From Candidatus Melainabacteria bacterium 17Bon1m (GTDB lineage: Bacteria > Cyanobacteriota > Vampirovibrionia > Obscuribacterales > Obscuribacteraceae), in contig JAVLKG010000009.1 of the NCBI GenBank assembly GCA_032128875.1, positions 1-64,000 of the forward strand: DNA of 64,000 nt. Reading direction: 5' to 3'. The notes under the pieces are model-generated. The model ran no database searches and was not told where the DNA came from. It was given only the letters and a program-made list of their open reading frames with translations. This document shows positions 1 to 64,000 of this stretch, piece after piece. Both the position numbers and the translations under genes were made by a program. Numbering within the stretch: position 1 is the first letter of the stretch; every line of letters starts with the position of its first letter.

Positions 1-149
1 TCACCAAATCAGCCCAATCTAAATCGACCAACCACTCAATTTCGCGTCTATCCTCAGCCGCTGCGGCGGCTGACAGCTCTGCTGTCTGCTGCCGCAGTGG
101 AGCCGTAGCCGTTGCAAGGCTGCGGGCTAATTGACGTCCGACAGGAAAT

Positions 150-2144
150 CTACTGCTGCACCCTTGCGGCTGCTTGTTCTGCCGCTTCGAAGTAGAGTCT
201 TGCAAGATAACCGCTGGCGAATGCTTGTTGTTCAAAAGCATGGCGCATGTATTGGTCGTAGGAGATTTGGCGGAAACCCTGCAAATCTCTTGTAACAGCG
301 CTCAGTTCGCTTTGAATTGCGGGCACTTCAGTGCTGCCAGTTTTGATCATTTGACCTACGTTGCGCAGACGTTCTTCCACATTGCCCAGAGGCAATCCGT
401 TCAATGACTTCCTTCCTGCCATTACATCGAATAGCGGTCCTCTGCTGTTTGTCAACGAACTCTGCAATCGTGAAATACCGTTTTGCTCGCCAAGCAAAGT
501 CATTACAGGTTGCATCTGGCTAAGCATTCCATCAATTGCTGGGCGTGTGATTAATGGCTTTTCCGTGAGATAGTTTGAAATCGAAGCTTCATTTCTGCGC
601 GCTTCCAGTCGTTCTGCTAGTGTTAGCTTTTTGCCGTGGCGATTGCTCGCGATTTGATCGAGAAACTCATCTGTCGGCTCGTCGCCGAATTGTTTTTTGT
701 AGTTGTTCTTGATACTGGTTCTTTGGCTTTCCGTCAGTTTCATTCCGACGCCGCGCTCATCCATCATGCGGCGAATTGTTTGATTCTCTTGAATGACGTG
801 CGAATATTCATGCACGATTTTTTCAACAAGCTCTGGCGACATTTTGTCACCTATGATGCCGTCGGGACCAATTTGAATGATGCCTTTTCCTTTTAAGCAC
901 TGGGCCTGAAGTCCGGGAGTGTCGGCAATCAACAACCCAACGCGCGGCAGATTTTGTGTTTCTCCCCAATGATTGAGTGCGTTTTCAATGTCTTCTGCTC
1001 GTCGGGTTAAACCTTGATTGAATGTCTCAACTTTCGCACTAAGCTTTTGCTCCATCTCCGCGAGCTGCGGTGTTCTCTCGCCCTTTGCCTTGTGCAATCC
1101 TGTTGTTAGATCGTCAATTGTTTGCCCAATTTCGGTGGATAGACTCTTTAGCGGTTGCTTTGACCATTGTTGCGTTTCCAGTTGCAATCCGGCAACCAAG
1201 CCTGACACCGCGCGCTCATTGTTGAGCGGTGCGATTGCGTTTTTCGCCATCTTGTCGACGAGCATAATTCTCTGTCCGCGCGAAAAATCAGTGAAGTCGA
1301 CCGCTGGTGTTTCTGCATTACCATGCATTGGCACCTCTTTTATCTTGCGCCCCTTGCTGCCGACGCTCAATCCGTCCGTTTCTTTAGACAGCCAACCGAG
1401 ATATCGATTTGCGCTTGATGTTTCTGCTGCGGGAGTTGCTTCCGCTGAGAATTTCGCCAGCTCCGAATGTCTTGACCTTACTGCAATTTCGCTTTCGGCA
1501 CGAGAGAATAATCTGTGTCCGATCGGCAGCACCATATTCAGTGCCGCACCACCAGCGCCGCTGGAGAGAATGTCTGTAGCTGATTGCTGTTTTCCTTCGC
1601 TCAGTTCTGTGTGCACAGCCTTCGCTGTCGCGCCCCCTGCAAAGCCTGCAGCTCCGCGCAGCAATAGACCGTAAGGCGAACGTCCCGCAAGTGCATTGCC
1701 CGCCTCGAATATCCCGAAGGCAACAGTGCCACTGGCTGCATTGCCGAAGCGCGTTTCGCCGTCTACAGGCATACGCATGGCATCGTACGTGGCGGCTCCC
1801 AAGATGTTTGCGGCGTGTGGACTGGTAATTACTCTAGCTACCTGTCCTTCTGCAGCAAAGGCGTTGCCCAGCTGTCCCAATGGTTTTGCTGCAAGCTTCC
1901 CGGCAACGACATAAGGAGCGATCATTCCGACCGTGGAGGAGACCGTCCGCACGGCTTTCGCAGCCGTCGAGTCAGTTGCCTTGCTCTCAATTAGATCGCA
2001 GACAGGCAAGAGCTCTGTGCCGGTAAGTTTGTTGAACGTTGACGCAATCGCGCGCTCCGGCTCGATGAGCGCACTGTTGATGATTGGTTTTATGAGATTC
2101 TCCTCTGCAAATTCAGCAGCGGAAGAACCAGATCTTTCGACCAT
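150..2144 (-). CDS. Hypothetical protein with Gly/Ala-rich hydrophobic N-terminal region and C-terminal zincin-like (HExxH) metallopeptidase domain
   Basis: 664-aa ORF; IVHEYSHVIQE motif preceded by a GIIQIG strand, and a later FEQQAF Glu as possible third Zn ligand. Confidence 0.6.
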   Translation of the reverse strand: MVERSGSSAAEFAEENLIKPIINSALIEPERAIASTFNKLTGTELLPVCDLIESKATDSTAAKAVRTVSSTVGMIAPYVVAGKLAAKPLGQLGNAFAAEGQVARVITSPHAANILGAATYDAMRMPVDGETRFGNAASGTVAFGIFEAGNALAGRSPYGLLLRGAAGFAGGATAKAVHTELSEGKQQSATDILSSGAGGAALNMVLPIGHRLFSRAESEIAVRSRHSELAKFSAEATPAAETSSANRYLGWLSKETDGLSVGSKGRKIKEVPMHGNAETPAVDFTDFSRGQRIMLVDKMAKNAIAPLNNERAVSGLVAGLQLETQQWSKQPLKSLSTEIGQTIDDLTTGLHKAKGERTPQLAEMEQKLSAKVETFNQGLTRRAEDIENALNHWGETQNLPRVGLLIADTPGLQAQCLKGKGIIQIGPDGIIGDKMSPELVEKIVHEYSHVIQENQTIRRMMDERGVGMKLTESQRTSIKNNYKKQFGDEPTDEFLDQIASNRHGKKLTLAERLEARRNEASISNYLTEKPLITRPAIDGMLSQMQPVMTLLGEQNGISRLQSSLTNSRGPLFDVMAGRKSLNGLPLGNVEERLRNVGQMIKTGSTEVPAIQSELSAVTRDLQGFRQISYDQYMRHAFEQQAFASGYLARLYFEAAEQAAARVQQ

Positions 2145-2298
2145 ATTTTTGGAGCAAGGCGCGGGAGCAGTTAATGATCTGCATCTTAGTCTTTTAGTGT
2201 AGACGCCTCAATGGGGGATGTCCCATGGCCGACCCCTTCACCGACCCTACATTTTTCCAAACCTGATAAACTCCTTTGCGTGCAAACAGGGGGGGGGC

Positions 2299-3162
2299 AT
2301 GGACATCGCGCTCATCACATACGACGGTCTGCCGGATCTCGATCCTGACGACTGCCTGCTTCGCGACGAATTGGTCAAGCGCGGACACAAGTGCCACACC
2401 TGCATTTGGGATGACGAATCTATCGATTGGTCGAAGTTTGATGTGTCCATTATGCGTTCTGCCTGGGATTACCATCTGAAAGAAAAGAAGTTCCACGCCT
2501 GGATAGACAAGGTTTCACGCGTATCAAAATTGCTGAATCCTGCTGCGCTTATGAGATGGAGCAGCCACAAAACTTACTTGAAAGAGCTCGATGCGGCAGG
2601 CCTGCCTGTTGTGGAAACTTTGTGGGTCTCGCAAGGCGGAACTGCCGCCGATCTGTTCGAAAGACTACAGTGGGATAAGGCTATTGTGAAACCGGCGGTC
2701 GGGCTTTCGACCTTCGGAGTGAAGAAATTTGTGCTGGATACTGAGGGCAAAAAGGCTGCAGCCGATCACGCGAACGATCTTGCTAAGAATGGCGACGTTA
2801 TGATTCAACCTTTCCTTTCGTCTGTGGACGAGTACGGTGAAAGGGCGCTGATCTTTATCGGCGGCAAGTATTCTCACACGGTTCGCAAATCTAGCTTTCA
2901 AAAGCTCGCCCCCAGCGGCCACGCCGGTGAAAGCTCCGTTCCATCCGATCCAGAGGAAGTGGCATTAGCCGAAAAGGTGATTGGACACCTGAAGGAAAGT
3001 CCGCTTTATGCTCGTGTCGACCTCGTTCGTGACTCTGACGGCAAGCCGAAAGTTTTGGAGCTCGAATTGGTCGAGCCGTCGCTGTTCTTCTGCTACGCTC
3101 CCGCGGCACCTGCCATGTTTGCCGACTCCCTCGAGCGTATCGTCGAATTGCATAAAGTTTGA
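2299..3162 (+). CDS. ATP-grasp ligase (RimK/glutathione synthetase-like)
   Basis: MDIALIT start; RSAWDY, IVKPAVG, MIQPFL, YARVDL and LELELVEPSLF motifs of the ATP-grasp fold. Confidence 0.85.
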   Translation: MDIALITYDGLPDLDPDDCLLRDELVKRGHKCHTCIWDDESIDWSKFDVSIMRSAWDYHLKEKKFHAWIDKVSRVSKLLNPAALMRWSSHKTYLKELDAAGLPVVETLWVSQGGTAADLFERLQWDKAIVKPAVGLSTFGVKKFVLDTEGKKAAADHANDLAKNGDVMIQPFLSSVDEYGERALIFIGGKYSHTVRKSSFQKLAPSGHAGESSVPSDPEEVALAEKVIGHLKESPLYARVDLVRDSDGKPKVLELELVEPSLFFCYAPAAPAMFADSLERIVELHKV

Positions 3163-3214
3163 AGCCTGGCTTTCGAACCGTGCGAAATAAATTCGCTTGG
3201 GGCATAATCGGACT

Positions 3215-4384
3215 ATGTCCCGCAGTCTCCGAGTGACTTTACTGGCTTCAGTCTGCCTGCTTTCTTTTGCAGGGCAGGCGTTGGCGGACGTCAACGACAC
3301 CCTGCGAGCAAGAATTCTCCAGGAGAAGATTTTTACTCCGACGACCAATCTTTTCGTCCAGGTTTTGGATAGACAAGCCATTCTGAGAGTCGGAAATTAT
3401 CAGCCTAACACTGAAGAAGTTATGCGCATCGACAGTGTCCTTGCTGCAAAAAAAATTATTGATGCTTATCCGCAAATTTCTTGTGTCGTGGTTCGCTATG
3501 CATGGTCCACGGACAAATACACCGACATTTTTGTTACGTCAAAACAGATAGTATCTTTTGGCGCCGGCACGATAGAAAAATCTGAATTGCTTGCCGGACT
3601 CACTTGCATAAAGCTGAGTTCCGGAGACTCGCCGCAATTTGTTTTCAGCCGATACTTCGTTGAGGGCGAATCAGCGCTCGCTAAAGGCGATAGCGGTAAG
3701 GCAGAATTGCTATTCAATACGGCTTTTCAGGAAGCACCCAACTACAAAGCTGCTGCCTTGGAATCAAAAGTGGCTACTGATTACATCGAACTCTCACGCA
3801 ATTATTCTGCTCGCGAGGACTACGACAACGCGGCTCGCGTGCTGAAGAAAATCATCGAGTTGCGAGAGGCAGCGGGTGGTGGACCAGACAATATAGAGAC
3901 TGCGAAGCTATATCTCGCGCTCGGCGACAACTATATCGCGGCGCGTCGCCAGGCTGATTTAGAGGAAACGCTAGGCAAGTTCGTCAATGGTGCCAAAGGG
4001 ACTCCGATAGCTAGCACTGTTGTTTATGCTCAAGCTTTGGAAAAACTCGCCAGCGGAATGCAGGCTGGAAACCCAAAAGAGCAGGAGCTTTTGCGCGAAG
4101 CACTAAAGGTAAGAGAAGCTCTGCCTGGTGCTGAAGACATCAATTTGGTAATGTCTTTGGAGAAACTCGCCGACAGTCTGAGCAAGACAGCGAAGCATGC
4201 AGAGGCTGTTGATTTGTACAAGCGTGCGATTATCGCATTGGATAGAGCTATGGCGTCAAAAGATCAAGCGCGTCGTATCAGCTATGAAGTCTACAGCACA
4301 AGCGTTAATCGCATGCATCACAAACTCGCTGCATTAGGACACGGTCCAAACGCAAAATCGCAGTCGTCATCAGCTCATTGGTGA
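3215..4384 (+). CDS. Exported TPR-repeat protein
   Basis: N-terminal signal peptide (ending AGQALA) and C-terminal TPR-like helical repeats (e.g. AEAVDLYKRAIIALD). Confidence 0.7.
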   Translation: MSRSLRVTLLASVCLLSFAGQALADVNDTLRARILQEKIFTPTTNLFVQVLDRQAILRVGNYQPNTEEVMRIDSVLAAKKIIDAYPQISCVVVRYAWSTDKYTDIFVTSKQIVSFGAGTIEKSELLAGLTCIKLSSGDSPQFVFSRYFVEGESALAKGDSGKAELLFNTAFQEAPNYKAAALESKVATDYIELSRNYSAREDYDNAARVLKKIIELREAAGGGPDNIETAKLYLALGDNYIAARRQADLEETLGKFVNGAKGTPIASTVVYAQALEKLASGMQAGNPKEQELLREALKVREALPGAEDINLVMSLEKLADSLSKTAKHAEAVDLYKRAIIALDRAMASKDQARRISYEVYSTSVNRMHHKLAALGHGPNAKSQSSSAHW

Positions 4385-4401
4385 CTAACGGAATACCGCA
4401 A

Positions 4402-5631
4402 TCAGCTGCCAATTGACGTTCTTAGGATTTGCATCGCTCGCTTGAGTTGAATGTCTTTGACTGCGCGTTCTGTTCGCGGTAATTCTCGTTCTGTAAACCA
4501 CCATGGACCCTTGCCATTATTGATGTCAGCTTTAGATAGTTTGACTTCTTCGTCAGGTTGAACAGCTTGGATAGACGCCAAGTCCGAGTCTTCGCCGTTC
4601 CTAATCATTTCAAACGTTATGAAATAGCCGCCTTCAAGAACATATGTACCATTCTTGCCTTGGGAGATTTCGTTGGTTTGCTCTCCAACAAGTATCGCCG
4701 ATTGCTGTTTTTGAAGTTCGTTGCAAATGGCGACTGCTGGACCTTTTGTTTCATTGTTCGTTATTAGGACAATTTGTTTGCGATAGTTTTTCTTTTCCAA
4801 CGATTGGCAAAATGACTTCGCTATAGAAAGTGTTTCCAGCCCTCCGGTATCTCTAAAATCAATGATGATTCCTTTCGCGCGGGAAGTGGAAGAATCGAAT
4901 TCCTTTACTTTGTTATTTGAAGTTCCGAGCAAGAGATTGAACTTGATGTATTCGATATTGTTGTCCAGCATTCCATGAACGTTTTCTAAATCAAAATTTC
5001 TTTGTTGCTTGAATGACCTTAGTTGCCCGTCTCTCAACACCGTCAATTCTACAGTTGAGTGGGGGCGCCCTTTCATCCTCTCAATTACTCTAGAAAGGTT
5101 TTGCGGATAGCGTTGAATTGGTGTTCCGTTAACTGCATAGATAACGTCTCCAGGTCGTAGTTGCACCAATCCGCAATTCCCTCTGGAAGGATAAATGGAC
5201 TTTACTACTACTCGCTCCTGATCATCTAGTCTCACCGAAACACCGATACCCTGTGGAAACCATCCTCCACAGCCTATAACGGGAGCAAATCTCACGTGAG
5301 ATCTTGGTTCAAGACTCGCCAGCATGCTATCAATCGCAACACAAGCATCTAGGTGGGTTTTCAGTTTGCCTTTGTAATGCTGTTTCCATCTAGCCCAATC
5401 TTGCCCATTGAAAGACCGATCGCTGTTTCGTTCTTGAACTACACTCCATGCTTGTTCAAATAATTCAAAGGGAGAGATATTAGCCATCGGAGTTTGATCT
5501 GGAGACAAACCATCTCCAAGATCTAGTCCACAAGCTGGCTTTAATGTGCTCCCACTGGCACAAATTAATGCGATTGCAACTATTCGTGTGTGCAGTGTAG
5601 GAATTGTTTTGATTTTAGAATGAGTGTTCAT
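4402..5631 (-). CDS. S41/CtpA-like PDZ-containing protease homolog, probably catalytically degenerate
   Basis: Signal peptide, CtpA-like N-domain (IDSMLASL), PDZ (LRPGDVIYAVNG...TVELTVLRDG), IIDFRDTGG, ILVGEQT, DIQLKRAMQIL; SASASE and GKG motifs not conserved. Confidence 0.7.
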   Translation of the reverse strand: MNTHSKIKTIPTLHTRIVAIALICASGSTLKPACGLDLGDGLSPDQTPMANISPFELFEQAWSVVQERNSDRSFNGQDWARWKQHYKGKLKTHLDACVAIDSMLASLEPRSHVRFAPVIGCGGWFPQGIGVSVRLDDQERVVVKSIYPSRGNCGLVQLRPGDVIYAVNGTPIQRYPQNLSRVIERMKGRPHSTVELTVLRDGQLRSFKQQRNFDLENVHGMLDNNIEYIKFNLLLGTSNNKVKEFDSSTSRAKGIIIDFRDTGGLETLSIAKSFCQSLEKKNYRKQIVLITNNETKGPAVAICNELQKQQSAILVGEQTNEISQGKNGTYVLEGGYFITFEMIRNGEDSDLASIQAVQPDEEVKLSKADINNGKGPWWFTERELPRTERAVKDIQLKRAMQILRTSIGS

Positions 5632-5975
5632 GTATTCAAATCTAAACGCGTTTACCTACTCGTCAATGCAATTTTGAAGCATTGGCGAATCGGTGTCCAG
5701 TTTATCTTGTGGTCAGACAAACGAAGGGGACGCACGTATAAGTGTGCTTGCGCGTCTTCTTATAAGCCGGCGAGCCGCCGGCGCTCCCAGTTAGTATCCA
5801 TGTTAACGCTCGCGATGTGAGCGCTTCACTGGGATTCGGACAAGTTGATAAGCTGGTGTCTTCGGCGCGCAGGCATCGATCGTAAATTCAATTGCCGGTG
5901 CGATCAAAGACTTAGTAAATGCGGACAGTGTGTGGTAAACAGACAAGAGTGGGGATGAGGCTTTTATTCTCATTT

Positions 5976-6794
5976 TTAGAACTCGCTTGCATTGCCTCCG
6001 ACGGGATTTCCATACTCGTCGAAGAATTGAGACATTCTTTCAGTAATCTCTCCATCGTCCGCGTATTCGACTACATCTACGCAGGTCCTCACCCCATGCG
6101 CATTGTAGACGCAGAGCTCTCTGCGTTCGAGATTATTCGAGGCGGTGTAAAATTCTTGGCTCTCCTCCAGAAAAGCACCGGCTCCGGAATGAAAAAGTGT
6201 CTTAGTAAAACGGGTCACATAGCCGGCTTCGTCGAAATAGAGATTTTCAGTAGCTGAGCGATGTTTTGAATCGAGCCACTGAACTTGCTCCCGTCGAAGT
6301 AAACGACCGCTTGTGATATCAACATAGTGATTTACTGTGGTTTGCGGCAACCCTCCTTGATATTCAGTTTGTCCTTGAAACACCGTGTGCATGCCAACCA
6401 TCTGGCGTTCGACACGACGAATTACATCTCCTTCTGCAGAAATTACAACGACTGATTCGTTTGACTGATTGCCCTCCGCGTAAGTGGTTGCTTTAGTCAA
6501 TCTGCTTCCGTCCGGCAAAGCGTTGTGCTCGGTAATGCGAAGTGCCGAGCCGCTTACAGGATCTAATTCGGTTTCTGATTGACTAGCGGAAGATTGTTTG
6601 ACTATGCGTATGAGACGCTGCTCGCTGTCGAACGTCTTTTCGGTTTCAATTTGAGTCTTTGCATCGCGTGTGCGCAATTGGTAAGTAGTGACGCCGGCAG
6701 CGTCCGTGTGCGCTTCTAGCTTTAGCGACTCGTCCTTCGACGAAGCAACAGCGGGCGTGTAATCACCCAGTGAAGAACTCATGTGGGACTCCAT
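5976..6794 (-). CDS. Hypothetical beta-hairpin repeat protein (YD/RHS- or YwqK-like repeats)
   Basis: Recurring (F/Y)DxxG-type turns: TFDSEQRL, YFDEAGYV, YNAHGV, YADDGEI, FFDEYGNPV. Confidence 0.55.
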   Translation of the reverse strand: MESHMSSSLGDYTPAVASSKDESLKLEAHTDAAGVTTYQLRTRDAKTQIETEKTFDSEQRLIRIVKQSSASQSETELDPVSGSALRITEHNALPDGSRLTKATTYAEGNQSNESVVVISAEGDVIRRVERQMVGMHTVFQGQTEYQGGLPQTTVNHYVDITSGRLLRREQVQWLDSKHRSATENLYFDEAGYVTRFTKTLFHSGAGAFLEESQEFYTASNNLERRELCVYNAHGVRTCVDVVEYADDGEITERMSQFFDEYGNPVGGNASEF

Positions 6795-6978
6795 TTAAGG
6801 ATCGGTCTAAAAATATCCGCGCGGCAAAATGCCGACCGGAAGTTGATTTTAGACTTGAGTAGTAAGTTGATGCGACTAACAGGCTAACGAAGGCGGAGAA
6901 AAAATACTCCAGGGTGACTTAATGTACATTGGAAATCAACCAGTTGTCAAGTAAAGTTTTCGTCAAGGCGGCTGGCTT

Positions 6979-8385
6979 TTAGCCCAGTGCCAAGCCGCCG
7001 GTGGCTGTTTCTTTGTACTTCTGGTTCATGTCGAGACCAGTCTGCTTCATCACTTCGAGCGCTCTATCAAGACTGATCAAGTGGTTTCCATCTGACGCTA
7101 GCGACAAAGCCGCGGCATTCAAAGCTTTCACCGCGCCCATTGCGTTTCTCTCAATGCAAGGCACTTGCACCAGTCCTTTTATCGGATCGCAAGTCATTCC
7201 CAAGTGGTGCTCGATTCCAATTTCAGCAGCTTGTTCGATTTGGAACGGACTGCCGCCCAACATTGCCACTGCTCCACCTGCCGCCATCGCGCATGAGGTG
7301 CCGACTTCGCCCTGGCAGCCAACTTCAGCTCCACTTATGGACGCGTGCACTTTGACGAGAGCACCAATGACTGACGCCACGATCAATCCATTTTGCAAAT
7401 CCGTCTGCGTGAGATTATTGCTTTCTTGAAGCGTTCGCCACACTGCCGGAATCAGTCCTGATGAGCCATTTGTCGGTGCCGTCACCACTTTTCCGCCAGC
7501 AGCATTCTCTTCATTCACAGCCATCGCGTATACAGATGGACGCAAATCATTGCCGGCCCACGCCGGCATCTTGCCTTCCTTAAGCTGCTGGTAGAGCCCT
7601 TTTGCGCGGCGTTTTACATTGAGCCCGCCTGGCAAAATTCCTTCAGTGTTCAGGCCGCGCTCAATGCATCTCGTGAATGTATCGAGCACGTCGTTCAAGT
7701 TTTTCCTGAGCTGCGACTCTGTCATGCCCAGTGATTCTTGGTTTTCGATGACTAGCTGCCATGGCTTCAGTCCGGTCTTAACACACTGCTCAATAAACTC
7801 CGCAGCAGAATTATATGGATGTGGAACAGTCGCGAGCGATTCTTCTCTTTCAGGAGGGCGGCGTTTTCCCTCTTCATCTGTGGTTTCTATAAAACCACCA
7901 CCGACGGAAAGAATCAGGCATTCTGATATAAGTTTGTCGCTGTCATAAAGACGAAAACGAATTGTGTTGGGGTGCGGCAAACCGTTGCCGTCAATAAGAA
8001 AACCTTGCCACAAAATATCTATCGAAGGCGTAAATCTAATTTTGACCTTGCCGGTGTCAATTCCCCCGGTGGATTCGAGATCGGGCATTGCTGCCCATAT
8101 GGCATCCGGTTCGGCTGACTTTGGGTGTAAACCGATGAGTCCGGCGCAAACGGCTCCATCGGTTGCGTGCCCCTGACCGGTTGCGGACAGACTTCCGAAC
8201 AATTCGACAGTCACGTGCAAGAGATGGCCGGCTGCCCCGCCCAGCTTTTTGATGTGCTGGTCGATGACGTTTTTCCTGAAATCAAGTGCGGCAATCATCG
8301 GACCCACAGTGTGCGAACTGCTGGGGCCTATGCCGATTTTGAACATGTCGAGAGGACCAATCAGGTCCGCGCGCGTCGGGTTCAT
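6979..8385 (-). CDS. sdaA: L-serine ammonia-lyase (Fe-S dependent, single chain)
   Basis: KIGIGPSSSHTVGPM, AVNEENAAGGKVVTAPTNG, SISGAEVGCQGEVG, HHLGMTCDP, PCIERN, KYKETATGGLA. Confidence 0.96.
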   Translation of the reverse strand: MNPTRADLIGPLDMFKIGIGPSSSHTVGPMIAALDFRKNVIDQHIKKLGGAAGHLLHVTVELFGSLSATGQGHATDGAVCAGLIGLHPKSAEPDAIWAAMPDLESTGGIDTGKVKIRFTPSIDILWQGFLIDGNGLPHPNTIRFRLYDSDKLISECLILSVGGGFIETTDEEGKRRPPEREESLATVPHPYNSAAEFIEQCVKTGLKPWQLVIENQESLGMTESQLRKNLNDVLDTFTRCIERGLNTEGILPGGLNVKRRAKGLYQQLKEGKMPAWAGNDLRPSVYAMAVNEENAAGGKVVTAPTNGSSGLIPAVWRTLQESNNLTQTDLQNGLIVASVIGALVKVHASISGAEVGCQGEVGTSCAMAAGGAVAMLGGSPFQIEQAAEIGIEHHLGMTCDPIKGLVQVPCIERNAMGAVKALNAAALSLASDGNHLISLDRALEVMKQTGLDMNQKYKETATGGLALG

Positions 8386-8453
8386 AATTTCGCTGCTTTA
8401 ACGTGCCAGTAGCGGATTCTACCAGATTGAGCCACTGCGCAACTTTATGGCAA

Positions 8454-10043
8454 TTAAAAGAAGATGCGTTCTATCGGGTATATCGCCGTGATTGAGGAAA
8501 ACGCATTGTAAGTGACAAAGGTGTTCCAGAAAGAATGCAGAAGAATGCCGGGGATAATGCTTTTGGTTTTTTGAAATAGGTAGACCGTGACGATACCCAG
8601 CATAAAGTGGTGACCCGCTGTGTACGGATTGGCGTGGAAGTGTGCAAGAGTGAACAACGCAGCGCTTAGAATCGCAGCTGCAAAACAGCCAATCTTTGTT
8701 CTAAAAGCGGAGTAAAGATAACCTCGAAATAATGCTTCTTCTGCAATCGGAGCGAAAACCGTTATTGTCAAAATTTGCGGAAGAATCGTTGACTTATTGA
8801 TGGCATCGAAGAAGTCTTCCATGCTGGAAGCGTCAGTGACATTGCTAGGCAAAAGAACTGCAACGATACCCAGCATAATCGACAGCACTGACACGACGAA
8901 AAAAGCGATTCCAGCTGTTCGAATGAATGCACCCTTCTTCAATGATGCGAGCTCCCATCGAAATCTGAAACCCTCTTGGAAGGAAAGTCCTTGCTGTCTT
9001 ATGGAGAATTCGTACGTTGTGAACAGCATCGCCGGAGCAAACAACATTGTCTCGATGCTCCGTGCCATTGCATCAGAAAGGAACCCTTGTAATGCGTAAC
9101 GGACAAACAAGCACAAGATTGAGGAGCAAAAGACGGCTATGCAAATCGAAAAAACCGTATAGAGAACCGGTTTTGGATTTGGGTATGCAATCGCTTCAGC
9201 GCTCGGCTCTATAGGGCGCTTCTTCCGGAGATTCCAGAGGAGACCAATGAGGCAGAAAAAACCGCAAATAAAAGTCCCAAGATCGACGAGAAGCAAAGTC
9301 ATATCATGACTTTTAATTTTGGCGCAGTGCGCTTTCAATTCTTGGAGCGCTAGCTTTCTGTCTCCGTCGCCCGTATAGCGTGAGCGAACGAGAAACGCTT
9401 CGCGCATTATCTTGTCGGTGAAGGCCGCATTGATTTCATTGGTTGAAATTATCGTGGCTAACTTTTTTTCGGAATCTAATGCATCCGACGCTCTGAGGGC
9501 GAGAGATAAGTCTTCTCCCGATGTATTTTTGGAGAGGTCGCTAAAATCCTTAATCGGCTCTTTGAGAAAACTGTTTACCAGTACAAGCCTGGTTAAAGGA
9601 TAAGTATTCTCGTGTCTATCTATTTCTGACAGGAGCGCCGTTTGCGCTTTCTTGAGCGATTTCTTGTCGCATCCGTTTCCCAAAGTCGAATACTCTTCCA
9701 GCAAAACATCGTCCGAGCCAAATTTTTTGTCTGCGAGTGCGTTGTCGAAAAGATAATTGGAGTAAATAAGTTTATCTTTTAAGATTGTGGTTGCTTGCGG
9801 TCTGTGACTGGCGACAGACGGAAACATCGGAACTACATCTTTTGAAGCGATTACTGCAGCCGCGACTAAAGCCAGCGGAATTAGGAGCAGCGATGCGCAG
9901 TCGTTGAAAGAGAGTTGTTTGTTTTGAATGGAAAACATTTTTCCATCATAAATGAAAAGCTGTGGTTGGGCAGAGCATTGAGACCCGCGGATAGCCAGGC
10001 AGTGGATTTCGAGCGGCGAAAATTTTTTATTTTCACCTACCAA
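8454..10043 (-). CDS. CPBP (CAAX/Abi) family intramembrane metalloprotease with extracytoplasmic N-terminal domain
   Basis: APIAEEALFRGYL, FTLAH, HSFWN motifs and multiple TM segments; real start may be ATG at 9938. Confidence 0.85.
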   Translation of the reverse strand: MVGENKKFSPLEIHCLAIRGSQCSAQPQLFIYDGKMFSIQNKQLSFNDCASLLLIPLALVAAAVIASKDVVPMFPSVASHRPQATTILKDKLIYSNYLFDNALADKKFGSDDVLLEEYSTLGNGCDKKSLKKAQTALLSEIDRHENTYPLTRLVLVNSFLKEPIKDFSDLSKNTSGEDLSLALRASDALDSEKKLATIISTNEINAAFTDKIMREAFLVRSRYTGDGDRKLALQELKAHCAKIKSHDMTLLLVDLGTFICGFFCLIGLLWNLRKKRPIEPSAEAIAYPNPKPVLYTVFSICIAVFCSSILCLFVRYALQGFLSDAMARSIETMLFAPAMLFTTYEFSIRQQGLSFQEGFRFRWELASLKKGAFIRTAGIAFFVVSVLSIMLGIVAVLLPSNVTDASSMEDFFDAINKSTILPQILTITVFAPIAEEALFRGYLYSAFRTKIGCFAAAILSAALFTLAHFHANPYTAGHHFMLGIVTVYLFQKTKSIIPGILLHSFWNTFVTYNAFSSITAIYPIERIFF

Positions 10044-10065
10044 ATTACTTAAGCTTGGCTCGCTC

Positions 10066-10560
10066 TTACTGTCCGCCTAGGACCTTGGTAAACCAGTCGA
10101 TACCCTTCTGTCTCTGCTCGGGTGGCATTTGTTCTTGCGCGTCTTGAATGATACCGGCAATGGTGACCTTTGCTAACTCGTCACGCCACGCTTTTTCCGC
10201 TCGATACATCGCAGTTGCGATATTGCATGGACGCTTGTAGTTGGACTTATCCACAGAGCTCGGACCCTGTTGTCGAATCTCCATGCAGCGAAAACAGTGG
10301 TCATCGCCCTCAATTGCTACATAGACGTCCAGCAAGGTGATCTGATCTGCCGGGCGGGCGAGTTTGTACCCCCCGCCTGGTCCTGTAGTGGCTTCCACCA
10401 GATTTGCGCGTGAAAGCGCCTGCAATTGCTTCCTTAAATAAGCAGTCGGCAATTCATAAAATTCGGCCATCCTTTCTATGCGAAGGGTGAGACCCTCCGG
10501 CAGCGCCCCCAAAAGCGACAGGCTGTGAATTGACCATTCGATTCCCTGAGTTAATTTCAT
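10066..10560 (-). CDS. Rrf2 family regulator, RsrR-like [2Fe-2S] type
   Basis: E8-W9-H12 in MKLTQGIEWSIH, GPGGGYKLARPADQITLLDV, FRCMEIRQQGP, RPCNIATAM. Confidence 0.92.
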   Translation of the reverse strand: MKLTQGIEWSIHSLSLLGALPEGLTLRIERMAEFYELPTAYLRKQLQALSRANLVEATTGPGGGYKLARPADQITLLDVYVAIEGDDHCFRCMEIRQQGPSSVDKSNYKRPCNIATAMYRAEKAWRDELAKVTIAGIIQDAQEQMPPEQRQKGIDWFTKVLGGQ

Positions 10561-10563
10561 AAT

Positions 10564-10604
10564 GGATATATTTTATCCGGAAAATTGTGGACAAATTTTG
10601 TCCA
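10564..10604. promoter_or_regulatory. Two tandem palindromic operators (GGAYA-N5-TRTCC), likely bound by the adjacent Rrf2 regulator
   Basis: GGATA-TATTT-TATCC at 10564-10578 and TGGACAAA-T-TTTGTCCA at 10588-10604, between divergent genes. Confidence 0.7.
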
Positions 10605-10704
10605 TGAATCTATCATAGTACCAACGGCTGGAAATTGGAGCCGGAAATTCAGAGAAATCGCGGATATCAATTCAAAGATTTCGCGGCAATCGGAGGACAG
10701 GGCA

Positions 10705-12087
10705 ATGACTAAGGTGGCGGAACAGCAACGAGTGGCGGTTATTGGGGGCGGATTGGCTGGACTCTCCGCTGCTGTCAATCTGGCGAAACATGGGCTAGCG
10801 GTCACACTCTTTGAGCGTTCTCCCCACCCGGGCGGGCGGGCGCAAACGACCGTAAAGGATGGCTATCACATCAATTTCGGACCTCACGCTTTCTATCTTG
10901 GCGGACCTGGACGACCGTTTCTCCAAGAGTTGGGAATTGAGCCACAGGGCAATCCACCCCCCACCGCAAATGCGGTTGCTTTCTACAAAGGGAAAAATCC
11001 AATTTTGCCTCTTTCAATAGGCACGATTTTCAAAACGAGTTTGTTTGGGCTTTCTGACAAACTGAGGTTATTGAAGCTAATGCTTCGCTTGAACTCAATC
11101 AACGAGAATGAAGTCGAGTCACTAACTGTCAATGAATGGATCAATGTCGATAAGGATCTCGCTCGCGGCAGCGACGCTTTAAAGGGTTTTGTCCGCACTC
11201 TCATTCAGCTATCGACCTATACTCGTGACACGGACAAAATGTCTGCCAGGGCGGGTCTTTATCAACTGAAAGCTGCCGTGCGTGGTGGCGTTTCCTATCT
11301 GCATGGTGGATGGGTACAAATGGTAGATGCATTGGCCGACAAAGCTCGTGATCTCAATGTTGAGCTCGTCACCGGCAGTGAGGTTATCGAACTCTCGAAG
11401 GACGCCACAACCGGCGCTTATACAGTGGTTTTTCACGATCGCACGAAAGGAACAGTGCGGGAAACATTCAACGCGCTTTTGATTGCGGCGCCACCTGATG
11501 TGGTGAAGAAAATTACGGCTACGGACAATATCACACCAGGGCAAATTCCTCTCCTTCTCGGCGGCAATGAGCTGGTTGACGTCAAAGCTGCATGTTTGGA
11601 CATTTGCCTTAGCGAGCTTCCTCGTCCGGAAATGACGTATTCGCTCGGTATCGACGAACCACTTTATTATTCAGTACACTCATCTGCTGCAAATTTGACT
11701 CCTCCGCATGGCGCCTTGATTCACACCGCCTATTATTTGAAGCACGGTGAGAATGGCACACCAGAAATCGAAAAGCGCCTCGAGGCAATGATGGATACTC
11801 TTCAACCTGGGTGGAGAGACAAGCTTGTATACAAGCGCTTTCTTGCCAACATCACGGTAGTGCACAAACTGGTCTCGGTTAAAAACGGAAAACTCAGTGG
11901 CTATTGGACGGAAGAAACAAACGAACCTGGAGTCTTCCGCGCAGGCGATTGGGTCGGCATTGAGCAGCTTGCAGATGCTTCTCTCGGTAGTGCAAAGCGG
12001 AGTTCTGAACTACTGCTTGCTTTTTTGAAAGGGGCGAAGAAATCAGATTCTGAGACAGCTGCACCTCGCACTTCTGTTGGTGTATAA
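10705..12087 (+). CDS. FAD-dependent oxidoreductase (phytoene dehydrogenase/amine oxidase-like)
   Basis: VAVIGGGLAGL dinucleotide motif, FERSPHPGGRA, GVFRAGDW; SD GGAGG upstream of ATG 10705. Confidence 0.85.
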   Translation: MTKVAEQQRVAVIGGGLAGLSAAVNLAKHGLAVTLFERSPHPGGRAQTTVKDGYHINFGPHAFYLGGPGRPFLQELGIEPQGNPPPTANAVAFYKGKNPILPLSIGTIFKTSLFGLSDKLRLLKLMLRLNSINENEVESLTVNEWINVDKDLARGSDALKGFVRTLIQLSTYTRDTDKMSARAGLYQLKAAVRGGVSYLHGGWVQMVDALADKARDLNVELVTGSEVIELSKDATTGAYTVVFHDRTKGTVRETFNALLIAAPPDVVKKITATDNITPGQIPLLLGGNELVDVKAACLDICLSELPRPEMTYSLGIDEPLYYSVHSSAANLTPPHGALIHTAYYLKHGENGTPEIEKRLEAMMDTLQPGWRDKLVYKRFLANITVVHKLVSVKNGKLSGYWTEETNEPGVFRAGDWVGIEQLADASLGSAKRSSELLLAFLKGAKKSDSETAAPRTSVGV

Positions 12088-12099
12088 CGAAAAATAGAA

Positions 12100-12129
12100 A
12101 GAGGGCGACGCATTTGTGCATCGCCCTCT
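12100..12129. terminator. Hairpin between convergent genes (likely bidirectional terminator)
   Basis: AGAGGGCGACGCA-TTTG-TGCATCGCCCTCT. Confidence 0.6.
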
Positions 12130-12163
12130 ATGATTTCTATCCTATCTATTGCGCTGTTTTTGC

Positions 12164-13141
12164 TTAATACGCATACTGTCTCTGGCGCATGTTCTTTTGA
12201 ATGGCGCGTAGCAATGCTTCACGCTGTTCGTAGCTGAGACCGCTCATATTGAGCGGCACGCGTTGATATCTACTCCTTGGTGCGAAGGCAACGGGCGGAC
12301 CCTGATTATCACTGTCCATTTGTCGCCCTTGCCATGGTTGACTAAACACGCGAGGTTGCAATCTAGCCTGTCTAAATTGGCTTGGTCCGTAGCTTCCAGC
12401 ACCTTGCGGTTGAAATCCTGGTGCTTGTGCCAGATGTCTTGTTGCTTCTGAATAAAGAGCTGAAATTGTGTTGATGTCTCTGTCTTTCAAGTATGGAGTT
12501 TGACTATCGTTCAACACTGCATACATGATGTCGCCAGGATTTTCCGAGTGACCTTCCATGCCGATCGCGTGTCCGACTTCATGCAGGCAAGTTTTATAAG
12601 TGTCGGTGTCACTGAAATTGCGCCCCATAAGCGAAGTTAACACAGAAATTGTTGAGCGCATGATGACTTGCTCGCCCGTGAAGCGATTTACGCCGACCGT
12701 GCTTTTGGTTTCACCAGCTTCCACACCGGGTCCATTCGGCTTTGCTACCGATGTCCAGGTGCAAGTAATGTTAGCTTGCTGTGGTGAGCCAACTTCCTGC
12801 CAGCTCACTTTGCCATTGGTTTTTTCTTGCCATTCACTGAATGCTTTGCGCATCATGTCCGGGTAATAATCCCTGTAGCCTGGCGTTCCTGTGCCATCCT
12901 CGATGTACACTTTGAGTGGCATTTTGTCGAGCGGCCAAACTATACGACCCATCCCTGTGACGTCAGAAACGTAGTTGGATGCGCTTCCCGTTGCGAATGC
13001 CTGAGGCTCCGCATAAGCAACAATATTGCTTTGCTGACCTTGAAGCCGGTTGTATGGAAGACTCGAAGCTTGTACAGAGTTTGCGGTAAACAGGGCGCAG
13101 AGCAGTGTTCCGAGGGCGATCGGAAGAGTCCTTTTTTGCAT
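12164..13141 (-). CDS. Secreted matrixin (M10) family metalloprotease with low-complexity C-terminal tail
   Basis: Signal peptide; HEVGHAIGMEGH zinc motif and Met-turn (GDIMY). Confidence 0.85.
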   Translation of the reverse strand: MQKRTLPIALGTLLCALFTANSVQASSLPYNRLQGQQSNIVAYAEPQAFATGSASNYVSDVTGMGRIVWPLDKMPLKVYIEDGTGTPGYRDYYPDMMRKAFSEWQEKTNGKVSWQEVGSPQQANITCTWTSVAKPNGPGVEAGETKSTVGVNRFTGEQVIMRSTISVLTSLMGRNFSDTDTYKTCLHEVGHAIGMEGHSENPGDIMYAVLNDSQTPYLKDRDINTISALYSEATRHLAQAPGFQPQGAGSYGPSQFRQARLQPRVFSQPWQGRQMDSDNQGPPVAFAPRSRYQRVPLNMSGLSYEQREALLRAIQKNMRQRQYAY

Positions 13142-13338
13142 ATTGTGGATTCCAAAGAATTGAGAACGTGATCGTGATATCACTCAGGCTCCACCCACCA
13201 GCGCCCAAGTATGAATAAATGACACCTATTTCTAGATTATGTTCCGAAAGTGGGAACCCAAAACCCCGTATTACGCCAAAGCCAGAGATTTTACGCAAGT
13301 GTAGATTTTGTGGGCATTTATAGATCCAAGATAGAAAT

Positions 13339-13623
13339 CTATTTGTCCCCAGCGATGGTGCCGCTGGTGGCGGCACTTTTCTGCAGCGTGGGGCTCAGAA
13401 AAAAACCGCCGACCATAAAACCGGCCGAAACTAAGCCGATTACAAATGGAATTAAAGTACGTTGCAAGTTCATGATCACAAAGACAAATTGAGCAATCGG
13501 AAGTAAGAGGCACGCTATGCCCCAACCGATATGTCGCCGAAAAGCAATGATAAGAATCCAGAGGTTTGAAACAGCAGCCATGACAAAGCCGAGAATAACA
13601 AGACCTATGCCAATTGCGTCCAT
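13339..13623 (-). CDS. Small integral membrane protein
   Basis: About three hydrophobic segments, AFRRHIGWGIACLL; SD AGGAG before ATG 13623. Confidence 0.7.
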   Translation of the reverse strand: MDAIGIGLVILGFVMAAVSNLWILIIAFRRHIGWGIACLLLPIAQFVFVIMNLQRTLIPFVIGLVSAGFMVGGFFLSPTLQKSAATSGTIAGDK

Positions 13624-13785
13624 TGGTATCTCCTTGATTGCTGGTTCGAAACAGCGCACTTCCATTCAATTTGCTGGCCGACGTTAACAGTTTAGTCCAT
13701 TAATCCGAATAGAATGAGAAAGTTTTGGACCTTGAGGGGGCGAAACAGTAAAAGGCGGGAAAGTGACTTCAAAGGACCGCTGATC

Positions 13786-14505
13786 GTGAAAACTCCTGCA
13801 AGCAAAGCGTTTGCCGTCATAGTGGTTGGAATTTCTTTGGCTGGTCCGGTCTGGTCAAAAGGCAAAGAAAGAGACTGTTGGATGCTGACGCAACTTAATC
13901 CCAACAGTCCGTATTCGCACTCGCAGATTGTGATTGTAGCTCCAGAGGGCGTGTCGATTCTTGCGGACGACGTGAAGCTCTACATGCCGGCGCCGGACTA
14001 TAAAATTTCCATCTATAACACCACGTCCAGGCAGTATTTCGAGGCGCCATTGAAAGCTTGGCTAGGCAAATTCGGAGCATTGCCCTTTTCCAAAACAGGC
14101 AAATACATGCAGCGATTTTCCACCGGAACCATTGGTGGGGTCGCTGCTGAGCAGTATTACATCATGCACGGCAAGGGCGCGGATGCTAGAAAGCAAAGAG
14201 AGGTCTGGGTTACCGGAGTTGTTAATACCAGCCGGCAGGTTCAAGAGATTTTGCAACACATGTGCGGATTGCCAGAGGGGAGCGTTGCGGGCGTGCCGTT
14301 GCGGGTCATTAGATTGCTGCCCGGCGGAAAGCAGGACGTGTTGCTGAATACCTTGTCAGTCAAGCGTGTTGCCACTCCCAAAGACTTGATGAAGCACCCC
14401 AGCGGTTATGTCAAAGTGCAAAACGAATTGGCGTTGATGATGAATTATGGCAAAAGTGACGAATTGAAAGAGCTTTTAGAGGGTACTACCAATAGTAGAA
14501 AGTAG
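13786..14505 (+). CDS. Exported hypothetical protein (DUF4412-like features)
   Basis: Hydrophobic N-terminus, TIGGVAAEQY, EVWVT, GVPLRV; start uncertain (ORF open from 13714). Confidence 0.5.
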   Translation: MKTPASKAFAVIVVGISLAGPVWSKGKERDCWMLTQLNPNSPYSHSQIVIVAPEGVSILADDVKLYMPAPDYKISIYNTTSRQYFEAPLKAWLGKFGALPFSKTGKYMQRFSTGTIGGVAAEQYYIMHGKGADARKQREVWVTGVVNTSRQVQEILQHMCGLPEGSVAGVPLRVIRLLPGGKQDVLLNTLSVKRVATPKDLMKHPSGYVKVQNELALMMNYGKSDELKELLEGTTNSRK

Positions 14506-14602
14506 GCGCCGGGAAGGGGTTTGGCGTCAGTAGCGTAAGCGCAAGCAAGCTTCCTGCTTTCAGGCATCCCGTATCGGATTTCCCACGGTTGCGTGACCTG
14601 AC

Positions 14603-16840
14603 ATGGCAGAGAAGCCCATAACGCCTACACGACAAGTGCGCGTCTCAGAGTCCGACTCGGACACTCAAGCGGGGCCGATTATAGAGCTGGGGGAAGAGTC
14701 CACCAGCTCTAAGACCTATTTACCTGCGAAAACCATACTTGCTGAGCGCTGGGAAGTGACAGATTTTCTCGGCGAAGGCGGCATGAGTTCTGTCTACAAA
14801 ATGAGACATCTGGCGATGGGGCGAATTGCTGCCGCAAAGGTGTTGCATCCTCATCTATCTTTTAACGACAAGCATTTGCAGCGTTTTCAACGAGAGGCTC
14901 AGGCTGCTAGCGCAATGAGTCATCCCCATGTAATCAGCATTTACGACTGTGGTGTTACGCCAGACGGACGTCCATTCATTTTGATGGAATATCTGGCGGG
15001 AAAAAGTCTCTCCGATGAGCTTAAGGAGAATGGAAAACTTTCTCTGGAGCGTGCTCTGGATATTTTTCTATCGATTTGCGACGGTATGGCGCACGCGCAT
15101 GAGAAGGGCGTTGTCCATCGAGATTTGAAGCCAAGCAATGTCATGCTTGTACAGGATCAAAGCAAAAGGGAAACAACCAAAGTCGTAGATTTCGGCATCG
15201 CTAGAGTGATTCCGAAAGAGGGCGCCGACGGCGAGGCAATGCACCAGCTCACACAGACGGGAGAGGTCTTCGGAAGCCCGTTATATATGAGTCCTGAGCA
15301 GTGCCTTGGGAAACACCCGGATCAGCGCTCTGATATTTACGCTCTGGGTTGTTTGATGTATGAGGTCTTGTCTGGAAATCCGCCGCTGAAAGGCGAAAGT
15401 TTTCTCGAAACCATGCACATGCAAATGCAGGAAGTGCCAAAGCCTTACCTGAAGCAAAGGATTTCGAATTCGAGAGATAAAGCTGTCGAAGGCGTAATCT
15501 TAAAGTGTCTGGCGAAAAATCCTGCAGATAGATATGGCACCATGCAAGAACTGCGTAAGGACTTGGCGCAGGCGGCGCGTGGTTCGTCCGTTTTCGGCTT
15601 TTTGAAAACCCAGGCAGGGCGCGAATTATTTAAACGTTTCCGAAGTGCAAAAAAGAAAGAAATCAACTTTGTTCGACTTGTTTCAATCATTGCAATTGTA
15701 CTTGTGCCTATATTGTTCTACGCAGTTTCTCAATTCCATGTAGTCTCTCAATTCGATCAAATCTCTTCTGGTGTAGACACAATGCATGCGCAGTATTGGC
15801 AGAATCAGCGCGCTTATCTAAAGAAGAAGACTTCTACCGATGAAGAGGCTCTGAAATTAAAACTCTTGCAAATGTCCGTTAAGGCTGAGAAGCTAAAACT
15901 TGCAGCAAGTGGTATCACCTACCTGCAAATTTTTACCAAACATCTGCGTATTGTTGCTGACAGCCTTTTCGAAGGCGGTGATTACCGCGGCGCCATCGCG
16001 ACTTTGGACGATTTGACGTATCAGCAAAGTAAATTTCCAGAAGTAGCTTTGCCAATCTCGAATCTAATTCTTCTGCAAAAGGCTAAGTGCCTGTATTTTT
16101 TGGGTCAAACACAAGCCGCTGACCAGGCGTTTAGCAAAGCATTTTCCTTCGCTGAGAATTGGTCGGTGCGTGACAACAAGATTGACTATTTGAAAGGCTT
16201 TGACATGTATGGCGACATGCTGATGAGAAGCCGTCAACCTGACTATGAGCGAATTGCTTATGTCTACGGTAAAGCCGCTGCTTGGGCAATTTCTTCTGAC
16301 CCTGTCGCGAAAGGCACCGAGCCGAATTATGATTTTTACTTCCTATTTGCAAATCTAGAAGCTGATGCGATGCGTGTTCTTGGTAATCCGACCGATCCCA
16401 AAGAGCGCGCATACGTTGCGAAATACAATGAGGTTTATGAGGGCGACGAAGACATACTTCCTGGTGATGAACACACGCGAGATAAGAATCTCGGTTTGTT
16501 GAAACGGATGTCGCCCACGCTCTGGAGAACTCGTCAGGTGTACAAAGATATTGCGGCACAAATGAAAAGCGACAATGTGATTGTCACTGATCTTCAACGC
16601 TGCATGTTCTGGTGGGGCAAAGGTTGCACGGATTTGAAATTTGGAATCAGGCACTCGACAAGGGAGTTGGAAGAGGCGCTCAAGTTTGTTAGCACTGCGA
16701 AATTGAAGGATCCCAAAGATGTCGAGTCGCAAATCCGCAAAGACATAATTCTTTCTCGCGCAGAGCCGAATCCGATTAAGTTGTTTATGGACAAGTACGC
16801 TGCAGTAGATGTTTGGCGCAGCCGCCTTGTCGAGAAGTAA
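14603..16840 (+). CDS. Membrane-anchored Hanks-type Ser/Thr protein kinase with TPR-like C-terminal domain
   Basis: LGEGGMSSVY, AAKV, HRDLKPSN, DFG, GSPLYMSPEQ, SDIYALG; one TM segment (LVSIIAIVLVPILFYAV). Confidence 0.92.
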   Translation: MAEKPITPTRQVRVSESDSDTQAGPIIELGEESTSSKTYLPAKTILAERWEVTDFLGEGGMSSVYKMRHLAMGRIAAAKVLHPHLSFNDKHLQRFQREAQAASAMSHPHVISIYDCGVTPDGRPFILMEYLAGKSLSDELKENGKLSLERALDIFLSICDGMAHAHEKGVVHRDLKPSNVMLVQDQSKRETTKVVDFGIARVIPKEGADGEAMHQLTQTGEVFGSPLYMSPEQCLGKHPDQRSDIYALGCLMYEVLSGNPPLKGESFLETMHMQMQEVPKPYLKQRISNSRDKAVEGVILKCLAKNPADRYGTMQELRKDLAQAARGSSVFGFLKTQAGRELFKRFRSAKKKEINFVRLVSIIAIVLVPILFYAVSQFHVVSQFDQISSGVDTMHAQYWQNQRAYLKKKTSTDEEALKLKLLQMSVKAEKLKLAASGITYLQIFTKHLRIVADSLFEGGDYRGAIATLDDLTYQQSKFPEVALPISNLILLQKAKCLYFLGQTQAADQAFSKAFSFAENWSVRDNKIDYLKGFDMYGDMLMRSRQPDYERIAYVYGKAAAWAISSDPVAKGTEPNYDFYFLFANLEADAMRVLGNPTDPKERAYVAKYNEVYEGDEDILPGDEHTRDKNLGLLKRMSPTLWRTRQVYKDIAAQMKSDNVIVTDLQRCMFWWGKGCTDLKFGIRHSTRELEEALKFVSTAKLKDPKDVESQIRKDIILSRAEPNPIKLFMDKYAAVDVWRSRLVEK

Positions 16841-16938
16841 GTGGCTTAAATCACGGACGCAGAAAGTAATAAAAGCCCCTGTCCGCAGCCATTTTTGGTA
16901 TAAATCAAGACTTCTTACGCGGACGGAAGGAGATTGTC

Positions 16939-17574
16939 ATGCTTACTTTGATGAAGCCTGAAATCGAGCAATACGCTCGTCAAAAGACCGCCTCACATGG
17001 CGATCTTCTTGAAAAACTGGCAGCCGAAACCCAAGAATCGATGCCAATGCCCGAGATGCTCACAGGACCTCTGGAAGGGCGTTTTCTAAAGCAGATGGTT
17101 ATGGTCACAGGTGCTAAAAGAATCCTGGAAGTCGGTATGTACACCGGCTATTCGGCGCTTTCGATGGCTGAAGGTCTGCCCGATGGCGGCGAGCTGATTA
17201 CTCTTGAGATCGATGACAAGGCAATTGCTTTTGCCAGCAAATACTTTGAAAGCAGCCCACATGGCAAAAAGATCAAAATCATGAAGGGTGCCGGTCTTGA
17301 TTCGATCAAGCAATTGACAGGCGAGTTTGATCTCGTCTTCATTGACGCTGACAAAGTCAATTACAGCAACTACTACGAAGCAATCTTGCCGAAGCTGAAG
17401 AAGGGCGGCGTTATTCTCGTGGACAACGTGCTGTACAGCGGCGAAGTGCTCGACCCGCAAAGCGAAAATGCGAAAGCTATACACGCTTTCAACGAGTTGG
17501 TCAGCAAAGACCCGCGCGTTGAGAAAGTTCTGCTCACAATTAGAGACGGCGTTTACTTCATCGTTAAGAAGTAG
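16939..17574 (+). CDS. SAM-dependent O-methyltransferase (COMT/caffeoyl-CoA type)
   Basis: ILEVGMYTGYS, FDLVFIDADK, VDNVL, IRDG; SD AGGAG. Confidence 0.92.
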   Translation: MLTLMKPEIEQYARQKTASHGDLLEKLAAETQESMPMPEMLTGPLEGRFLKQMVMVTGAKRILEVGMYTGYSALSMAEGLPDGGELITLEIDDKAIAFASKYFESSPHGKKIKIMKGAGLDSIKQLTGEFDLVFIDADKVNYSNYYEAILPKLKKGGVILVDNVLYSGEVLDPQSENAKAIHAFNELVSKDPRVEKVLLTIRDGVYFIVKK

Positions 17575-17698
17575 ACCGAGACGCCCGCTTGCAACGGCGA
17601 TGGGCCGGAGCGCCGGCTTCCAGCCGGCAATGTCCGAATCGATGGCTTCCCGCCAATAAGTTAGAAGTTCAACGGAAATTCGAAGAGAGGTTTTTGGA

Positions 17699-19102
17699 AT
17701 GAAACGCACCAGAGTGGTTGAAGCACTTGATGCAAAAATGATCGGAGAGAAAATCAAACTCTGCGGCTGGGTTCGAACCAGGCGCGATTCCAAAGGCGGC
17801 TTTTCGTTTTTCGAATTGAATGATGGTTCGTCAATGAAGTCGGTGCAGATTGTTGCACCGGCTGAGTTGCCGAATTACGAATCAGAGCTTTTGAAGACAG
17901 GCATCGGCAGCAGTATCGAAGTGCACGGCGATGTTGTTGAGTCGCTCGGCAAAGGACAAGCGACTGAAGTAAAAGCGACCGAAATCCGTGTACTTGGCTA
18001 TGCAGATCCTGCAACGTTCCCCCTGCAAAAGAAGGGAACCTCAATGGAGTATCTCCGCACCATCGCTCACCTTCGCCCACGTACCAACACATTTGGCGCG
18101 GTTGCTCGTGTTCGCAACGAGATTTGCAAATCGATTCACAATTTCTTCCAATCCCGTGGCTTCATCTATGTTCATTCACCAATCATCACTGCAAGTGATT
18201 GCGAAGGTGCTGGGCAAATGTTCCACGTCACCACGCTTGATCTGTTGAAAGTCCCGACTAAGAACGGTGAAGGCGCAGCAGAAGTAGATTATGAGCAAGA
18301 CTTCTTTGGTAAAGCAACAAGCCTGACTGTAAGTGGGCAGCTTGAAGCTGAAGTGTATGCCACCGCCCTTAGTGACGTCTATACTTTTGGTCCAACATTC
18401 CGCGCTGAGAATTCAAACACTTCTCGTCACCTCGCTGAATTTTGGATGGTAGAGCCGGAGATGGCTTTCTGCGATCTCGAAGGCAACATGGACACGGCAG
18501 AAGCATTCCTCAAATCTATTTTCACAGACGTAATGAACAACTGCGCAGAAGACATGGCTTTCTTCAACGAACGCATCGACAAGACTGTTTTGGAAACATT
18601 GACCGGCATCGTTAACAGCAAATTCGAGCGTCTGTCTTACACGGAAGCCGTTGATGTTCTGAAGAAATCGGGTCAAACATTCGAATTTCCAGTCGAGTGG
18701 GGAATCGACTTACAGTCAGAGCACGAGCGTTATTTGACCGAGCAAGTCTACAAAAAGCCTGTCATTCTCTACGATTATCCGAAGGACATCAAGGCTTTCT
18801 ACATGCGCATGAACGAGGACGGCAAGACTGTTCGCGCAATGGACGTGCTGGTTCCGAAGGTCGGAGAAATCATCGGCGGCAGCCAGCGTGAAGAGCGTTT
18901 GGAAAAACTAGAACAGCGCATGATTGATTGTGGTTTGCCCCCGGAAGAATACTGGTGGTACCTTGATCTCAGAAGATTCGGAACCGTGCCGCACGCCGGT
19001 TTTGGACTTGGTCTTGAACGTACCGTTCAATTTGTCACCGGCATGGCTAATATTCGCGATGTTATTCCATTCCCGCGCGTTCCGAAAAGCGCCGAGTTTT
19101 AA
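17699..19102 (+). CDS. asnS: Asparagine--tRNA ligase
   Basis: GWVRTRR OB fold, [49 protein letters not shown]. Confidence 0.97.
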
Positions 19103-19234
19103 ACCGCTCTCTGCAAAAGCATCGGATTTTGCATTCCATCTGTTATCCCTCCTTTGCGGTAGGCGCGAAACAGGCAGGGCATGGGCTTAGAGCCTCCAGT
19201 CGGCTGGGTATAAACCAGTAGACTGGAGGTAGGT

Positions 19235-21142
19235 TTGAAAAAGCCTGTTGACGAGAAAATCAAGCGAAAAGCCGCTGATTTAGTCGTTGATGAAAACCAG
19301 AAAGCTCCAAACGGCGGCAACGGCGGCGCCGATGCTGCTGTGCGGCAGGACGCTGTAAAACCCGCTAAGAGTTCAAAAGCCGACGTTAAGCCACAAAAGA
19401 TCCGTCCAACTAAAGAGCCCGCAGGCGAAGACGCACCTGCAGCCTCGGCGGCAGTAATGGCAGCGAAAGAACCGCTGTTAGAGTCTGCACCGGCCGATCT
19501 GGCGTCATCGGCAAAATTGCAGGAAGCTTCGGTCTCTGAAGAAACTGCAGAACTGGGTGAACCTCTGGCATCCGCGCAGAAGGTTGCCGAAATTCGAGCG
19601 TTGTTCGATGCCGGGCAAACCTTTGAGGGAGAAGTGACCGCAGTTATCTCGGATGGAAAGGAGGCCAGCGACACTGCCGCAAAAGAGTTGCGGGAGACGA
19701 TGGTGGACGATGCAACGCCATTCAGTCCAAATCCTATGGCGCAAACGGCAGATCCTGTTCCTCTCTCCTCGCTGCCTGCTCCGAATTCCAACGGAACCGC
19801 ATCTGTCAAAGACCCTTTAGTAGGACATGTTCTCGACGGCAAGTATGAAATCACGCGAGTGGTTGGCCACGGCGGGATGAGTGTGGTGTATGAAGCGAAG
19901 CACTTGTTGATGAACAAAGTCATCGCGCTGAAGCTGATGCATTCGCATCTGATTCATTCGGAAAAGGCTGTTTGCAGGTTTCAGAAAGAAGCGCATGCTG
20001 TCGCAAAACTCGATCACTCTGGCGTTATCAAAATCTACGACTTTGGTGTTGCATCGAATGGTTCTCCATTCATTGCGATGGAATTTTTGCATGGGCGACC
20101 GCTAAGTGAGTCTATAAAAATAAATGGTCGTCTCGAAGAAGAGAAAGCGATTTCTGTTTTTAAAAACATCGCAGAAGCACTGGAACACGCCCATGGGCAC
20201 GGCGTTGTGCACCGGGATTTGAAACCGAGCAACATCGTTTTGTCCGACTCAGCAAATTCTTCTGTGCCACCAAAACCAACAGTTGTTGATTTTGGCATTG
20301 CGAAAATGACGGGTGAGGATGGCGAAGATCATTTGAGTATGACGGCTACTGGTGAAGTTTTTGGCAGTCCGCTGTACATGAGCCCGGAGCAATGTGCCGG
20401 TCGCGAAATGGATCAGCGCTCAGATATTTATTCATTCGGTTGCTTGATGTATGAAGCAATTACGGGGCGAACTCCATTCGAAGAGAAAAGTGCGATTGCG
20501 CTTTTCCATCATCACCAAAAGAATGAGGCTCCGAAATTCAGTACGCTTGCGGATCGCCCGAATGTTACTGAAGAGTTGGAAGGCATTATTCTCAAGTGTT
20601 TGGAGAAACATCCCCTCGATCGCTACCAGTCGATGGCCGAGTTGGCGAAAAGTCTGCAAACTCTTGGTGAAAAAGAATCTGTGCCGGAGTTGACGCGCTC
20701 TAAGCGGAAGCGCAATGCAATTATGCTTTGCACTGCGCTTTTGATGGCGGTCATCGGCGTCATTCTCAAAGACCAATGGGCGTTTGTTCAAGGCCGCGTG
20801 ATGTTCTTCGTCCTCTGCTTGCTGATTTGCAGTTGGGGAGCGTTCTCGATGATTCAGCGATATTTCCGAATGAAGGAGTCGATGAATTTGCGTTCTCAGT
20901 CGCTTAACTTCGTGCAGAAGGTCAGACTTTCGTTTACTTTGTTGACGGCATTGATAATGTCTGTGTGGTCTGTCGGCATGATGGTCTACGTTGCAGCGCA
21001 TGCGACAAGCCTGCCCATAATCGATACGCTTGCGCAGTATCTTTGGTTCACGTCATTGATATTGGTGACGCTCTATATCGTTGGAATGATTGCATTCGCC
21101 GCGTACACAGCGATAACAGCGCTGAGTAAAGAGACGACCTAA
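19235..21142 (+). CDS. Ser/Thr protein kinase with disordered N-terminus and about four C-terminal TM helices
   Basis: VGHGGMSVVY, ALKL, HRDLKPSN, DFG, GSPLYMSPEQ; TTG start with SD GGAGG. Confidence 0.9.
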   Translation: MKKPVDEKIKRKAADLVVDENQKAPNGGNGGADAAVRQDAVKPAKSSKADVKPQKIRPTKEPAGEDAPAASAAVMAAKEPLLESAPADLASSAKLQEASVSEETAELGEPLASAQKVAEIRALFDAGQTFEGEVTAVISDGKEASDTAAKELRETMVDDATPFSPNPMAQTADPVPLSSLPAPNSNGTASVKDPLVGHVLDGKYEITRVVGHGGMSVVYEAKHLLMNKVIALKLMHSHLIHSEKAVCRFQKEAHAVAKLDHSGVIKIYDFGVASNGSPFIAMEFLHGRPLSESIKINGRLEEEKAISVFKNIAEALEHAHGHGVVHRDLKPSNIVLSDSANSSVPPKPTVVDFGIAKMTGEDGEDHLSMTATGEVFGSPLYMSPEQCAGREMDQRSDIYSFGCLMYEAITGRTPFEEKSAIALFHHHQKNEAPKFSTLADRPNVTEELEGIILKCLEKHPLDRYQSMAELAKSLQTLGEKESVPELTRSKRKRNAIMLCTALLMAVIGVILKDQWAFVQGRVMFFVLCLLICSWGAFSMIQRYFRMKESMNLRSQSLNFVQKVRLSFTLLTALIMSVWSVGMMVYVAAHATSLPIIDTLAQYLWFTSLILVTLYIVGMIAFAAYTAITALSKETT

Positions 21143-21152
21143 ATTTGCTTAT

Positions 21153-21206
21153 GTAAGGGAGACGCATGCGGCTCCCTGCTCAGAGACGCGCATGCGCGTC
21201 CCCTAC
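21153..21206. repeat. REPIN-like inverted doublet of GTAG-type palindromes
   Basis: GTAAGGGAGACGCATGCGGCTCCCT...AGAGACGCGCATGCGCGTCCCCTAC; related copy at 47011-47063. Confidence 0.6.
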
Positions 21207-21235
21207 GTTTATTTGTTACCCGACCAAAATTGCAG

Positions 21236-21976
21236 TTACAGCGTTTCTTGCGAAGCGACTTTTACTTTGTTCTGCTGCTGCTTTTTGATGAAGTCTTTGG
21301 CATCGATGCGGATATAGCAATCGACCAATCGCTTGTTGTCAGACATCAGTCCAAGCTCTTTGGCTGCGGCTTTCGACACATCGATGACATGGTTTGGAAC
21401 AAATGGTCCGCGGTCGTTGATGGTCAATGTGCACGCTTTTCCGTTCTTGCGATTGACTACAGTAACCTTCGTTCCGAACGGTAAGTGTTTATGAGCTGCG
21501 GTCAATTTGCCTTCATCATAAGGCTGGCCTGATGCAGTTTTCTTTCCGTGCAGATCGCTGCTATACCAAGCTGCTTTGCCTATGAAATCAGCTCTCTGCG
21601 CTGGATCAAGTTTTAGCGCTGGCGCTGTTTTCTGTTCGGAGGTTTGCTTACTCTGGCAATCAACTTTGTTCGCGCAATCGACTTTGCTTGCGGCGTCAGC
21701 CTGCTGCACCCAAATCGGCTTTGCAGTTGGTTCTGCTTTCTGCGGCTGAGTAGCTTTCGTACTCTCTTCCGCCTTCGCGGGTTTGTACTCTTTGATGCCC
21801 AGCTCTTCCAGGTTGGTCTTCTCTATTAGATCCGCAGTTTGCGAAAGAGCTTCGGTTGTTTCTTCACTGAATCCTGCCGGTGCAAGAGTGATTATCAGTG
21901 ATACCGCCAGTAGTGCTGCCTTCAATTCGCTAGATGTATTTGAAGCGGGCATTGCAATCTCCGTAGTAGCAACCAA
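21236..21976 (-). CDS. rlpA: Septal ring lytic transglycosylase RlpA family protein
   Basis: GKAAWY, GKKTASG, LTAAHKHLPFGT, INDRGPF, VIDVSKAAA; start codon uncertain. Confidence 0.88.
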   Translation of the reverse strand: MVATTEIAMPASNTSSELKAALLAVSLIITLAPAGFSEETTEALSQTADLIEKTNLEELGIKEYKPAKAEESTKATQPQKAEPTAKPIWVQQADAASKVDCANKVDCQSKQTSEQKTAPALKLDPAQRADFIGKAAWYSSDLHGKKTASGQPYDEGKLTAAHKHLPFGTKVTVVNRKNGKACTLTINDRGPFVPNHVIDVSKAAAKELGLMSDNKRLVDCYIRIDAKDFIKKQQQNKVKVASQETL

Positions 21977-22096
21977 TCGATTTTCCCTTCCCGTATCACG
22001 CGTTACCGCGGGCGGAAAGAGTAGTAGATAGATATGTTTCGGCGTTCGAGACTTCCTTCAGAATTGTCTCTAATTTCCAAGAACTTGCATTAGAGA

Positions 22097-23488
22097 TTAG
22101 ACACCCTTGGCAGCTTCTATGTCCCGATCCGGCTTCTGGAAGAGGATTATGCCAATCACTGACATCAAGCTGAAAAAGACGACGAGCCCAATGGCGAGTT
22201 GAAAACTACCCGTGCGTTGAAGGATTTGTCCGGTCACCAACGGAGCAAGAATTCCTCCGAACGCAAAGAAGCTATCCATAATTCCCAGGCTTGTTGCCGC
22301 TCTGTCTTTGGCAAGATCTGTATTCAGCGAGTAGAAGCACGAGTTAGGCATGAGCCCGATGCCGATACCAAGAGACATCATGATCATCGCCACGTTCAAA
22401 TCTTGAGTGAACATCAATGGAATGAAGCTCAATGCAGAGATTAGCTGGCAAACCCAGATCATGTGAGTGCGAGCGAGGCGCGCGCTGCCGGTTTTCTTCA
22501 TCACCCAATCCGATACGAAGCCTGCTGCTGCAAGCAAGATCGCTGCGGTGAGCCATGGCGCGACGACGAACCAACCAACCTGGTGGAGATTCATATGATA
22601 GGTTTTCTCCAAGTAGCTCGGCAGCCAGTTCATCGAGAAGAAAAGCAAATAACCGAAGGAGAAGAATGCAATGTTGTTGGACATCAATGACGGATTCAAT
22701 AGCATGAATTTCCAGGTCGTTTTGCCGGCTGCGAGGTGATGCGATCTTCTTTCGACGTCACTAATCTCGCGGTTCTGCGATTTCCCTTCGCGTATGTGAT
22801 TCAGCTCTGCGTTGGAAACGAAGGGGCAGGACTCAGGGTAGTCGCGGAACATGAACACCCAGGCGACGGACCATACGACACCCATTGCGCCAAGCACGAC
22901 GAACATGCCTTTCCAGCCGAGGGTTCCGATTAATGTCGTAATAAGCGGACCGCCCACAACATGGGCGAAAGGCACCGCTGCTAGACCGATGGCGGTTGCC
23001 CGGGCGCGCTCGTTAGTGGGCAGCCAGTCGGCCACAGCGCGGGTCAGGGCGGGGAAGTGAGGACCTTCGACGACACCAAGGAAGAGGCGGAAAGCAAACA
23101 GAATCCACATTCCCGAAGCTAGACCCATCATTGCCGTAACAGCTGACCAGAGTATGGCTGCGGTCGGCCAGACTTTATGGGCGCCCCATTTGTCGACCAT
23201 TATGCCGCCGACAGTGGTCATAACCATGTAAGTGATGGCGAAGGCAGAGAGAATCATTCCGAAGTCGGCGTCATTGATGCCGAATTCTGCGACCAGTGCC
23301 TTGCGGGTGTAAGCGAGCGCGGAGCGATCCAAATAATTGATAAGGGTGATGATGAACCCGAGGGCGATGATGACCCAGCGATAATTGCCGACTTTACTGG
23401 CTACCGTGCTGATTGTGGGGTTTCCTGCTGCGGCAGAACCGCTATCTTTCATAGTTTTGACCGCTGTTTCCTGGGTTCCGTTCATCAT
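22097..23488 (-). CDS. MFS transporter (ACS/hexuronate-like)
   Basis: RWVII, INYLDRSAL, GIMVDKWG, WLPTNERARA; about 12 TM segments. Confidence 0.9.
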   Translation of the reverse strand: MMNGTQETAVKTMKDSGSAAAGNPTISTVASKVGNYRWVIIALGFIITLINYLDRSALAYTRKALVAEFGINDADFGMILSAFAITYMVMTTVGGIMVDKWGAHKVWPTAAILWSAVTAMMGLASGMWILFAFRLFLGVVEGPHFPALTRAVADWLPTNERARATAIGLAAVPFAHVVGGPLITTLIGTLGWKGMFVVLGAMGVVWSVAWVFMFRDYPESCPFVSNAELNHIREGKSQNREISDVERRSHHLAAGKTTWKFMLLNPSLMSNNIAFFSFGYLLFFSMNWLPSYLEKTYHMNLHQVGWFVVAPWLTAAILLAAAGFVSDWVMKKTGSARLARTHMIWVCQLISALSFIPLMFTQDLNVAMIMMSLGIGIGLMPNSCFYSLNTDLAKDRAATSLGIMDSFFAFGGILAPLVTGQILQRTGSFQLAIGLVVFFSLMSVIGIILFQKPDRDIEAAKGV

Positions 23489-23771
23489 GCCTCCTGGGCT
23501 TCCGGCAGTCGGACACGAATTTTGCTCCTTTTGCCAAAATTTGGCGGGCAGGTAGAAGCAAAATCACTCGGGATTGAACTGAGAAGTTTAACGGATAAAC
23601 CGCTTATTGTTGGCAGCTATAGGGAGTAGAAAATAGGGAGCAACCCAGCAATTTGCTAGATTTTATCTTTGGCTTTGAACTTTTTTTCGTCAAATCTCGT
23701 CTTTAACCAGTAAGGGCCAAATTATGGCCCGATACCTTATTGCTCTAAGGCATCTCGAAGGAGAAGTACTA

Positions 23772-24437
23772 ATGAATCTATTGGAAAAACTGCCAGTCGC
23801 CTTATCAGGCTTGTGTTTTGCGGTTCTCTGCAACGGCCCGGCTTTGGCACAGGAAGTTGACCTGCCCGACGGCGTCGAAGACGGACCACCCCCAATGGAA
23901 GGAATGGTGGAAATCAGTCTTGACGGCGACGGCGAGCCCGAATTCACCATCGCCATGGACCCTAACGCCGTGCAGATGGCTGCTCCGGGGGGGCCCGGCG
24001 GACCCCCTCACCGCATGATGATGCGCAGAGGCTGGGGCGGACGAGGTGGAATGAGCTGCGGCGGCGGCGGAGTCGGCTGCCCCATGCTTGGAGCTCTGGA
24101 CCTCACAGATGACCAATATGAGAAGTTCTACGCTCTCAAAAACTCTTTCTTGGATAAAGTCGGACCGAAGATGCTCGAGGTTCGCACCAACGAAAGACAT
24201 CTGAAAGATCTGATGACGCAGACCAATGTGGACGCTAAGGCTGCGCGCAATCTACAGGACAAGATTAACGGCCTTAAGGCTGATCTTGCCAATATGAAGC
24301 TTGAGAATCGCCTGGCCATGCACGATGTGCTCAATGACGAACAACGAAAGAAGATTCGCGATTGGGTCGTTAAGGGTGGTCGCGGCATGCATCATCGCGG
24401 CGGCATGCGCATGAAGATGGAAAAGAAAGACGGTTAA
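23772..24437 (+). CDS. Spy/CpxP family periplasmic chaperone-like protein
   Basis: Signal peptide, Gly/Met-rich segments, LDLTDDQ and VLNDEQR (LTxxQ motifs); SD GGAG. Confidence 0.78.
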   Translation: MNLLEKLPVALSGLCFAVLCNGPALAQEVDLPDGVEDGPPPMEGMVEISLDGDGEPEFTIAMDPNAVQMAAPGGPGGPPHRMMMRRGWGGRGGMSCGGGGVGCPMLGALDLTDDQYEKFYALKNSFLDKVGPKMLEVRTNERHLKDLMTQTNVDAKAARNLQDKINGLKADLANMKLENRLAMHDVLNDEQRKKIRDWVVKGGRGMHHRGGMRMKMEKKDG

Positions 24438-24511
24438 CACCCGTCGGTAGCGGCGAAAGCCGTCATCTATGACCGTTACGACAGTTTCGCACATGCGGAG
24501 TGTAGTCAATT

Positions 24512-24538
24512 GGGGAGCCGAATTCGGCTCCTCTTTTC
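24512..24538 (+). terminator. Rho-independent terminator
   Basis: GGGGAGCCG-AATT-CGGCTCCTC followed by TTTT. Confidence 0.65.
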
Positions 24539-24687
24539 TATTGCACGATATTTTTCATCGGCAATCTACTTAATCTATCGTTCCTCCCCTAATTTTCTGA
24601 GCCCGTCCCGTATTAAGATTTCAGTTACAGCCATCGCGGTTTTAGTAATTCGCCTTGCCGACCCTCAGATATTTACGGTGCGTTGAT

Positions 24688-26259
24688 ATGAAATTGACAA
24701 AAGCACTAAGCGGACTTCTGCTCCTGGCAGTTTTACAGGGAGCTTCAGCCAACACAAAATGTTCAGCTGAATGGTACGACAGTGATCGTTCATGCCTGGA
24801 AAGAGCGCGAACGCTCTTTGGTACCGGGCAATTCGACGAGACGCAGAAAGCGCTCGACAAAGGTATTGCGCTCAATCCGCGCAATGCAGAATTGTTTTAC
24901 TTCCGGGGAGTGCTCTACAGCACGTTGAAGCGTTTCGACCTTGCGCTGGCGGACATGGACCAGGCACTTTCGCTGAATCCCACATCTGCCAACTACTATA
25001 TTGCGCGCGGCACGCTTTACTCCAATATGACCAAGTATGACTTGGCTATCAAAGACTACGAGCAAGCTCTACGGTACGAACCTAGAAACGACTCTGCCAG
25101 AGTCAATAAAGAATACTGCGAGGGCGAGCTGCAAAAAATCGCAGCCGCTGCTGCGGGCACCAAGATTTCCAGCGCGCCGAATTTGGGCGTTGCAGTTTCT
25201 ACTGCAGTTCCAATTCCCGTGCCAAAAGCACCCAAGGAAAAACACACCAAGCGCGGCGGCACTGATGTCGCTACTGTCGCCAATGACAGTGCAGAACTCC
25301 AACGCTTGACCAAAGAGCTTGAAGCCAAGCAAAAGCAGAAGGATCAAGAGTCGGCGCTTGCTGCAAAACTCGAAGCTGAGCGTAAAGAAAAAGAAGAGCT
25401 GTTGAGAAAGTTGGCTGAGATAAAGGTTGCTTCCCGAACTGCCGATAAGAAGGCAGAGGAAGAAGCAAAGCCTGAAGACAAGCCAGTTAAGGACAAGTGG
25501 GCTCTCATCATTGGTATCAGCAAATTCAAGAATGAAACGCTGAATCTGAAGTATCCGAGCAAGGATGCGAAAGACTTTTATGATTACTTGATCAGCGATG
25601 GTAAATTCCAGAAAGACCACGTGAAGCTGCTTTTGGATGATCAAGCGACTCGAGGCAACATTCTTTCGGAACTCGGCGACAGATGGCTGCCCAGAATGGC
25701 AGCACCGGATGACCTTGTGCTGATTTATTTCTCCAGCCACGGAAGCTCTTCCGATATGGATGTCGGCGGCGTCAACTACTTGCTCGCCCATGATTCCGAG
25801 CCAGACCAATTGTTCGCCTCCGGATTGGCCATGCAAGATCTCACTCGCGTCATCAAAGGTCGCGTTCATTCAGACAGAGTTGTGCTCATCCTCGACGCTT
25901 GCCACAGCGGCGCTGCTGAGCCTGAAGCAAAAGGACTCGTCCGTGTGAAGAACGTCGATGCCGAAGCAATTGCTCAAGGCACAGGACAAATGGTTATTTC
26001 CTCGAGCACCCCAAGCCAAGTTTCGTGGGAATCGAAAGAAGTGCCCAACTCCGTATTCACCCGTTATCTGATTGACGGTTTGAAATCGAAAAACGGAAAA
26101 GCAACTATTGGTGAAGCGTTCAACTTCATGAAAGACAAAGTGCAAAACGAAGTCTTACGTGCGCGCGGTGTACTGCAAACGCCGGTGATGAAGAGCAAAT
26201 GGCAGGGCACTGACCTGATTATCTCGACACCGCCGATAGAACCAAGGGTCGGGTTGTGA
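24688..26259 (+). CDS. Exported TPR + coiled-coil + caspase-like (C14) peptidase
   Basis: Signal peptide, three to four TPRs, KWALIIGISKF, YFSSHGS (His) and LDACHSG (Cys) dyad, SVFTRYL. Confidence 0.88.
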   Translation: MKLTKALSGLLLLAVLQGASANTKCSAEWYDSDRSCLERARTLFGTGQFDETQKALDKGIALNPRNAELFYFRGVLYSTLKRFDLALADMDQALSLNPTSANYYIARGTLYSNMTKYDLAIKDYEQALRYEPRNDSARVNKEYCEGELQKIAAAAAGTKISSAPNLGVAVSTAVPIPVPKAPKEKHTKRGGTDVATVANDSAELQRLTKELEAKQKQKDQESALAAKLEAERKEKEELLRKLAEIKVASRTADKKAEEEAKPEDKPVKDKWALIIGISKFKNETLNLKYPSKDAKDFYDYLISDGKFQKDHVKLLLDDQATRGNILSELGDRWLPRMAAPDDLVLIYFSSHGSSSDMDVGGVNYLLAHDSEPDQLFASGLAMQDLTRVIKGRVHSDRVVLILDACHSGAAEPEAKGLVRVKNVDAEAIAQGTGQMVISSSTPSQVSWESKEVPNSVFTRYLIDGLKSKNGKATIGEAFNFMKDKVQNEVLRARGVLQTPVMKSKWQGTDLIISTPPIEPRVGL

Positions 26260-26339
26260 CGAGCAATCGATAAGCGTTCTGCAATCAACGATTGCAGAAC
26301 GCAATCAACGATAAACGCCAAACAATAAACAATAAATTC

Positions 26340-26378
26340 AAACATGCAGCTATCTCTTGAAGGAGCTGCATGTTTTTT
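26340..26378 (+). terminator. Terminator-like hairpin between convergent genes
   Basis: AAACATGCAGCT-N12-AGCTGCATGTTT followed by TTT. Confidence 0.55.
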
Positions 26379-26417
26379 GTTGAACGTGCTGGGCAAAAAT
26401 CGAAAGTAAATCTAGTA

Positions 26418-28658
26418 TCAAAAACGTTTTCGAGGAGAGCTGCCAGACGCTTTTTGGCCGAGCTGGCGCAGGGTCATAGCATGCTGCTCTTGTGTTTGTG
26501 CCAGCATCTTATTTTCCAAATTGCTCTTGGTCTGAATATCCACCGATTGCTTGTACAGAGGCTCGGCTAGTTCAAATTTCCCTTGTGCGCAATAAACGTC
26601 AGCAAGTTTATTTAGGCAAATTGCGACTTTTGGATGATCCGGACCGAGCGCTTTGATGCGAAACGCTAGATAGCGTTTGCCAATGGCTTCAGCCTTTTCC
26701 ACCATTTGCTGATCGTTGTACATGTCCATCAAGTTTTCAAACGCGCTCGACATTTGCGTACTGGAGGCGTCTTCTTTTTTCTCGTAGATTGCGAGTGCTT
26801 CTTTGAAAAGCGGCTCTGCCTCGACGTAGTTGCCCAGGCGGTAATGCAGCGTCGCAAGCCGATTGAGGGTAAGCGCGACCTCACTGTGTTTTGAACCCAA
26901 TGATGCCTTCAAATTTTCCGCGGCGCGTTCGAAAAGCGGCACTGCTTTTTTGTATTTCTTTTGCTCGAAGTTGAGCATTGCCAGTTCGTGCAGTGTTAGT
27001 CCTACATCCTGGTGCTCCGGTCCATATGCGCTTTCTCGTATTGCCAGGGCACGAGTCGCTAGACTTTCAGCCTGCGCATAGTCTTCGTTGTACCTGTGCA
27101 AATCAATGAGTTTGTCGAGAACATTTGCAACGTCGGGATGTTTGGACCCAAGCGCTTTTTCGTAAACAGCCACCAGCCGTTGCCAAAGTGGAAGTGCCTC
27201 GTCGTAGCGATTTTGCAGTAGTAAAACTTCTGCGAGTTTGCTTAGGGGTTGCCCGATTTCAGGGTGCTCTGCTCCAAATGAATGCTCGGAAATTGTCAAC
27301 GCCCGAGTGAGCAACTTTTGCGCTTGCGAATAATGTGCTTGCGATTGAAAGACCATCGCTAAGTTGGTAAGACTCTCACCGACATCCGGGTGATACTCGC
27401 CAAGAATGCGTTCCTGAGCCTTAATCAGACTCTCCAAGCATTCTTCCGCCTCAGCTAACTTGTTCTGTGATCTGAAGATTGCCTCAAGGTGTTTTAAATA
27501 ATCGACCAGAGTTTTTTCGTATGCCGGGTCTTTTCCTTCCTTCAATTTCTCCAGGTTGGCAATGGCGCGAAGAAGCAGTGCTTCTGCTTCTTCAAATCTT
27601 CCTGTCTCGTAATAAAGTGCGCCCAAGTGATTCAACTGCGTGCCAACATTTGGATGCTTCGGACCATAATGTTTTTCCTGAATGGCCAGGGCGCGTTTTA
27701 AGAGTGGCTCGGAGACAGCGAAATTCTTTTCTTCAAGATAGGCTTGCGCCAAATTTTGCAACGTTTCAACCAACGCCGGATCATCTTTTGCGTAATTCTT
27801 TTCCTGAATCGCGAGATATCGCTGAAACAGCGGTGCCGCCTCCAAATACTTGCGCTCCGACTGAAGCGTCTTTGCCAGGTTGAGAATGTTTATCGCCATA
27901 TCAGGATGATTGGGACCGAGCGCTTTCTCCGCGATATTTAGAAGGCGCCTGAATATCGGCTCTGCTTCATATGTACGACCCATGTCTCGATACAAAGAGC
28001 CTAGATTGGATAGGGCCGTGACGACCTCTGGATGCGCCGGTCCGAGCGCCGCTTCTCTTATCTGAATCGACTGGCGGAAAAGATACTCCGCCTCCTCAAG
28101 CCGATCGGTGTCGACGAAAAACATAGCCTGGTCGTGCAGAATGCCGCCAATTTCGGCGCTGTCGGCGCCGAGCGTAGCCTCTGTGACATGGAGAGACTGA
28201 ATGAATAAGGGCTCCGCCTCTGTGTAATTGCCGCGCGCGTGCTCCAACTTCGCAAGATTGCGTAAGCAAGCCGCTACGTATTCATGCTGTTCGCCAAATG
28301 CTTTCTGGTAAAGAGTCAAAACACGCCTGCAGAGAGGTTCGGCGTCGTCGAATCTGCCCTGCACGTAGCAAAGGGTGAAAAGGTGAGTAAGGCTGGTAGC
28401 GACATCTGGATGTTCAAAGCCGAGAGTAGACTCCCTCAAAGCGAGCGAACGTCGGAATAGCGGCTCCGCTTCGACGTAGCGCTTTTCCTGAAAGCAAAGT
28501 TCCCCAAGGCGGTCGAGCGTCAAGGACAGGCGCTTATCCCCCTTAGGAAACTCCTCAGCCAGCTTGAGCGCCCGCCGCCACATAACTTCAGCTTCGGCGT
28601 AATTGCCGAAAGTCGCCGCATGCTCGGCGTCTGATTTCAGCTGTTCCCAGGTGCTCAT
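26418..28658 (-). CDS. Tetratricopeptide repeat protein (42-aa kinesin-light-chain-type repeats)
   Basis: Many repeats of AEPLFxRxLxIxExxLGxxHPxVAxxLxxL. Confidence 0.92.
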   Translation of the reverse strand: MSTWEQLKSDAEHAATFGNYAEAEVMWRRALKLAEEFPKGDKRLSLTLDRLGELCFQEKRYVEAEPLFRRSLALRESTLGFEHPDVATSLTHLFTLCYVQGRFDDAEPLCRRVLTLYQKAFGEQHEYVAACLRNLAKLEHARGNYTEAEPLFIQSLHVTEATLGADSAEIGGILHDQAMFFVDTDRLEEAEYLFRQSIQIREAALGPAHPEVVTALSNLGSLYRDMGRTYEAEPIFRRLLNIAEKALGPNHPDMAINILNLAKTLQSERKYLEAAPLFQRYLAIQEKNYAKDDPALVETLQNLAQAYLEEKNFAVSEPLLKRALAIQEKHYGPKHPNVGTQLNHLGALYYETGRFEEAEALLLRAIANLEKLKEGKDPAYEKTLVDYLKHLEAIFRSQNKLAEAEECLESLIKAQERILGEYHPDVGESLTNLAMVFQSQAHYSQAQKLLTRALTISEHSFGAEHPEIGQPLSKLAEVLLLQNRYDEALPLWQRLVAVYEKALGSKHPDVANVLDKLIDLHRYNEDYAQAESLATRALAIRESAYGPEHQDVGLTLHELAMLNFEQKKYKKAVPLFERAAENLKASLGSKHSEVALTLNRLATLHYRLGNYVEAEPLFKEALAIYEKKEDASSTQMSSAFENLMDMYNDQQMVEKAEAIGKRYLAFRIKALGPDHPKVAICLNKLADVYCAQGKFELAEPLYKQSVDIQTKSNLENKMLAQTQEQHAMTLRQLGQKASGSSPRKRF

Positions 28659-28859
28659 GAGGTCGCTAGAAGTTGCCTGTGCCGGAAAGGGTGAAGTGTG
28701 GTCGAAAACCGGGCTATGCCCAGCACCGCCCTTACGGTTATACCCGCCCGCTGAAGGGTTCTTAAAACCCGGAAATAGGGGCTGTCAGGCGATCAGCCGG
28801 TGCTCCAGATGCGGTAATATCACGACTTGAAACCCTGCCCGGCTTTGGCGTCGAGAACA

Positions 28860-31800
28860 ATGAGCGATATTACCGAATTAAATAGACTGGTTGAAGCGAT
28901 TGAGAACGAATCAACCAGGGTTGAGGCGCTCCGGCATTTACATGCTCTGGCGGAACACCTGGAGGCACGGATGCCCATCGCCGGGATTTCGAAGGCTTCC
29001 AAGAGCACTGAGCAGCAGAAGCTTGCAAAAGACCCTCTGGCGGCTATGCTCAACCTCAAAGTGATTCCAATTCCAGGGTCGGCTTCGCCGTTGAAATTGT
29101 TTTTGCATACGGCCGTGTTCTCGCCGGAAGAATGGGCGAAGACTTTTGCAGAAGGATTGTTGAAGAAGCCTGAGCTTTTCCGGGGTAAAACTCTCGTTGA
29201 GCTTGGTACTGGCTCGGGCTGGATTAGCTTGCTTATGCTAATGCGCACGCAGGCGGCGTCTATTTTAGGTCTGGATATCAATCCTATTGCTGTGGCGATT
29301 GCGAGATTGAACTCCTGGTTGAATGGCACTACCAGCGATGGCACTCTGATTAATTCGCAATTTGGTGCTCCATTCACTCAGGCGTTTCTTGCAAAAGAGT
29401 CTGATTTGCTTGGCGAGCCGCTTTCACGCAAGGCGAAGTTCGACCATATTATTGGTTGCATTCCGCAGGTTCTTCACCCAGACCCTCGCAAGCTTTCCGA
29501 CGAGTCGGGCGAACGCTCGCACAAGGATTTGTACGACCTCAGCAATTATTGCTTCCAGCAAGGCATCTTGGAAGACCGATTTGGTTTGCCGTTAATTGCT
29601 CGCGCTCTTGAGGAAGCCCAGTTGTGCCTTAATCCGGGCGGTCGTCTGACGCTGGTTTTGGGGGGCAGACCAGGTCCACAGGCTATTGATCAAATGTTCC
29701 GTAGACGCGGTTGGGAGCCGACTTTGATTTGGAGCCGACGCATTCAGCAGGCTGATGATACTGATCTGGTTTCTCTGGTTGAGATCGAACGCACGCACCA
29801 AATACGGTTCAACTTCTTCCTCTCACGCGATTCGCAAAATCCCGTTTCAGCCGAAACCGCCGTGACGGTGCTAGGCAAGAATGAGTCTATTTATCATGAT
29901 CTGCTGGTATATCAGGCTGAGACAGAGCACGAGAATCCGACGTTCGGCTTCGTCAGCAATTTGCACAAATTGGGACTCGATCGTTTGCGAAAGGAATTGG
30001 ATTTCTCCATTATTTCGGAAGAAATGGTCAGCTTCCTCAATCGCTTTTCGCATGAACTGTTGGCGCACAAAACACTTCCGTATCCGCACGAGTGCGGTGA
30101 TATGAGCTTGCGGACAGCACTCTCCAGGTTTTTGTCCAACTATTGCCATCATCCAACTAAACCCGAAACTTTGTTCGTTGGACCAGAACGCGCACAATTA
30201 CTTGCACTTGTCCTCAAAGCGATTCTACCGCCTGATTCAACAGTGCTTTTGTCCTCATCTCTTGAATCGGTGTATCGAACCACAATTGAATCCCTGGGGC
30301 TGAGAGTTATTCTCGGCAACGATGACTTGAGCGAATTGATTCATCTGGATCAGCTGCTCAAGCCCGCTGCTTGCATACTTGCGCCACAGCAATTAGCGCA
30401 TCCTTCGCAACTGATGCTTGATCATTTGTTTGCGCAAGCACGTGCGAATCCTGATCGTTTTTATTTAATTGATGATTCTGCTCAGTTTAATATCGGCTCT
30501 GAGTTAAACTCCAATATGACTCTGAGAATGGCTGGACGCCAGCGATTGCCTGAGAATTTGGTTTTTCTCTATGGTCTGATCAAGAACACCGTTTTTCCGG
30601 ATTTTGAATTGAGCTTTTTGGTGAACGCACCCGAAGCGTGGATGCCTGCGCTGGAGGTCGGCGCTGAGTTGACCTATTCGCGTATTCCATATCAAGTTCA
30701 ACTCTATTATCAGTGGTTGTTCGAAGAGCTGCTTGCCTTTCCGTTTCCCGAGGCTGATGTGCCGCCGATGCGCAATGAATCGAACGGGCGAGTCTCTAAA
30801 TTGATTGAGGAAATCTCGGCTGATCCGGTGTTTGCACCAAAACCTATTTCGCTTGAAGACGAACGCTTAATAAGGTTCGACTACGGTGAGGTTGAGTATC
30901 CTGTGCCGGAACTGTTGATTAAGGGGGTCTTCAAAGGATTTCTCGAGCAAGATTCCGACTTGCTGCCGTCCGTTGTTCGGCATCGCGTCAAAGCCTATTT
31001 GGAATTCACTCGCAGAACAACAGTAAGCGAAGATCGAATTGTCCTCGGCAAGGGTGTATTCCCAGTGCTTGCTGCCTTGATGGCGACCCTGACGCAGCGC
31101 CTTGGCCGCCCACCTGTCGTCGCTTTGCCCCTGGGGAGTTATGGTCCGCTGTACACGCTTATTGCGTATCACGGAGGAAGAGTCGTTGAAGTAAAAACTG
31201 ATGAGAAGCGAGGTTTTCTCCTGGACGTCGCTTCCATCGATTCGTTGGAAGTACAGCCGGATCTTGTTTGGCTGACGCAACCTAACAATCCATCCGGTCT
31301 TTTCTATGACTCGCAAGCCGTCGAGAGTCTTTACAAAGCGTGCTCCCAACGCGGCATTTACATGCTCGCCGACGAAATTTTCTTCCTGCTCAGCGACAAT
31401 AGATTGGGTGAATGGACACCGCAGTCCTTGAGTTTTCTTCCACTGATAAACACAGATGGTGGCAAATACCTTTTCCTGACCGATGGTGTGGCGAAAGCTT
31501 TTGCTGCCGGCGGATTGCGCGCGGGATTTTTAGTTTGCCCTGATGCAAGTTTTGCCTCGCAAATTCAAGCTTTGACGCCGTTGCCGCCGCGTTCCACGCT
31601 ACGCGCCTGGGATACTCTGTATTCTGCCTTCCTCGAAGAGTCGCCGCACTTGCTGGTTGATGTGAAGGAAGAGCTAGATGGATTGAAAAACTATCTCATC
31701 GAATTGCGCAGCGAGCTTTCGCGTCGGCGCAAAAAGCTTCAGACCTTATTTAAGGAACATGATGTCGATGACAAAATGGACACGCCTTATCGTGGTGGCA

Positions 31801-31994
31801 TCTTCCTGATGGCGAAATTGGGCAGATTTCGCAACCAGTTGGCGATGGAGAAGCAACTCCTTATAAATGAAGATGCGTGGAGCCGCACGCCCGAGTGGAG
31901 TCGGGTTTCTTTTAGCGTGCCTCCAGATAAATTCGACGAAGCTTTCGATCGTCTATCTGCGTTTTTGGGTTCAAAGAAAAAAGTGACCAGTTAG
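28860..31994 (+). CDS. Plant-type methionine S-methyltransferase fused to PLP-dependent aminotransferase class I/II domain
   Basis: FSPEEW..TFAEGL, VELGTGSGWIS, GLDINP, IIGCIPQVL, LSNYC..QG..EDRFGL.LIARA, GGRPG, QADDTD; C-terminal QPNNPSG, ADEIF, GVAKAFAAGGLRAGF, RVSF. Confidence 0.85.
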   Translation: MSDITELNRLVEAIENESTRVEALRHLHALAEHLEARMPIAGISKASKSTEQQKLAKDPLAAMLNLKVIPIPGSASPLKLFLHTAVFSPEEWAKTFAEGLLKKPELFRGKTLVELGTGSGWISLLMLMRTQAASILGLDINPIAVAIARLNSWLNGTTSDGTLINSQFGAPFTQAFLAKESDLLGEPLSRKAKFDHIIGCIPQVLHPDPRKLSDESGERSHKDLYDLSNYCFQQGILEDRFGLPLIARALEEAQLCLNPGGRLTLVLGGRPGPQAIDQMFRRRGWEPTLIWSRRIQQADDTDLVSLVEIERTHQIRFNFFLSRDSQNPVSAETAVTVLGKNESIYHDLLVYQAETEHENPTFGFVSNLHKLGLDRLRKELDFSIISEEMVSFLNRFSHELLAHKTLPYPHECGDMSLRTALSRFLSNYCHHPTKPETLFVGPERAQLLALVLKAILPPDSTVLLSSSLESVYRTTIESLGLRVILGNDDLSELIHLDQLLKPAACILAPQQLAHPSQLMLDHLFAQARANPDRFYLIDDSAQFNIGSELNSNMTLRMAGRQRLPENLVFLYGLIKNTVFPDFELSFLVNAPEAWMPALEVGAELTYSRIPYQVQLYYQWLFEELLAFPFPEADVPPMRNESNGRVSKLIEEISADPVFAPKPISLEDERLIRFDYGEVEYPVPELLIKGVFKGFLEQDSDLLPSVVRHRVKAYLEFTRRTTVSEDRIVLGKGVFPVLAALMATLTQRLGRPPVVALPLGSYGPLYTLIAYHGGRVVEVKTDEKRGFLLDVASIDSLEVQPDLVWLTQPNNPSGLFYDSQAVESLYKACSQRGIYMLADEIFFLLSDNRLGEWTPQSLSFLPLINTDGGKYLFLTDGVAKAFAAGGLRAGFLVCPDASFASQIQALTPLPPRSTLRAWDTLYSAFLEESPHLLVDVKEELDGLKNYLIELRSELSRRRKKLQTLFKEHDVDDKMDTPYRGGIFLMAKLGRFRNQLAMEKQLLINEDAWSRTPEWSRVSFSVPPDKFDEAFDRLSAFLGSKKKVTS

Positions 31995-32050
31995 TGAGCT
32001 AAGTGCGTCGGCAGAAGTCGACAAAAATCGAGAAGATTTAGAGGATTACT

Positions 32051-32902
32051 ATGCCATACACGGCCGAAATCAGCAGAACCAATCCATCGTGTTTTTTATT
32101 CCTTATAGATCAATCCGGGTCTATGCAAGAACCGTTCGGCACGAAAGACGGTGCGGCTGGCGGCAAGACCAAGGCGGAGAGCCTTGCGGATGCCATCAAT
32201 AGATTGCTTCAAAATCTGGTCATCAAATGCGCGAAGTCAGACGGAATACGAGATTACTACCATGTCGGCGTTATTGGATACGGTGGCACAGGCGTCGGAC
32301 CAGCGTTTGGCGGCGCTTTGAAAGATAAGGAGATGGTTCCTGTCAATGAGATTGCTAACAATCCTATGCGCGTCGAGCAGCGCGTCAAAAAGGTGGACGA
32401 CGGTGCCGGCGGTTTGGTCGAGCAAAAAATCAAATTTCCCGTTTGGTTTGACGCGAAGGGTGAGGGCGGAACACCGATGTGCACCGCGTTCATCACCGCC
32501 AACAAACTCCTGACGAAGTGGCTCGCGGAGCATCCTGACTGTTTTCCGCCCATCGTTATCAACATCTCTGATGGCGAATCGTCGGACATGGACCCCTATC
32601 AGGCGGCTATGGATTTGATGAATCTGTCGAGTACAGATGGGCAAGTTTTGCTTTTCAATCTCCACCTTTCGTCCTCGAGCGAGAAAGCAATCGAGTATCC
32701 CAACGACGATGAGAAATTGACTGAAGAGCACTCGAAGGTTTTGTTCAGCATGTCCAGCGTTTTGCCGGAGTACATGCAAAAGATGCTCTCGGCCGAGGGC
32801 GTCCCGGTAACGTTCGCGACACGAGGATTTGTTTTCAACGCTGACCTTGTCTCAGTAATTCGATTCCTCGACATCGGCACAAGACCGGCAAATCTTCGCT
32901 GA
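32051..32902 (+). CDS. vWA domain protein (TerY-like)
   Basis: MIDAS motif FLIDQSGSM, GGTPM, NISDGE; SD GAGGA. Confidence 0.85.
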   Translation: MPYTAEISRTNPSCFLFLIDQSGSMQEPFGTKDGAAGGKTKAESLADAINRLLQNLVIKCAKSDGIRDYYHVGVIGYGGTGVGPAFGGALKDKEMVPVNEIANNPMRVEQRVKKVDDGAGGLVEQKIKFPVWFDAKGEGGTPMCTAFITANKLLTKWLAEHPDCFPPIVINISDGESSDMDPYQAAMDLMNLSSTDGQVLLFNLHLSSSSEKAIEYPNDDEKLTEEHSKVLFSMSSVLPEYMQKMLSAEGVPVTFATRGFVFNADLVSVIRFLDIGTRPANLR

Positions 32903-32960
32903 GTCGTTAACTCATCGGACGTTCGAGAAAACCAGACGAACGTTCTATCAAAGGAATAGC

Positions 32961-33701
32961 ATGCACGTCACCGGAAAATTATTTTGGATGCCCAAGAAGG
33001 GCAATTCAATTGAAGAGTACGAAGACGCTGCGTATCCGGTTGAGTCATTCGAAGTTGATGTTGCTGAATTCAAATGCGCGGTCGCAGACGGTGCGACTGA
33101 AACATCCTTTGCAGGGTTTTGGGCTGCACTTTTGTGCGAAGGATTTGCGAAAGGCTACGCAATAAAAGAACTGCGGCAGACTTGGAACGATGCAGTTAGG
33201 CAAAAAGAATTACCCTGGTACGCGGAAGAAAAACTAGAAAAAGGTGCGTATGCCGCGCTTGTTGGTTTGCACTTGAAGAAGCCGCGTGGGAAGAAGAATC
33301 CTTATGTTGTGGAGGCGACTGGAGATTGCTGTATTCTGCACGTGAGAGAAAACCAGGTGCTGTCAGCTTTTCCGATATCGAAGTCGGATGATTTCAATAA
33401 TTCTCCTGCGCTGATTTGCAGTCACGAGTTTGCGTCAGTTGATGCGCAAATGCAAAAACACATGACGAAGGGTGAATGGAAGGACGGTGACTCCTTCTTT
33501 CTGCTTTCAGATGCGCTTGCCTGCTGGGCGCTCAAACGTCAGGAAGAATTGCAGGACTTGGCCAATGTTTTGCAGAACGTTGAAACGCAAGAAGACTTGA
33601 ATCGTTTGGTAGATGAGGAAAGGCAGCTGATTTTGGAAGATGGCCGCCCATCAATGAAAAACGACGACGTTACGCTTTTGTGTGTGACCGTTTGTAGCTA
33701 G
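32961..33701 (+). CDS. PP2C-like protein phosphatase (TerY-P associated type)
   Basis: AVADGATE, GDCC, FLLSDAL, NDDVT metal-binding Asp motifs. Confidence 0.8.
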   Translation: MHVTGKLFWMPKKGNSIEEYEDAAYPVESFEVDVAEFKCAVADGATETSFAGFWAALLCEGFAKGYAIKELRQTWNDAVRQKELPWYAEEKLEKGAYAALVGLHLKKPRGKKNPYVVEATGDCCILHVRENQVLSAFPISKSDDFNNSPALICSHEFASVDAQMQKHMTKGEWKDGDSFFLLSDALACWALKRQEELQDLANVLQNVETQEDLNRLVDEERQLILEDGRPSMKNDDVTLLCVTVCS

Positions 33702-33971
33702 TAGAAATTTAATAATGCCCTGTTTCCGTTACCGCGGGATTTTACCGCGGGTGCGGGGAACGTGGTCCTATTGAGTTGTCATGAGATCTGGGTATATATT
33801 TTTGGGGTATACGTATTTTCCCCATAACGCCCGCAGGCTGCGGAGTTTAACTCTCACTTAATTTGACTCTTGGCAGGGGCGGCATTAATCTGTAGATGGC
33901 GAATATGAATTGAGGTCCGCGCAGGCGGACTCCGATCTTGGCGTGAGAAAGACAAAAGGCTGGTTGTCTCG

Positions 33972-35726
33972 ATGAAGCAATTGTTTCAGGCGTGTTTGAC
34001 GTTGGGTGATGGAACAGGCAGCAATGGTGGTCACGACCTCTCTGCTTACACCGACGAAGAACATCTCTCTGGTAACCGCAAAAGGTTGAGCAAAATGAGC
34101 GGGCAGTACGCCGCTCTTAAAAGTGATGCGAAGGCTGCTCAGTTTTCGCAAGCAAAAATCGACTGTAATCCACCATCGACTGCTGTTGCAGCGACGAATG
34201 CAACATATTCGTATCAGGCATCTTCGAACATATTACGACTGCCTGTTGAAGACGAAGAATACATTGAGAGTTTGGTTGATATCGCTATTCAGACTGTTTC
34301 AGAATGCGACGAACTAAGCGAAGACATTGATCTACTCGCGGATGCTGCAGCGAAAGTTGCCTCAAAAATATCGCGAGCAATCACGACTGAAATCGAAACG
34401 GCAAGCACGACTCCAGTAGCCCCTACTAGCGAGTCGAATGTGCAAGAAGTTGTAGATCCGAATGCAATTACGGCAGAACTACCGGTGCTGAATTTCGAGC
34501 CACCGAAAGACGAAAATCGCAGCGGACTTAGTGGCAGCTTCCCGCGTCAAAATAGCAGCGGGCGAAAAATGTCTCATTGGACAAATCGTAAGGCTGCCGG
34601 AGCAGACGCCTGGGATACGCGCGTCGAATCCGGGCTGAAGGCCTACGAAAACAATAAGAAGTACACCAGCAGTTATGACAATCTGCCAATTATCGGTTCG
34701 GAGATGCCCGAAGGTAGCAGTTTTATTGAGCTGCCGGATGCGTCAATGGAAATTGAAACTTTTGGTTCTGGCGAGGTGAAGATGATCACTTCGTTCGACA
34801 ATCAAGGAGCAGGAATTCGCAGACTTTCAACGTTGCGCAGTTCGATGCGAATGATTGAGCGTCACGATAATGACGAACTTCATAAACCGCTCGACCCTAG
34901 CAACTCGTATGATGCGTTCAACTCTTTCGTTTCATATAAGTCTGAGAGCGAGTCGAAGAAGATGTCTTTAGCGGACGAAACCTCTGCTGAGTTCGCTGCA
35001 TCATTCGAGCAGAATTCAGAAATTGATGTGCAGGCAGTTTCACAAATCGACGAGTCTACAGGTTCCGAATTTATTGATTCTGTTTCGGATGATTTGCTCG
35101 GATGCTTGGATGAGCTGCTCTCAGAATGCATGGATGCGGCTATCGCGTATGAAGATGTCGTTTCGCAACTGGACAATACAATCGAAAGCCTCGAATCAAA
35201 CACATCGGTAATTTCGTTTGCTCCAGAGCATCAGGATGCTTCGTTCGTTGAAGGCTATGCGGGCAACTTCTCCGTGACACTGGCCGAATCGCTCGCCGTC
35301 TGCGAAAAAGCAGACGTTGCAGGTCACGTTCATGATCAAATCTGTTTCGATCCCAAAGCATTTGCGCCACATACGATTGATGGCGAGCCGATTGAAGCAA
35401 GCTGTGTTTTTGATGCGACCGAAAAGCTTTCTTTCAAAGCTTCCGAAAACATCCTCTCTAACCTCGAATCGATGTTCAACCTCGATCCGCTTTCGCAAGT
35501 TGACGAAGTTGCGTTGGCGCCGCAAACCAATAACGACGGTGAAGTGGAAATTGAAAGTGTTTGTGTAGTTTCTGATGAAGATTGCGAAATGCTTGAAATT
35601 GCTGCGGTAGGAGGAAAGCCTTCGCGTCAAAAAACGAAGGGCACATCACGCTCGAAGAAAAATCAAACGCGCAAAGAGAAAAAGAGTGGTAAAAAACGCG
35701 CAGCAGCTGCGGCTGCAAACGCTTAG
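33972..35726 (+). CDS. Acidic, probably disordered hypothetical protein with Lys/Arg-rich C-terminus
   Basis: 584-aa ORF rich in S/E/D, ending in KPSRQKTK...KKRAAAAAANA. Confidence 0.6.
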   Translation: MKQLFQACLTLGDGTGSNGGHDLSAYTDEEHLSGNRKRLSKMSGQYAALKSDAKAAQFSQAKIDCNPPSTAVAATNATYSYQASSNILRLPVEDEEYIESLVDIAIQTVSECDELSEDIDLLADAAAKVASKISRAITTEIETASTTPVAPTSESNVQEVVDPNAITAELPVLNFEPPKDENRSGLSGSFPRQNSSGRKMSHWTNRKAAGADAWDTRVESGLKAYENNKKYTSSYDNLPIIGSEMPEGSSFIELPDASMEIETFGSGEVKMITSFDNQGAGIRRLSTLRSSMRMIERHDNDELHKPLDPSNSYDAFNSFVSYKSESESKKMSLADETSAEFAASFEQNSEIDVQAVSQIDESTGSEFIDSVSDDLLGCLDELLSECMDAAIAYEDVVSQLDNTIESLESNTSVISFAPEHQDASFVEGYAGNFSVTLAESLAVCEKADVAGHVHDQICFDPKAFAPHTIDGEPIEASCVFDATEKLSFKASENILSNLESMFNLDPLSQVDEVALAPQTNNDGEVEIESVCVVSDEDCEMLEIAAVGGKPSRQKTKGTSRSKKNQTRKEKKSGKKRAAAAAANA

Positions 35727-35759
35727 CTCTTAGAACGCTAGTTTTGCATTGTTGAGATC

Positions 35760-35873
35760 GTGGGGGCGCATTGCATGCGCCCTTTTTTTGTGTCTTAGCC
35801 CTCTAGAGTGTGGGGGCGCGTTGCACGCGCCTTTTTTGCTTTAGTGTGGGGGCGCGTTGCACGCGCCCTTTTT
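35760..35873 (+). repeat. Three tandem REP-like palindromes with T-tails
   Basis: GTGGGGGCGCRTTGCAYGCGCC(C)TTTTT starting at 35760, 35810 and 35846; other copies at 46112, 51921 (reverse) and 55831. Confidence 0.75.
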
Positions 35874-36080
35874 CATTCCTAGGGCTCTCTCATTGATGTC
35901 TGCGAGGAGAAATCCGCTCGAGTAGCGAAGGTTTGTCCAACCAATGTCCAACGGGCGCCCTAATGTTTATGCAACCCCCGCAAATGCCCTTTGTTCCCTG
36001 CCCAAAACACTTTTCCTTTAGGTTCAACCCTCTGTTCAGACTCGAACCCCCCCTAATTCCCACCCTTTGGAGACGCAATC

Positions 36081-36767
36081 GTGAGCGACCTCAATCTAAA
36101 TGTCAGCGATGCCTACAAGCCTTCCGATAAGCAAATGTCGGACCTCTCCTTTGCTGCACAATCGTTTCAGATGGGTGCCAAGGAGATGCAGGCAATCGCA
36201 GGAAAAACCGGCGACTCTGTAACTGCTGCTGGGTTCGCCTCGGCTGACGATCTACTGGCTGGCTTTGGCGATTCTCCACAAACGGCGTCCAACAAGCCGG
36301 AGCCTGCCGACAAAAACGAATTGCTCGCGCAATTGAAAAAGGCTTATGCCGAAGACACAAGTCCCGAAGCAATCAAAGATTTCTTGGCTGACAAACCAAG
36401 CGTGACGCCTGAGAAGTTCAAGCAGATAATGGAACAACGCGTCGCCGGCCAAGCCGAAATTATCTCGGAACTGAACCCGAAACAATTGCAGATAGTTGCG
36501 GATTTGGCAGATGCCGTCAAACGCAACGACGACAAACAAATCACCAAAATCTTGCAGGACATTCCAGCCGACATCACTGGCAAAATCGCATTCGCTGCGA
36601 CGTATCAATTGCAGGTTGATGGTGTCACGAGAGTCGGCGTCGAATCTAGAAACGTAAGCGGCAAAGGCTATCTAATCATCAAAGACGGCAACACAAGAAC
36701 TCAAGAAACATTTGATCGAGTGAGCGGCAAAAAGCTCGGCACCAACTCTATGGATATTCAGATGTGA
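36081..36767 (+). CDS. Hypothetical protein
   Basis: 228-aa ORF, GTG start with SD GGAG, protein-like composition. Confidence 0.6.
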   Translation: MSDLNLNVSDAYKPSDKQMSDLSFAAQSFQMGAKEMQAIAGKTGDSVTAAGFASADDLLAGFGDSPQTASNKPEPADKNELLAQLKKAYAEDTSPEAIKDFLADKPSVTPEKFKQIMEQRVAGQAEIISELNPKQLQIVADLADAVKRNDDKQITKILQDIPADITGKIAFAATYQLQVDGVTRVGVESRNVSGKGYLIIKDGNTRTQETFDRVSGKKLGTNSMDIQM

Positions 36768-36771
36768 GCAG

Positions 36772-38028
36772 TTATAGGTCTCGAAGTTTGCCAGTATAGT
36801 CTTCGAATTTCGGATCTATCTTTAGCAAGAACTGCCAATCCCTTTTAGCACCAACCTTATCACCAAGGTCCAACTTTAAGAGTGCTCTCTGGTAATATGG
36901 GCAACGAGCATGAGGCGCTACCTGTATCGCTTTTGTGAAGTCTTTAAGTGCACGTTGCGAGTGACCAAATCGGCTTTCAAACATACCGCGAAAGAGATAA
37001 GGGGTTGAGCAATTTGGAGCCAGTGCAATTGCTTGCCCACATTGTTCAATAGCAGCGAACCTCCTCCTATAACGCCATAAATGGATGGCGTAGTCGGTAC
37101 GAATCTCTGCGTCCGAAGGTGCAAGAACCATTGCTGTTTGAAACGCTTTCTCAGCCCCAACCTTATCATTGAGTTTAGAAAGTAAGTTTCCCTTTTCCCC
37201 AAATGCCTCGGCGTTCGTCTTATCTAGCTTTATTGATGCTTCAATATCATTCAGGGCGCCCCTGTATTCACGCACGTGAGATCGGACTCTGGCTCTGAGG
37301 ATATACACATCAGGATTCTTGGGTGACAAATCGATAGCCTTGTCGAAATCCTCTATGGCCAAACGATTCTTATTTTGTGAGGCTCGCAGGCAACCGCGTT
37401 CTTCAAAGTATCTGCTATTCGTCGGCTCAAGAGTTATTGCCTTCGAAAAGCTAATCTCCGCTTCGCTATTTCGATTAAAGGATCTTTCCGCCAGGCCTTT
37501 GAAGTGATGTGCGGCGGCGTTGGTTGAATCCAAACTGATAGCATGTTTGCAATCTTCAATTGCTCTTGTTGAATCGAACAATAAGTAATGAAGGCGCCCT
37601 AGACTAGAGTGGAAGGTTGAATTGGATGGCTCCATGCGGCATGCTTGTAAAAGATCTTGCAGCGCGCCCACGTCGTCTCCCATGCTCTCTCTAACCATTG
37701 CTCGATTGTGATGTGCACTCGCGGCCCAACAGTCCTGCAAAATGCAGAAGCTAAAGTTGTTGAAAGCATCGACATTTCTTCCAAGGTCATGATTTGTAAG
37801 CGCCAAATAGAAGTGCGCTTCCGGCAGAAGTGGGCAGTACTTAAGTGCCTGAGATAAGCTTCGTTCGGCATCTTCGAGTTGATGCATCCTGTACTGTGTC
37901 TTTCCCTTTTCATACAGACCAAGCGCACTGTGATAATAGACCCAGCCGACAAAGCCGAGTTGTGGCATGTAGCCAACGGCAGTGCCCGCGATAATACTCA
38001 AAGCTATTAGTAAGACTGGAATTCTCAT
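36772..38028 (-). CDS. Membrane-anchored or exported TPR protein
   Basis: Hydrophobic N-terminus and about ten 34-aa TPRs (e.g. AIEDFDKAIDLSPKNPDVY). Confidence 0.85.
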   Translation of the reverse strand: MRIPVLLIALSIIAGTAVGYMPQLGFVGWVYYHSALGLYEKGKTQYRMHQLEDAERSLSQALKYCPLLPEAHFYLALTNHDLGRNVDAFNNFSFCILQDCWAASAHHNRAMVRESMGDDVGALQDLLQACRMEPSNSTFHSSLGRLHYLLFDSTRAIEDCKHAISLDSTNAAAHHFKGLAERSFNRNSEAEISFSKAITLEPTNSRYFEERGCLRASQNKNRLAIEDFDKAIDLSPKNPDVYILRARVRSHVREYRGALNDIEASIKLDKTNAEAFGEKGNLLSKLNDKVGAEKAFQTAMVLAPSDAEIRTDYAIHLWRYRRRFAAIEQCGQAIALAPNCSTPYLFRGMFESRFGHSQRALKDFTKAIQVAPHARCPYYQRALLKLDLGDKVGAKRDWQFLLKIDPKFEDYTGKLRDL

Positions 38029-38291
38029 AGAATCAGCATATAGCTGATCTGGTTATGTGGAAAGCGTAGAACCACGAGCCTGCCAGCTTCCGCAGATAGA
38101 ATTCTGCAGTAATGCGGGAACTTCTTCCAAGTCTAAAGGTCTTGCCGAGCAAAGGGAACGTACTATGGCTTTCACAACCAGAAGCGGGCGGGTGCTCGCT
38201 TCAGTTCCTTTGGCGGACTTTTAGGTGCGAGGGAAAAGCATGCTTGCCGGTGAAATCGTGATACACGAATAGGCCCTCGACGAACAGACAC

Positions 38292-38323
38292 AAAAGGAAA
38301 GCAGGGTGTTCCCCTGCTTTCCT
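38292..38323 (-). terminator. Rho-independent terminator after the HEAT/LRV gene
   Basis: AGGAAAGCAGGG-N5-CCCTGCTTTCCT with an A-run on the left (T-run on the minus strand). Confidence 0.7.
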
Positions 38324-38377
38324 CTAGCTATTCGATGTTTGCACATGCAAACAGTTGCGTCGGACAAGTCTATCTAA

Positions 38378-38839
38378 CTATGTCGCCATGCAATCTACGC
38401 CACTGGCGACCATTGGAAATGCCACGATATTTCCTTTGGCTTTCTCTTTTGCAAGGCGGCTGTAGAAGCTGGCTAGAGTCTTTTGAGCGCGGCAGCTGAC
38501 ATAAGGGTTTTCGTCCTGCGCAAGCCTTGTTAGCACTCCCATTGAAATGTATGGGTCTTCTGCTAGCCCATGACGGACGGTGGGGTCGGGGTCACGCACC
38601 AAGCTCAGTACGATTTCGAGCGGCGCAGCGCGATTGGTGCCCGCGGCCAAGCGTACCTCTGGATCATTGTCTACGGCTAGTCTCTTTAGTATCCATTCCG
38701 GAGTGCTTTCGTTTTCGGCTACTCGCCTGCGAATTCTGGGACTCTCATGTAGTGAAAGCGCATCCAGTATTTCGTGCGCATTCGGTGTCTTACCGGCTTT
38801 AATGTAATCTCCTAACCAGTTCGTGTGCATAGGTATCAC
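38378..38839 (-). CDS. HEAT/leucine-rich-variant (LRV) repeat protein
   Basis: 24-aa repeats of LAxDxDxxVRxxxAxNxxxP; ATG at 38830 with SD GGAGGT is the likely start. Confidence 0.8.
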   Translation of the reverse strand: MIPMHTNWLGDYIKAGKTPNAHEILDALSLHESPRIRRRVAENESTPEWILKRLAVDNDPEVRLAAGTNRAAPLEIVLSLVRDPDPTVRHGLAEDPYISMGVLTRLAQDENPYVSCRAQKTLASFYSRLAKEKAKGNIVAFPMVASGVDCMAT

Positions 38840-39439
38840 CTCCGCTCCTCGGGTGGGATGATTTCAGTGTGTAATAAATTGGAACAGTTTCAGGAGGGGG
38901 CAGCAATGACATCTGCTGCCCCGATTTTCCTTTAAATCAGCCTGGCGGGCTGTTCTTACTCGATATGGAGATTTCAATTCCGTTTAAGATATGCGAACCA
39001 ACCTCCTCATTTGATAAAGGGTGCTTCACTAACTCAACGGAAGGACTAAAACCTTCCAAGAATTTTTTATAGCAAACGCATCACCCGATCGTCAAGAGGG
39101 TTTGGAAAAGTTTTTTCAGATATTGAAGACCTGCTGTGGGATGGAGTCTTGCTGTGGTGCCTTGTCAGGAAATACGTGCGGTTTTGACAGAGTTTTTTGA
39201 GCTGAACTCTGCCGAACATATATGAGGATTTTGCACTGAGGGCAGTGGCAAAAAAGTTTAAAAAATGGTGTAAAAAAACCGGGGGCGCGTTTTCGAATCG
39301 ATAAATTATTTGGTGTGAACTTTCAATCGCTCTTTCAGCTGGATAACGTAGATCGGCTGGGGCAGGGGTTTAAAGAGTTTCGGTTTTAAAGAATTCCAGC
39401 CCCGATTGAGCGAAATCAATAAAAGGAGGCGTAGGAATA

Positions 39440-39874
39440 ATGTTGTTACCAAGACTTATTGGAAACGATTTCTTTGGCTCTCTTAAAGATATGCAGCGTG
39501 TTCAAGAACAGCTGAACCGCCTCTTCTACGAGGAGGGCAAGAGTGCCGAATTCCCACCAGTAAATGTATGGACATCGCCTGATGGTGCTATTGTTCGGAC
39601 TGAAATTCCGGGAATTGATCCAGAGAAAATTGACATCACTATCGTAAATGAAACGCTGACGCTGAGAGGCTCGCGAGTGGAGGAGTCAACTAAGGACTGC
39701 CATTCATGCCACCGCAAAGAGCGTGGATTTGGTCAGTTTGTGCGCAGCTTGCAATTGCCCTTTATTGTGGATTCTGACAAAGTCAAAGCAACCTTTAAAG
39801 ATGGTGTTCTAGAAATTGAACTCCCTCGAGCCGAAGCGGACAAGCCGCGCCGAATAAGCGTTGTATCTGAATAG
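39440..39874 (+). CDS. Small heat shock protein (Hsp20/alpha-crystallin)
   Basis: FPPVNV, EIPGID, ERGFGQFVRSLQLP, ATFKDGVLEIELP, C-terminal ISV; SD AGGAGG. Confidence 0.93.
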   Translation: MLLPRLIGNDFFGSLKDMQRVQEQLNRLFYEEGKSAEFPPVNVWTSPDGAIVRTEIPGIDPEKIDITIVNETLTLRGSRVEESTKDCHSCHRKERGFGQFVRSLQLPFIVDSDKVKATFKDGVLEIELPRAEADKPRRISVVSE

Positions 39875-39902
39875 TCTCAAGATTTTTCAAAGGAGATTTG
39901 AT

Positions 39903-40328
39903 ATGTCCACAGAAGTTATGGAAGCTTGCAAAAAAGAGCAAGAAAATCAAAAAATGCAAGTTACTCAGAACACGGAAGCCGAGCACACTCGTGCTGGTAA
40001 GGTTTTTGTCCCAAGAGCAGATATCTACGAAACACAAGAGCAGCTCCTCATTTTGGCTGACATGCCCGGAGTAAAAGAGGAAGGCGTAGACATAACTCTA
40101 GAACAGAATATTCTTACGATCTATGGAAAAGTAGAACAGCCACAACTGGAAGGCTACACACTCGCTTACTCTGAATATGGAGTTGGAGACTTCCGCCGAG
40201 TATTCGCGCTGTCGAACGAAATCGATCGTGACGGCATTCAAGCAACTATCAAAAACGGCGTGCTCAAGCTGGTCTTGCCTAAGAGCAAACGAGCAATGCC
40301 GAAGAAAATTGCTGTGAGTGTTGAATAA
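39903..40328 (+). CDS. Small heat shock protein (Hsp20)
   Basis: FVPRADIYE, ADMPGV, GDFRRVF, IKNGVLKLVLPK, IAV; SD AGGAG. Confidence 0.93.
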   Translation: MSTEVMEACKKEQENQKMQVTQNTEAEHTRAGKVFVPRADIYETQEQLLILADMPGVKEEGVDITLEQNILTIYGKVEQPQLEGYTLAYSEYGVGDFRRVFALSNEIDRDGIQATIKNGVLKLVLPKSKRAMPKKIAVSVE

Positions 40329-40389
40329 CAAATTTGAAACTCACGTAAATACGGTTCAATCCAATTTGGTCTCAAGAAGGAGGCTTGAC

Positions 40390-41043
40390 ATGAAATCGAA
40401 TTGGAAACTACATTTCCTCAACGACAAACTGCGCAAAGGTAAGGTTGTTGTGGTCGCACTGCTGGTCGGGCTTTCGCTGGGCTTTGCGGGTAGCCAGGTT
40501 GTTCATTCCATGAACGAATCGTCCAAGGAGGCGACAAAGGTTCCAGTCCATTCGGATAAAGATGTGGCACATGAACGCCGGTTTGATTTCGCCTTTCCTC
40601 CCTACATGTGGGGCGGCGGTCTGCTGCGCGACAGTATTTTCCGTGACTTCGACGATCTCGGCTATTTCCCTGCTTCGTTTGAAAATGATTGGAAGATAGG
40701 TAGTTTTGTCTCAACTCCAAGAATCGACACGAGTGAATCTGCCTCAGAACTGAGAATCACAGCAGATGTGCCGGGCATCGACGAAAAGGACTTGGAAGTG
40801 TCTGTGTCTGACAATCTGGTGACAATCAAAGGTGAGAAGAAGAGAGACAGCAGCGTCTCTGAGAAGGACTCAAAAAAATCAGAGCGATTTTATGGAACTT
40901 TTGCGCGTTCGCTGAATCTTCCTTGCCGAGTCGATAGTGAGAAAGCCGAAGCCAGCTTGAAGAATGGTGTGTTGACGATTGTTATTCCGAAAAGTCAGTT
41001 AGCTCAGAAGGAATGTAAGAAGTTAACCATCAGAACACAGTAG
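40390..41043 (+). CDS. Hsp20 family protein with N-terminal TM or signal segment
   Basis: KVVVVALLVGLSLGFAG then PRID, ADVPGIDE, ERFYGTFARSLNLP, LKNGVLTIVIPK; SD AGGAGG. Confidence 0.88.
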   Translation: MKSNWKLHFLNDKLRKGKVVVVALLVGLSLGFAGSQVVHSMNESSKEATKVPVHSDKDVAHERRFDFAFPPYMWGGGLLRDSIFRDFDDLGYFPASFENDWKIGSFVSTPRIDTSESASELRITADVPGIDEKDLEVSVSDNLVTIKGEKKRDSSVSEKDSKKSERFYGTFARSLNLPCRVDSEKAEASLKNGVLTIVIPKSQLAQKECKKLTIRTQ

Positions 41044-41060
41044 GTCCGTGAGAGGGCGCA

Positions 41061-41096
41061 AAGCAGGCTGCAGCAGCGACTTCGCAGCCTGCTTTT
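41061..41096 (+). terminator. Terminator of the hsp20 cluster
   Basis: AAGCAGGCTGC...GCAGCCTGCTT followed by TT. Confidence 0.6.
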
Positions 41097-41100
41097 CCTT

Positions 41101-41448
41101 TTGGGAATGAATACAACCATGAATAAGAACGCGAATCCAAATTTTTTTTCCTGGAACTTGATGCCTTACTTGCTTGCTGCCGGACTTTGCATCGGAGTGA
41201 TTGCAGGCACTCTAAATTACAAGGCGGAAGGAAACGTTCAGTTGGCTCCTGAACTCGCTGATGCTAATCTCTCGGCAGATGCACGCGTTGAAGAAGGAGA
41301 GCAGAATAAGTCACCAGAACGTAGGTTTCTACCTCAACTGCAATATGATGTTCTAAATTCTTCCGCTCAAGTTTTCGTTCCACCTGAATACCAAAACTAC
41401 CAGGTCGCTATTGCTGGTGGCAGATTGAAAACAATAATCAACAAATAG
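41101..41448 (+). CDS. Small hypothetical membrane-anchored protein
   Basis: One hydrophobic segment (YLLAAGLCIGVIAG); start uncertain. Confidence 0.5.
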   Translation: MGMNTTMNKNANPNFFSWNLMPYLLAAGLCIGVIAGTLNYKAEGNVQLAPELADANLSADARVEEGEQNKSPERRFLPQLQYDVLNSSAQVFVPPEYQNYQVAIAGGRLKTIINK

Positions 41449-41466
41449 TCCTACTTCGTCGTGCCA

Positions 41467-44400
41467 TCAATGCGATTGAAAGCTCTCTTGGTGTTCCGTT
41501 GTTTCTCGCTTGCGAAACTTCTGCAGTAGTTTGTCGAACCAAACATAAACTACGGGCGTTATATAGAGTGTCAAGATTTGAGAGACTATTAAGCCCCCCA
41601 CAACGACTAAACCCAGTGGACGGCGTGTGTCTGCTCCAGCACCAGTTCCAAACGCGATCGGGAGCGTACCCATCAGCGCAGCCATGGTCGTCATCATGAT
41701 TGGACGGAATCGCACCAGGCAAGCCTGGTAGATAGCCTCTGCCGCTGGCATGCCCTTCTCTCGCTCAAGCTCGAGCGAGAAGTCGATCATCATGATGGCG
41801 TTTTTCTTCACAATGCCAATTAAGAGAATCAGCCCGAGGAAGCCGTAAATGTCCAGGTCAACATGGAAGATTAGCAGCGTAATCATCGCGCCAAGACCGG
41901 CTGCTGGTAAGCCTGAAAGAATGGTAAGCGGGTGTATGAAGCTTTCATAGAGCATCCCCAAGATTACGTAGATGATGACTGTAGCAAGCAGAAGCAACCA
42001 GCCGAGGTTCGAGAATGAATCTTGGAATGTCTTTGCTTGTCCTTGGAAATTCACACTTACAGAGCCCGGAACGCTAGCGTTGGCTTCTTGTGTAATATGA
42101 TCGACAGCTTGCCCGATAGAAAATCCAGGCTTTAAGTTGAACGAAATCGTAGCGGAAGGAAATTGTCCTAAGTGGTTGATGGCCAGAGGTCCGGTGCCGG
42201 GAGTGAGTTGCGCGATTGCACCAAGCGGAACCATCTTTCCACTGGTTGAGCGGATGTAGAGTTTTGACAGTTGCACTGGGTCGCGCTGATACTGCGGCTC
42301 AAGCTCGATGAGGACTTTGTATTGATTGGTTGGCGCGTAAATTGTCGAGATCTGCCGCTGTCCATAAGCGCTGGCTAGCGTTTGCTCGACTTGATCTTGA
42401 GTGATTCCGAGAGCTGCAGCCATTGCCCGGTTGACCGTAATGTCAATCTGGGGTGTGGCGGATTGAATATCGGTGTTGACGTCTGACAGTTCTTTGAACC
42501 CGTCCATCTTTTCTTTGAGCGCGTTTGTTGCTTTGTACAATTCATTCTGATCTGGCGACATCAACGTCACCTGATAGGAGCTTTTCGAGGACATGCCGCC
42601 GATTCTGATTGCGGGCGGGACAGTGAGGAAAGTGTTGATGCCCGGAACTTGCGCAAGTTTTGGACGCAACTCTTTGACTATTTCGTCCGCTTTCTTTGTA
42701 CGTTCTTCAAATGGTTTTAGCGCAATCAAAATGCGGCCGGCGTTGCCAGAGGCACCACCGATGCTGGACATCACGCCTTGAATGCTTTCGTTCTTCTCGA
42801 TGATGGCAGATACTGCTCTTTGGTGCCTGCTCATATTTTCAAATGAGATGTCTTGCGCCGCTTCTGTCGAGCCTGATATCTGACCGGTGTCTTGGGTGGG
42901 CATAAAGCCTTTCGGCACGATCATGAACAACCAGGCGGTCAGAGCGATGCTGACTATTAACAAGGCGAGAACAATATTGGGGTGCGAAACCGAAATTTTG
43001 AGCGTTCTTTCGTATTGTCTGGCCAGCCACTGCCAACCGTCTTCCAAAGCTCCTAACCATGCAATTTGCTTTTCCGCTGTTTCAGGGGTTAACCAGCGGC
43101 TTGACAGCATTGGTGTCAGCGTTAGAGAGACAAAGCCTGAGATCAATATGGAAACTGCCATTGTGACGGCAAACTCATTGAAAAGTCTGCCGACAATTCC
43201 ACCCATCAAAAGTATGGGTAAAAATACTGCCACCAGTGACAGTGTCATACTAATGATGGTGAAAGTAATTTCGCGTGTCGCTTCGATTGCAGCTTGAAAG
43301 GGTTTTTTGCCCATTTCCATGTGCCGGACTATGTTCTCCAGCACAACCACCGCGTCGTCGACAACGAATCCGACAGATAGTGTTAGAGCCATCAGCGATA
43401 GATTGTTTAAGCTGAACCCGAGTAAATGCATCGCCGCAAATGTGCCGACGAGCGAAGTTGGTAATGCGAGACTCGGAATAACTGTGGCAGGAACATTGCG
43501 CAGGAAAAGAAATATAACCAACACCACCAAGCCGATGGTGAGCACGAGTGTAAACTCCACATCCTCGATTGACGCCCGAATTGACGTGGTGCGGTCATAG
43601 AGAACATCCATGTTGACCGAGCCAGGAATTTGATTGCGCAGCTCTGGAAGAATGGCTTTGATTGAGTCAACTATTTCGACGGTGTTGGTTCCTGGCTGCC
43701 GCATAATTGCCAAAACAATCGCGCGCTTGCCGTTGTACCAACTCGCTTGCTTGTCGTTTTCCACGCTGTCCGTGACCTTGCCGAGGTCGGAAATGACAAT
43801 CGGTGAGCCATTCTTGTACATGACGACGAGCTTTGAAAATTGCTCTGCGTTGGACAGCGGACCATTGGTGCGAAGCATAAATGCCGAGTGCGGACCATAA
43901 AGTGTCCCAGCCGGAACGTTCACGTTGCCTTTTGAAATGGCGTTGGTGACGTCTTCGAATCCAACGTTTCTTGCGGTCAAAGCATCAGGACTCAAGTCGA
44001 TACGAACGGCATATTTCTGTCCGCCGAAGACATTGACCTGCGCCACACCTTCCAGCATCGAAAGACGCTGGGCGACGGTTGTTTCGGCGTACTCATCGAC
44101 TTGGTAAAGGGGCAGCGAATCCGAACTCAACGACAAGTACAAGATAGGTGAATCCGCTGGATTTACCTTCCGGTAAGTTGGTGGCGTCGGCATCACCGGG
44201 AGTAGCCTGGAGGCAGCGGCGATTGCGGTTTGAACATCCTGTGCGGCGGCGTCTATGTCGCGTGTGAGATCGAACTGCAAGGTGATTGAAGTCGAGCCTA
44301 AAGAACTCGTCGAGTTCATTGACGAGATACCAGCAATTGTCGCGAACTGGCGCTCGAGCGGTGTCGCGACGGCGTTTGCCATCGTCGCTGGATTGGCCCC

Positions 44401-44556
44401 AGGTAAGCTTGCTGAGACTGAAATTGTCGGAAAATCGATCGTGGGCAGATCGTTGACTGGCAACGTGGTGAAGCTGATTATGCCGAAAAGAACAATCGCC
44501 GACATCATTAGTGTCGTAAAGATCGGGCGCCGTATGAAGAGTGATGCGAAGTTCAT
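41467..44556 (-). CDS. RND efflux permease (MdtB/MdtC-like)
   Basis: FIRRPIFT, LPVNDLPTIDFPTI, GFVVDDAVVVLENI, GIVKKNAIMMIDF, RFRPIMMTT. Confidence 0.95.
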   Translation of the reverse strand: MNFASLFIRRPIFTTLMMSAIVLFGIISFTTLPVNDLPTIDFPTISVSASLPGANPATMANAVATPLERQFATIAGISSMNSTSSLGSTSITLQFDLTRDIDAAAQDVQTAIAAASRLLPVMPTPPTYRKVNPADSPILYLSLSSDSLPLYQVDEYAETTVAQRLSMLEGVAQVNVFGGQKYAVRIDLSPDALTARNVGFEDVTNAISKGNVNVPAGTLYGPHSAFMLRTNGPLSNAEQFSKLVVMYKNGSPIVISDLGKVTDSVENDKQASWYNGKRAIVLAIMRQPGTNTVEIVDSIKAILPELRNQIPGSVNMDVLYDRTTSIRASIEDVEFTLVLTIGLVVLVIFLFLRNVPATVIPSLALPTSLVGTFAAMHLLGFSLNNLSLMALTLSVGFVVDDAVVVLENIVRHMEMGKKPFQAAIEATREITFTIISMTLSLVAVFLPILLMGGIVGRLFNEFAVTMAVSILISGFVSLTLTPMLSSRWLTPETAEKQIAWLGALEDGWQWLARQYERTLKISVSHPNIVLALLIVSIALTAWLFMIVPKGFMPTQDTGQISGSTEAAQDISFENMSRHQRAVSAIIEKNESIQGVMSSIGGASGNAGRILIALKPFEERTKKADEIVKELRPKLAQVPGINTFLTVPPAIRIGGMSSKSSYQVTLMSPDQNELYKATNALKEKMDGFKELSDVNTDIQSATPQIDITVNRAMAAALGITQDQVEQTLASAYGQRQISTIYAPTNQYKVLIELEPQYQRDPVQLSKLYIRSTSGKMVPLGAIAQLTPGTGPLAINHLGQFPSATISFNLKPGFSIGQAVDHITQEANASVPGSVSVNFQGQAKTFQDSFSNLGWLLLLATVIIYVILGMLYESFIHPLTILSGLPAAGLGAMITLLIFHVDLDIYGFLGLILLIGIVKKNAIMMIDFSLELEREKGMPAAEAIYQACLVRFRPIMMTTMAALMGTLPIAFGTGAGADTRRPLGLVVVGGLIVSQILTLYITPVVYVWFDKLLQKFRKRETTEHQESFQSH

Positions 44557-45908
44557 GGCACCGGCTCGGTGACTTTTACTTTGGTGCCTTCGGCAAGTTG
44601 AATTTGTCCATCAGTGACGACCTGGTCGCCTGCCTTGACACCGCTCAAAATTGCCGTCACCCCGTCAATCGCCGGACCAACGGTAACGGGCACCATGTGT
44701 GCAGTTTTGTCCGGATGAACTATCCAGATGAACTGACCCTTCTGTCCTGTTTGGACTGCCTGCGTTGGCACAACAACTGCATTACGAATGCTGTCCAAAT
44801 TCATCACGACATCGACATACTGACTCGGCCACAGCGCTTTGTCTTTGTTCTCGAATATCGCTTTCAGTTTGACTGTTCCCGTTGTGTTGTCCACAGTGTT
44901 GTCGATAAAAGTGACTTTCCCATCAGTCGCCAAAACCTGCCCATTCGAGCGAGTAGCGCGGACTGTCAACACACCCTTTTCAGCGCAAGCTTGTACCTTT
45001 CGAAACTGCTCTTGCGGAACGGAAAGTTCGACATAAATTGGAGCAGTTTGAACAATGGTAGTAAGAATATCCTCGTCTGCTCGAACCACGTTGCCTTTCA
45101 ACACGAGAATGTGCCCTGTTCGTCCATCGATTGGCGCATTGACTGTTGTAAAACCCATTTGAATCTTGGCGTTTTGCAAGGTCGCCTTCGAGGCTTCGAG
45201 CTGCGCATATGCATTTTTCAAATTCGCTCTATCGACCGTCACTTGTGCTTCAGCATTTAAGATCGTCGCCCGCCCGGCTTCTACAGTCGCGGTTGTCGAC
45301 TCCATTTTTGTCTCACGCGCTTCCTTATCCATTTGCGACACTGCACCAGCATTTGCGAGGAAGTCGAATCGTTGCGCATCTCTCTCTGCTTGTCTCGCCA
45401 GCGCTACATCGCGTTTGAGATTGGCCTTTGTCTGTTCCACGGTCGCTTGATCTTTTGCGATTGCCGCTTTAGCTTGGGCAATCATTGCTTCTTGTTTAGC
45501 CACTTCAGATTCTGCTTGCATTAGCGCCGCACGCGATGGGCGCGGATCGATGGTGAAAAGCAAATCGCGTTTTTTGACGATTTGCCCTTCGGTAAAATGA
45601 ACGTTGACGACCCTGCCGCCAATACGTGGTTTGACAGAAACCTGCTGCAAGGGAACGACGTTGCCTATGCTGTGGAGTTGCTCCGGCACATCGCGAACCG
45701 TAGCCGTCGCCAATGTGACAACTGCGGAGCGCTTGGGGCGTGCCTCTTTCTTTTCGTGCTTGTTGAAAAAGAAATACGTCCCGGCGGCAACGCACACGAA
45801 TAACACAATGAGAATCAGTCTCGTATGCGACGTCCTTTTTTCTCTTTGTTGGGATACCTGGCCAGGCGGCGCTTCAATTGTCAATTCGGGTCCTCGAGAC
45901 ACTTGCAT
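44553..45908 (-). CDS. RND efflux periplasmic adaptor (MdtA-like)
   Basis: TM anchor, LFTIDPRP, APIDGRTG, IDNTVDNTTGTVKLKA; ATGA overlap with the permease. Confidence 0.93.
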   Translation of the reverse strand: MQVSRGPELTIEAPPGQVSQQREKRTSHTRLILIVLFVCVAAGTYFFFNKHEKKEARPKRSAVVTLATATVRDVPEQLHSIGNVVPLQQVSVKPRIGGRVVNVHFTEGQIVKKRDLLFTIDPRPSRAALMQAESEVAKQEAMIAQAKAAIAKDQATVEQTKANLKRDVALARQAERDAQRFDFLANAGAVSQMDKEARETKMESTTATVEAGRATILNAEAQVTVDRANLKNAYAQLEASKATLQNAKIQMGFTTVNAPIDGRTGHILVLKGNVVRADEDILTTIVQTAPIYVELSVPQEQFRKVQACAEKGVLTVRATRSNGQVLATDGKVTFIDNTVDNTTGTVKLKAIFENKDKALWPSQYVDVVMNLDSIRNAVVVPTQAVQTGQKGQFIWIVHPDKTAHMVPVTVGPAIDGVTAILSGVKAGDQVVTDGQIQLAEGTKVKVTEPVP

Positions 45909-46111
45909 GCTTTATCCATTAAGTTTAGGACGCAGCATATCAAGACGCTCTAAAGAATACGGTGGTTCCACGATTATAGGTGTAAATCCGTTATAGCGCG
46001 TTAACCGAAAAGGCTGAATTCCCGTTCTCCGGCTTGATTTTGAGGCGTACCGCGTGAGCGTACCGCGTGTCCAAAAGGACGCAGTGTGGTCAAGATGGAG
46101 CCTTTGTCTTC

Positions 46112-46163
46112 GTGGGGGCGCGTCGCACGCGCTCTCAAAATATTGGTCGCATGCAATGCGCAC
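46112..46163. repeat. Degenerate inverted pair of REP-like palindromes
   Basis: GTGGGGGCGCGTCGCACGCGCTC followed by reverse-oriented GTCGCATGCAATGCGCAC. Confidence 0.5.
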
Positions 46164-46168
46164 GATTA

Positions 46169-46978
46169 CTATTCGGCGCTCAGCTCATCGCCGACTTTCA
46201 AGTCGCCCGGTTTTGTCACTGTGAGGTTTTGGCCGAAGAGCACGCCGCTCTCTGATGCACGAAAGCCCGCAAGCGTTCTCAGCGGCTCGACGCCACGCTC
46301 AGCAGTTTTTTGATCAGTCGTCGTGATTACGCACCGCGCGCATGGTTTTGCAGAAGCCAGTGTGACGCCGGACTGCGAAGTCAGAGTCTTGAACTCGTCT
46401 TCTTCAAATGGCTCGCAACCTTCGATAACAATGTTTGGGCGGAAACGATTCATGGGCAGCGGCTTATCCAGCTTTGCATTAAGCGTATCGAGCGAAGCTT
46501 TGGAGATAACAAGCAAAGGATATTGATCTTGAAAGCGAACACTGCCTTCAAATTCTTTGCCTTCATCGATGATGGGACGCTTGAAGCCGTCTTTCATTTT
46601 GACGAGACGGCATTTTGTTTCTAAGTAGTCAGATAACCATGCTGCCACATCATCGCCTTCGTCGATTGCGTAGCATTCATCTTTCCATACCGTGACCCGT
46701 TTGAAATCGAGGTCTTCGGGATGATCGACGTGCGGCACTGTGATGCTTTGGCGTCCGTCAGCGCTCAAAGTTAAATCGCCATTTTCGTTGATCGCTGTGT
46801 GCACCAAAGCCATTTTTGGAATTTCGCGCTGCGTAAGAAACTTTCCGCTAGGCAGCGTCACAAGCCAATTCCGGTCGAAGCGAATGCCCTTCTCTTCAAT
46901 CGTCGCGTTGTCCAGGGAGATGCCTCCAAGCGACTTAACCGGATAGCGATTTAGTTCTACAATGCGCACCTTTTTCAT
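46169..46978 (-). CDS. MOSC domain protein (YcbX/mARC-like)
   Basis: YPVKSLGG, DRNW, LTQRE, RFRPNIV, KPCARC. Confidence 0.9.
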   Translation of the reverse strand: MKKVRIVELNRYPVKSLGGISLDNATIEEKGIRFDRNWLVTLPSGKFLTQREIPKMALVHTAINENGDLTLSADGRQSITVPHVDHPEDLDFKRVTVWKDECYAIDEGDDVAAWLSDYLETKCRLVKMKDGFKRPIIDEGKEFEGSVRFQDQYPLLVISKASLDTLNAKLDKPLPMNRFRPNIVIEGCEPFEEDEFKTLTSQSGVTLASAKPCARCVITTTDQKTAERGVEPLRTLAGFRASESGVLFGQNLTVTKPGDLKVGDELSAE

Positions 46979-47010
46979 TGCGTTAGTTCCTTCGGTTGCT
47001 TCTCTTCTGT

Positions 47011-47063
47011 GTACGGGAGCCGCATGCGGCTCCCTGCCAGGGAGGCACATGTGCCTCCCGTAC
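47011..47063. repeat. REPIN-like inverted doublet
   Basis: GTACGGGAGCCGCATGCGGCTCCCT-GCC-AGGGAGGCACATGTGCCTCCCGTAC. Confidence 0.65.
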
Positions 47064-47066
47064 GAA

Positions 47067-48365
47067 TTACGGTGAGGCGTCGAATTCGCCTTTCTTTTGT
47101 CCTTCTTTCAGCTTTTGATCAAACTCGATTAGCTGATCTCTCGATTCTTGTTCAAGATTGCTTTCTTCTGTTGTGTAGACAATATCTTCCGACTTGATAG
47201 CGTGCGTGCCGATACGCAAATTGTTTGCGTGGCTGAGTTTTTTCGCGAGTTGTGCTGATGGTGCCTTTAGCATTTCAGCGTAGGTCGAACGTTTTCCATT
47301 GCGTTCTGTAATTCTCTTGTTGATAGCATCGAGCACGAATTTTCTGACGAGCGGAATTACAACAAAAAGAGTTCCATAAGTCACTAGTGGTAAAAGAATG
47401 GGCCACAACTCCCGTAAGCTCGGTTGCAAGAAAAGCCACCATGTGCCGAGGAAGTTGAAGCCTGCAAGCACATAAACCATCACCAAGTTTCCAGCTTGGG
47501 GTCCGACAAATGGCCAACGATTTTCTTTGAGGAACGGAGCGCTGACGTGTGCGTCTCTTCCCGACGCGCTGACTTGCATCGAGGGAAAACTATAGACAAT
47601 TCCGCCTTCATCAGTCACTTCCGGTTTGCCGTCAAAGCGCACCAGTACAGGCAGCACGGCATCTTCATTGGTGGGCTCCGCGCCAGTGTAGGGAGCCAAT
47701 TGTTCTGCAGTAACAACGCCACCATGTTCGCGAATTGAATTAGCGATAAGAGTCCATTTTCTTTCTTCTATGTCGGCATTTGGATTGCCGTCACCAAATA
47801 GGAATGAAAAACAATCAAATAGGAAATTACTCTTGCGCTGGCGCCGCTGCTGCTGGTTTCCGTATGGAGTAGACGCCGAGTACATGCCCCAAGTGAGTAA
47901 ATCCCGAAGTATCAGGTAGTCAAAAAATCCGAAGTGAAAACTGCCACCACCGTAGTCATCGCGGTCGTTGTTTCCGCCCTTATTGCTGTATATCATGATG
48001 GCAATAAAGATAAACAAAACCGCTAAGACGGAAAGAATCAGCATGATTCCAAAAGAAATTCTCAGCAAGAAATAGGCGACATCGAAAACCTTTTTTCCAA
48101 AGACTTGGAAAAATCTTGCAATGCCTTTCGCCAAATAAGCGTTTTGAAAACCGGGATCGAATTTGTATGCAACATCACCGGTGGTGGCAACTTCCATGTG
48201 CCCGCCAGTTTCTGCTGCAACCTTGTTGAGTTCTGCTTGTGCTACCAAAACAGGCAGACCTGTTTTCGCCGCAACGTCAGCCGCCGTGACACGGCGTCCG
48301 AGCGAATCGACCGCCTTGAGGACAATCTCCTTTTCTTTCGTTTTTAATACGGGTTGTGCTTGCAT
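47067..48365 (-). CDS. Conserved membrane protein resembling cyanobacterial/plastid At5g03900-like family
   Basis: AVDSLGRRVTAADVAAKTGL...GGHMEV..TGDVAY, FSFLFGDGNPNAD.EE.KW, GGVVTAEQLAPY, F.G.PEV...G.IVY.FP recalled from that family. Confidence 0.7.
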   Translation of the reverse strand: MQAQPVLKTKEKEIVLKAVDSLGRRVTAADVAAKTGLPVLVAQAELNKVAAETGGHMEVATTGDVAYKFDPGFQNAYLAKGIARFFQVFGKKVFDVAYFLLRISFGIMLILSVLAVLFIFIAIMIYSNKGGNNDRDDYGGGSFHFGFFDYLILRDLLTWGMYSASTPYGNQQQRRQRKSNFLFDCFSFLFGDGNPNADIEERKWTLIANSIREHGGVVTAEQLAPYTGAEPTNEDAVLPVLVRFDGKPEVTDEGGIVYSFPSMQVSASGRDAHVSAPFLKENRWPFVGPQAGNLVMVYVLAGFNFLGTWWLFLQPSLRELWPILLPLVTYGTLFVVIPLVRKFVLDAINKRITERNGKRSTYAEMLKAPSAQLAKKLSHANNLRIGTHAIKSEDIVYTTEESNLEQESRDQLIEFDQKLKEGQKKGEFDASP

Positions 48366-48384
48366 GAGCTTTGAAAGGTTTTTG

Positions 48385-50349
48385 TCAGTGTTGACTTAAT
48401 GCTAAAACTGCATCAGTAATTGCAAGTAAAGCACATATCAACGACTCTCCGGCGACTCCGCCCGAAGCGATAGGAATCACGTAAAGCTCGGCCGTTTTCT
48501 TGTTGAGCTTGCTCCAAACGAGCGCTATTAAGGCACCGATGAAAAAAGAGAAGGCATTGGCGAACGGCATGATCCAGGCAAGCCCTAAGCCCATTGCCGA
48601 CGGCATGTAGGGCTTCCACTTCTTGGGTGCGAAGTGGTCGATGAGCGCCATGACGATGCCCAGCGTTGCGCCGATCAAAAGTGCGTAACGTGCCGTTACG
48701 GGGATGTAATCGATACCTTTCGATAAGGCTTCAGCGACAGCTTTCCACATATTGGACGAAGGCGGGTTGTATTTGTCCAGCGCTTCCTTCGTGGGAATCA
48801 TCAAGAACCAGGCGGGCACGACCGCGACGGTCCCGAAGAAAACGCCGAAGAATTGGGCGATGAACTGTTTGCGCGCATTAGCACCGAGCAAATATCCGCT
48901 CTTCAGGTCGGTGAGAAGGTCGGCAGAGCTGGACGCGATGTTGGACGTGACGCTGGCCGCCATCAAGTTTGTGGTGATGTTTGAAGGCGCGAGGAAAGCG
49001 TAAGTGAGCTGAGTCAATTTGCCCATCGGTCCTATTGGCGTGATGTCTGTCTCTCCGGTCGAGCGGCAGGCAACCAAGGCGAGGAAAGCGCTGACGACTA
49101 CTGACACTAGACCGAGAATTGGGTTAATGGAAAATGCAATGTATTCCAAAATGACCATCGCGATTGTCAGCGGAATGGCGCCGATGACGAGCCATTTGAG
49201 TGGAACTTCAATTGCAGCAATACGCTCTTCGTCAGATGCGTCGGCGGCGCTGGCGCCGGGTTTTACACTGCCGAAAGAGCGGGCGATAGTTTTCCATTGG
49301 AGGGCGAATGCCGTCAAACCGGAGGTGACCATGAGCCCGGTTCCGCCCCAGAGCGCCCAGCCCTTAATAAGTTTTGGCGCTTCAACTTCGTGAATGCTAA
49401 CCGCCCACGGTCCAACGATGAAGTACAAGAGCGCTGAGCCAAACATCATGGTTGCGCACACGCGCATACCAACGATCATTCCAGCGCCAATTAGCAAAAT
49501 GCTAGGCTCGAAACCAAAACCTGGCATCTTAGAAAGATCGACGCCGCGAATGTTCCCAGAAAATGGAACTAGATCTGGCAGCTTTGGGTAGTTGATGTTG
49601 AAGTGCTTTTGCCACTCGTATTCGCCCTTAATCAAGCCTACAAAGAGACCGCAAAACAAAGCCGTCACAAGAAAGCGTGCTTGAAGAATTGCTTCTTTGC
49701 TCTGTCCGTACAAGCTTTTTAGTGTTTCCGCTGCGGCGATGCCACTCGGGAATGCCAGCTTTTCTTCGTTGATCATCTGCCGTTTCATTGGTACGGCGAG
49801 GAAAACCCCGAGCAATGCAGTGACCAATGTCCACGGAAGGAGAATTTGCCACGGGACATGATTGCCCGTGATCAATAGGTATGCACCAAAAGCGGTGCCG
49901 ATGGTCGCGCCTGTCGAATAACCTGCGGCTGACGCAGTGGACTGCATGCAGTTGTTTTCCAAGATGCTCATCGGTGTGAGCTTGGGCGCAATCACGCGAA
50001 TTGAATTCCAAATGACATAGGAAAGAACGCAAGCAGTAATCGCGACGCCGAACGCCCAGCCCACTTTGATTGAGGTGTAAAGGTTGGAAATCGACATGAG
50101 AGAACCGAGCAAGCCGCCCATAATGACAGCGCGCACTGTGAGCTGCGGAACTTTGTCTCCCTGATAAACATTCTTCAGCCAGTATTCCTGCGAGTAATTT
50201 CCTGTCGCTTCATCAACAGACTCTCCGCCGTCTACGTGGTGCGGCTCACCAGCATGTTCGCCTTCAGCCATCGCTGCCGTATGCTCAGGAACCTCTCTAT
50301 TAATCGGGTTCTTTTCAGGTGTATCGCCTTTGTTTGCCGCATCCGCCAC
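48385..50349 (-). CDS. OPT family oligopeptide transporter
   Basis: QLTVRAVIMG, ENNCMQSTASA, FPSGIAAAETL, GETDITP, DLKSGYLLGA; GTG start with SD GAGGA. Confidence 0.92.
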   Translation of the reverse strand: MADAANKGDTPEKNPINREVPEHTAAMAEGEHAGEPHHVDGGESVDEATGNYSQEYWLKNVYQGDKVPQLTVRAVIMGGLLGSLMSISNLYTSIKVGWAFGVAITACVLSYVIWNSIRVIAPKLTPMSILENNCMQSTASAAGYSTGATIGTAFGAYLLITGNHVPWQILLPWTLVTALLGVFLAVPMKRQMINEEKLAFPSGIAAAETLKSLYGQSKEAILQARFLVTALFCGLFVGLIKGEYEWQKHFNINYPKLPDLVPFSGNIRGVDLSKMPGFGFEPSILLIGAGMIVGMRVCATMMFGSALLYFIVGPWAVSIHEVEAPKLIKGWALWGGTGLMVTSGLTAFALQWKTIARSFGSVKPGASAADASDEERIAAIEVPLKWLVIGAIPLTIAMVILEYIAFSINPILGLVSVVVSAFLALVACRSTGETDITPIGPMGKLTQLTYAFLAPSNITTNLMAASVTSNIASSSADLLTDLKSGYLLGANARKQFIAQFFGVFFGTVAVVPAWFLMIPTKEALDKYNPPSSNMWKAVAEALSKGIDYIPVTARYALLIGATLGIVMALIDHFAPKKWKPYMPSAMGLGLAWIMPFANAFSFFIGALIALVWSKLNKKTAELYVIPIASGGVAGESLICALLAITDAVLALSQH

Positions 50350-50461
50350 GGGGCAGTCCTCTTTTGATTTGTTGGTGAAGCTGAATAATATTTGAAATTG
50401 CAGATTGCTTTTCGCAATTGGCAAAATCACTGACGCCATGCTCGTCAGTTTCGTTACGAAG

Positions 50462-51868
<1,407 letters not shown>

Positions 51869-51920
51869 TCACGCGGCATGCTTTTTGCCAATGCAAATTT
51901 GTAGTTCTCAAAATCAAAAA

Positions 51921-51980
51921 GGGCGTATGCAATGCGCCCCGCGGTGTTTCTAAATGCGGGCGAGCCGCCCGCGCAACCAG
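51921..51980. repeat. Two REP-like palindromes of different families
   Basis: GGGCGTATGCAATGCGCCCC (51921-51940) and GCGGGCGAGCCGCCCGCGCAACCAG (51956-51980, related to 5766-5790). Confidence 0.55.
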
Positions 51981-51995
51981 GTTTCGCTACGGCGA

Positions 51996-52622
51996 TTACG
52001 TCACGCCGGCGATGCGGCGGCTGTTCTTGCGATGCGATGCGTGGCTCGAACCCAAGTGAACGGTAGCTTTTTCTTGTTCAAACTCTGGTTGCGACGCCTC
52101 AGCTCTCGCTTCCATGCGCCTGCGAACTTCGGCAATAACGAAGTCTACGCGTTCGTCCGGCGTCATTGCAGGCACCCGCACGACTTCAACGCCGCGGCTG
52201 GAGTAGCAATTCTCCAAAATGGCTGAAATTGCGTGCGTAAACTCGAGGTCTTCGCGGCGCACGTCCGTTTTATCAAAAAAGTTCAAGGGCTCGACAAGGA
52301 ATGCCACTGAGTATTTCGAGGCATCCAGCTGCGAAAATCTGTCCGGAATTTCTAGCTTGTCGTAGATGTAATAAGCCTCTCCATCGAAAAGTCCTCGGTC
52401 CAAAAAGACCGGTCCTTCGACGCTATCTAACTCCTTTTCGGCTGCGCATTGCCTGCGCAAAACCTCGTTTTGGAAAGAGCAGCGGTCCACCCAGGGAAGG
52501 AGGACGCCCTCTTTGATGATTTGCGTCGCGAATTCCTGAACAAAAGGGAAGCCTCGCTCGGCAACACCCGACACAATGGTCGTTTTGCCCACTGAAGGTC
52601 CACCGGTGATGACTATCCGCAT
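51996..52622 (-). CDS. AAA_28/NadR-like P-loop ATPase or nucleotide kinase
   Basis: IVITGGPSVGKTT Walker A, FLDRGLFD; alternative start at 52679. Confidence 0.82.
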   Translation of the reverse strand: MRIVITGGPSVGKTTIVSGVAERGFPFVQEFATQIIKEGVLLPWVDRCSFQNEVLRRQCAAEKELDSVEGPVFLDRGLFDGEAYYIYDKLEIPDRFSQLDASKYSVAFLVEPLNFFDKTDVRREDLEFTHAISAILENCYSSRGVEVVRVPAMTPDERVDFVIAEVRRRMEARAEASQPEFEQEKATVHLGSSHASHRKNSRRIAGVT

Positions 52623-52714
52623 GCCGATTTCGTCCCCGCTTGATGCCAGTTCGCCCGTTGCCGCCGGAGAGGCGGTCATCTCTTTCTGCTTTTCTTTCTA
52701 TCGCCAGCCAGCGC

Positions 52715-52738
52715 TCTGTCTGTCTGTCTGTCTGTCTG
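52715..52738. repeat. (TCTG)6 simple sequence repeat
   Basis: Six perfect tetranucleotide units upstream of the ATPase gene. Confidence 0.85.
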
Positions 52739-52966
52739 AATCCTGCGTCCCGTCGGTCCCAATTTCGACCTCTTCCGCTTGCAGGAGGGTGGGTAATCAA
52801 GAAGTCGTTTGTACAACAATAAGCAATTGAAAAGCCTTCGGCAAGCTAAATAAAACCAAGGTTTGGCGGTTCTCCCCACCCTTTCTTTCGTTTTATGAAA
52901 AGAAGGCAGATAAAAACGTTTTGCGCTAGCGGCAGCTCATAAGAGTTGTTGGTTTTTCCGCGCCAA

Positions 52967-53332
52967 CTATTCGACGCGGCGAAGCCTGTAAACCCAGTAA
53001 ATAAGCAGCGCTTGGAGGGGCAGGCGCAACCAGAGCATCGCTGTTGGCACTTTGCCGAAGTCGATGTGGTTGACCGCCATATTGATGTTGGCGGGGAAAA
53101 CGATGATGAGAAGAAATATGAGGAAATATGATGCGTAGCGACGGGTCTTTGGGAAAAACAGCAGCACGCCGCCTGCTATCTCCATGACGCCGGTTATATA
53201 AACCGCCCATTCAGGGTAGGGAATGAAGTCGGGAACGATGCGTGTGAATGTCGATGTGCTCGTGAAATGCAGCACGCCGATGATGCAGAAGAAGATGCCG
53301 CAGAGAATGAGAGAAATTCGCTGACGCGTCAC
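52967..53332 (-). CDS. DoxX-like membrane protein
   Basis: GVLHF, IVPDFIP, TGVMEIAGG, VFPANINMA, RLPLQ. Confidence 0.82.
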   Translation of the reverse strand: MTRQRISLILCGIFFCIIGVLHFTSTSTFTRIVPDFIPYPEWAVYITGVMEIAGGVLLFFPKTRRYASYFLIFLLIIVFPANINMAVNHIDFGKVPTAMLWLRLPLQALLIYWVYRLRRVE

Positions 53333-53346
53333 GCTCGCCTCCGGGG

Positions 53347-54495
53347 CTATTCGGCGCTTTTCACTTGAGACTGGTCTTTCACGTCCGAGGTCTCGGGCGC
53401 CTGGTCTGCGAGTTTGAGCCTTGCAACTTTTTCCAGTCTTTCTCTGATGGCCGGCAGCGCCGCTGTAGCAGCGTTCTCTCCTTCCTCAATTGCGCGGCGT
53501 GCGTCTTTGGTTTTGGTGCTCAGAAGACTTATATTGTTGACCAAAGGTTGAATGAGTATGTCTGCAGCAACTCTCTGATCCTCATCGACCTTAGCCAAAA
53601 CCATATTGATTACTCGCTTGCCGACGCTGCCAATGCGGCGAAACTCTTTTTCGTTCACAGTTGTGAACTGCTCATCGACGTCTATGCCGATGACAATGTC
53701 GCCTCCCAATTCTTTTGCTTGCTTGACTGGAAGATTCGCTTGGAGACCGCCGTCTACAAGCAGCAGCCCGTTCATAGGAACCGGTCTGCGCAAAACCGGT
53801 ATCGCAGAAGAAGCCTGAATCGCCAGGCCAAGATTGCCTTTCGCAATGGAGTAAGGCTTTGCGTCGAGCAGATTAGAGGCAACTGCAACAAAGGGAATCG
53901 GCAGCGCTTCTATCTGCCGGTCTGTTTCCGGTACTGCGTTGTTCAGATAGTTGCGAAACTTATTTCCTTTGTAGAGCCCGTCGTAAGGGTTGAATCCGAA
54001 GATGCGCGGAATGAAACATACTGGTATGAGAACAATTCTCATGGGAATTGGGATAGTTTGGTACGCTTTCAAAAGTGAGCGATTGAGCATGCGATGCTCG
54101 ATTTGGTCGGGTTTTACGCCGGCAGCATAAAGACCGCCGACTATTGCGCCGATACTTGTTCCGACAACGCCGTCGATGGGAATGCCTTCGCGCTCAAGCA
54201 CTCGTAAAACGCCAATATGGGCGCATCCACGAGTTCCGCCACCCCCAAGAGCAAGGACGACTCGGGCGCGTTTCAAATCGGCTGGATGTTTGAGCACCGC
54301 CTGTAGTGGCGTATTCGAAGTGGGTTGAGCAAGCACCGGTGCTGGAATCGAAACTCCGACTGCCAGAGCCAGCAGCAGAACTGCTTGCCTTGTCCTTGCG
54401 AAGGTTTGTTTACACTTTGAAAAGCCGTTATTTGGCGGGGCGGGCTGCATAATCACGTTCCACACGAGCGCTTGACAGTATACCTGCAACTGCAC
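53347..54495 (-). CDS. Patatin-like phospholipase (probably exported)
   Basis: LGGGGTRG, GTSIG nucleophile elbow, VDGG; signal-like segment; start uncertain. Confidence 0.9.
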   Translation of the reverse strand: MQLQVYCQALVWNVIMQPAPPNNGFSKCKQTFARTRQAVLLLALAVGVSIPAPVLAQPTSNTPLQAVLKHPADLKRARVVLALGGGGTRGCAHIGVLRVLEREGIPIDGVVGTSIGAIVGGLYAAGVKPDQIEHRMLNRSLLKAYQTIPIPMRIVLIPVCFIPRIFGFNPYDGLYKGNKFRNYLNNAVPETDRQIEALPIPFVAVASNLLDAKPYSIAKGNLGLAIQASSAIPVLRRPVPMNGLLLVDGGLQANLPVKQAKELGGDIVIGIDVDEQFTTVNEKEFRRIGSVGKRVINMVLAKVDEDQRVAADILIQPLVNNISLLSTKTKDARRAIEEGENAATAALPAIRERLEKVARLKLADQAPETSDVKDQSQVKSAE

Positions 54496-54678
54496 CTCCG
54501 TCTTTAGAACGATGCAGTTTGTTGCAGCTTAAGATATTATTCAGATCAAGGCCTGTCGCTGATCGAGAGGCATGCCGATGCCAAGGCTCGTCACGCGCAG
54601 GCGTGTCTTGAGAACTACGTGATATAACTGTGCGAATCAAGCTTTATTGTCAGATTAGACAACTAAGAGGAAATCATT

Positions 54679-55824
54679 TTGGGAATCTTTGAAAACCCGG
54701 TCGTCTCCAACAGTCTGGTCGTTGCCGCATGGGCGGTCTTCTGGCACGTCTGGCACGGAGTGGGCATCACGCTGGGCTACCACCGCCTTCTCACTCACAA
54801 GTCTCTCGTCGTCCCCAAATGGCTCGAATATTTCATTTGTTCTGGAGCCTATCTCGCGCTCATGGGCGCGCCGATTGTTTGGGTTGGCGTTCACCGTCAA
54901 CACCATCAAAAATCCGACACTCCGCTTGATCCGCATTCCCCGCGCCAAGGTGTCGCTCACGCACTCTACAAATGGATGTTCTACACCGACCGTGTGCAAT
55001 CCAACGAAGAGCTGCAGAAGCAAGCGCACGACTTGATGCAAGATAAGGTCTACAGAGTCCTCGGCTACGATCACGGCGCATATCATGCCAAGCTTAATTT
55101 GGCTATCTGCCTCGCTTTCCGTGGACTTTTGTGGTTGGTATTCGGTTGGCAGTGTGTTCTCGGCAGTTTGATCGGAACATTCACGATCTTCTGGAGCACT
55201 CAATTCGTTAACGCTTTCTGCCATCTCCCGAGCCTCGGTTATCGCACTTACAGAACTACTGAAGATTCGAGAAACGTCTGGTGGGTCGGCATTCTTGCTG
55301 TTGGAGAGGGCTGGCACAACAATCACCACGCAATTCCGAAGAGCGCTCGCCATGGACTTGAATGGTGGGAATTCGATTTTACATATGTGTGCATTTGGAC
55401 TCTCGAAAAATTAGGTCTTGCCACTAAGGTTCACATCCCAAGCAAAGAATTGCTCGAGAAGAAGAAAGAGAAGGCAACCGCAAAAGCGCAGTACAAAATG
55501 CCTGCTGCTGTCACTCACGCTGCCGAAGCCGCTCAAAAGGCTGCCGAAATCGCTCGTGAAGCAGTACACGAAGCTGCAGAAGCCGCATTCCTCGCTGCTG
55601 AAGCTGCAGGTAAGTCTGCTCGCGAAGCTGCTGATGCTGCAATGCAGGCTGCCAGAGAAGCTGCCGAGCATGCCAACAAGGCTTATCACGAAGCTGCACT
55701 GGCTGCTGGAAAAACGGCTAATGAAGCCGCTGAAGCCGCTAACAAAGCCGCACGCGAAGCTCTGGAAACCGCCGAGATCGCAATCGCTCAACTGGTGCCT
55801 GCGAAGGAAACAGTCCACAGCTAG
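54679..55824 (+). CDS. Delta-9-type fatty acid desaturase with Ala-rich C-terminal extension
   Basis: His boxes HRLLTH, HRQHH, GEGWHNNHH; TTG start with SD GAGGA. Confidence 0.9.
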   Translation: MGIFENPVVSNSLVVAAWAVFWHVWHGVGITLGYHRLLTHKSLVVPKWLEYFICSGAYLALMGAPIVWVGVHRQHHQKSDTPLDPHSPRQGVAHALYKWMFYTDRVQSNEELQKQAHDLMQDKVYRVLGYDHGAYHAKLNLAICLAFRGLLWLVFGWQCVLGSLIGTFTIFWSTQFVNAFCHLPSLGYRTYRTTEDSRNVWWVGILAVGEGWHNNHHAIPKSARHGLEWWEFDFTYVCIWTLEKLGLATKVHIPSKELLEKKKEKATAKAQYKMPAAVTHAAEAAQKAAEIAREAVHEAAEAAFLAAEAAGKSAREAADAAMQAAREAAEHANKAYHEAALAAGKTANEAAEAANKAAREALETAEIAIAQLVPAKETVHS

Positions 55825-55830
55825 TAAATC

Positions 55831-55896
55831 GTGGGGGCGCATTGCATGCGCCCTTCAAAATAGAATCGGAAGGGGCGCTACTTATGAAGCGCCCCT
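55831..55896. repeat. REP-like palindrome plus second hairpin between convergent genes
   Basis: GTGGGGGCGCATTGCATGCGCCC identical to the 35760 copy; AGGGGCGCT-N8-AGCGCCCCT. Confidence 0.7.
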
Positions 55897-55901
55897 CTTC
55901 A

Positions 55902-56333
55902 TTACTTGTGTTGCTGGAGCGACCATGGATTGAGAACGTCAACGTTCAGAGTCGTAAATGGATTAGTATCACGCGTAGCGACCGTGAATCCATGAAGTTT
56001 CGCTATCGCCGCAATTTGTCCGTCGTATAGTGAAACTGTTTTTCCAGATGCTCTAGCTGCTGCAATGATCGGTGCGTGAATTCTGGCGGCATCTTGATCG
56101 AACGGTAATATTCTCGTACCGAATATCTTGTCGAGGAGCTGATTGATCCCATTGCTAATCTGATTCTTGCGCTTACCAGAGGGTAAAATTTCCACGCCCA
56201 GTAATAACTCTGACAAGCTTATTGCCGTCAGGTAGAGCGTTTCTGGCGCTTGTTCGTTTAGCCATGTGACGACCGTTTGATCGCGATTTGGTTTGATCGC
56301 CTCAGAGACAACATTGGTATCAAGAATTATCAT
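55902..56333 (-). CDS. VapC/FitB PIN-domain toxin
   Basis: MIILDTNVVSE, SLSEL, DGQIAAIA, VATRD. Confidence 0.93.
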   Translation of the reverse strand: MIILDTNVVSEAIKPNRDQTVVTWLNEQAPETLYLTAISLSELLLGVEILPSGKRKNQISNGINQLLDKIFGTRILPFDQDAARIHAPIIAAARASGKTVSLYDGQIAAIAKLHGFTVATRDTNPFTTLNVDVLNPWSLQQHK

Positions 56334-56566
56334 TCGAACTCAGCGATCCGCGTTGATTCTTGCTCTCTGGCAATTTGCAAATCAAGGGAAAACTTGTCTC
56401 CGAAAGCCGCTAGTTCTGAACCTACTTTCAGCCTGTCTTTTGGCTTGACCGCTTCTTCTAAAATGGTGCGAATTTCCGCTTCCGTGCTGCGGCCATTTTT
56501 GGCCGCTCTTACTCTCAAAGCCCTGTGCACTTCATCCGGCAAATTTCTGACGGTAACAACTGCCAT
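56330..56566 (-). CDS. FitA/StbC-like ribbon-helix-helix antitoxin
   Basis: VTVRNLPDEVHRALRVRAAKNGRSTEAEIR; ATGA overlap with the toxin. Confidence 0.92.
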   Translation of the reverse strand: MAVVTVRNLPDEVHRALRVRAAKNGRSTEAEIRTILEEAVKPKDRLKVGSELAAFGDKFSLDLQIAREQESTRIAEFE

Positions 56567-56604
56567 GACTGCAAATCCTCATTCTGCTGTCAATGATAGC
56601 ATTT

Positions 56605-56994
56605 CTATGGTTTGCTAGCAATGCTGGGAGGTCTTACTGCGACAGAGATTGCAACGCCAAGAGCGCTTCCGATTACCGCTCCGGTCAGACCCTGCTCAAA
56701 GAAGCTCTTTAGGAGTAATAATGCTGTAGCCAAGCTTATTTCAGTAGAAAGAATGGTTAGCGGTATTTCTTTCAGCAGACCTGGTTCTGATGCACCGGGT
56801 TCGACCGGCGTCTCGTATTCTATTCTGACTCGTCGGTTTGCGCTAAACGCGCCAAATCCCAGGCGTTGAGTATCAGGATCGACTACAAAAGAGTAAGTCG
56901 TAAAAGCCATGACACCAAGCAAGCAACCAACAATTGCACCAGTAACTAGCTGGTGCAAATTACAGCTTCGCTCGCTTTGGATTTCGCTTATCAG
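56605..56994 (-). CDS. Small hypothetical membrane protein
   Basis: Hydrophobic segments; the ORF-track extension to 57159 overlaps mmsA; start possibly CTG at 56994 or ATG at 56910. Confidence 0.45.
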   Translation of the reverse strand: MISEIQSERSCNLHQLVTGAIVGCLLGVMAFTTYSFVVDPDTQRLGFGAFSANRRVRIEYETPVEPGASEPGLLKEIPLTILSTEISLATALLLLKSFFEQGLTGAVIGSALGVAISVAVRPPSIASKP

Positions 56995-58517
56995 CTCTTC
57001 GCCTTCCAGATTGGATCGTGGAATTTGGCGCTGCCTTTCGACGGTGCAACCCAGCGTGTCATGGTCATCTTCTGTTGGGTGTAGAAGTGCACGCTTTCCT
57101 TGCCTTGAATATGCAAGTCGCCGAAGAAAGAGTTGTTCCATCCGGTGAATGGGAACCACGCCATCGGTGCGGGGACGCCTACGTTGACGCCGATCATGCC
57201 GGCGTTGAAGCGGTGTTTGAATTCTCGCGCAGCGCGACCACTAGACGTGTAGATGACTGCGCCGTTTCCGTATTCGCAGTTTTCGCCGAGCTTGATTGCG
57301 TCTTCGATGGTGTCGACGCGAACACAGGAGAGCACTGGTCCAAAGATTTCTTCTTTGACGACAGTGTTGTCCGCTTTCAGTTTGTCGATGATGGTTGGTC
57401 CTAAGAAGTAGCCGTTAGGCGCATCTTTGACCTTCAGTTTGCGACCGTCCAAAACCGGGTCGCCGCCTTCCTTGACGCCCTTGTCGATGAGTGATGTGAC
57501 TTTCGCCAGGTGCTCTCTCGATACTACTGGTCCCATATCGATGCTGTCATCGACGTCTGTGCGGCCGACTTTCATTTTGCCTGCTGACTCAACCAATTGC
57601 GGAATTAGCATGTCACCTGCTTCTCCAACTGGTATCGCCAAGCTGCCAGCCATGCAGCGTTCGCCTGCGCAACCAAATGCAGATGCTTGCAGTGCTTGCA
57701 CTGTTTGGTCCATATCCGCGTCCGGCATGATGATGATGTGATTCTTTGCGCCACCAGCAGATTGCACGCGCTTGCCGTGCTTGGTGCCCATTTCGTAGAC
57801 GTACTTCGCGATGGTTGTAGAACCAACGAATGAGATCGCCTTGATTTGCGGGTGCGTGAGCAATGCATTGACGCAGTCTTTGCCACCATGCACGATGTTG
57901 AAAACACCGTCAGGCAGCCCTGCTTCCTTGAGGAATTCTGCAATCATCATGCTGGTCAGCGGTACTTTCTCAGATGGTTTGAGAACGAAAGAGTTGCCGC
58001 AGGTGATTGCCACTGGGTACATCCAGAGCGGCACCATTGCCGGGAAGTTGAATGGTGTGATGCCTGCGCAAACGCCGAGCGGATGGCGGACTGTTTCAAT
58101 ATCTACATTGCGCGCGATGTTTTCCATCGACTCGCCCATGATGAGTGAAGGCACTCCACATGCGAATTCGACAACTTCAATGCCGCGCATCACTGAGGCT
58201 CTTGCTTCGGCAATTGTCTTTCCGTGTTCGCGAACTACGGACTTAGCGATGTCCTCGTAGTGATTGTCGAGCAAGGCTTTGAATTTGAACATTACGCGGG
58301 CGCGCTCAACGACCGGAACTTCGCGCCATTCTAGAAAGGCTTTGTGCGCGGCTTGAACTGCGCGATCAACGTCATCGTTACCGCCCATCGGAACTTTGGC
58401 GATCACGTCGCCGGTCGACGGATTATTGACTTCGCCGAATTCGGTTGCCTTCGACTCCACCCAGGCTCCATTGATCAAGAGCTTGCAAGTCGTGACCTTG
58501 TCTTGCGTGACGACCAT
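56991..58517 (-). CDS. mmsA: CoA-acylating methylmalonate-semialdehyde dehydrogenase
   Basis: GITPFNFPAMVPLW, KPSEK, SFVGST, GGAKNH, AGERCMA, EEIFGP, GVNVGVPAPMA; SD GGAGG. Confidence 0.93.
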   Translation of the reverse strand: MVVTQDKVTTCKLLINGAWVESKATEFGEVNNPSTGDVIAKVPMGGNDDVDRAVQAAHKAFLEWREVPVVERARVMFKFKALLDNHYEDIAKSVVREHGKTIAEARASVMRGIEVVEFACGVPSLIMGESMENIARNVDIETVRHPLGVCAGITPFNFPAMVPLWMYPVAITCGNSFVLKPSEKVPLTSMMIAEFLKEAGLPDGVFNIVHGGKDCVNALLTHPQIKAISFVGSTTIAKYVYEMGTKHGKRVQSAGGAKNHIIIMPDADMDQTVQALQASAFGCAGERCMAGSLAIPVGEAGDMLIPQLVESAGKMKVGRTDVDDSIDMGPVVSREHLAKVTSLIDKGVKEGGDPVLDGRKLKVKDAPNGYFLGPTIIDKLKADNTVVKEEIFGPVLSCVRVDTIEDAIKLGENCEYGNGAVIYTSSGRAAREFKHRFNAGMIGVNVGVPAPMAWFPFTGWNNSFFGDLHIQGKESVHFYTQQKMTMTRWVAPSKGSAKFHDPIWKAKS

Positions 58518-58656
58518 CGCGAATCCTCCGCCGGAATGTCTATTAATGCGCATTAGAATAGCTTCTAAATATTCTAATGACAACTGCTGGGTACCATTTT
58601 CAGGCAAAGCAAAGAAATTTCTAAGGATTGCGCTTGTGGACGATCGGCGCTTGGTA

Positions 58657-59325
58657 TTACTCGTTGTCTCTATAGGCCGGCAGCGCCAAGCTGTTTTCTA
58701 GCTGCTTGCAGAGGTCTGTCACATCTCTGCCTTGAGCTAGCGCATTGTCCATTTCCTTCAACTGCACTATGTGATTGCTGATGTTTTTCTTTTGCGCATA
58801 ACAGCGTTTGAGCTCTTCCCAAATTCTTTCGCGACGTTTGAGCTGATTGCCATAAGGTGGTCGGTAGTTCTTCATTACGTTGTCGACTTGTGTTCTCAGA
58901 GCCGCTTCGCGTTGATCGCGTGCCGCAGTCACGCTAGCTGCGTTCCTTGCATCAGCGTCGGCGTTGTATTCTTTGACGTGTTTTTCAAGAATTTCTTGCA
59001 CTTCTTTGATAAACGCGTTGCAATCGTTCGAGTAAGTCGGATCATTTGAATCTCTGGCACCGGCTCTTCTTTCTAAAGCATCAAACTTCGCCCACAGTGC
59101 ATCGACATTGAAATTCTTGCTGGTCATTTGTTTTAGCTTGTCACAAACAGCTTGTCTTTGAGCCTGATATCGACCCGGCTGAACTTTGTATGCAAGAAGC
59201 TTTTCGTGATAGGCCTTCATTTGTGTTTCGTATGAAGCACATGAGCCAGAAGAAGCAAACAAAACGGTAGAGAAAACAACTGTTGAGCCCGCGAGCAAAT
59301 GTCCGACAAATCGCGTCTTTTTCAT
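58657..59325 (-). CDS. Exported helical hypothetical protein
   Basis: MKK signal peptide and predicted helical content; SD AGGA. Confidence 0.65.
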   Translation of the reverse strand: MKKTRFVGHLLAGSTVVFSTVLFASSGSCASYETQMKAYHEKLLAYKVQPGRYQAQRQAVCDKLKQMTSKNFNVDALWAKFDALERRAGARDSNDPTYSNDCNAFIKEVQEILEKHVKEYNADADARNAASVTAARDQREAALRTQVDNVMKNYRPPYGNQLKRRERIWEELKRCYAQKKNISNHIVQLKEMDNALAQGRDVTDLCKQLENSLALPAYRDNE

Positions 59326-59462
59326 CGTGTCCTTTCTCCGGTTTTTTTGGTTGCAGCTATCTCATCGTCTTTGCGTTTTCTTTATTCCCGTTTCGCAGTT
59401 TTTGACGTCTGTTATACGTCATCTGTGGCTTACTAGAAGCGTAGAGCCACGAGGGCCACGTC

Positions 59463-59585
59463 ATGATTGAAACATACGCTATCGCTCTAGTGCTTTTAGG
59501 GTTGGCCTGGGCTGTCGGAACTACGCTCGACTATCTTCTCGAAAGAGCGAATAAAACCATTCAGGCACCACATACGGTGCGCTAA
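59463..59585 (+). CDS. Putative 40-aa single-TM small protein
   Basis: MIETYAIALVLLGLAWAVGTTLDYLLERANKTIQAPHTVR; GAGGG 7 nt upstream; below the ORF-track size cut-off. Confidence 0.45.
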   Translation: MIETYAIALVLLGLAWAVGTTLDYLLERANKTIQAPHTVR

Positions 59586-59640
59586 AGTCTGCGTCAGGAA
59601 TACGAACTACTAGAAGCTCCGTGTTCGCAGTCAAACTTCT

Positions 59641-60504
59641 TTAGTTGTGATCTCGATAACTGTCTGCATTCGAGCGCGCCCGATCCGCTGAGGCTTGCGC
59701 GCGGTCGGCCGCGTTTCTCGCCGATGCTGCAGCGTCATTTGCATTGAGAGCTCCACCGGAGGCGGCGGCAGTGGCGCTATTTGCTGCCCCTCTTGCCGCT
59801 TGTGCCGCGTAGTAAGCCTCGTCTGCCGCCGACATACGAGAGCTCTTATTGCCATAGCGCGTGCGCTCTTCGGCGCCTAGTGCTCGCATAGCTGCATCTT
59901 CGGCTGTTTGCCTGTATTGTGCAGCATTGTTGTACTTGCGCTGGTTGTTTTGCTGTTTTTGAAATTGAGCTTGTTGTGAATTTCCCGATGTGGAAGAACT
60001 CGATGAGTCTCCTTCCAAAAACATACGAAGCAAGTCTCGCTTTGTCATTGGTGGGCGGGGCGCGGCTTGTTGTCCGCCACCTAACAATCCGGCGAAAGGT
60101 GATTGTCGCACCGCCTGCTGTTGTGGATGCAATGGCGACTGACTGAACATGCTGTTATTGCGTGGAGGGTAGGAGAATCCATTACTACCCTGATAGTTAT
60201 TCTGGTATCCGCCGGGATACCCACCTTGCATACCAGGGTTATAAGCGCCTTGCATGCCGGGATTGAAGCCACCCTGCATTTGTTGTTGCTGCATTTGTCG
60301 TTGCACTTGCTCGCGATTGAGCATGTTTTGCTGCTGTTGAATGCCTTGCTGCATGCCGCGCGAGTCTTCGACTCGGTTTAGAAGCCGTTCCATCTGCTGT
60401 TCGCTGTCCTGGGCAATAGCGTATTGAGGCAGACCGGCAGCAACTGCGATTGCCGCAATGAGGAGGTATTGCAATTTCCTCGGTCGTGAAACGTTTGCTT
60501 TCAT
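59641..60504 (-). CDS. Exported Q/N/G-rich low-complexity protein with Ala-rich helical C-terminus
   Basis: Signal peptide (ending YAIA), poly-Q runs, NPGMQG repeats. Confidence 0.65.
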   Translation of the reverse strand: MKANVSRPRKLQYLLIAAIAVAAGLPQYAIAQDSEQQMERLLNRVEDSRGMQQGIQQQQNMLNREQVQRQMQQQQMQGGFNPGMQGAYNPGMQGGYPGGYQNNYQGSNGFSYPPRNNSMFSQSPLHPQQQAVRQSPFAGLLGGGQQAAPRPPMTKRDLLRMFLEGDSSSSSTSGNSQQAQFQKQQNNQRKYNNAAQYRQTAEDAAMRALGAEERTRYGNKSSRMSAADEAYYAAQAARGAANSATAAASGGALNANDAAASARNAADRAQASADRARSNADSYRDHN

Positions 60505-60523
60505 ATATAGATCTTTCTGCGCG

Positions 60524-61192
60524 TCAGGCGCGCACTTGCAGTTGCCGCAATCGGCGCACTTCGTCGTCGAGAGTAACATCCGGCACTTCGCCGCCTTTGA
60601 GGCTGGTACCTACTTTGCGGCTCCAGATGCCCATGTGTTTCATGAGCCATCCGTCCAGCCGGTCTTTCATGAGGGTTTCTTTCAGGTGACGGATGCCTTC
60701 CATCACGCGCCCATCTTCAAAGCTGCGGATTGTTTCTGCACCATTGCCCAAGCGGCGTCCGTGCATGCAATGCAGGACATCGACGATGCTGCCGCACGGT
60801 ACTGGTCCCAGCACTGCTAAAACCAAGCCTGTGCTGTCTTCGTCGTGCGCGGACTCGTCCTGAATGAAGTCTACTTGTATCCAGGTTCGAGCATTGAAGC
60901 GAACTTTGAGTACAACCGGCTCGCAGATGAGCGAGTTGAAGGAGCCGCCGCCCATGTCGCGCATGCTGGCTGCGCGTGCGTACTTGAACGCATCTTGCGG
61001 TTTGGTCGAGAAGAAGCTGTAGGTATTGCGTCCGGGCTCTATGGCGCCTGATTTGTTAATTTCCCAGCGCCGGTAACAGTTTGTGCCGTGGTAAAGGAAG
61101 ATCTCGTTGTTGTCTTTGACGTAGTCAATGCCGACGGTATCAGCAGCAAACTCCGTTAAAGGAGGCGGGGGCTCGTAGTTGAAACTATTCAG
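60524..61192 (-). CDS. Putative ADP-ribosyltransferase-fold protein (probable CTG start)
   Basis: Frame of the 146-aa ORF stays open upstream and adds LYHGT...SFFST...AFKYA; GAGGAAAGGA precedes CTG at 61192. Confidence 0.6.
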   Translation of the reverse strand: MNSFNYEPPPPLTEFAADTVGIDYVKDNNEIFLYHGTNCYRRWEINKSGAIEPGRNTYSFFSTKPQDAFKYARAASMRDMGGGSFNSLICEPVVLKVRFNARTWIQVDFIQDESAHDEDSTGLVLAVLGPVPCGSIVDVLHCMHGRRLGNGAETIRSFEDGRVMEGIRHLKETLMKDRLDGWLMKHMGIWSRKVGTSLKGGEVPDVTLDDEVRRLRQLQVRA

Positions 61193-61404
61193 TTTCCTTT
61201 CCTCGGTGAGCTCGTAGCTACGGCGATCTGTTCAAATGAGCCTATGATGACCCTTGTGTCACTATTCCCGGAAAAGATCAGTTATTAACCCGCGCGAGCG
61301 GATCTTATAATGTTGCGGAAAGCTGCAAATTTAACCTGATGACTCGGAATTTCTGAAACTGGACTCGTAGCGGATGAGCATTTCTAAGGTCCGCTTCGGC
61401 CATT

Positions 61405-64000
61405 CTATTCCATATATTTTTCGCGCGCTGCTTGTATCGCCGCTAAGGCTTCCTGAATCGCGTCGCGCATTGTAGCCAGCCCGTTGTCTGAAGCCTGGCG
61501 TGCGCCTTGCGAGTATTGGGTGCGCATACTGGTCAAATCTTGCTGTACTTGCTGACTGACCTGCTCGAGGCGGTCGCAGCCGCTGTCGATTGTGGTGATC
61601 AGCCCGGAAGTCGCTTGCTGCTTGATTTGTAGCACTCTGGTGTGCGCTGTGTTGCGTACTTCGGTCAATTGCGGGTCGGCATCTACAGACGACGTCTCAG
61701 CAAGCTTCTTGCAGATCTGCTCTGTCTCTTGAATTTGCTTTTCGGTGCTGGCGAGCGTCGCCGTCACTTCTGACGTGCATTTTTCAATGTGAGTGCTGGC
61801 GTCTTTGAAAATCTCTTCAAGACCGGCTTGCTGATTGCGTCCAACAGAATCGATGTTGGAGAGGCACTCGGTTACCAGATTGTGCAGCTGTCCTTTCGCC
61901 GCATTCAGGCTGGCTTCCAGTCCCTGCATTTGCGCATTCACTTGCAGTGCGGACTCTTCCGAGAAGCGGTGGCACATCTCTGTGGACATCGCTCGCAAGA
62001 TTTCCTTTCGCTCGTTGAGTTTGGGCAAAAGTGTCAAAGTGAGATGCTGTCTGGTTTTGCGCGAAAGGGTCAATTCTGCGGTGCGCACCTGATAGTTGAT
62101 AGTCTGCTCGAAATCTGATTTGGCTGACTTCAACTTGTCGCTAGACTTCTCATTGGTGCCTTCCAGCTCGTCCATCATCGAATTGACGCTGCGGTCGAGC
62201 AAGGCTGTGACAGTATTGGTTTCCTCGCCCATGCGCTCCTGGAAGCGCTGGAATCTGAGTTCGACCATGTTGACGAAGCCGTCGCCGGTATCTTTCAGTT
62301 TGTTGATGACGGCGTCGACCATTTGACCGACTTCTTGTGTGCGCTTATTGACGGTCTCCTGCATCTCTCTTTCGAGTCCGCGGGAAAGCGCTTCGGTGTC
62401 GGCTCTGAATTGCTTCGAGGCTTCACGCAGCTCTTCGTAGCGCAGATTGCGCTCTTCTTCTATCTGGCTCTGGCTGGTCGTGAGCAGTTGTTTGATTGTG
62501 TAGCGACCGTTGGCGGCGGCGTCCGAGATCTTCAAACGCACGTCTTCTGTGATGTTTTCCAATTGCTTGGTAAAACGTGTGCCGGTTTCTGCGAGCGAAG
62601 ATTCTGACTGCTTGTCGGATTCGCTGCTCTCGTTGGCGAGGCGCTCCATCTCGGCTGCTACGGCAGCCTTGATTTCTTCTACGCGGGAATTGAGTTTCTT
62701 CGCGGCTTTTGCCAATTGTTGTTCGAGTTTCTTTTGGAAACTTGCCATTTCCGCTGCGATTGCCGCTTGTTCTTCGGCCGTCGGTTTGCGTGGTGGTTTG
62801 GGAGCAGGCGGGGGTTCTGGTGCGGCTGGCTCTTCTGCAACAGTCTCTTCGACTGCAGGAGCCGATTCTTCAAGTGGGGGCTCGGCTGCAAGCGCCTCGA
62901 GAGCGGTTTGCGGAACCGCTTCTGCGACAACTTCTTCTGCGACTGGTTCGGCCGGTGCTTCTGCGACAGGCTCCGGCGCTACTTCCGGCTCCGGTAGCGG
63001 TGGTGGAGGAGGCGGAGGTGCCAGTGGTGCTAAGAACGGATTGCTGGCACTGATTGCCGGAGGCACAACTTGCGGCACTGGAACCGGTGCGGGCGCTGGA
63101 GCCGGAGCCTCTTCTGCCACAACCTCTGCAGCAGCTTCTGCCGGCACGATGTCTGCGGCGACTTCTGCCGTCGGCGCTTCGGCTTCAGTTGTTGCTACCG
63201 CTTCCGGAACAAATGGTTGCTCCCATGAATCTGCTGCCGGTTCTGCCGCCGGTGCTTCGCCAGGGGCTGCAGCCTCGCTGTATGAAGACGGTTCCTTGAA
63301 CGACTCTTGAAACTCTGCCCATCCTGGAGGAGTTTCTTGATCGGGCACAAAATTACTTTCGTACGATGCTCCTTGCGCATCAGACGACGCAAAATCAGAT
63401 GACGTCGTAGTTGTCGCGTAAGCCGCCGGCTCATCATAAGTAGATTGATTTTCTATCAAACCGCTCAAGGCTTCGGCGAGACCGGTTTCTTGTTGTTGGG
63501 CCGATGCCGGTAATACCTCTGATGGGGTTGGCGTATCCCAACTTTGCCATTCGTCGACTGACTGTTCTTCAGCGAGCGGGAAAAGCGGAGTCTGAGCGCC
63601 TGCGTCTGCAGTGTCTTCCGGTGTTTCCCACCCGAACAATTCTGCCGATTCTTGAGCTTGCCCTTGTGCTGCAGGCTGGGATGCAGGTGCTGCGGCCGCT
63701 TGTGCCGGGGCACCAGCGCTTCCTTGTTTGACTTTGGAAAGCTTGAGATTGAGCCTGTCGAAAAGTGAAAGGTTCGATTCGTCCACTGCGGGCGCCGCTT
63801 CTTCTGCTGGGGCTTCGGCGTAGGCAGCTGGCTCAGCTTGGTCGTAAACCTGCGGCTCTGCGTATTGCTGCGGTTCTGCGTGTTGCTGCTGATCTGCGTA
63901 TTGCTGATCTGCATACTGCTGGTCTGCATACTGCTGATCTGCATATTGCTGCTGCTCTGCATATTGCTGCTGATCTTCGTATTGAGGTTCGGCGTATTGC
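61405..64000 (-). CDS. Large protein, 5'-truncated by the window edge: acidic Pro/Ala/Gln-rich region then long coiled-coil/apolipoprotein-like helical C-terminus
   Basis: Frame stays open from 63786 to the window edge, encoding QYADQ repeats. Confidence 0.75.
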   Translation of the reverse strand, partial: QYAEPQYEDQQQYAEQQQYADQQYADQQYADQQYADQQQHAEPQQYAEPQVYDQAEPAAYAEAPAEEAAPAVDESNLSLFDRLNLKLSKVKQGSAGAPAQAAAAPASQPAAQGQAQESAELFGWETPEDTADAGAQTPLFPLAEEQSVDEWQSWDTPTPSEVLPASAQQQETGLAEALSGLIENQSTYDEPAAYATTTTSSDFASSDAQGASYESNFVPDQETPPGWAEFQESFKEPSSYSEAAAPGEAPAAEPAADSWEQPFVPEAVATTEAEAPTAEVAADIVPAEAAAEVVAEEAPAPAPAPVPVPQVVPPAISASNPFLAPLAPPPPPPPLPEPEVAPEPVAEAPAEPVAEEVVAEAVPQTALEALAAEPPLEESAPAVEETVAEEPAAPEPPPAPKPPRKPTAEEQAAIAAEMASFQKKLEQQLAKAAKKLNSRVEEIKAAVAAEMERLANESSESDKQSESSLAETGTRFTKQLENITEDVRLKISDAAANGRYTIKQLLTTSQSQIEEERNLRYEELREASKQFRADTEALSRGLEREMQETVNKRTQEVGQMVDAVINKLKDTGDGFVNMVELRFQRFQERMGEETNTVTALLDRSVNSMMDELEGTNEKSSDKLKSAKSDFEQTINYQVRTAELTLSRKTRQHLTLTLLPKLNERKEILRAMSTEMCHRFSEESALQVNAQMQGLEASLNAAKGQLHNLVTECLSNIDSVGRNQQAGLEEIFKDASTHIEKCTSEVTATLASTEKQIQETEQICKKLAETSSVDADPQLTEVRNTAHTRVLQIKQQATSGLITTIDSGCDRLEQVSQQVQQDLTSMRTQYSQGARQASDNGLATMRDAIQEALAAIQAAREKYME
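63850..63999 (-). repeat. Coding tandem repeat of 15-18 nt units (Q-Q-Y-A-D/E)
   Basis: CAGCARTAYGCAGAN-like units repeated about 8-9 times. Confidence 0.75.

Follow-up and report, generated by a model that had tools for sequence, protein, structure and literature searches.

The locus considered here raises the question of whether a bacterial gene encodes a methionine S-methyltransferase (MMT) with the long architecture known from plants, and whether the aminotransferase (AT) part of the protein still has what a PLP-dependent enzyme needs. From 1999 onward, MMT has reportedly been regarded as a methyltransferase whose aminotransferase-like tail is a vestige. In the window (the whole stretch of 64,000 nucleotides that was analysed), a reading made from the sequence alone had described a fusion of about 1044 residues and had listed its motifs. 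This description holds, as one open reading frame of 1044 codons on the forward strand, opening with an ATG and closed by a TAG at 31992-31994, contains every one of these motifs. The longest open frame starts from the TTG at 28827 and would give 1055 residues; the ATG at 28860 is favoured because the closest homologues are likewise 1044 residues long. The protein consists of a methyltransferase followed by two AT copies of class I, the first degenerate and the second complete (Table 1). The short segment in front of them has a median identity of 19% to the plant sequences and of 32% to those of the close clade.

Table 1. Features of the locus; coordinates are positions in the 64,000-nt window and residue numbers refer to the 1044-aa protein starting from the ATG.
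Feature	Position	Strand	Basis
LTXXQ/Metal_resist (CpxP/Spy-like) gene	23724..24437	+	Pfam
Long-form MMT homologue, whole gene, 1044 aa	28860..31994	+	ORF; full-length homologues
N-terminal helical segment, residues 1-75, weakly conserved	28860..29084	+	AlphaFold2 helices 4-63
MmtN/MMT-type SAM-dependent methyltransferase domain, residues 78-355	29091..29924	+	N-domain profile against PDB
Degenerate class I aminotransferase large-domain copy, residues ~385-655	30012..30824	+	hhalign, profile
Middle-copy motif T605-Y606-S607-R608	30672..30683	+	Interface list; conservation
Complete class I aminotransferase domain, residues 656-1044	30825..31991	+	Pfam PF00155, 1o4s/1gc3, Foldseek

At E <= 1e-30 the protein is matched by 121 cluster representatives. 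The match to Selaginella MMT (XP_024516277.1) has an E-value of 8.8e-85, with the best stretch running from residues 78-902 on 92-935, and the homology to plant MMT is collinear across all three modules, which bears out the plant MMT architecture proposed earlier. Judged by its sequence, the protein belongs to the long-form ("Group III") methionine S-methyltransferase family. However, "plant-type" does not hold in the strict sense, for in an unrooted FastTree of 87 rows the query lies outside the plant clade: it is placed in an Obscuribacterales (Melainabacteria) clade (support 100) which is sister to a clade of Myxococcota and Acidobacteriota, while the plants fall within a clade with 27 metagenome proteins (support 100). 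The Obscuribacterales-specific clade is present in 73 of the 107 genomes of the order, and related loci also come from Myxococcota, Acidobacteriota and Planctomycetota. The statement that bacterial enzymes are short stands for the characterised ones only, as long "plant-like" MMTs from Deltaproteobacteria and Oligoflexia are already in print in the part of Peng 2022 (PMC9135737) available to us, which cites Williams et al. 2019 for Group III MMT. Our literature search found no biochemical datum for any bacterial long-form MMT, and nothing on an intact PLP site of long MMTs or on the Obscuribacterales lineage.

Comparison of an N-domain profile with the PDB gave MmtN (7vvv) as the top match, with an E-value of 2.7e-22 over MmtN residues 18-298, the second chain reaching only 5.7e-9 and the best HemK/PrmC chain 1.2e-4, in agreement with the methyltransferase type suggested by the sequence-only reading. 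Short MmtN itself (Group I/II, a single domain of ~300 aa) was rejected as an identity for a protein of 1044 residues with two further modules. The motifs of the domain are FSPEEW at residue 87, ELGTGSGW at 114, GCIPQV at 199, LSNYC at 227 (repeated at 425), EDRFGL at 238, GGRPG at 268 and DDTD at 299. The GxGxG is formed by G116-x-G118-x-G120, and the SAM-binding residues Asp69 and Cys121 of MmtN align with Asp139 and Cys200. Conservation was followed in a MAFFT alignment of 312 long forms, restricted to 950-1200 aa and including 109 close, 79 far non-plant and 123 plant rows. The close, far and plant rows retain Asp139 in 108/109, 78/79 and 123/123 cases and Cys200 in 109/109, 73/79 and 123/123, respectively; altogether 56 positions of the domain are at least 90% kept in all three groups. 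The median identity to plant MMTs falls from 38.8% in the methyltransferase to 24.4% in the middle and 21.2% in the C-terminal domain.

The Met-binding Glu127 and Arg132 of MmtN align with His206 (Asn in plants) and Lys211 (Ala in plants), and these positions vary among the long forms, plants included, while the Met-binding Glu250 of MmtN lies in an insertion-rich stretch of the alignment. Ten otherwise conserved methyltransferase positions are changed in the clade of the query alone, among them E318 to H/N, N266 to I/V, S85A, S93G/A, F178A/V and G244P. At position 318, the close clade including the query has H in 96 and N in 14 rows, against E in 123/123 plant and 61/79 far rows. Because of such clade-specific substitutions the methyl acceptor is uncertain too. 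Formation of S-methylmethionine (SMM) and SAH from Met and SAM is nevertheless what the first module most likely does, by homology.

The C-terminal domain is recognized by Pfam Aminotran_1_2 (PF00155; residues 711-1032, 77.8 bits with the cut-off at 19.7, E 1.1e-21), and in a Foldseek comparison it matches 1o4s with an E-value of 4.3e-19 and a TM(target) of 0.80-0.82. In NCBIfam, no equivalog reached its cut-off for the AT region. The motifs NNPSG (809), DEIF (838), GVAK (876) and GLRAG (885) fall on the NNPTG, DEIY, Schiff-base Lys and GWR-G motifs of the solved aspartate aminotransferases 1o4s and 1gc3 in phmmer alignments, which confirms the earlier placement of the Lys; RVSF (1015) falls on RLSF in the 1o4s alignment only, the one among the alignments listed that extends to Arg1015. 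The domain thus carries Lys879 (codon 31494-31496), aligned with the Schiff-base Lys, Asp838 with the residue that holds PLP-N1, Asn810 with that for O3', Arg887 with the phosphate ligand and Arg1015 with the alpha-carboxylate ligand, in addition to Tyr761 and Phe841. In aspartate aminotransferases the Asp is followed at a distance of three residues by a Tyr of the Tyr225 type, which hydrogen-bonds PLP O3'; Phe841 occupies this position here, and the replacement is seen in 109/109 close and 73/79 far rows. An N-terminal substrate lid comprises R672, Y675, G676 and E677. Near Arg1015, a change of G1009 to R is confined to the clade of the query.

The middle segment gave no match in the Pfam scan. 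Its proposed identity as a degenerate PLP-fold segment is confirmed by hhalign, which aligns residues 365-655 with 656-1044 (probability 97.9, E 6.4e-13), and by a profile of the segment alone, which matches solved aspartate aminotransferases (2gb3, E 4.2e-6; also 1o4s and 4my5). The copy retains Tyr408 in a Y-x4-G-x3-LR motif, Asp538, Lys575 and TYSR 605-608. Where 4my5 has its Schiff-base Lys and its phosphate-binding Arg, the middle copy has Lys575 and Glu583. In the alignment with 1o4s, Tyr408 falls on the Tyr of K-Y-x4-G-x3-LR, and the C-terminal copy is without a Tyr at its own equivalent of this position.

The full-length AlphaFold2 model has a pLDDT of 91.5 and a pTM of 0.90. A complex prediction of residues 365-655 with 656-1044 scored 0.87, the best of three controls reaching 0.26, and the runs gave a contact agreement of at least 92% and a partner pLDDT of at least 79. 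In the calibration the mark was reached by 58/80 solved complexes and 2/110 mismatched pairs, although this was done without the own alignment and ligand that were used in our run. The score may also pass because solved aminotransferase dimers resemble one another. The predicted interface joins residues 878, 882-887 and 763-771 on one side to 403-409 and 603-613 on the other, with T605-R608 predicted to contact the active-site loop 883-887 of the C-terminal copy. On this prediction, an internal pseudo-dimer would be formed by the two AT copies, which would share a single composite PLP site.

Non-plant and plant long forms differ at Lys879, which is present in 109/109 close and 75/79 far rows (184/188 non-plant) and in 0/123 plant rows. 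Plants instead have L (60), F (38), T (7), S (7), P (4), Q (2), M (2), C (1) or V (1), with one gap. The statement of the sequence-only reading that the plant C-terminal domain is considered vestigial holds on this count. Fifteen positions are kept in at least 90% of close and at least 80% of far rows and in at most 20% of plant rows, five degenerate rows having been removed from the far group beforehand. Thirteen of these, namely Y606, S607, R608, R672, Y675, G676, E677, G732, Y761, K879, A883, R887 and F982, lie in the two AT copies. Lys879 thus shares its pattern of retention in bacteria and loss in plants with twelve other residues of the pocket, of which three belong to the middle copy. 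Among the plant losses, R887 is still R in 8/123 rows, Y761 has become N in 117/123, and Y606, S607 and R608 are mostly gone. The middle and C-terminal copies have 8 and 11 positions, respectively, at least 90% kept in all groups.

The four non-plant rows that are without the Lys have also lost 5-10 of 11 site residues, some of the middle copy among them. This 11-residue signature is whole in every one of 71 full-length proteins whose loci come from named genomes, 54 of these loci being of the Obscuribacterales type and 17 belonging to Myxococcota, Acidobacteriota and other groups; 69 of the 71 are identical at all 11 sites and the other two have Y606W. The PLP site is therefore kept or lost as one unit across both AT copies. 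On alignment evidence, the tail is vestigial in plants only, with a predicted complete PLP site in 184/188 non-plant long forms.

Taken together, we consider it reasonably likely that the protein is a long-form MMT relative of three modules, with a pseudo-dimer holding one composite PLP site, and most likely bifunctional. The second module would have lost its own PLP site and kept the residues lent by a dimer partner (the "Tyr70*" motif with Tyr408, and T605-R608). The third would supply a complete class I AT with Lys879, Asp838, Asn810, Arg887, Arg1015 and Tyr761. The composite site appears to be under purifying selection in bacteria and decayed in land plants, and because it is kept, the bacterial protein is most likely bifunctional. 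Plant MMT methylates Met without the Lys, therefore PLP chemistry is not needed for methyl transfer. PLP binding, the reaction and its substrate are what we infer, and a second, PLP-dependent reaction, on an alpha-amino acid, is likely besides methyl transfer. In the simplest coupling, the substrate of the PLP site would be either SMM, as made by the first module, or Met, the likeliest chemistry being transamination with a dicarboxylic partner. The order suggested by the sequence-only reading, methylation of Met and then transamination or cleavage of SMM, would be one form of this.

An unlikely but serious alternative is that the PLP domain is a sensor or a structural or oligomerisation module which tunes or scaffolds the methyltransferase, SMM being the sole product and feeding the SMM cycle. 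The aminotransferase-like domains of GabR/MocR regulators bind their effector as an external aldimine, and PLP and perhaps an amino-acid effector could be bound likewise here; the Lys and the ligand-binding residues would then be conserved in the same manner. Plant MMT works with a dead domain yet retains it, which implies a non-catalytic role at least in plants. Weak NCBIfam matches to the MocR-like PdxR (E 3.8e-9) and YczR (E 8.1e-8) point in the same direction, both far under their cut-offs and no better than the similarity to ordinary aminotransferases. The SMM cycle could be closed by a YitJ-type bifunctional homocysteine S-methyltransferase/MTHFR found in the genome (NF006396, 675 bits with the cut-off at 453) and by a putative MetH, as we read from its size a 1255-aa frame that is the other PF02574 match of the genome. 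However, no DNA-binding or other output domain was found with Pfam, and the joint retention and loss of the catalytic set, the substrate lid and the partner-derived residues is typical of an enzyme.

The bifunctional reading can be taken further, to a two-step sulfonium enzyme in which SMM is made and then processed at the composite PLP site, for example to 4-dimethylsulfonio-2-oxobutyrate, plant MMT keeping step one; in this specific form it is improbable. A co-transcribed short-chain dehydrogenase (SDR) could reduce the product in many Obscuribacterales. Of the 54 Obscuribacterales-type loci with at least 1 kb of downstream sequence, 29 have an SDR gene immediately after the MMT gene and in the same orientation, at -81 to +73 bp from the match end. 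The added positive charges of R608, R672 and R1009 fit a cationic sulfonium substrate poorly, which also counts against the favoured reading. If true, the two-step reading would place a sulfonium-acid route in non-marine, non-photosynthetic cyanobacterial relatives, Myxococcota and Acidobacteriota, a route missing from current DMSP/SMM pathway maps, and would make plant MMT a descendant retaining only the first step.

The same arginine-rich pocket suits dicarboxylate or neutral substrates, and the same SDR could be the reductase, if the order were reversed: the PLP site would interconvert Met and 4-methylthio-2-oxobutyrate and the methyltransferase would act on a non-amino thioether, such as the 2-hydroxy acid, so that the transamination route to sulfonium acids would exist here in fused form. 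A non-Met acceptor would also agree with the clade's nine other methyltransferase changes and with its lack of Glu318, which is otherwise invariant. We hold this to be quite improbable. Glu318 aligns with MmtN Glu256 and not with the reported Met-binding Glu250, and the 56 methyltransferase positions held in common with plant MMT speak against a new acceptor. The genus of the window has no adjacent SDR gene at the MMT locus, and the best SDR of the genome is only 36% identical to the MMT-adjacent SDR of the relatives. The ARD (MtnD) of methionine salvage was not found in the 93%-complete genome, despite the presence of MtnA. The sequence-only reading had asked for SMM or DMSP genes; in the window, no SMM, DMSP, Met or other sulfur-pathway gene stands beside the MMT gene, and no riboswitch was found, which weighs against the favoured reading. 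As a separate observation, an LTXXQ homologue lies upstream on the same strand in 40 of 55 Obscuribacterales-type loci, a syntenic neighbour across the order which is context only, with no known functional link.

A PLP reaction on SMM other than transamination, either decarboxylation to DMSP-amine or an ACC-synthase-like alpha,gamma- or beta,gamma-elimination expelling dimethyl sulfide, is very improbable. The class I fold does include a decarboxylase (CobD TIGR01140, E 2.5e-13, under its cut-off), the ACC synthases 7dlw and 1ynu stand at Foldseek ranks 29 and 41, and the exchange of the Tyr225-type residue for Phe may be a sign of non-standard tuning. Decarboxylation by BurI, followed by transamination by BurD, is also the fate of SMM in the methylation pathway of Burkholderia and Streptomyces, as far as the accessible text of PMC7496086 describes it. 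Against this, there is no enzyme-specific match, aspartate aminotransferases score better throughout, and, of four strains carrying a Group III MMT of bacterial type, only one produced DMSP, according to the portion of Peng 2022 (PMC9135737) at hand. Finally, the fusion of an ordinary aminotransferase with a protein methyltransferase of the HemK/PrmC/PrmA type deserves almost no credence: weak Pfam matches to PrmA (24.5 bits, cut-off 22) and MTS (24.3 bits, cut-off 23), both with E ~2e-5 over 53-82 residues, and the database names "50S ribosomal protein L11 methyltransferase" and "methylase of polypeptide subunit release factors" are outweighed by a PrmC model (TIGR03534) at 30.9 bits against a cut-off of 199.1, by MmtN as best solved match by 13 orders of magnitude, by the collinear homology to plant MMT, and by GCIPQV at the place of the NPPY substrate motif of these families.

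The favoured reading, a long-form MMT relative with a composite PLP site, means that a non-photosynthetic cyanobacterial relative has a plant-MMT-like three-part enzyme with a full set of PLP residues, and suggests for plant MMT an ancestor of bacterial type with two functions, one of which was lost. Bacterial long-form MMTs themselves are already published, as the consulted part of Peng 2022 (PMC9135737) makes clear; the intact PLP site and the Obscuribacterales lineage did not come up in our literature search, and this well-sampled order adds to the few bacterial groups for which long MMTs have been published. Some hundred genes of Obscuribacterales now under other names (homologues are called "aminotransferase class I/II-fold PLP-dependent enzyme", "L11 methyltransferase" or "methylase of polypeptide subunit release factors") would gain a function-relevant annotation. 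A second activity would be open to direct test on a single recombinant protein and its Lys-to-Ala mutant.

Among known systems, GabR/MocR regulators have an aminotransferase fold in which the Lys is retained and used for effector sensing, and ACC synthase uses such a fold and Lys for elimination from a sulfonium amino acid. There is no specific sequence signal for either in the window protein, nor a DNA-binding domain. Group III MMTs are likewise long, dual-domain bacterial proteins without a link to DMSP, NRPS or Met genes; the sections of PMC9135737 available to us make no mention of Melainabacteria or Obscuribacterales, of a duplicated AT fold or of retained PLP residues. MmtN (7VVV/7VVW/7VVX) is the best solved relative of the N-domain and has the GxGxG, Asp69 and Cys121 in common with it, but it is only ~300 aa long, has no aminotransferase modules, and has Glu127 and Arg132 where His206 and Lys211 stand here. 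Plant MMT (EC 2.1.1.12; XP_024516277.1 and 122 further land-plant sequences) shares the same three collinear modules in ~1040-1090 aa; in contrast to the query, it has no Schiff-base Lys, falls in another clade and is without the clade-specific methyltransferase changes. The class I (subgroup Ib-like) aspartate aminotransferases of Thermotoga (1O4S) and Thermus (1BJW/1GC3) have the fold of the C-terminal copy (TM(target) 0.75-0.83) and share with it the Lys, Asp, Asn and two Arg; their partner-supplied Tyr motif has its counterpart in the middle copy. They differ in their identity of 15-19% and in the Tyr after the Asp, which is Phe here, and whereas their Tyr motif comes from a partner subunit, the "partner" in the window protein is a degenerate copy fused into the same chain.

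The MMT gene is one open frame of 1044 codons starting with ATG. An in-frame TTG further upstream would add 11 residues, but the ATG was taken as the start since the nearest homologs are 1044 aa in length. All motifs listed in the sequence-only reading were found at their expected places. Pfam detects Aminotran_1_2 over residues 711–1032 (E 1.1e-21, 77.8 bits vs a cut-off of 19.7) and weak, generic methyltransferase signals in residues 85–178, and no NCBIfam equivalog reaches its own cut-off on the protein. No Rfam riboswitch or leader reaches the gathering score in the whole window, and none reaches E ≤ 1 within 28500–29000. Three RNA-labelled runs contain the stretch, but their contigs of 9–10 kb span genes on both strands at flat depth and therefore do not show transcription.

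A HMMER search against 1.84 billion cluster representatives yielded 1362 matches at E ≤ 0.001, with 121 at E ≤ 1e-30; about sixty full-length proteins with 28–37% identity are present among the matches listed. The relative P0183 is the methionine S-methyltransferase of Selaginella moellendorffii (XP_024516277.1; E 8.8e-85). A profile of the N-terminal domain, built from the first 410 residues of the protein and 11 relatives, was run against solved structures. Its best match is the short bacterial enzyme MmtN (7vvv, E 2.7e-22) over MmtN residues 18–298, nearly the entire length, followed by a gentamicin methyltransferase (5.7e-9), while the best HemK/PrmC chain has an E of 1.2e-4. The assignment to MMT, to which HemK/PrmC-type best matches would have run counter, therefore stands. 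GxGxG is found in the methyltransferase domain, and Asp139 and Cys200, aligned with the SAM ligands Asp69 and Cys121 of MmtN, are conserved in almost every long form. The MmtN methionine ligands Glu127 and Arg132 are conserved in no long form, and the position equivalent to Glu250 is ambiguous in the alignment. In relatives of 1400–2446 aa, no Pfam domain was found in the extra N-terminal parts.

With one genome taken per GTDB species, relatives were found in 214 genomes, and the 80 best loci were retained. Of these, L004–L065 are labelled almost entirely as Candidatus Obscuribacterales, Melainabacteria, Obscuribacter or Cyanobacteria; L004 shares 98% identity with the window's protein. The rest belong to Holophagaceae, Solibacteraceae, Planctomycetota and Myxococcota (Corallococcus, Myxococcus, Pyxidicoccus, Citreicoccus, Hyalangium, Vulgatibacter and Polyangia). 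A match at E ≤ 1e-30 is present in 73/107 genomes of the window's order, in 30/39 when only high-quality genomes are considered and in 10/12 of the window's genus; it is present in 5/401 genomes of an even sample of the phylum and in 0/169 of the small-genome family f2. Absence from an incomplete genome does not prove that the gene was lost. A FastTree of 87 sequences (the window's protein, 16 of 55 Obscuribacterales-type loci, 16 other loci, 42 of 79 distant non-plant proteins and 12 of 123 plants) falls into two halves. Plants are nested among 27 metagenome proteins in one of them (support 100); cluster look-ups and an Atlas search identified the members of this clade no further than 'methionine S-methyltransferase'. 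In the other, the Obscuribacterales clade (support 100), which includes the window's protein, is sister to a Myxococcota/Acidobacteriota clade (support 96). As the tree is quick and unrooted, it gives the grouping and not its direction. The label 'plant-type' thus holds for the architecture of the protein and fails for its clade.

By sequence comparison, the protein is made up of three modules and not two. Comparison of residues 365–655 with 656–1044 by hhalign (103 of the 189 non-plant sequences offered were kept) gave a probability of 97.9 and an E of 6.4e-13, and the middle-segment profile matched solved aspartate aminotransferases (2gb3, 4.2e-6; 1o4s, 2.9e-4; 4my5, 7.4e-4), which identifies the middle segment as a second, degenerate class I aminotransferase large domain. 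Its Lys575 is aligned with the Schiff-base lysine, but Glu583 occupies the position of the phosphate-binding arginine, which makes PLP binding by this copy itself less likely. The C-terminal copy is complete. In the alignments with 1o4s and 1gc3, its Asn810, Asp838, Lys879 and Arg887 fall on catalytic residues; Arg1015 does so with 1o4s, the only alignment extending that far. The sole departure is Phe841, where both solved enzymes have tyrosine. A confident AlphaFold2 model of the full-length protein (pLDDT 91.5, pTM 0.90) has aspartate aminotransferases as best structural matches (1o4s, E 4.3e-19, TM(target) 0.80).

Three shorter relatives, P0234 (712 aa), P0251 (632 aa) and P0266 (593 aa), seem to lack the methyltransferase and to comprise just the middle and C-terminal copies; in P0234 the only domain match is Aminotran_1_2, at residues 403–704. 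Provided that their genes are complete, the PLP module may have had such proteins as its unfused ancestor. Other bacterial methyltransferase-aminotransferase fusions were seen in the ESM Atlas, namely clusters of ~618 aa in Actinomycetota (Aminotran_1_2 with Methyltransf_11/23), of ~471 aa in Bacillota, and of a class V aminotransferase with a UbiE-type domain in Pseudomonadota; with feature scores of 0.77–0.86 these are leads only.

In aspartate aminotransferases, the tyrosine of the K-Y-x4-G-x3-L-R motif is lent by the dimer partner to the PLP phosphate. Tyr408 of the middle copy is aligned with this residue, whereas the C-terminal copy has glutamine at its own equivalent, an asymmetry which is telling. 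Arg608 lies 33 residues past Lys575, a spacing which we take to be about that of the partner-supplied substrate arginine in aspartate aminotransferase, and we infer that the two arginines are equivalent. When the middle and C-terminal copies were modelled as a complex, with PLP included, the score was 0.87 against 0.26 for the best of three controls. This mark was attained by 58/80 solved complexes and 2/110 mismatched pairs in a calibration run without the custom alignment and ligand used here, and the pass may reflect likeness to aminotransferase dimers already solved. At least 92% of contacts are common to the runs, with a partner pLDDT of at least 79. The predicted interface involves residues 763–771, 878 and 882–887 of the C-terminal copy, the latter two flanking Lys879 and including Arg887, and residues 403–409 (with Pro407 and Tyr408) and 603–613 (with T605-Y606-S607-R608) of the middle copy. 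The two copies are therefore predicted to form a pseudo-dimer within one chain.

Conservation of the PLP site was analysed in a MAFFT alignment of 312 long forms of 950–1200 aa, fragments and longer fusions being excluded: the window's protein, 109 close relatives (at least 45% identity), 79 distant non-plant proteins and 123 MMTs of land plants, ranging from lycophytes to angiosperms. Lys879 is present in 109/109 close and 75/79 distant sequences but in 0/123 plants, which carry L (60), F (38), T (7), S (7), P (4), Q (2), M (2), C (1), V (1) or a gap (1). Arg887 is kept in 109/109, 77/79 and 8/123, respectively, and Tyr761 in 107/109 close and 74/79 distant sequences, with asparagine in 117/123 plants. 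In the middle copy, lysine is found at 575 in 108/109 close, 33/79 distant (R in 15) and 117/123 plant sequences, and aspartate at 538 in 109/109, 71/79 and 122/123.

All 1044 positions were scanned for residues kept in at least 90% of close and at least 80% of distant sequences but in at most 20% of plants, after the degenerate P0186, P0193, P0195, P0196 and P0199 had been taken out of the distant group. Fifteen positions were found, 13 of them within the two aminotransferase copies: Y606, S607 and R608 of the middle copy; R672, Y675, G676 and E677 of the N-terminal substrate lid ('GE' motif); and G732, Y761, K879, A883, R887 and F982. An 11-site signature is identical in 166 of 189 non-plant sequences (the window's protein counted); another 18 differ at 1–2 sites, all conservatively (Y/F/W/H, S/C, F/Y), and five differ at 5–10 sites. 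The four non-plant sequences without Lys879 are all among these five. All 71 full-length proteins from genome loci carry the signature. On the tree, the lysine has been lost about three times (plants with P0195; P0186 alone; P0193 with P0196). PLP-site residues, including those of the middle copy, are kept or lost as a unit, as is seen when an active site is functional.

From these homologies and this conservation pattern we infer the following chemistry. The methyltransferase domain keeps 56 positions at 90% or more in the close, distant and plant groups and has a median identity of 38.8% to plant MMT, so that conversion of Met to S-methylmethionine (SMM) would be its default reading. Since plant MMT makes SMM without the lysine, the PLP site is no part of methyl transfer. 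The protein probably binds PLP, and it is fairly likely that it also uses it for catalysis. A GabR-like sensor role for the PLP domain would, by analogy, conserve the same residues. For a catalytic site, the kept α-carboxylate Arg1015 would indicate an α-amino (or α-keto) acid substrate. Conservation of Arg608 and Arg672 hints at glutamate, 2-oxoglutarate or a similar dicarboxylic acid as partner, and so at true transamination, an assignment we hold tentatively. Given the fused methyltransferase, SMM or Met would be the evident candidate for the second substrate, a possible though still doubtful choice. The Obscuribacterales clade alone has replaced ten methyltransferase positions otherwise common from plants to Myxococcota, including E318, N266, S85, S93, F178 and G244; position 318 is H in 96 and N in 14 of its members (Asn in the window's genus) vs E in 123/123 plants. 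This clade also has Arg in place of G1009, six residues ahead of Arg1015. Such changes, together with the Arg-rich pocket, would seem a poor fit to a cationic sulfonium substrate, and the order may instead be reversed, with transamination first and methylation of a non-amino thioether afterwards.

No sulfur or methionine genes were found in the 64-kb window, whose genes encode MFS, LTXXQ, caspase-TPR, TPR, VWA-like, PP2C-like, kinase, RND pump and HSP20 proteins (see the table). The MMT gene is flanked upstream by the large TPR gene on the opposite strand, the TPR-caspase gene, the LTXXQ gene and the MFS gene, and downstream by the VWA-like and PP2C-like genes.

Features of the window around the MMT gene and elsewhere
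Feature	Position	Strand	Remark
Two Ser/Thr protein kinase genes	14603-16840; 19235-21142	+	Ordinary; unrelated to the MMT finding
LTXXQ (CpxP/Spy-like) gene	23724-24437	+	
TPR + caspase (Peptidase_C14) protein	24655-26259	+	Between LTXXQ and MMT genes
Convergent gap, caspase-TPR/TPR	~26280-26437		Contigs of 3/3 RNA-labelled runs break, DNA-run contig continuous; possibly due to coverage or a hairpin
746-aa TPR_12/TPR_10 protein	26418-28658	-	Between LTXXQ and MMT genes
In-frame TTG	28827	+	
MMT gene	28860-31994	+	
Asp538 codon	30471-30473	+	Middle copy
Lys575 codon	30582-30584	+	Middle copy
Three ORFs 3' of MMT	32051-33701 and 33972-35726	+	283 aa (VWA_2, weak, E 8.9e-4); 246 aa (PP2C-like phosphatase); 584 aa (no Pfam match)
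RND efflux pair	41467-45908	-	AcrB-type (1029 aa, 1081.9 bits) and HlyD-type adaptor; ordinary, unrelated to MMT
Compositional segment	62001-64000		GC 0.558, AT skew -0.31 vs ~0.50 and ~-0.05 in the rest of the window

Synteny places the LTXXQ gene upstream of MMT in 40/55 Obscuribacterales-type loci. In several of them (L017, L055, L057 and L058) it lies immediately upstream of MMT, and the caspase-TPR/TPR pair therefore looks inserted into an older LTXXQ-MMT arrangement. Among the 54 such loci with at least 1 kb of downstream sequence, 29 have a 288-aa short-chain dehydrogenase (SDR) gene directly downstream of MMT on the same strand, its start lying between –81 and +73 bp relative to the MMT match end (e.g. 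L013:13184-14050, L023, L038). It matches adh_short (E 9.4e-36), with PRK06197-type oxidoreductases as best NCBIfam models, below cut-off, and the arrangement looks operon-like. As a partner of the window's MMT this SDR was rejected, not being adjacent in the window's genus, where the three ORFs stand in its place; the best SDR of the window's genome is 36% identical to it. The 17 loci from other phyla have no conserved neighbour in common, and the ~186-aa ORFs beside the gene there are not homologous to one another. The genome also encodes a YitJ-type homocysteine S-methyltransferase/MTHFR (675 bits vs a cut-off of 453) and, on the same contig, a 1255-aa frame with the other PF02574 hit of the genome, read as MetH because of its size; these two could use SMM. 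Methionine salvage as a keto-acid source was set aside, MtnA being found (415.9 bits) and ARD not found in the 93%-complete genome.

A full-text literature search found no paper on the PLP site in bacterial MMT and none on MMT in Melainabacteria or Obscuribacterales. Neither the tail as a fused pseudo-dimer of two aminotransferase copies nor the split between intact bacterial and decayed plant PLP sites was found in the literature search, although the original description of plant MMT (Bourgis et al. 1999) and the supplementary data of Peng et al. 2022 may bear on the latter. We regard the finding as solid and directly testable. According to excerpts of Peng et al. 2022 (PMC9135737), the role of SMM in strains with such long proteins is hard to predict, and DMSP was made by only one of four of them. 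Neither the MMT family nor the occurrence of its long forms in bacteria is new: in the same excerpts, proteins of this kind bear the name 'Group III MMT' and are noted in plants and 'some Deltaproteobacteria and Oligoflexia'.
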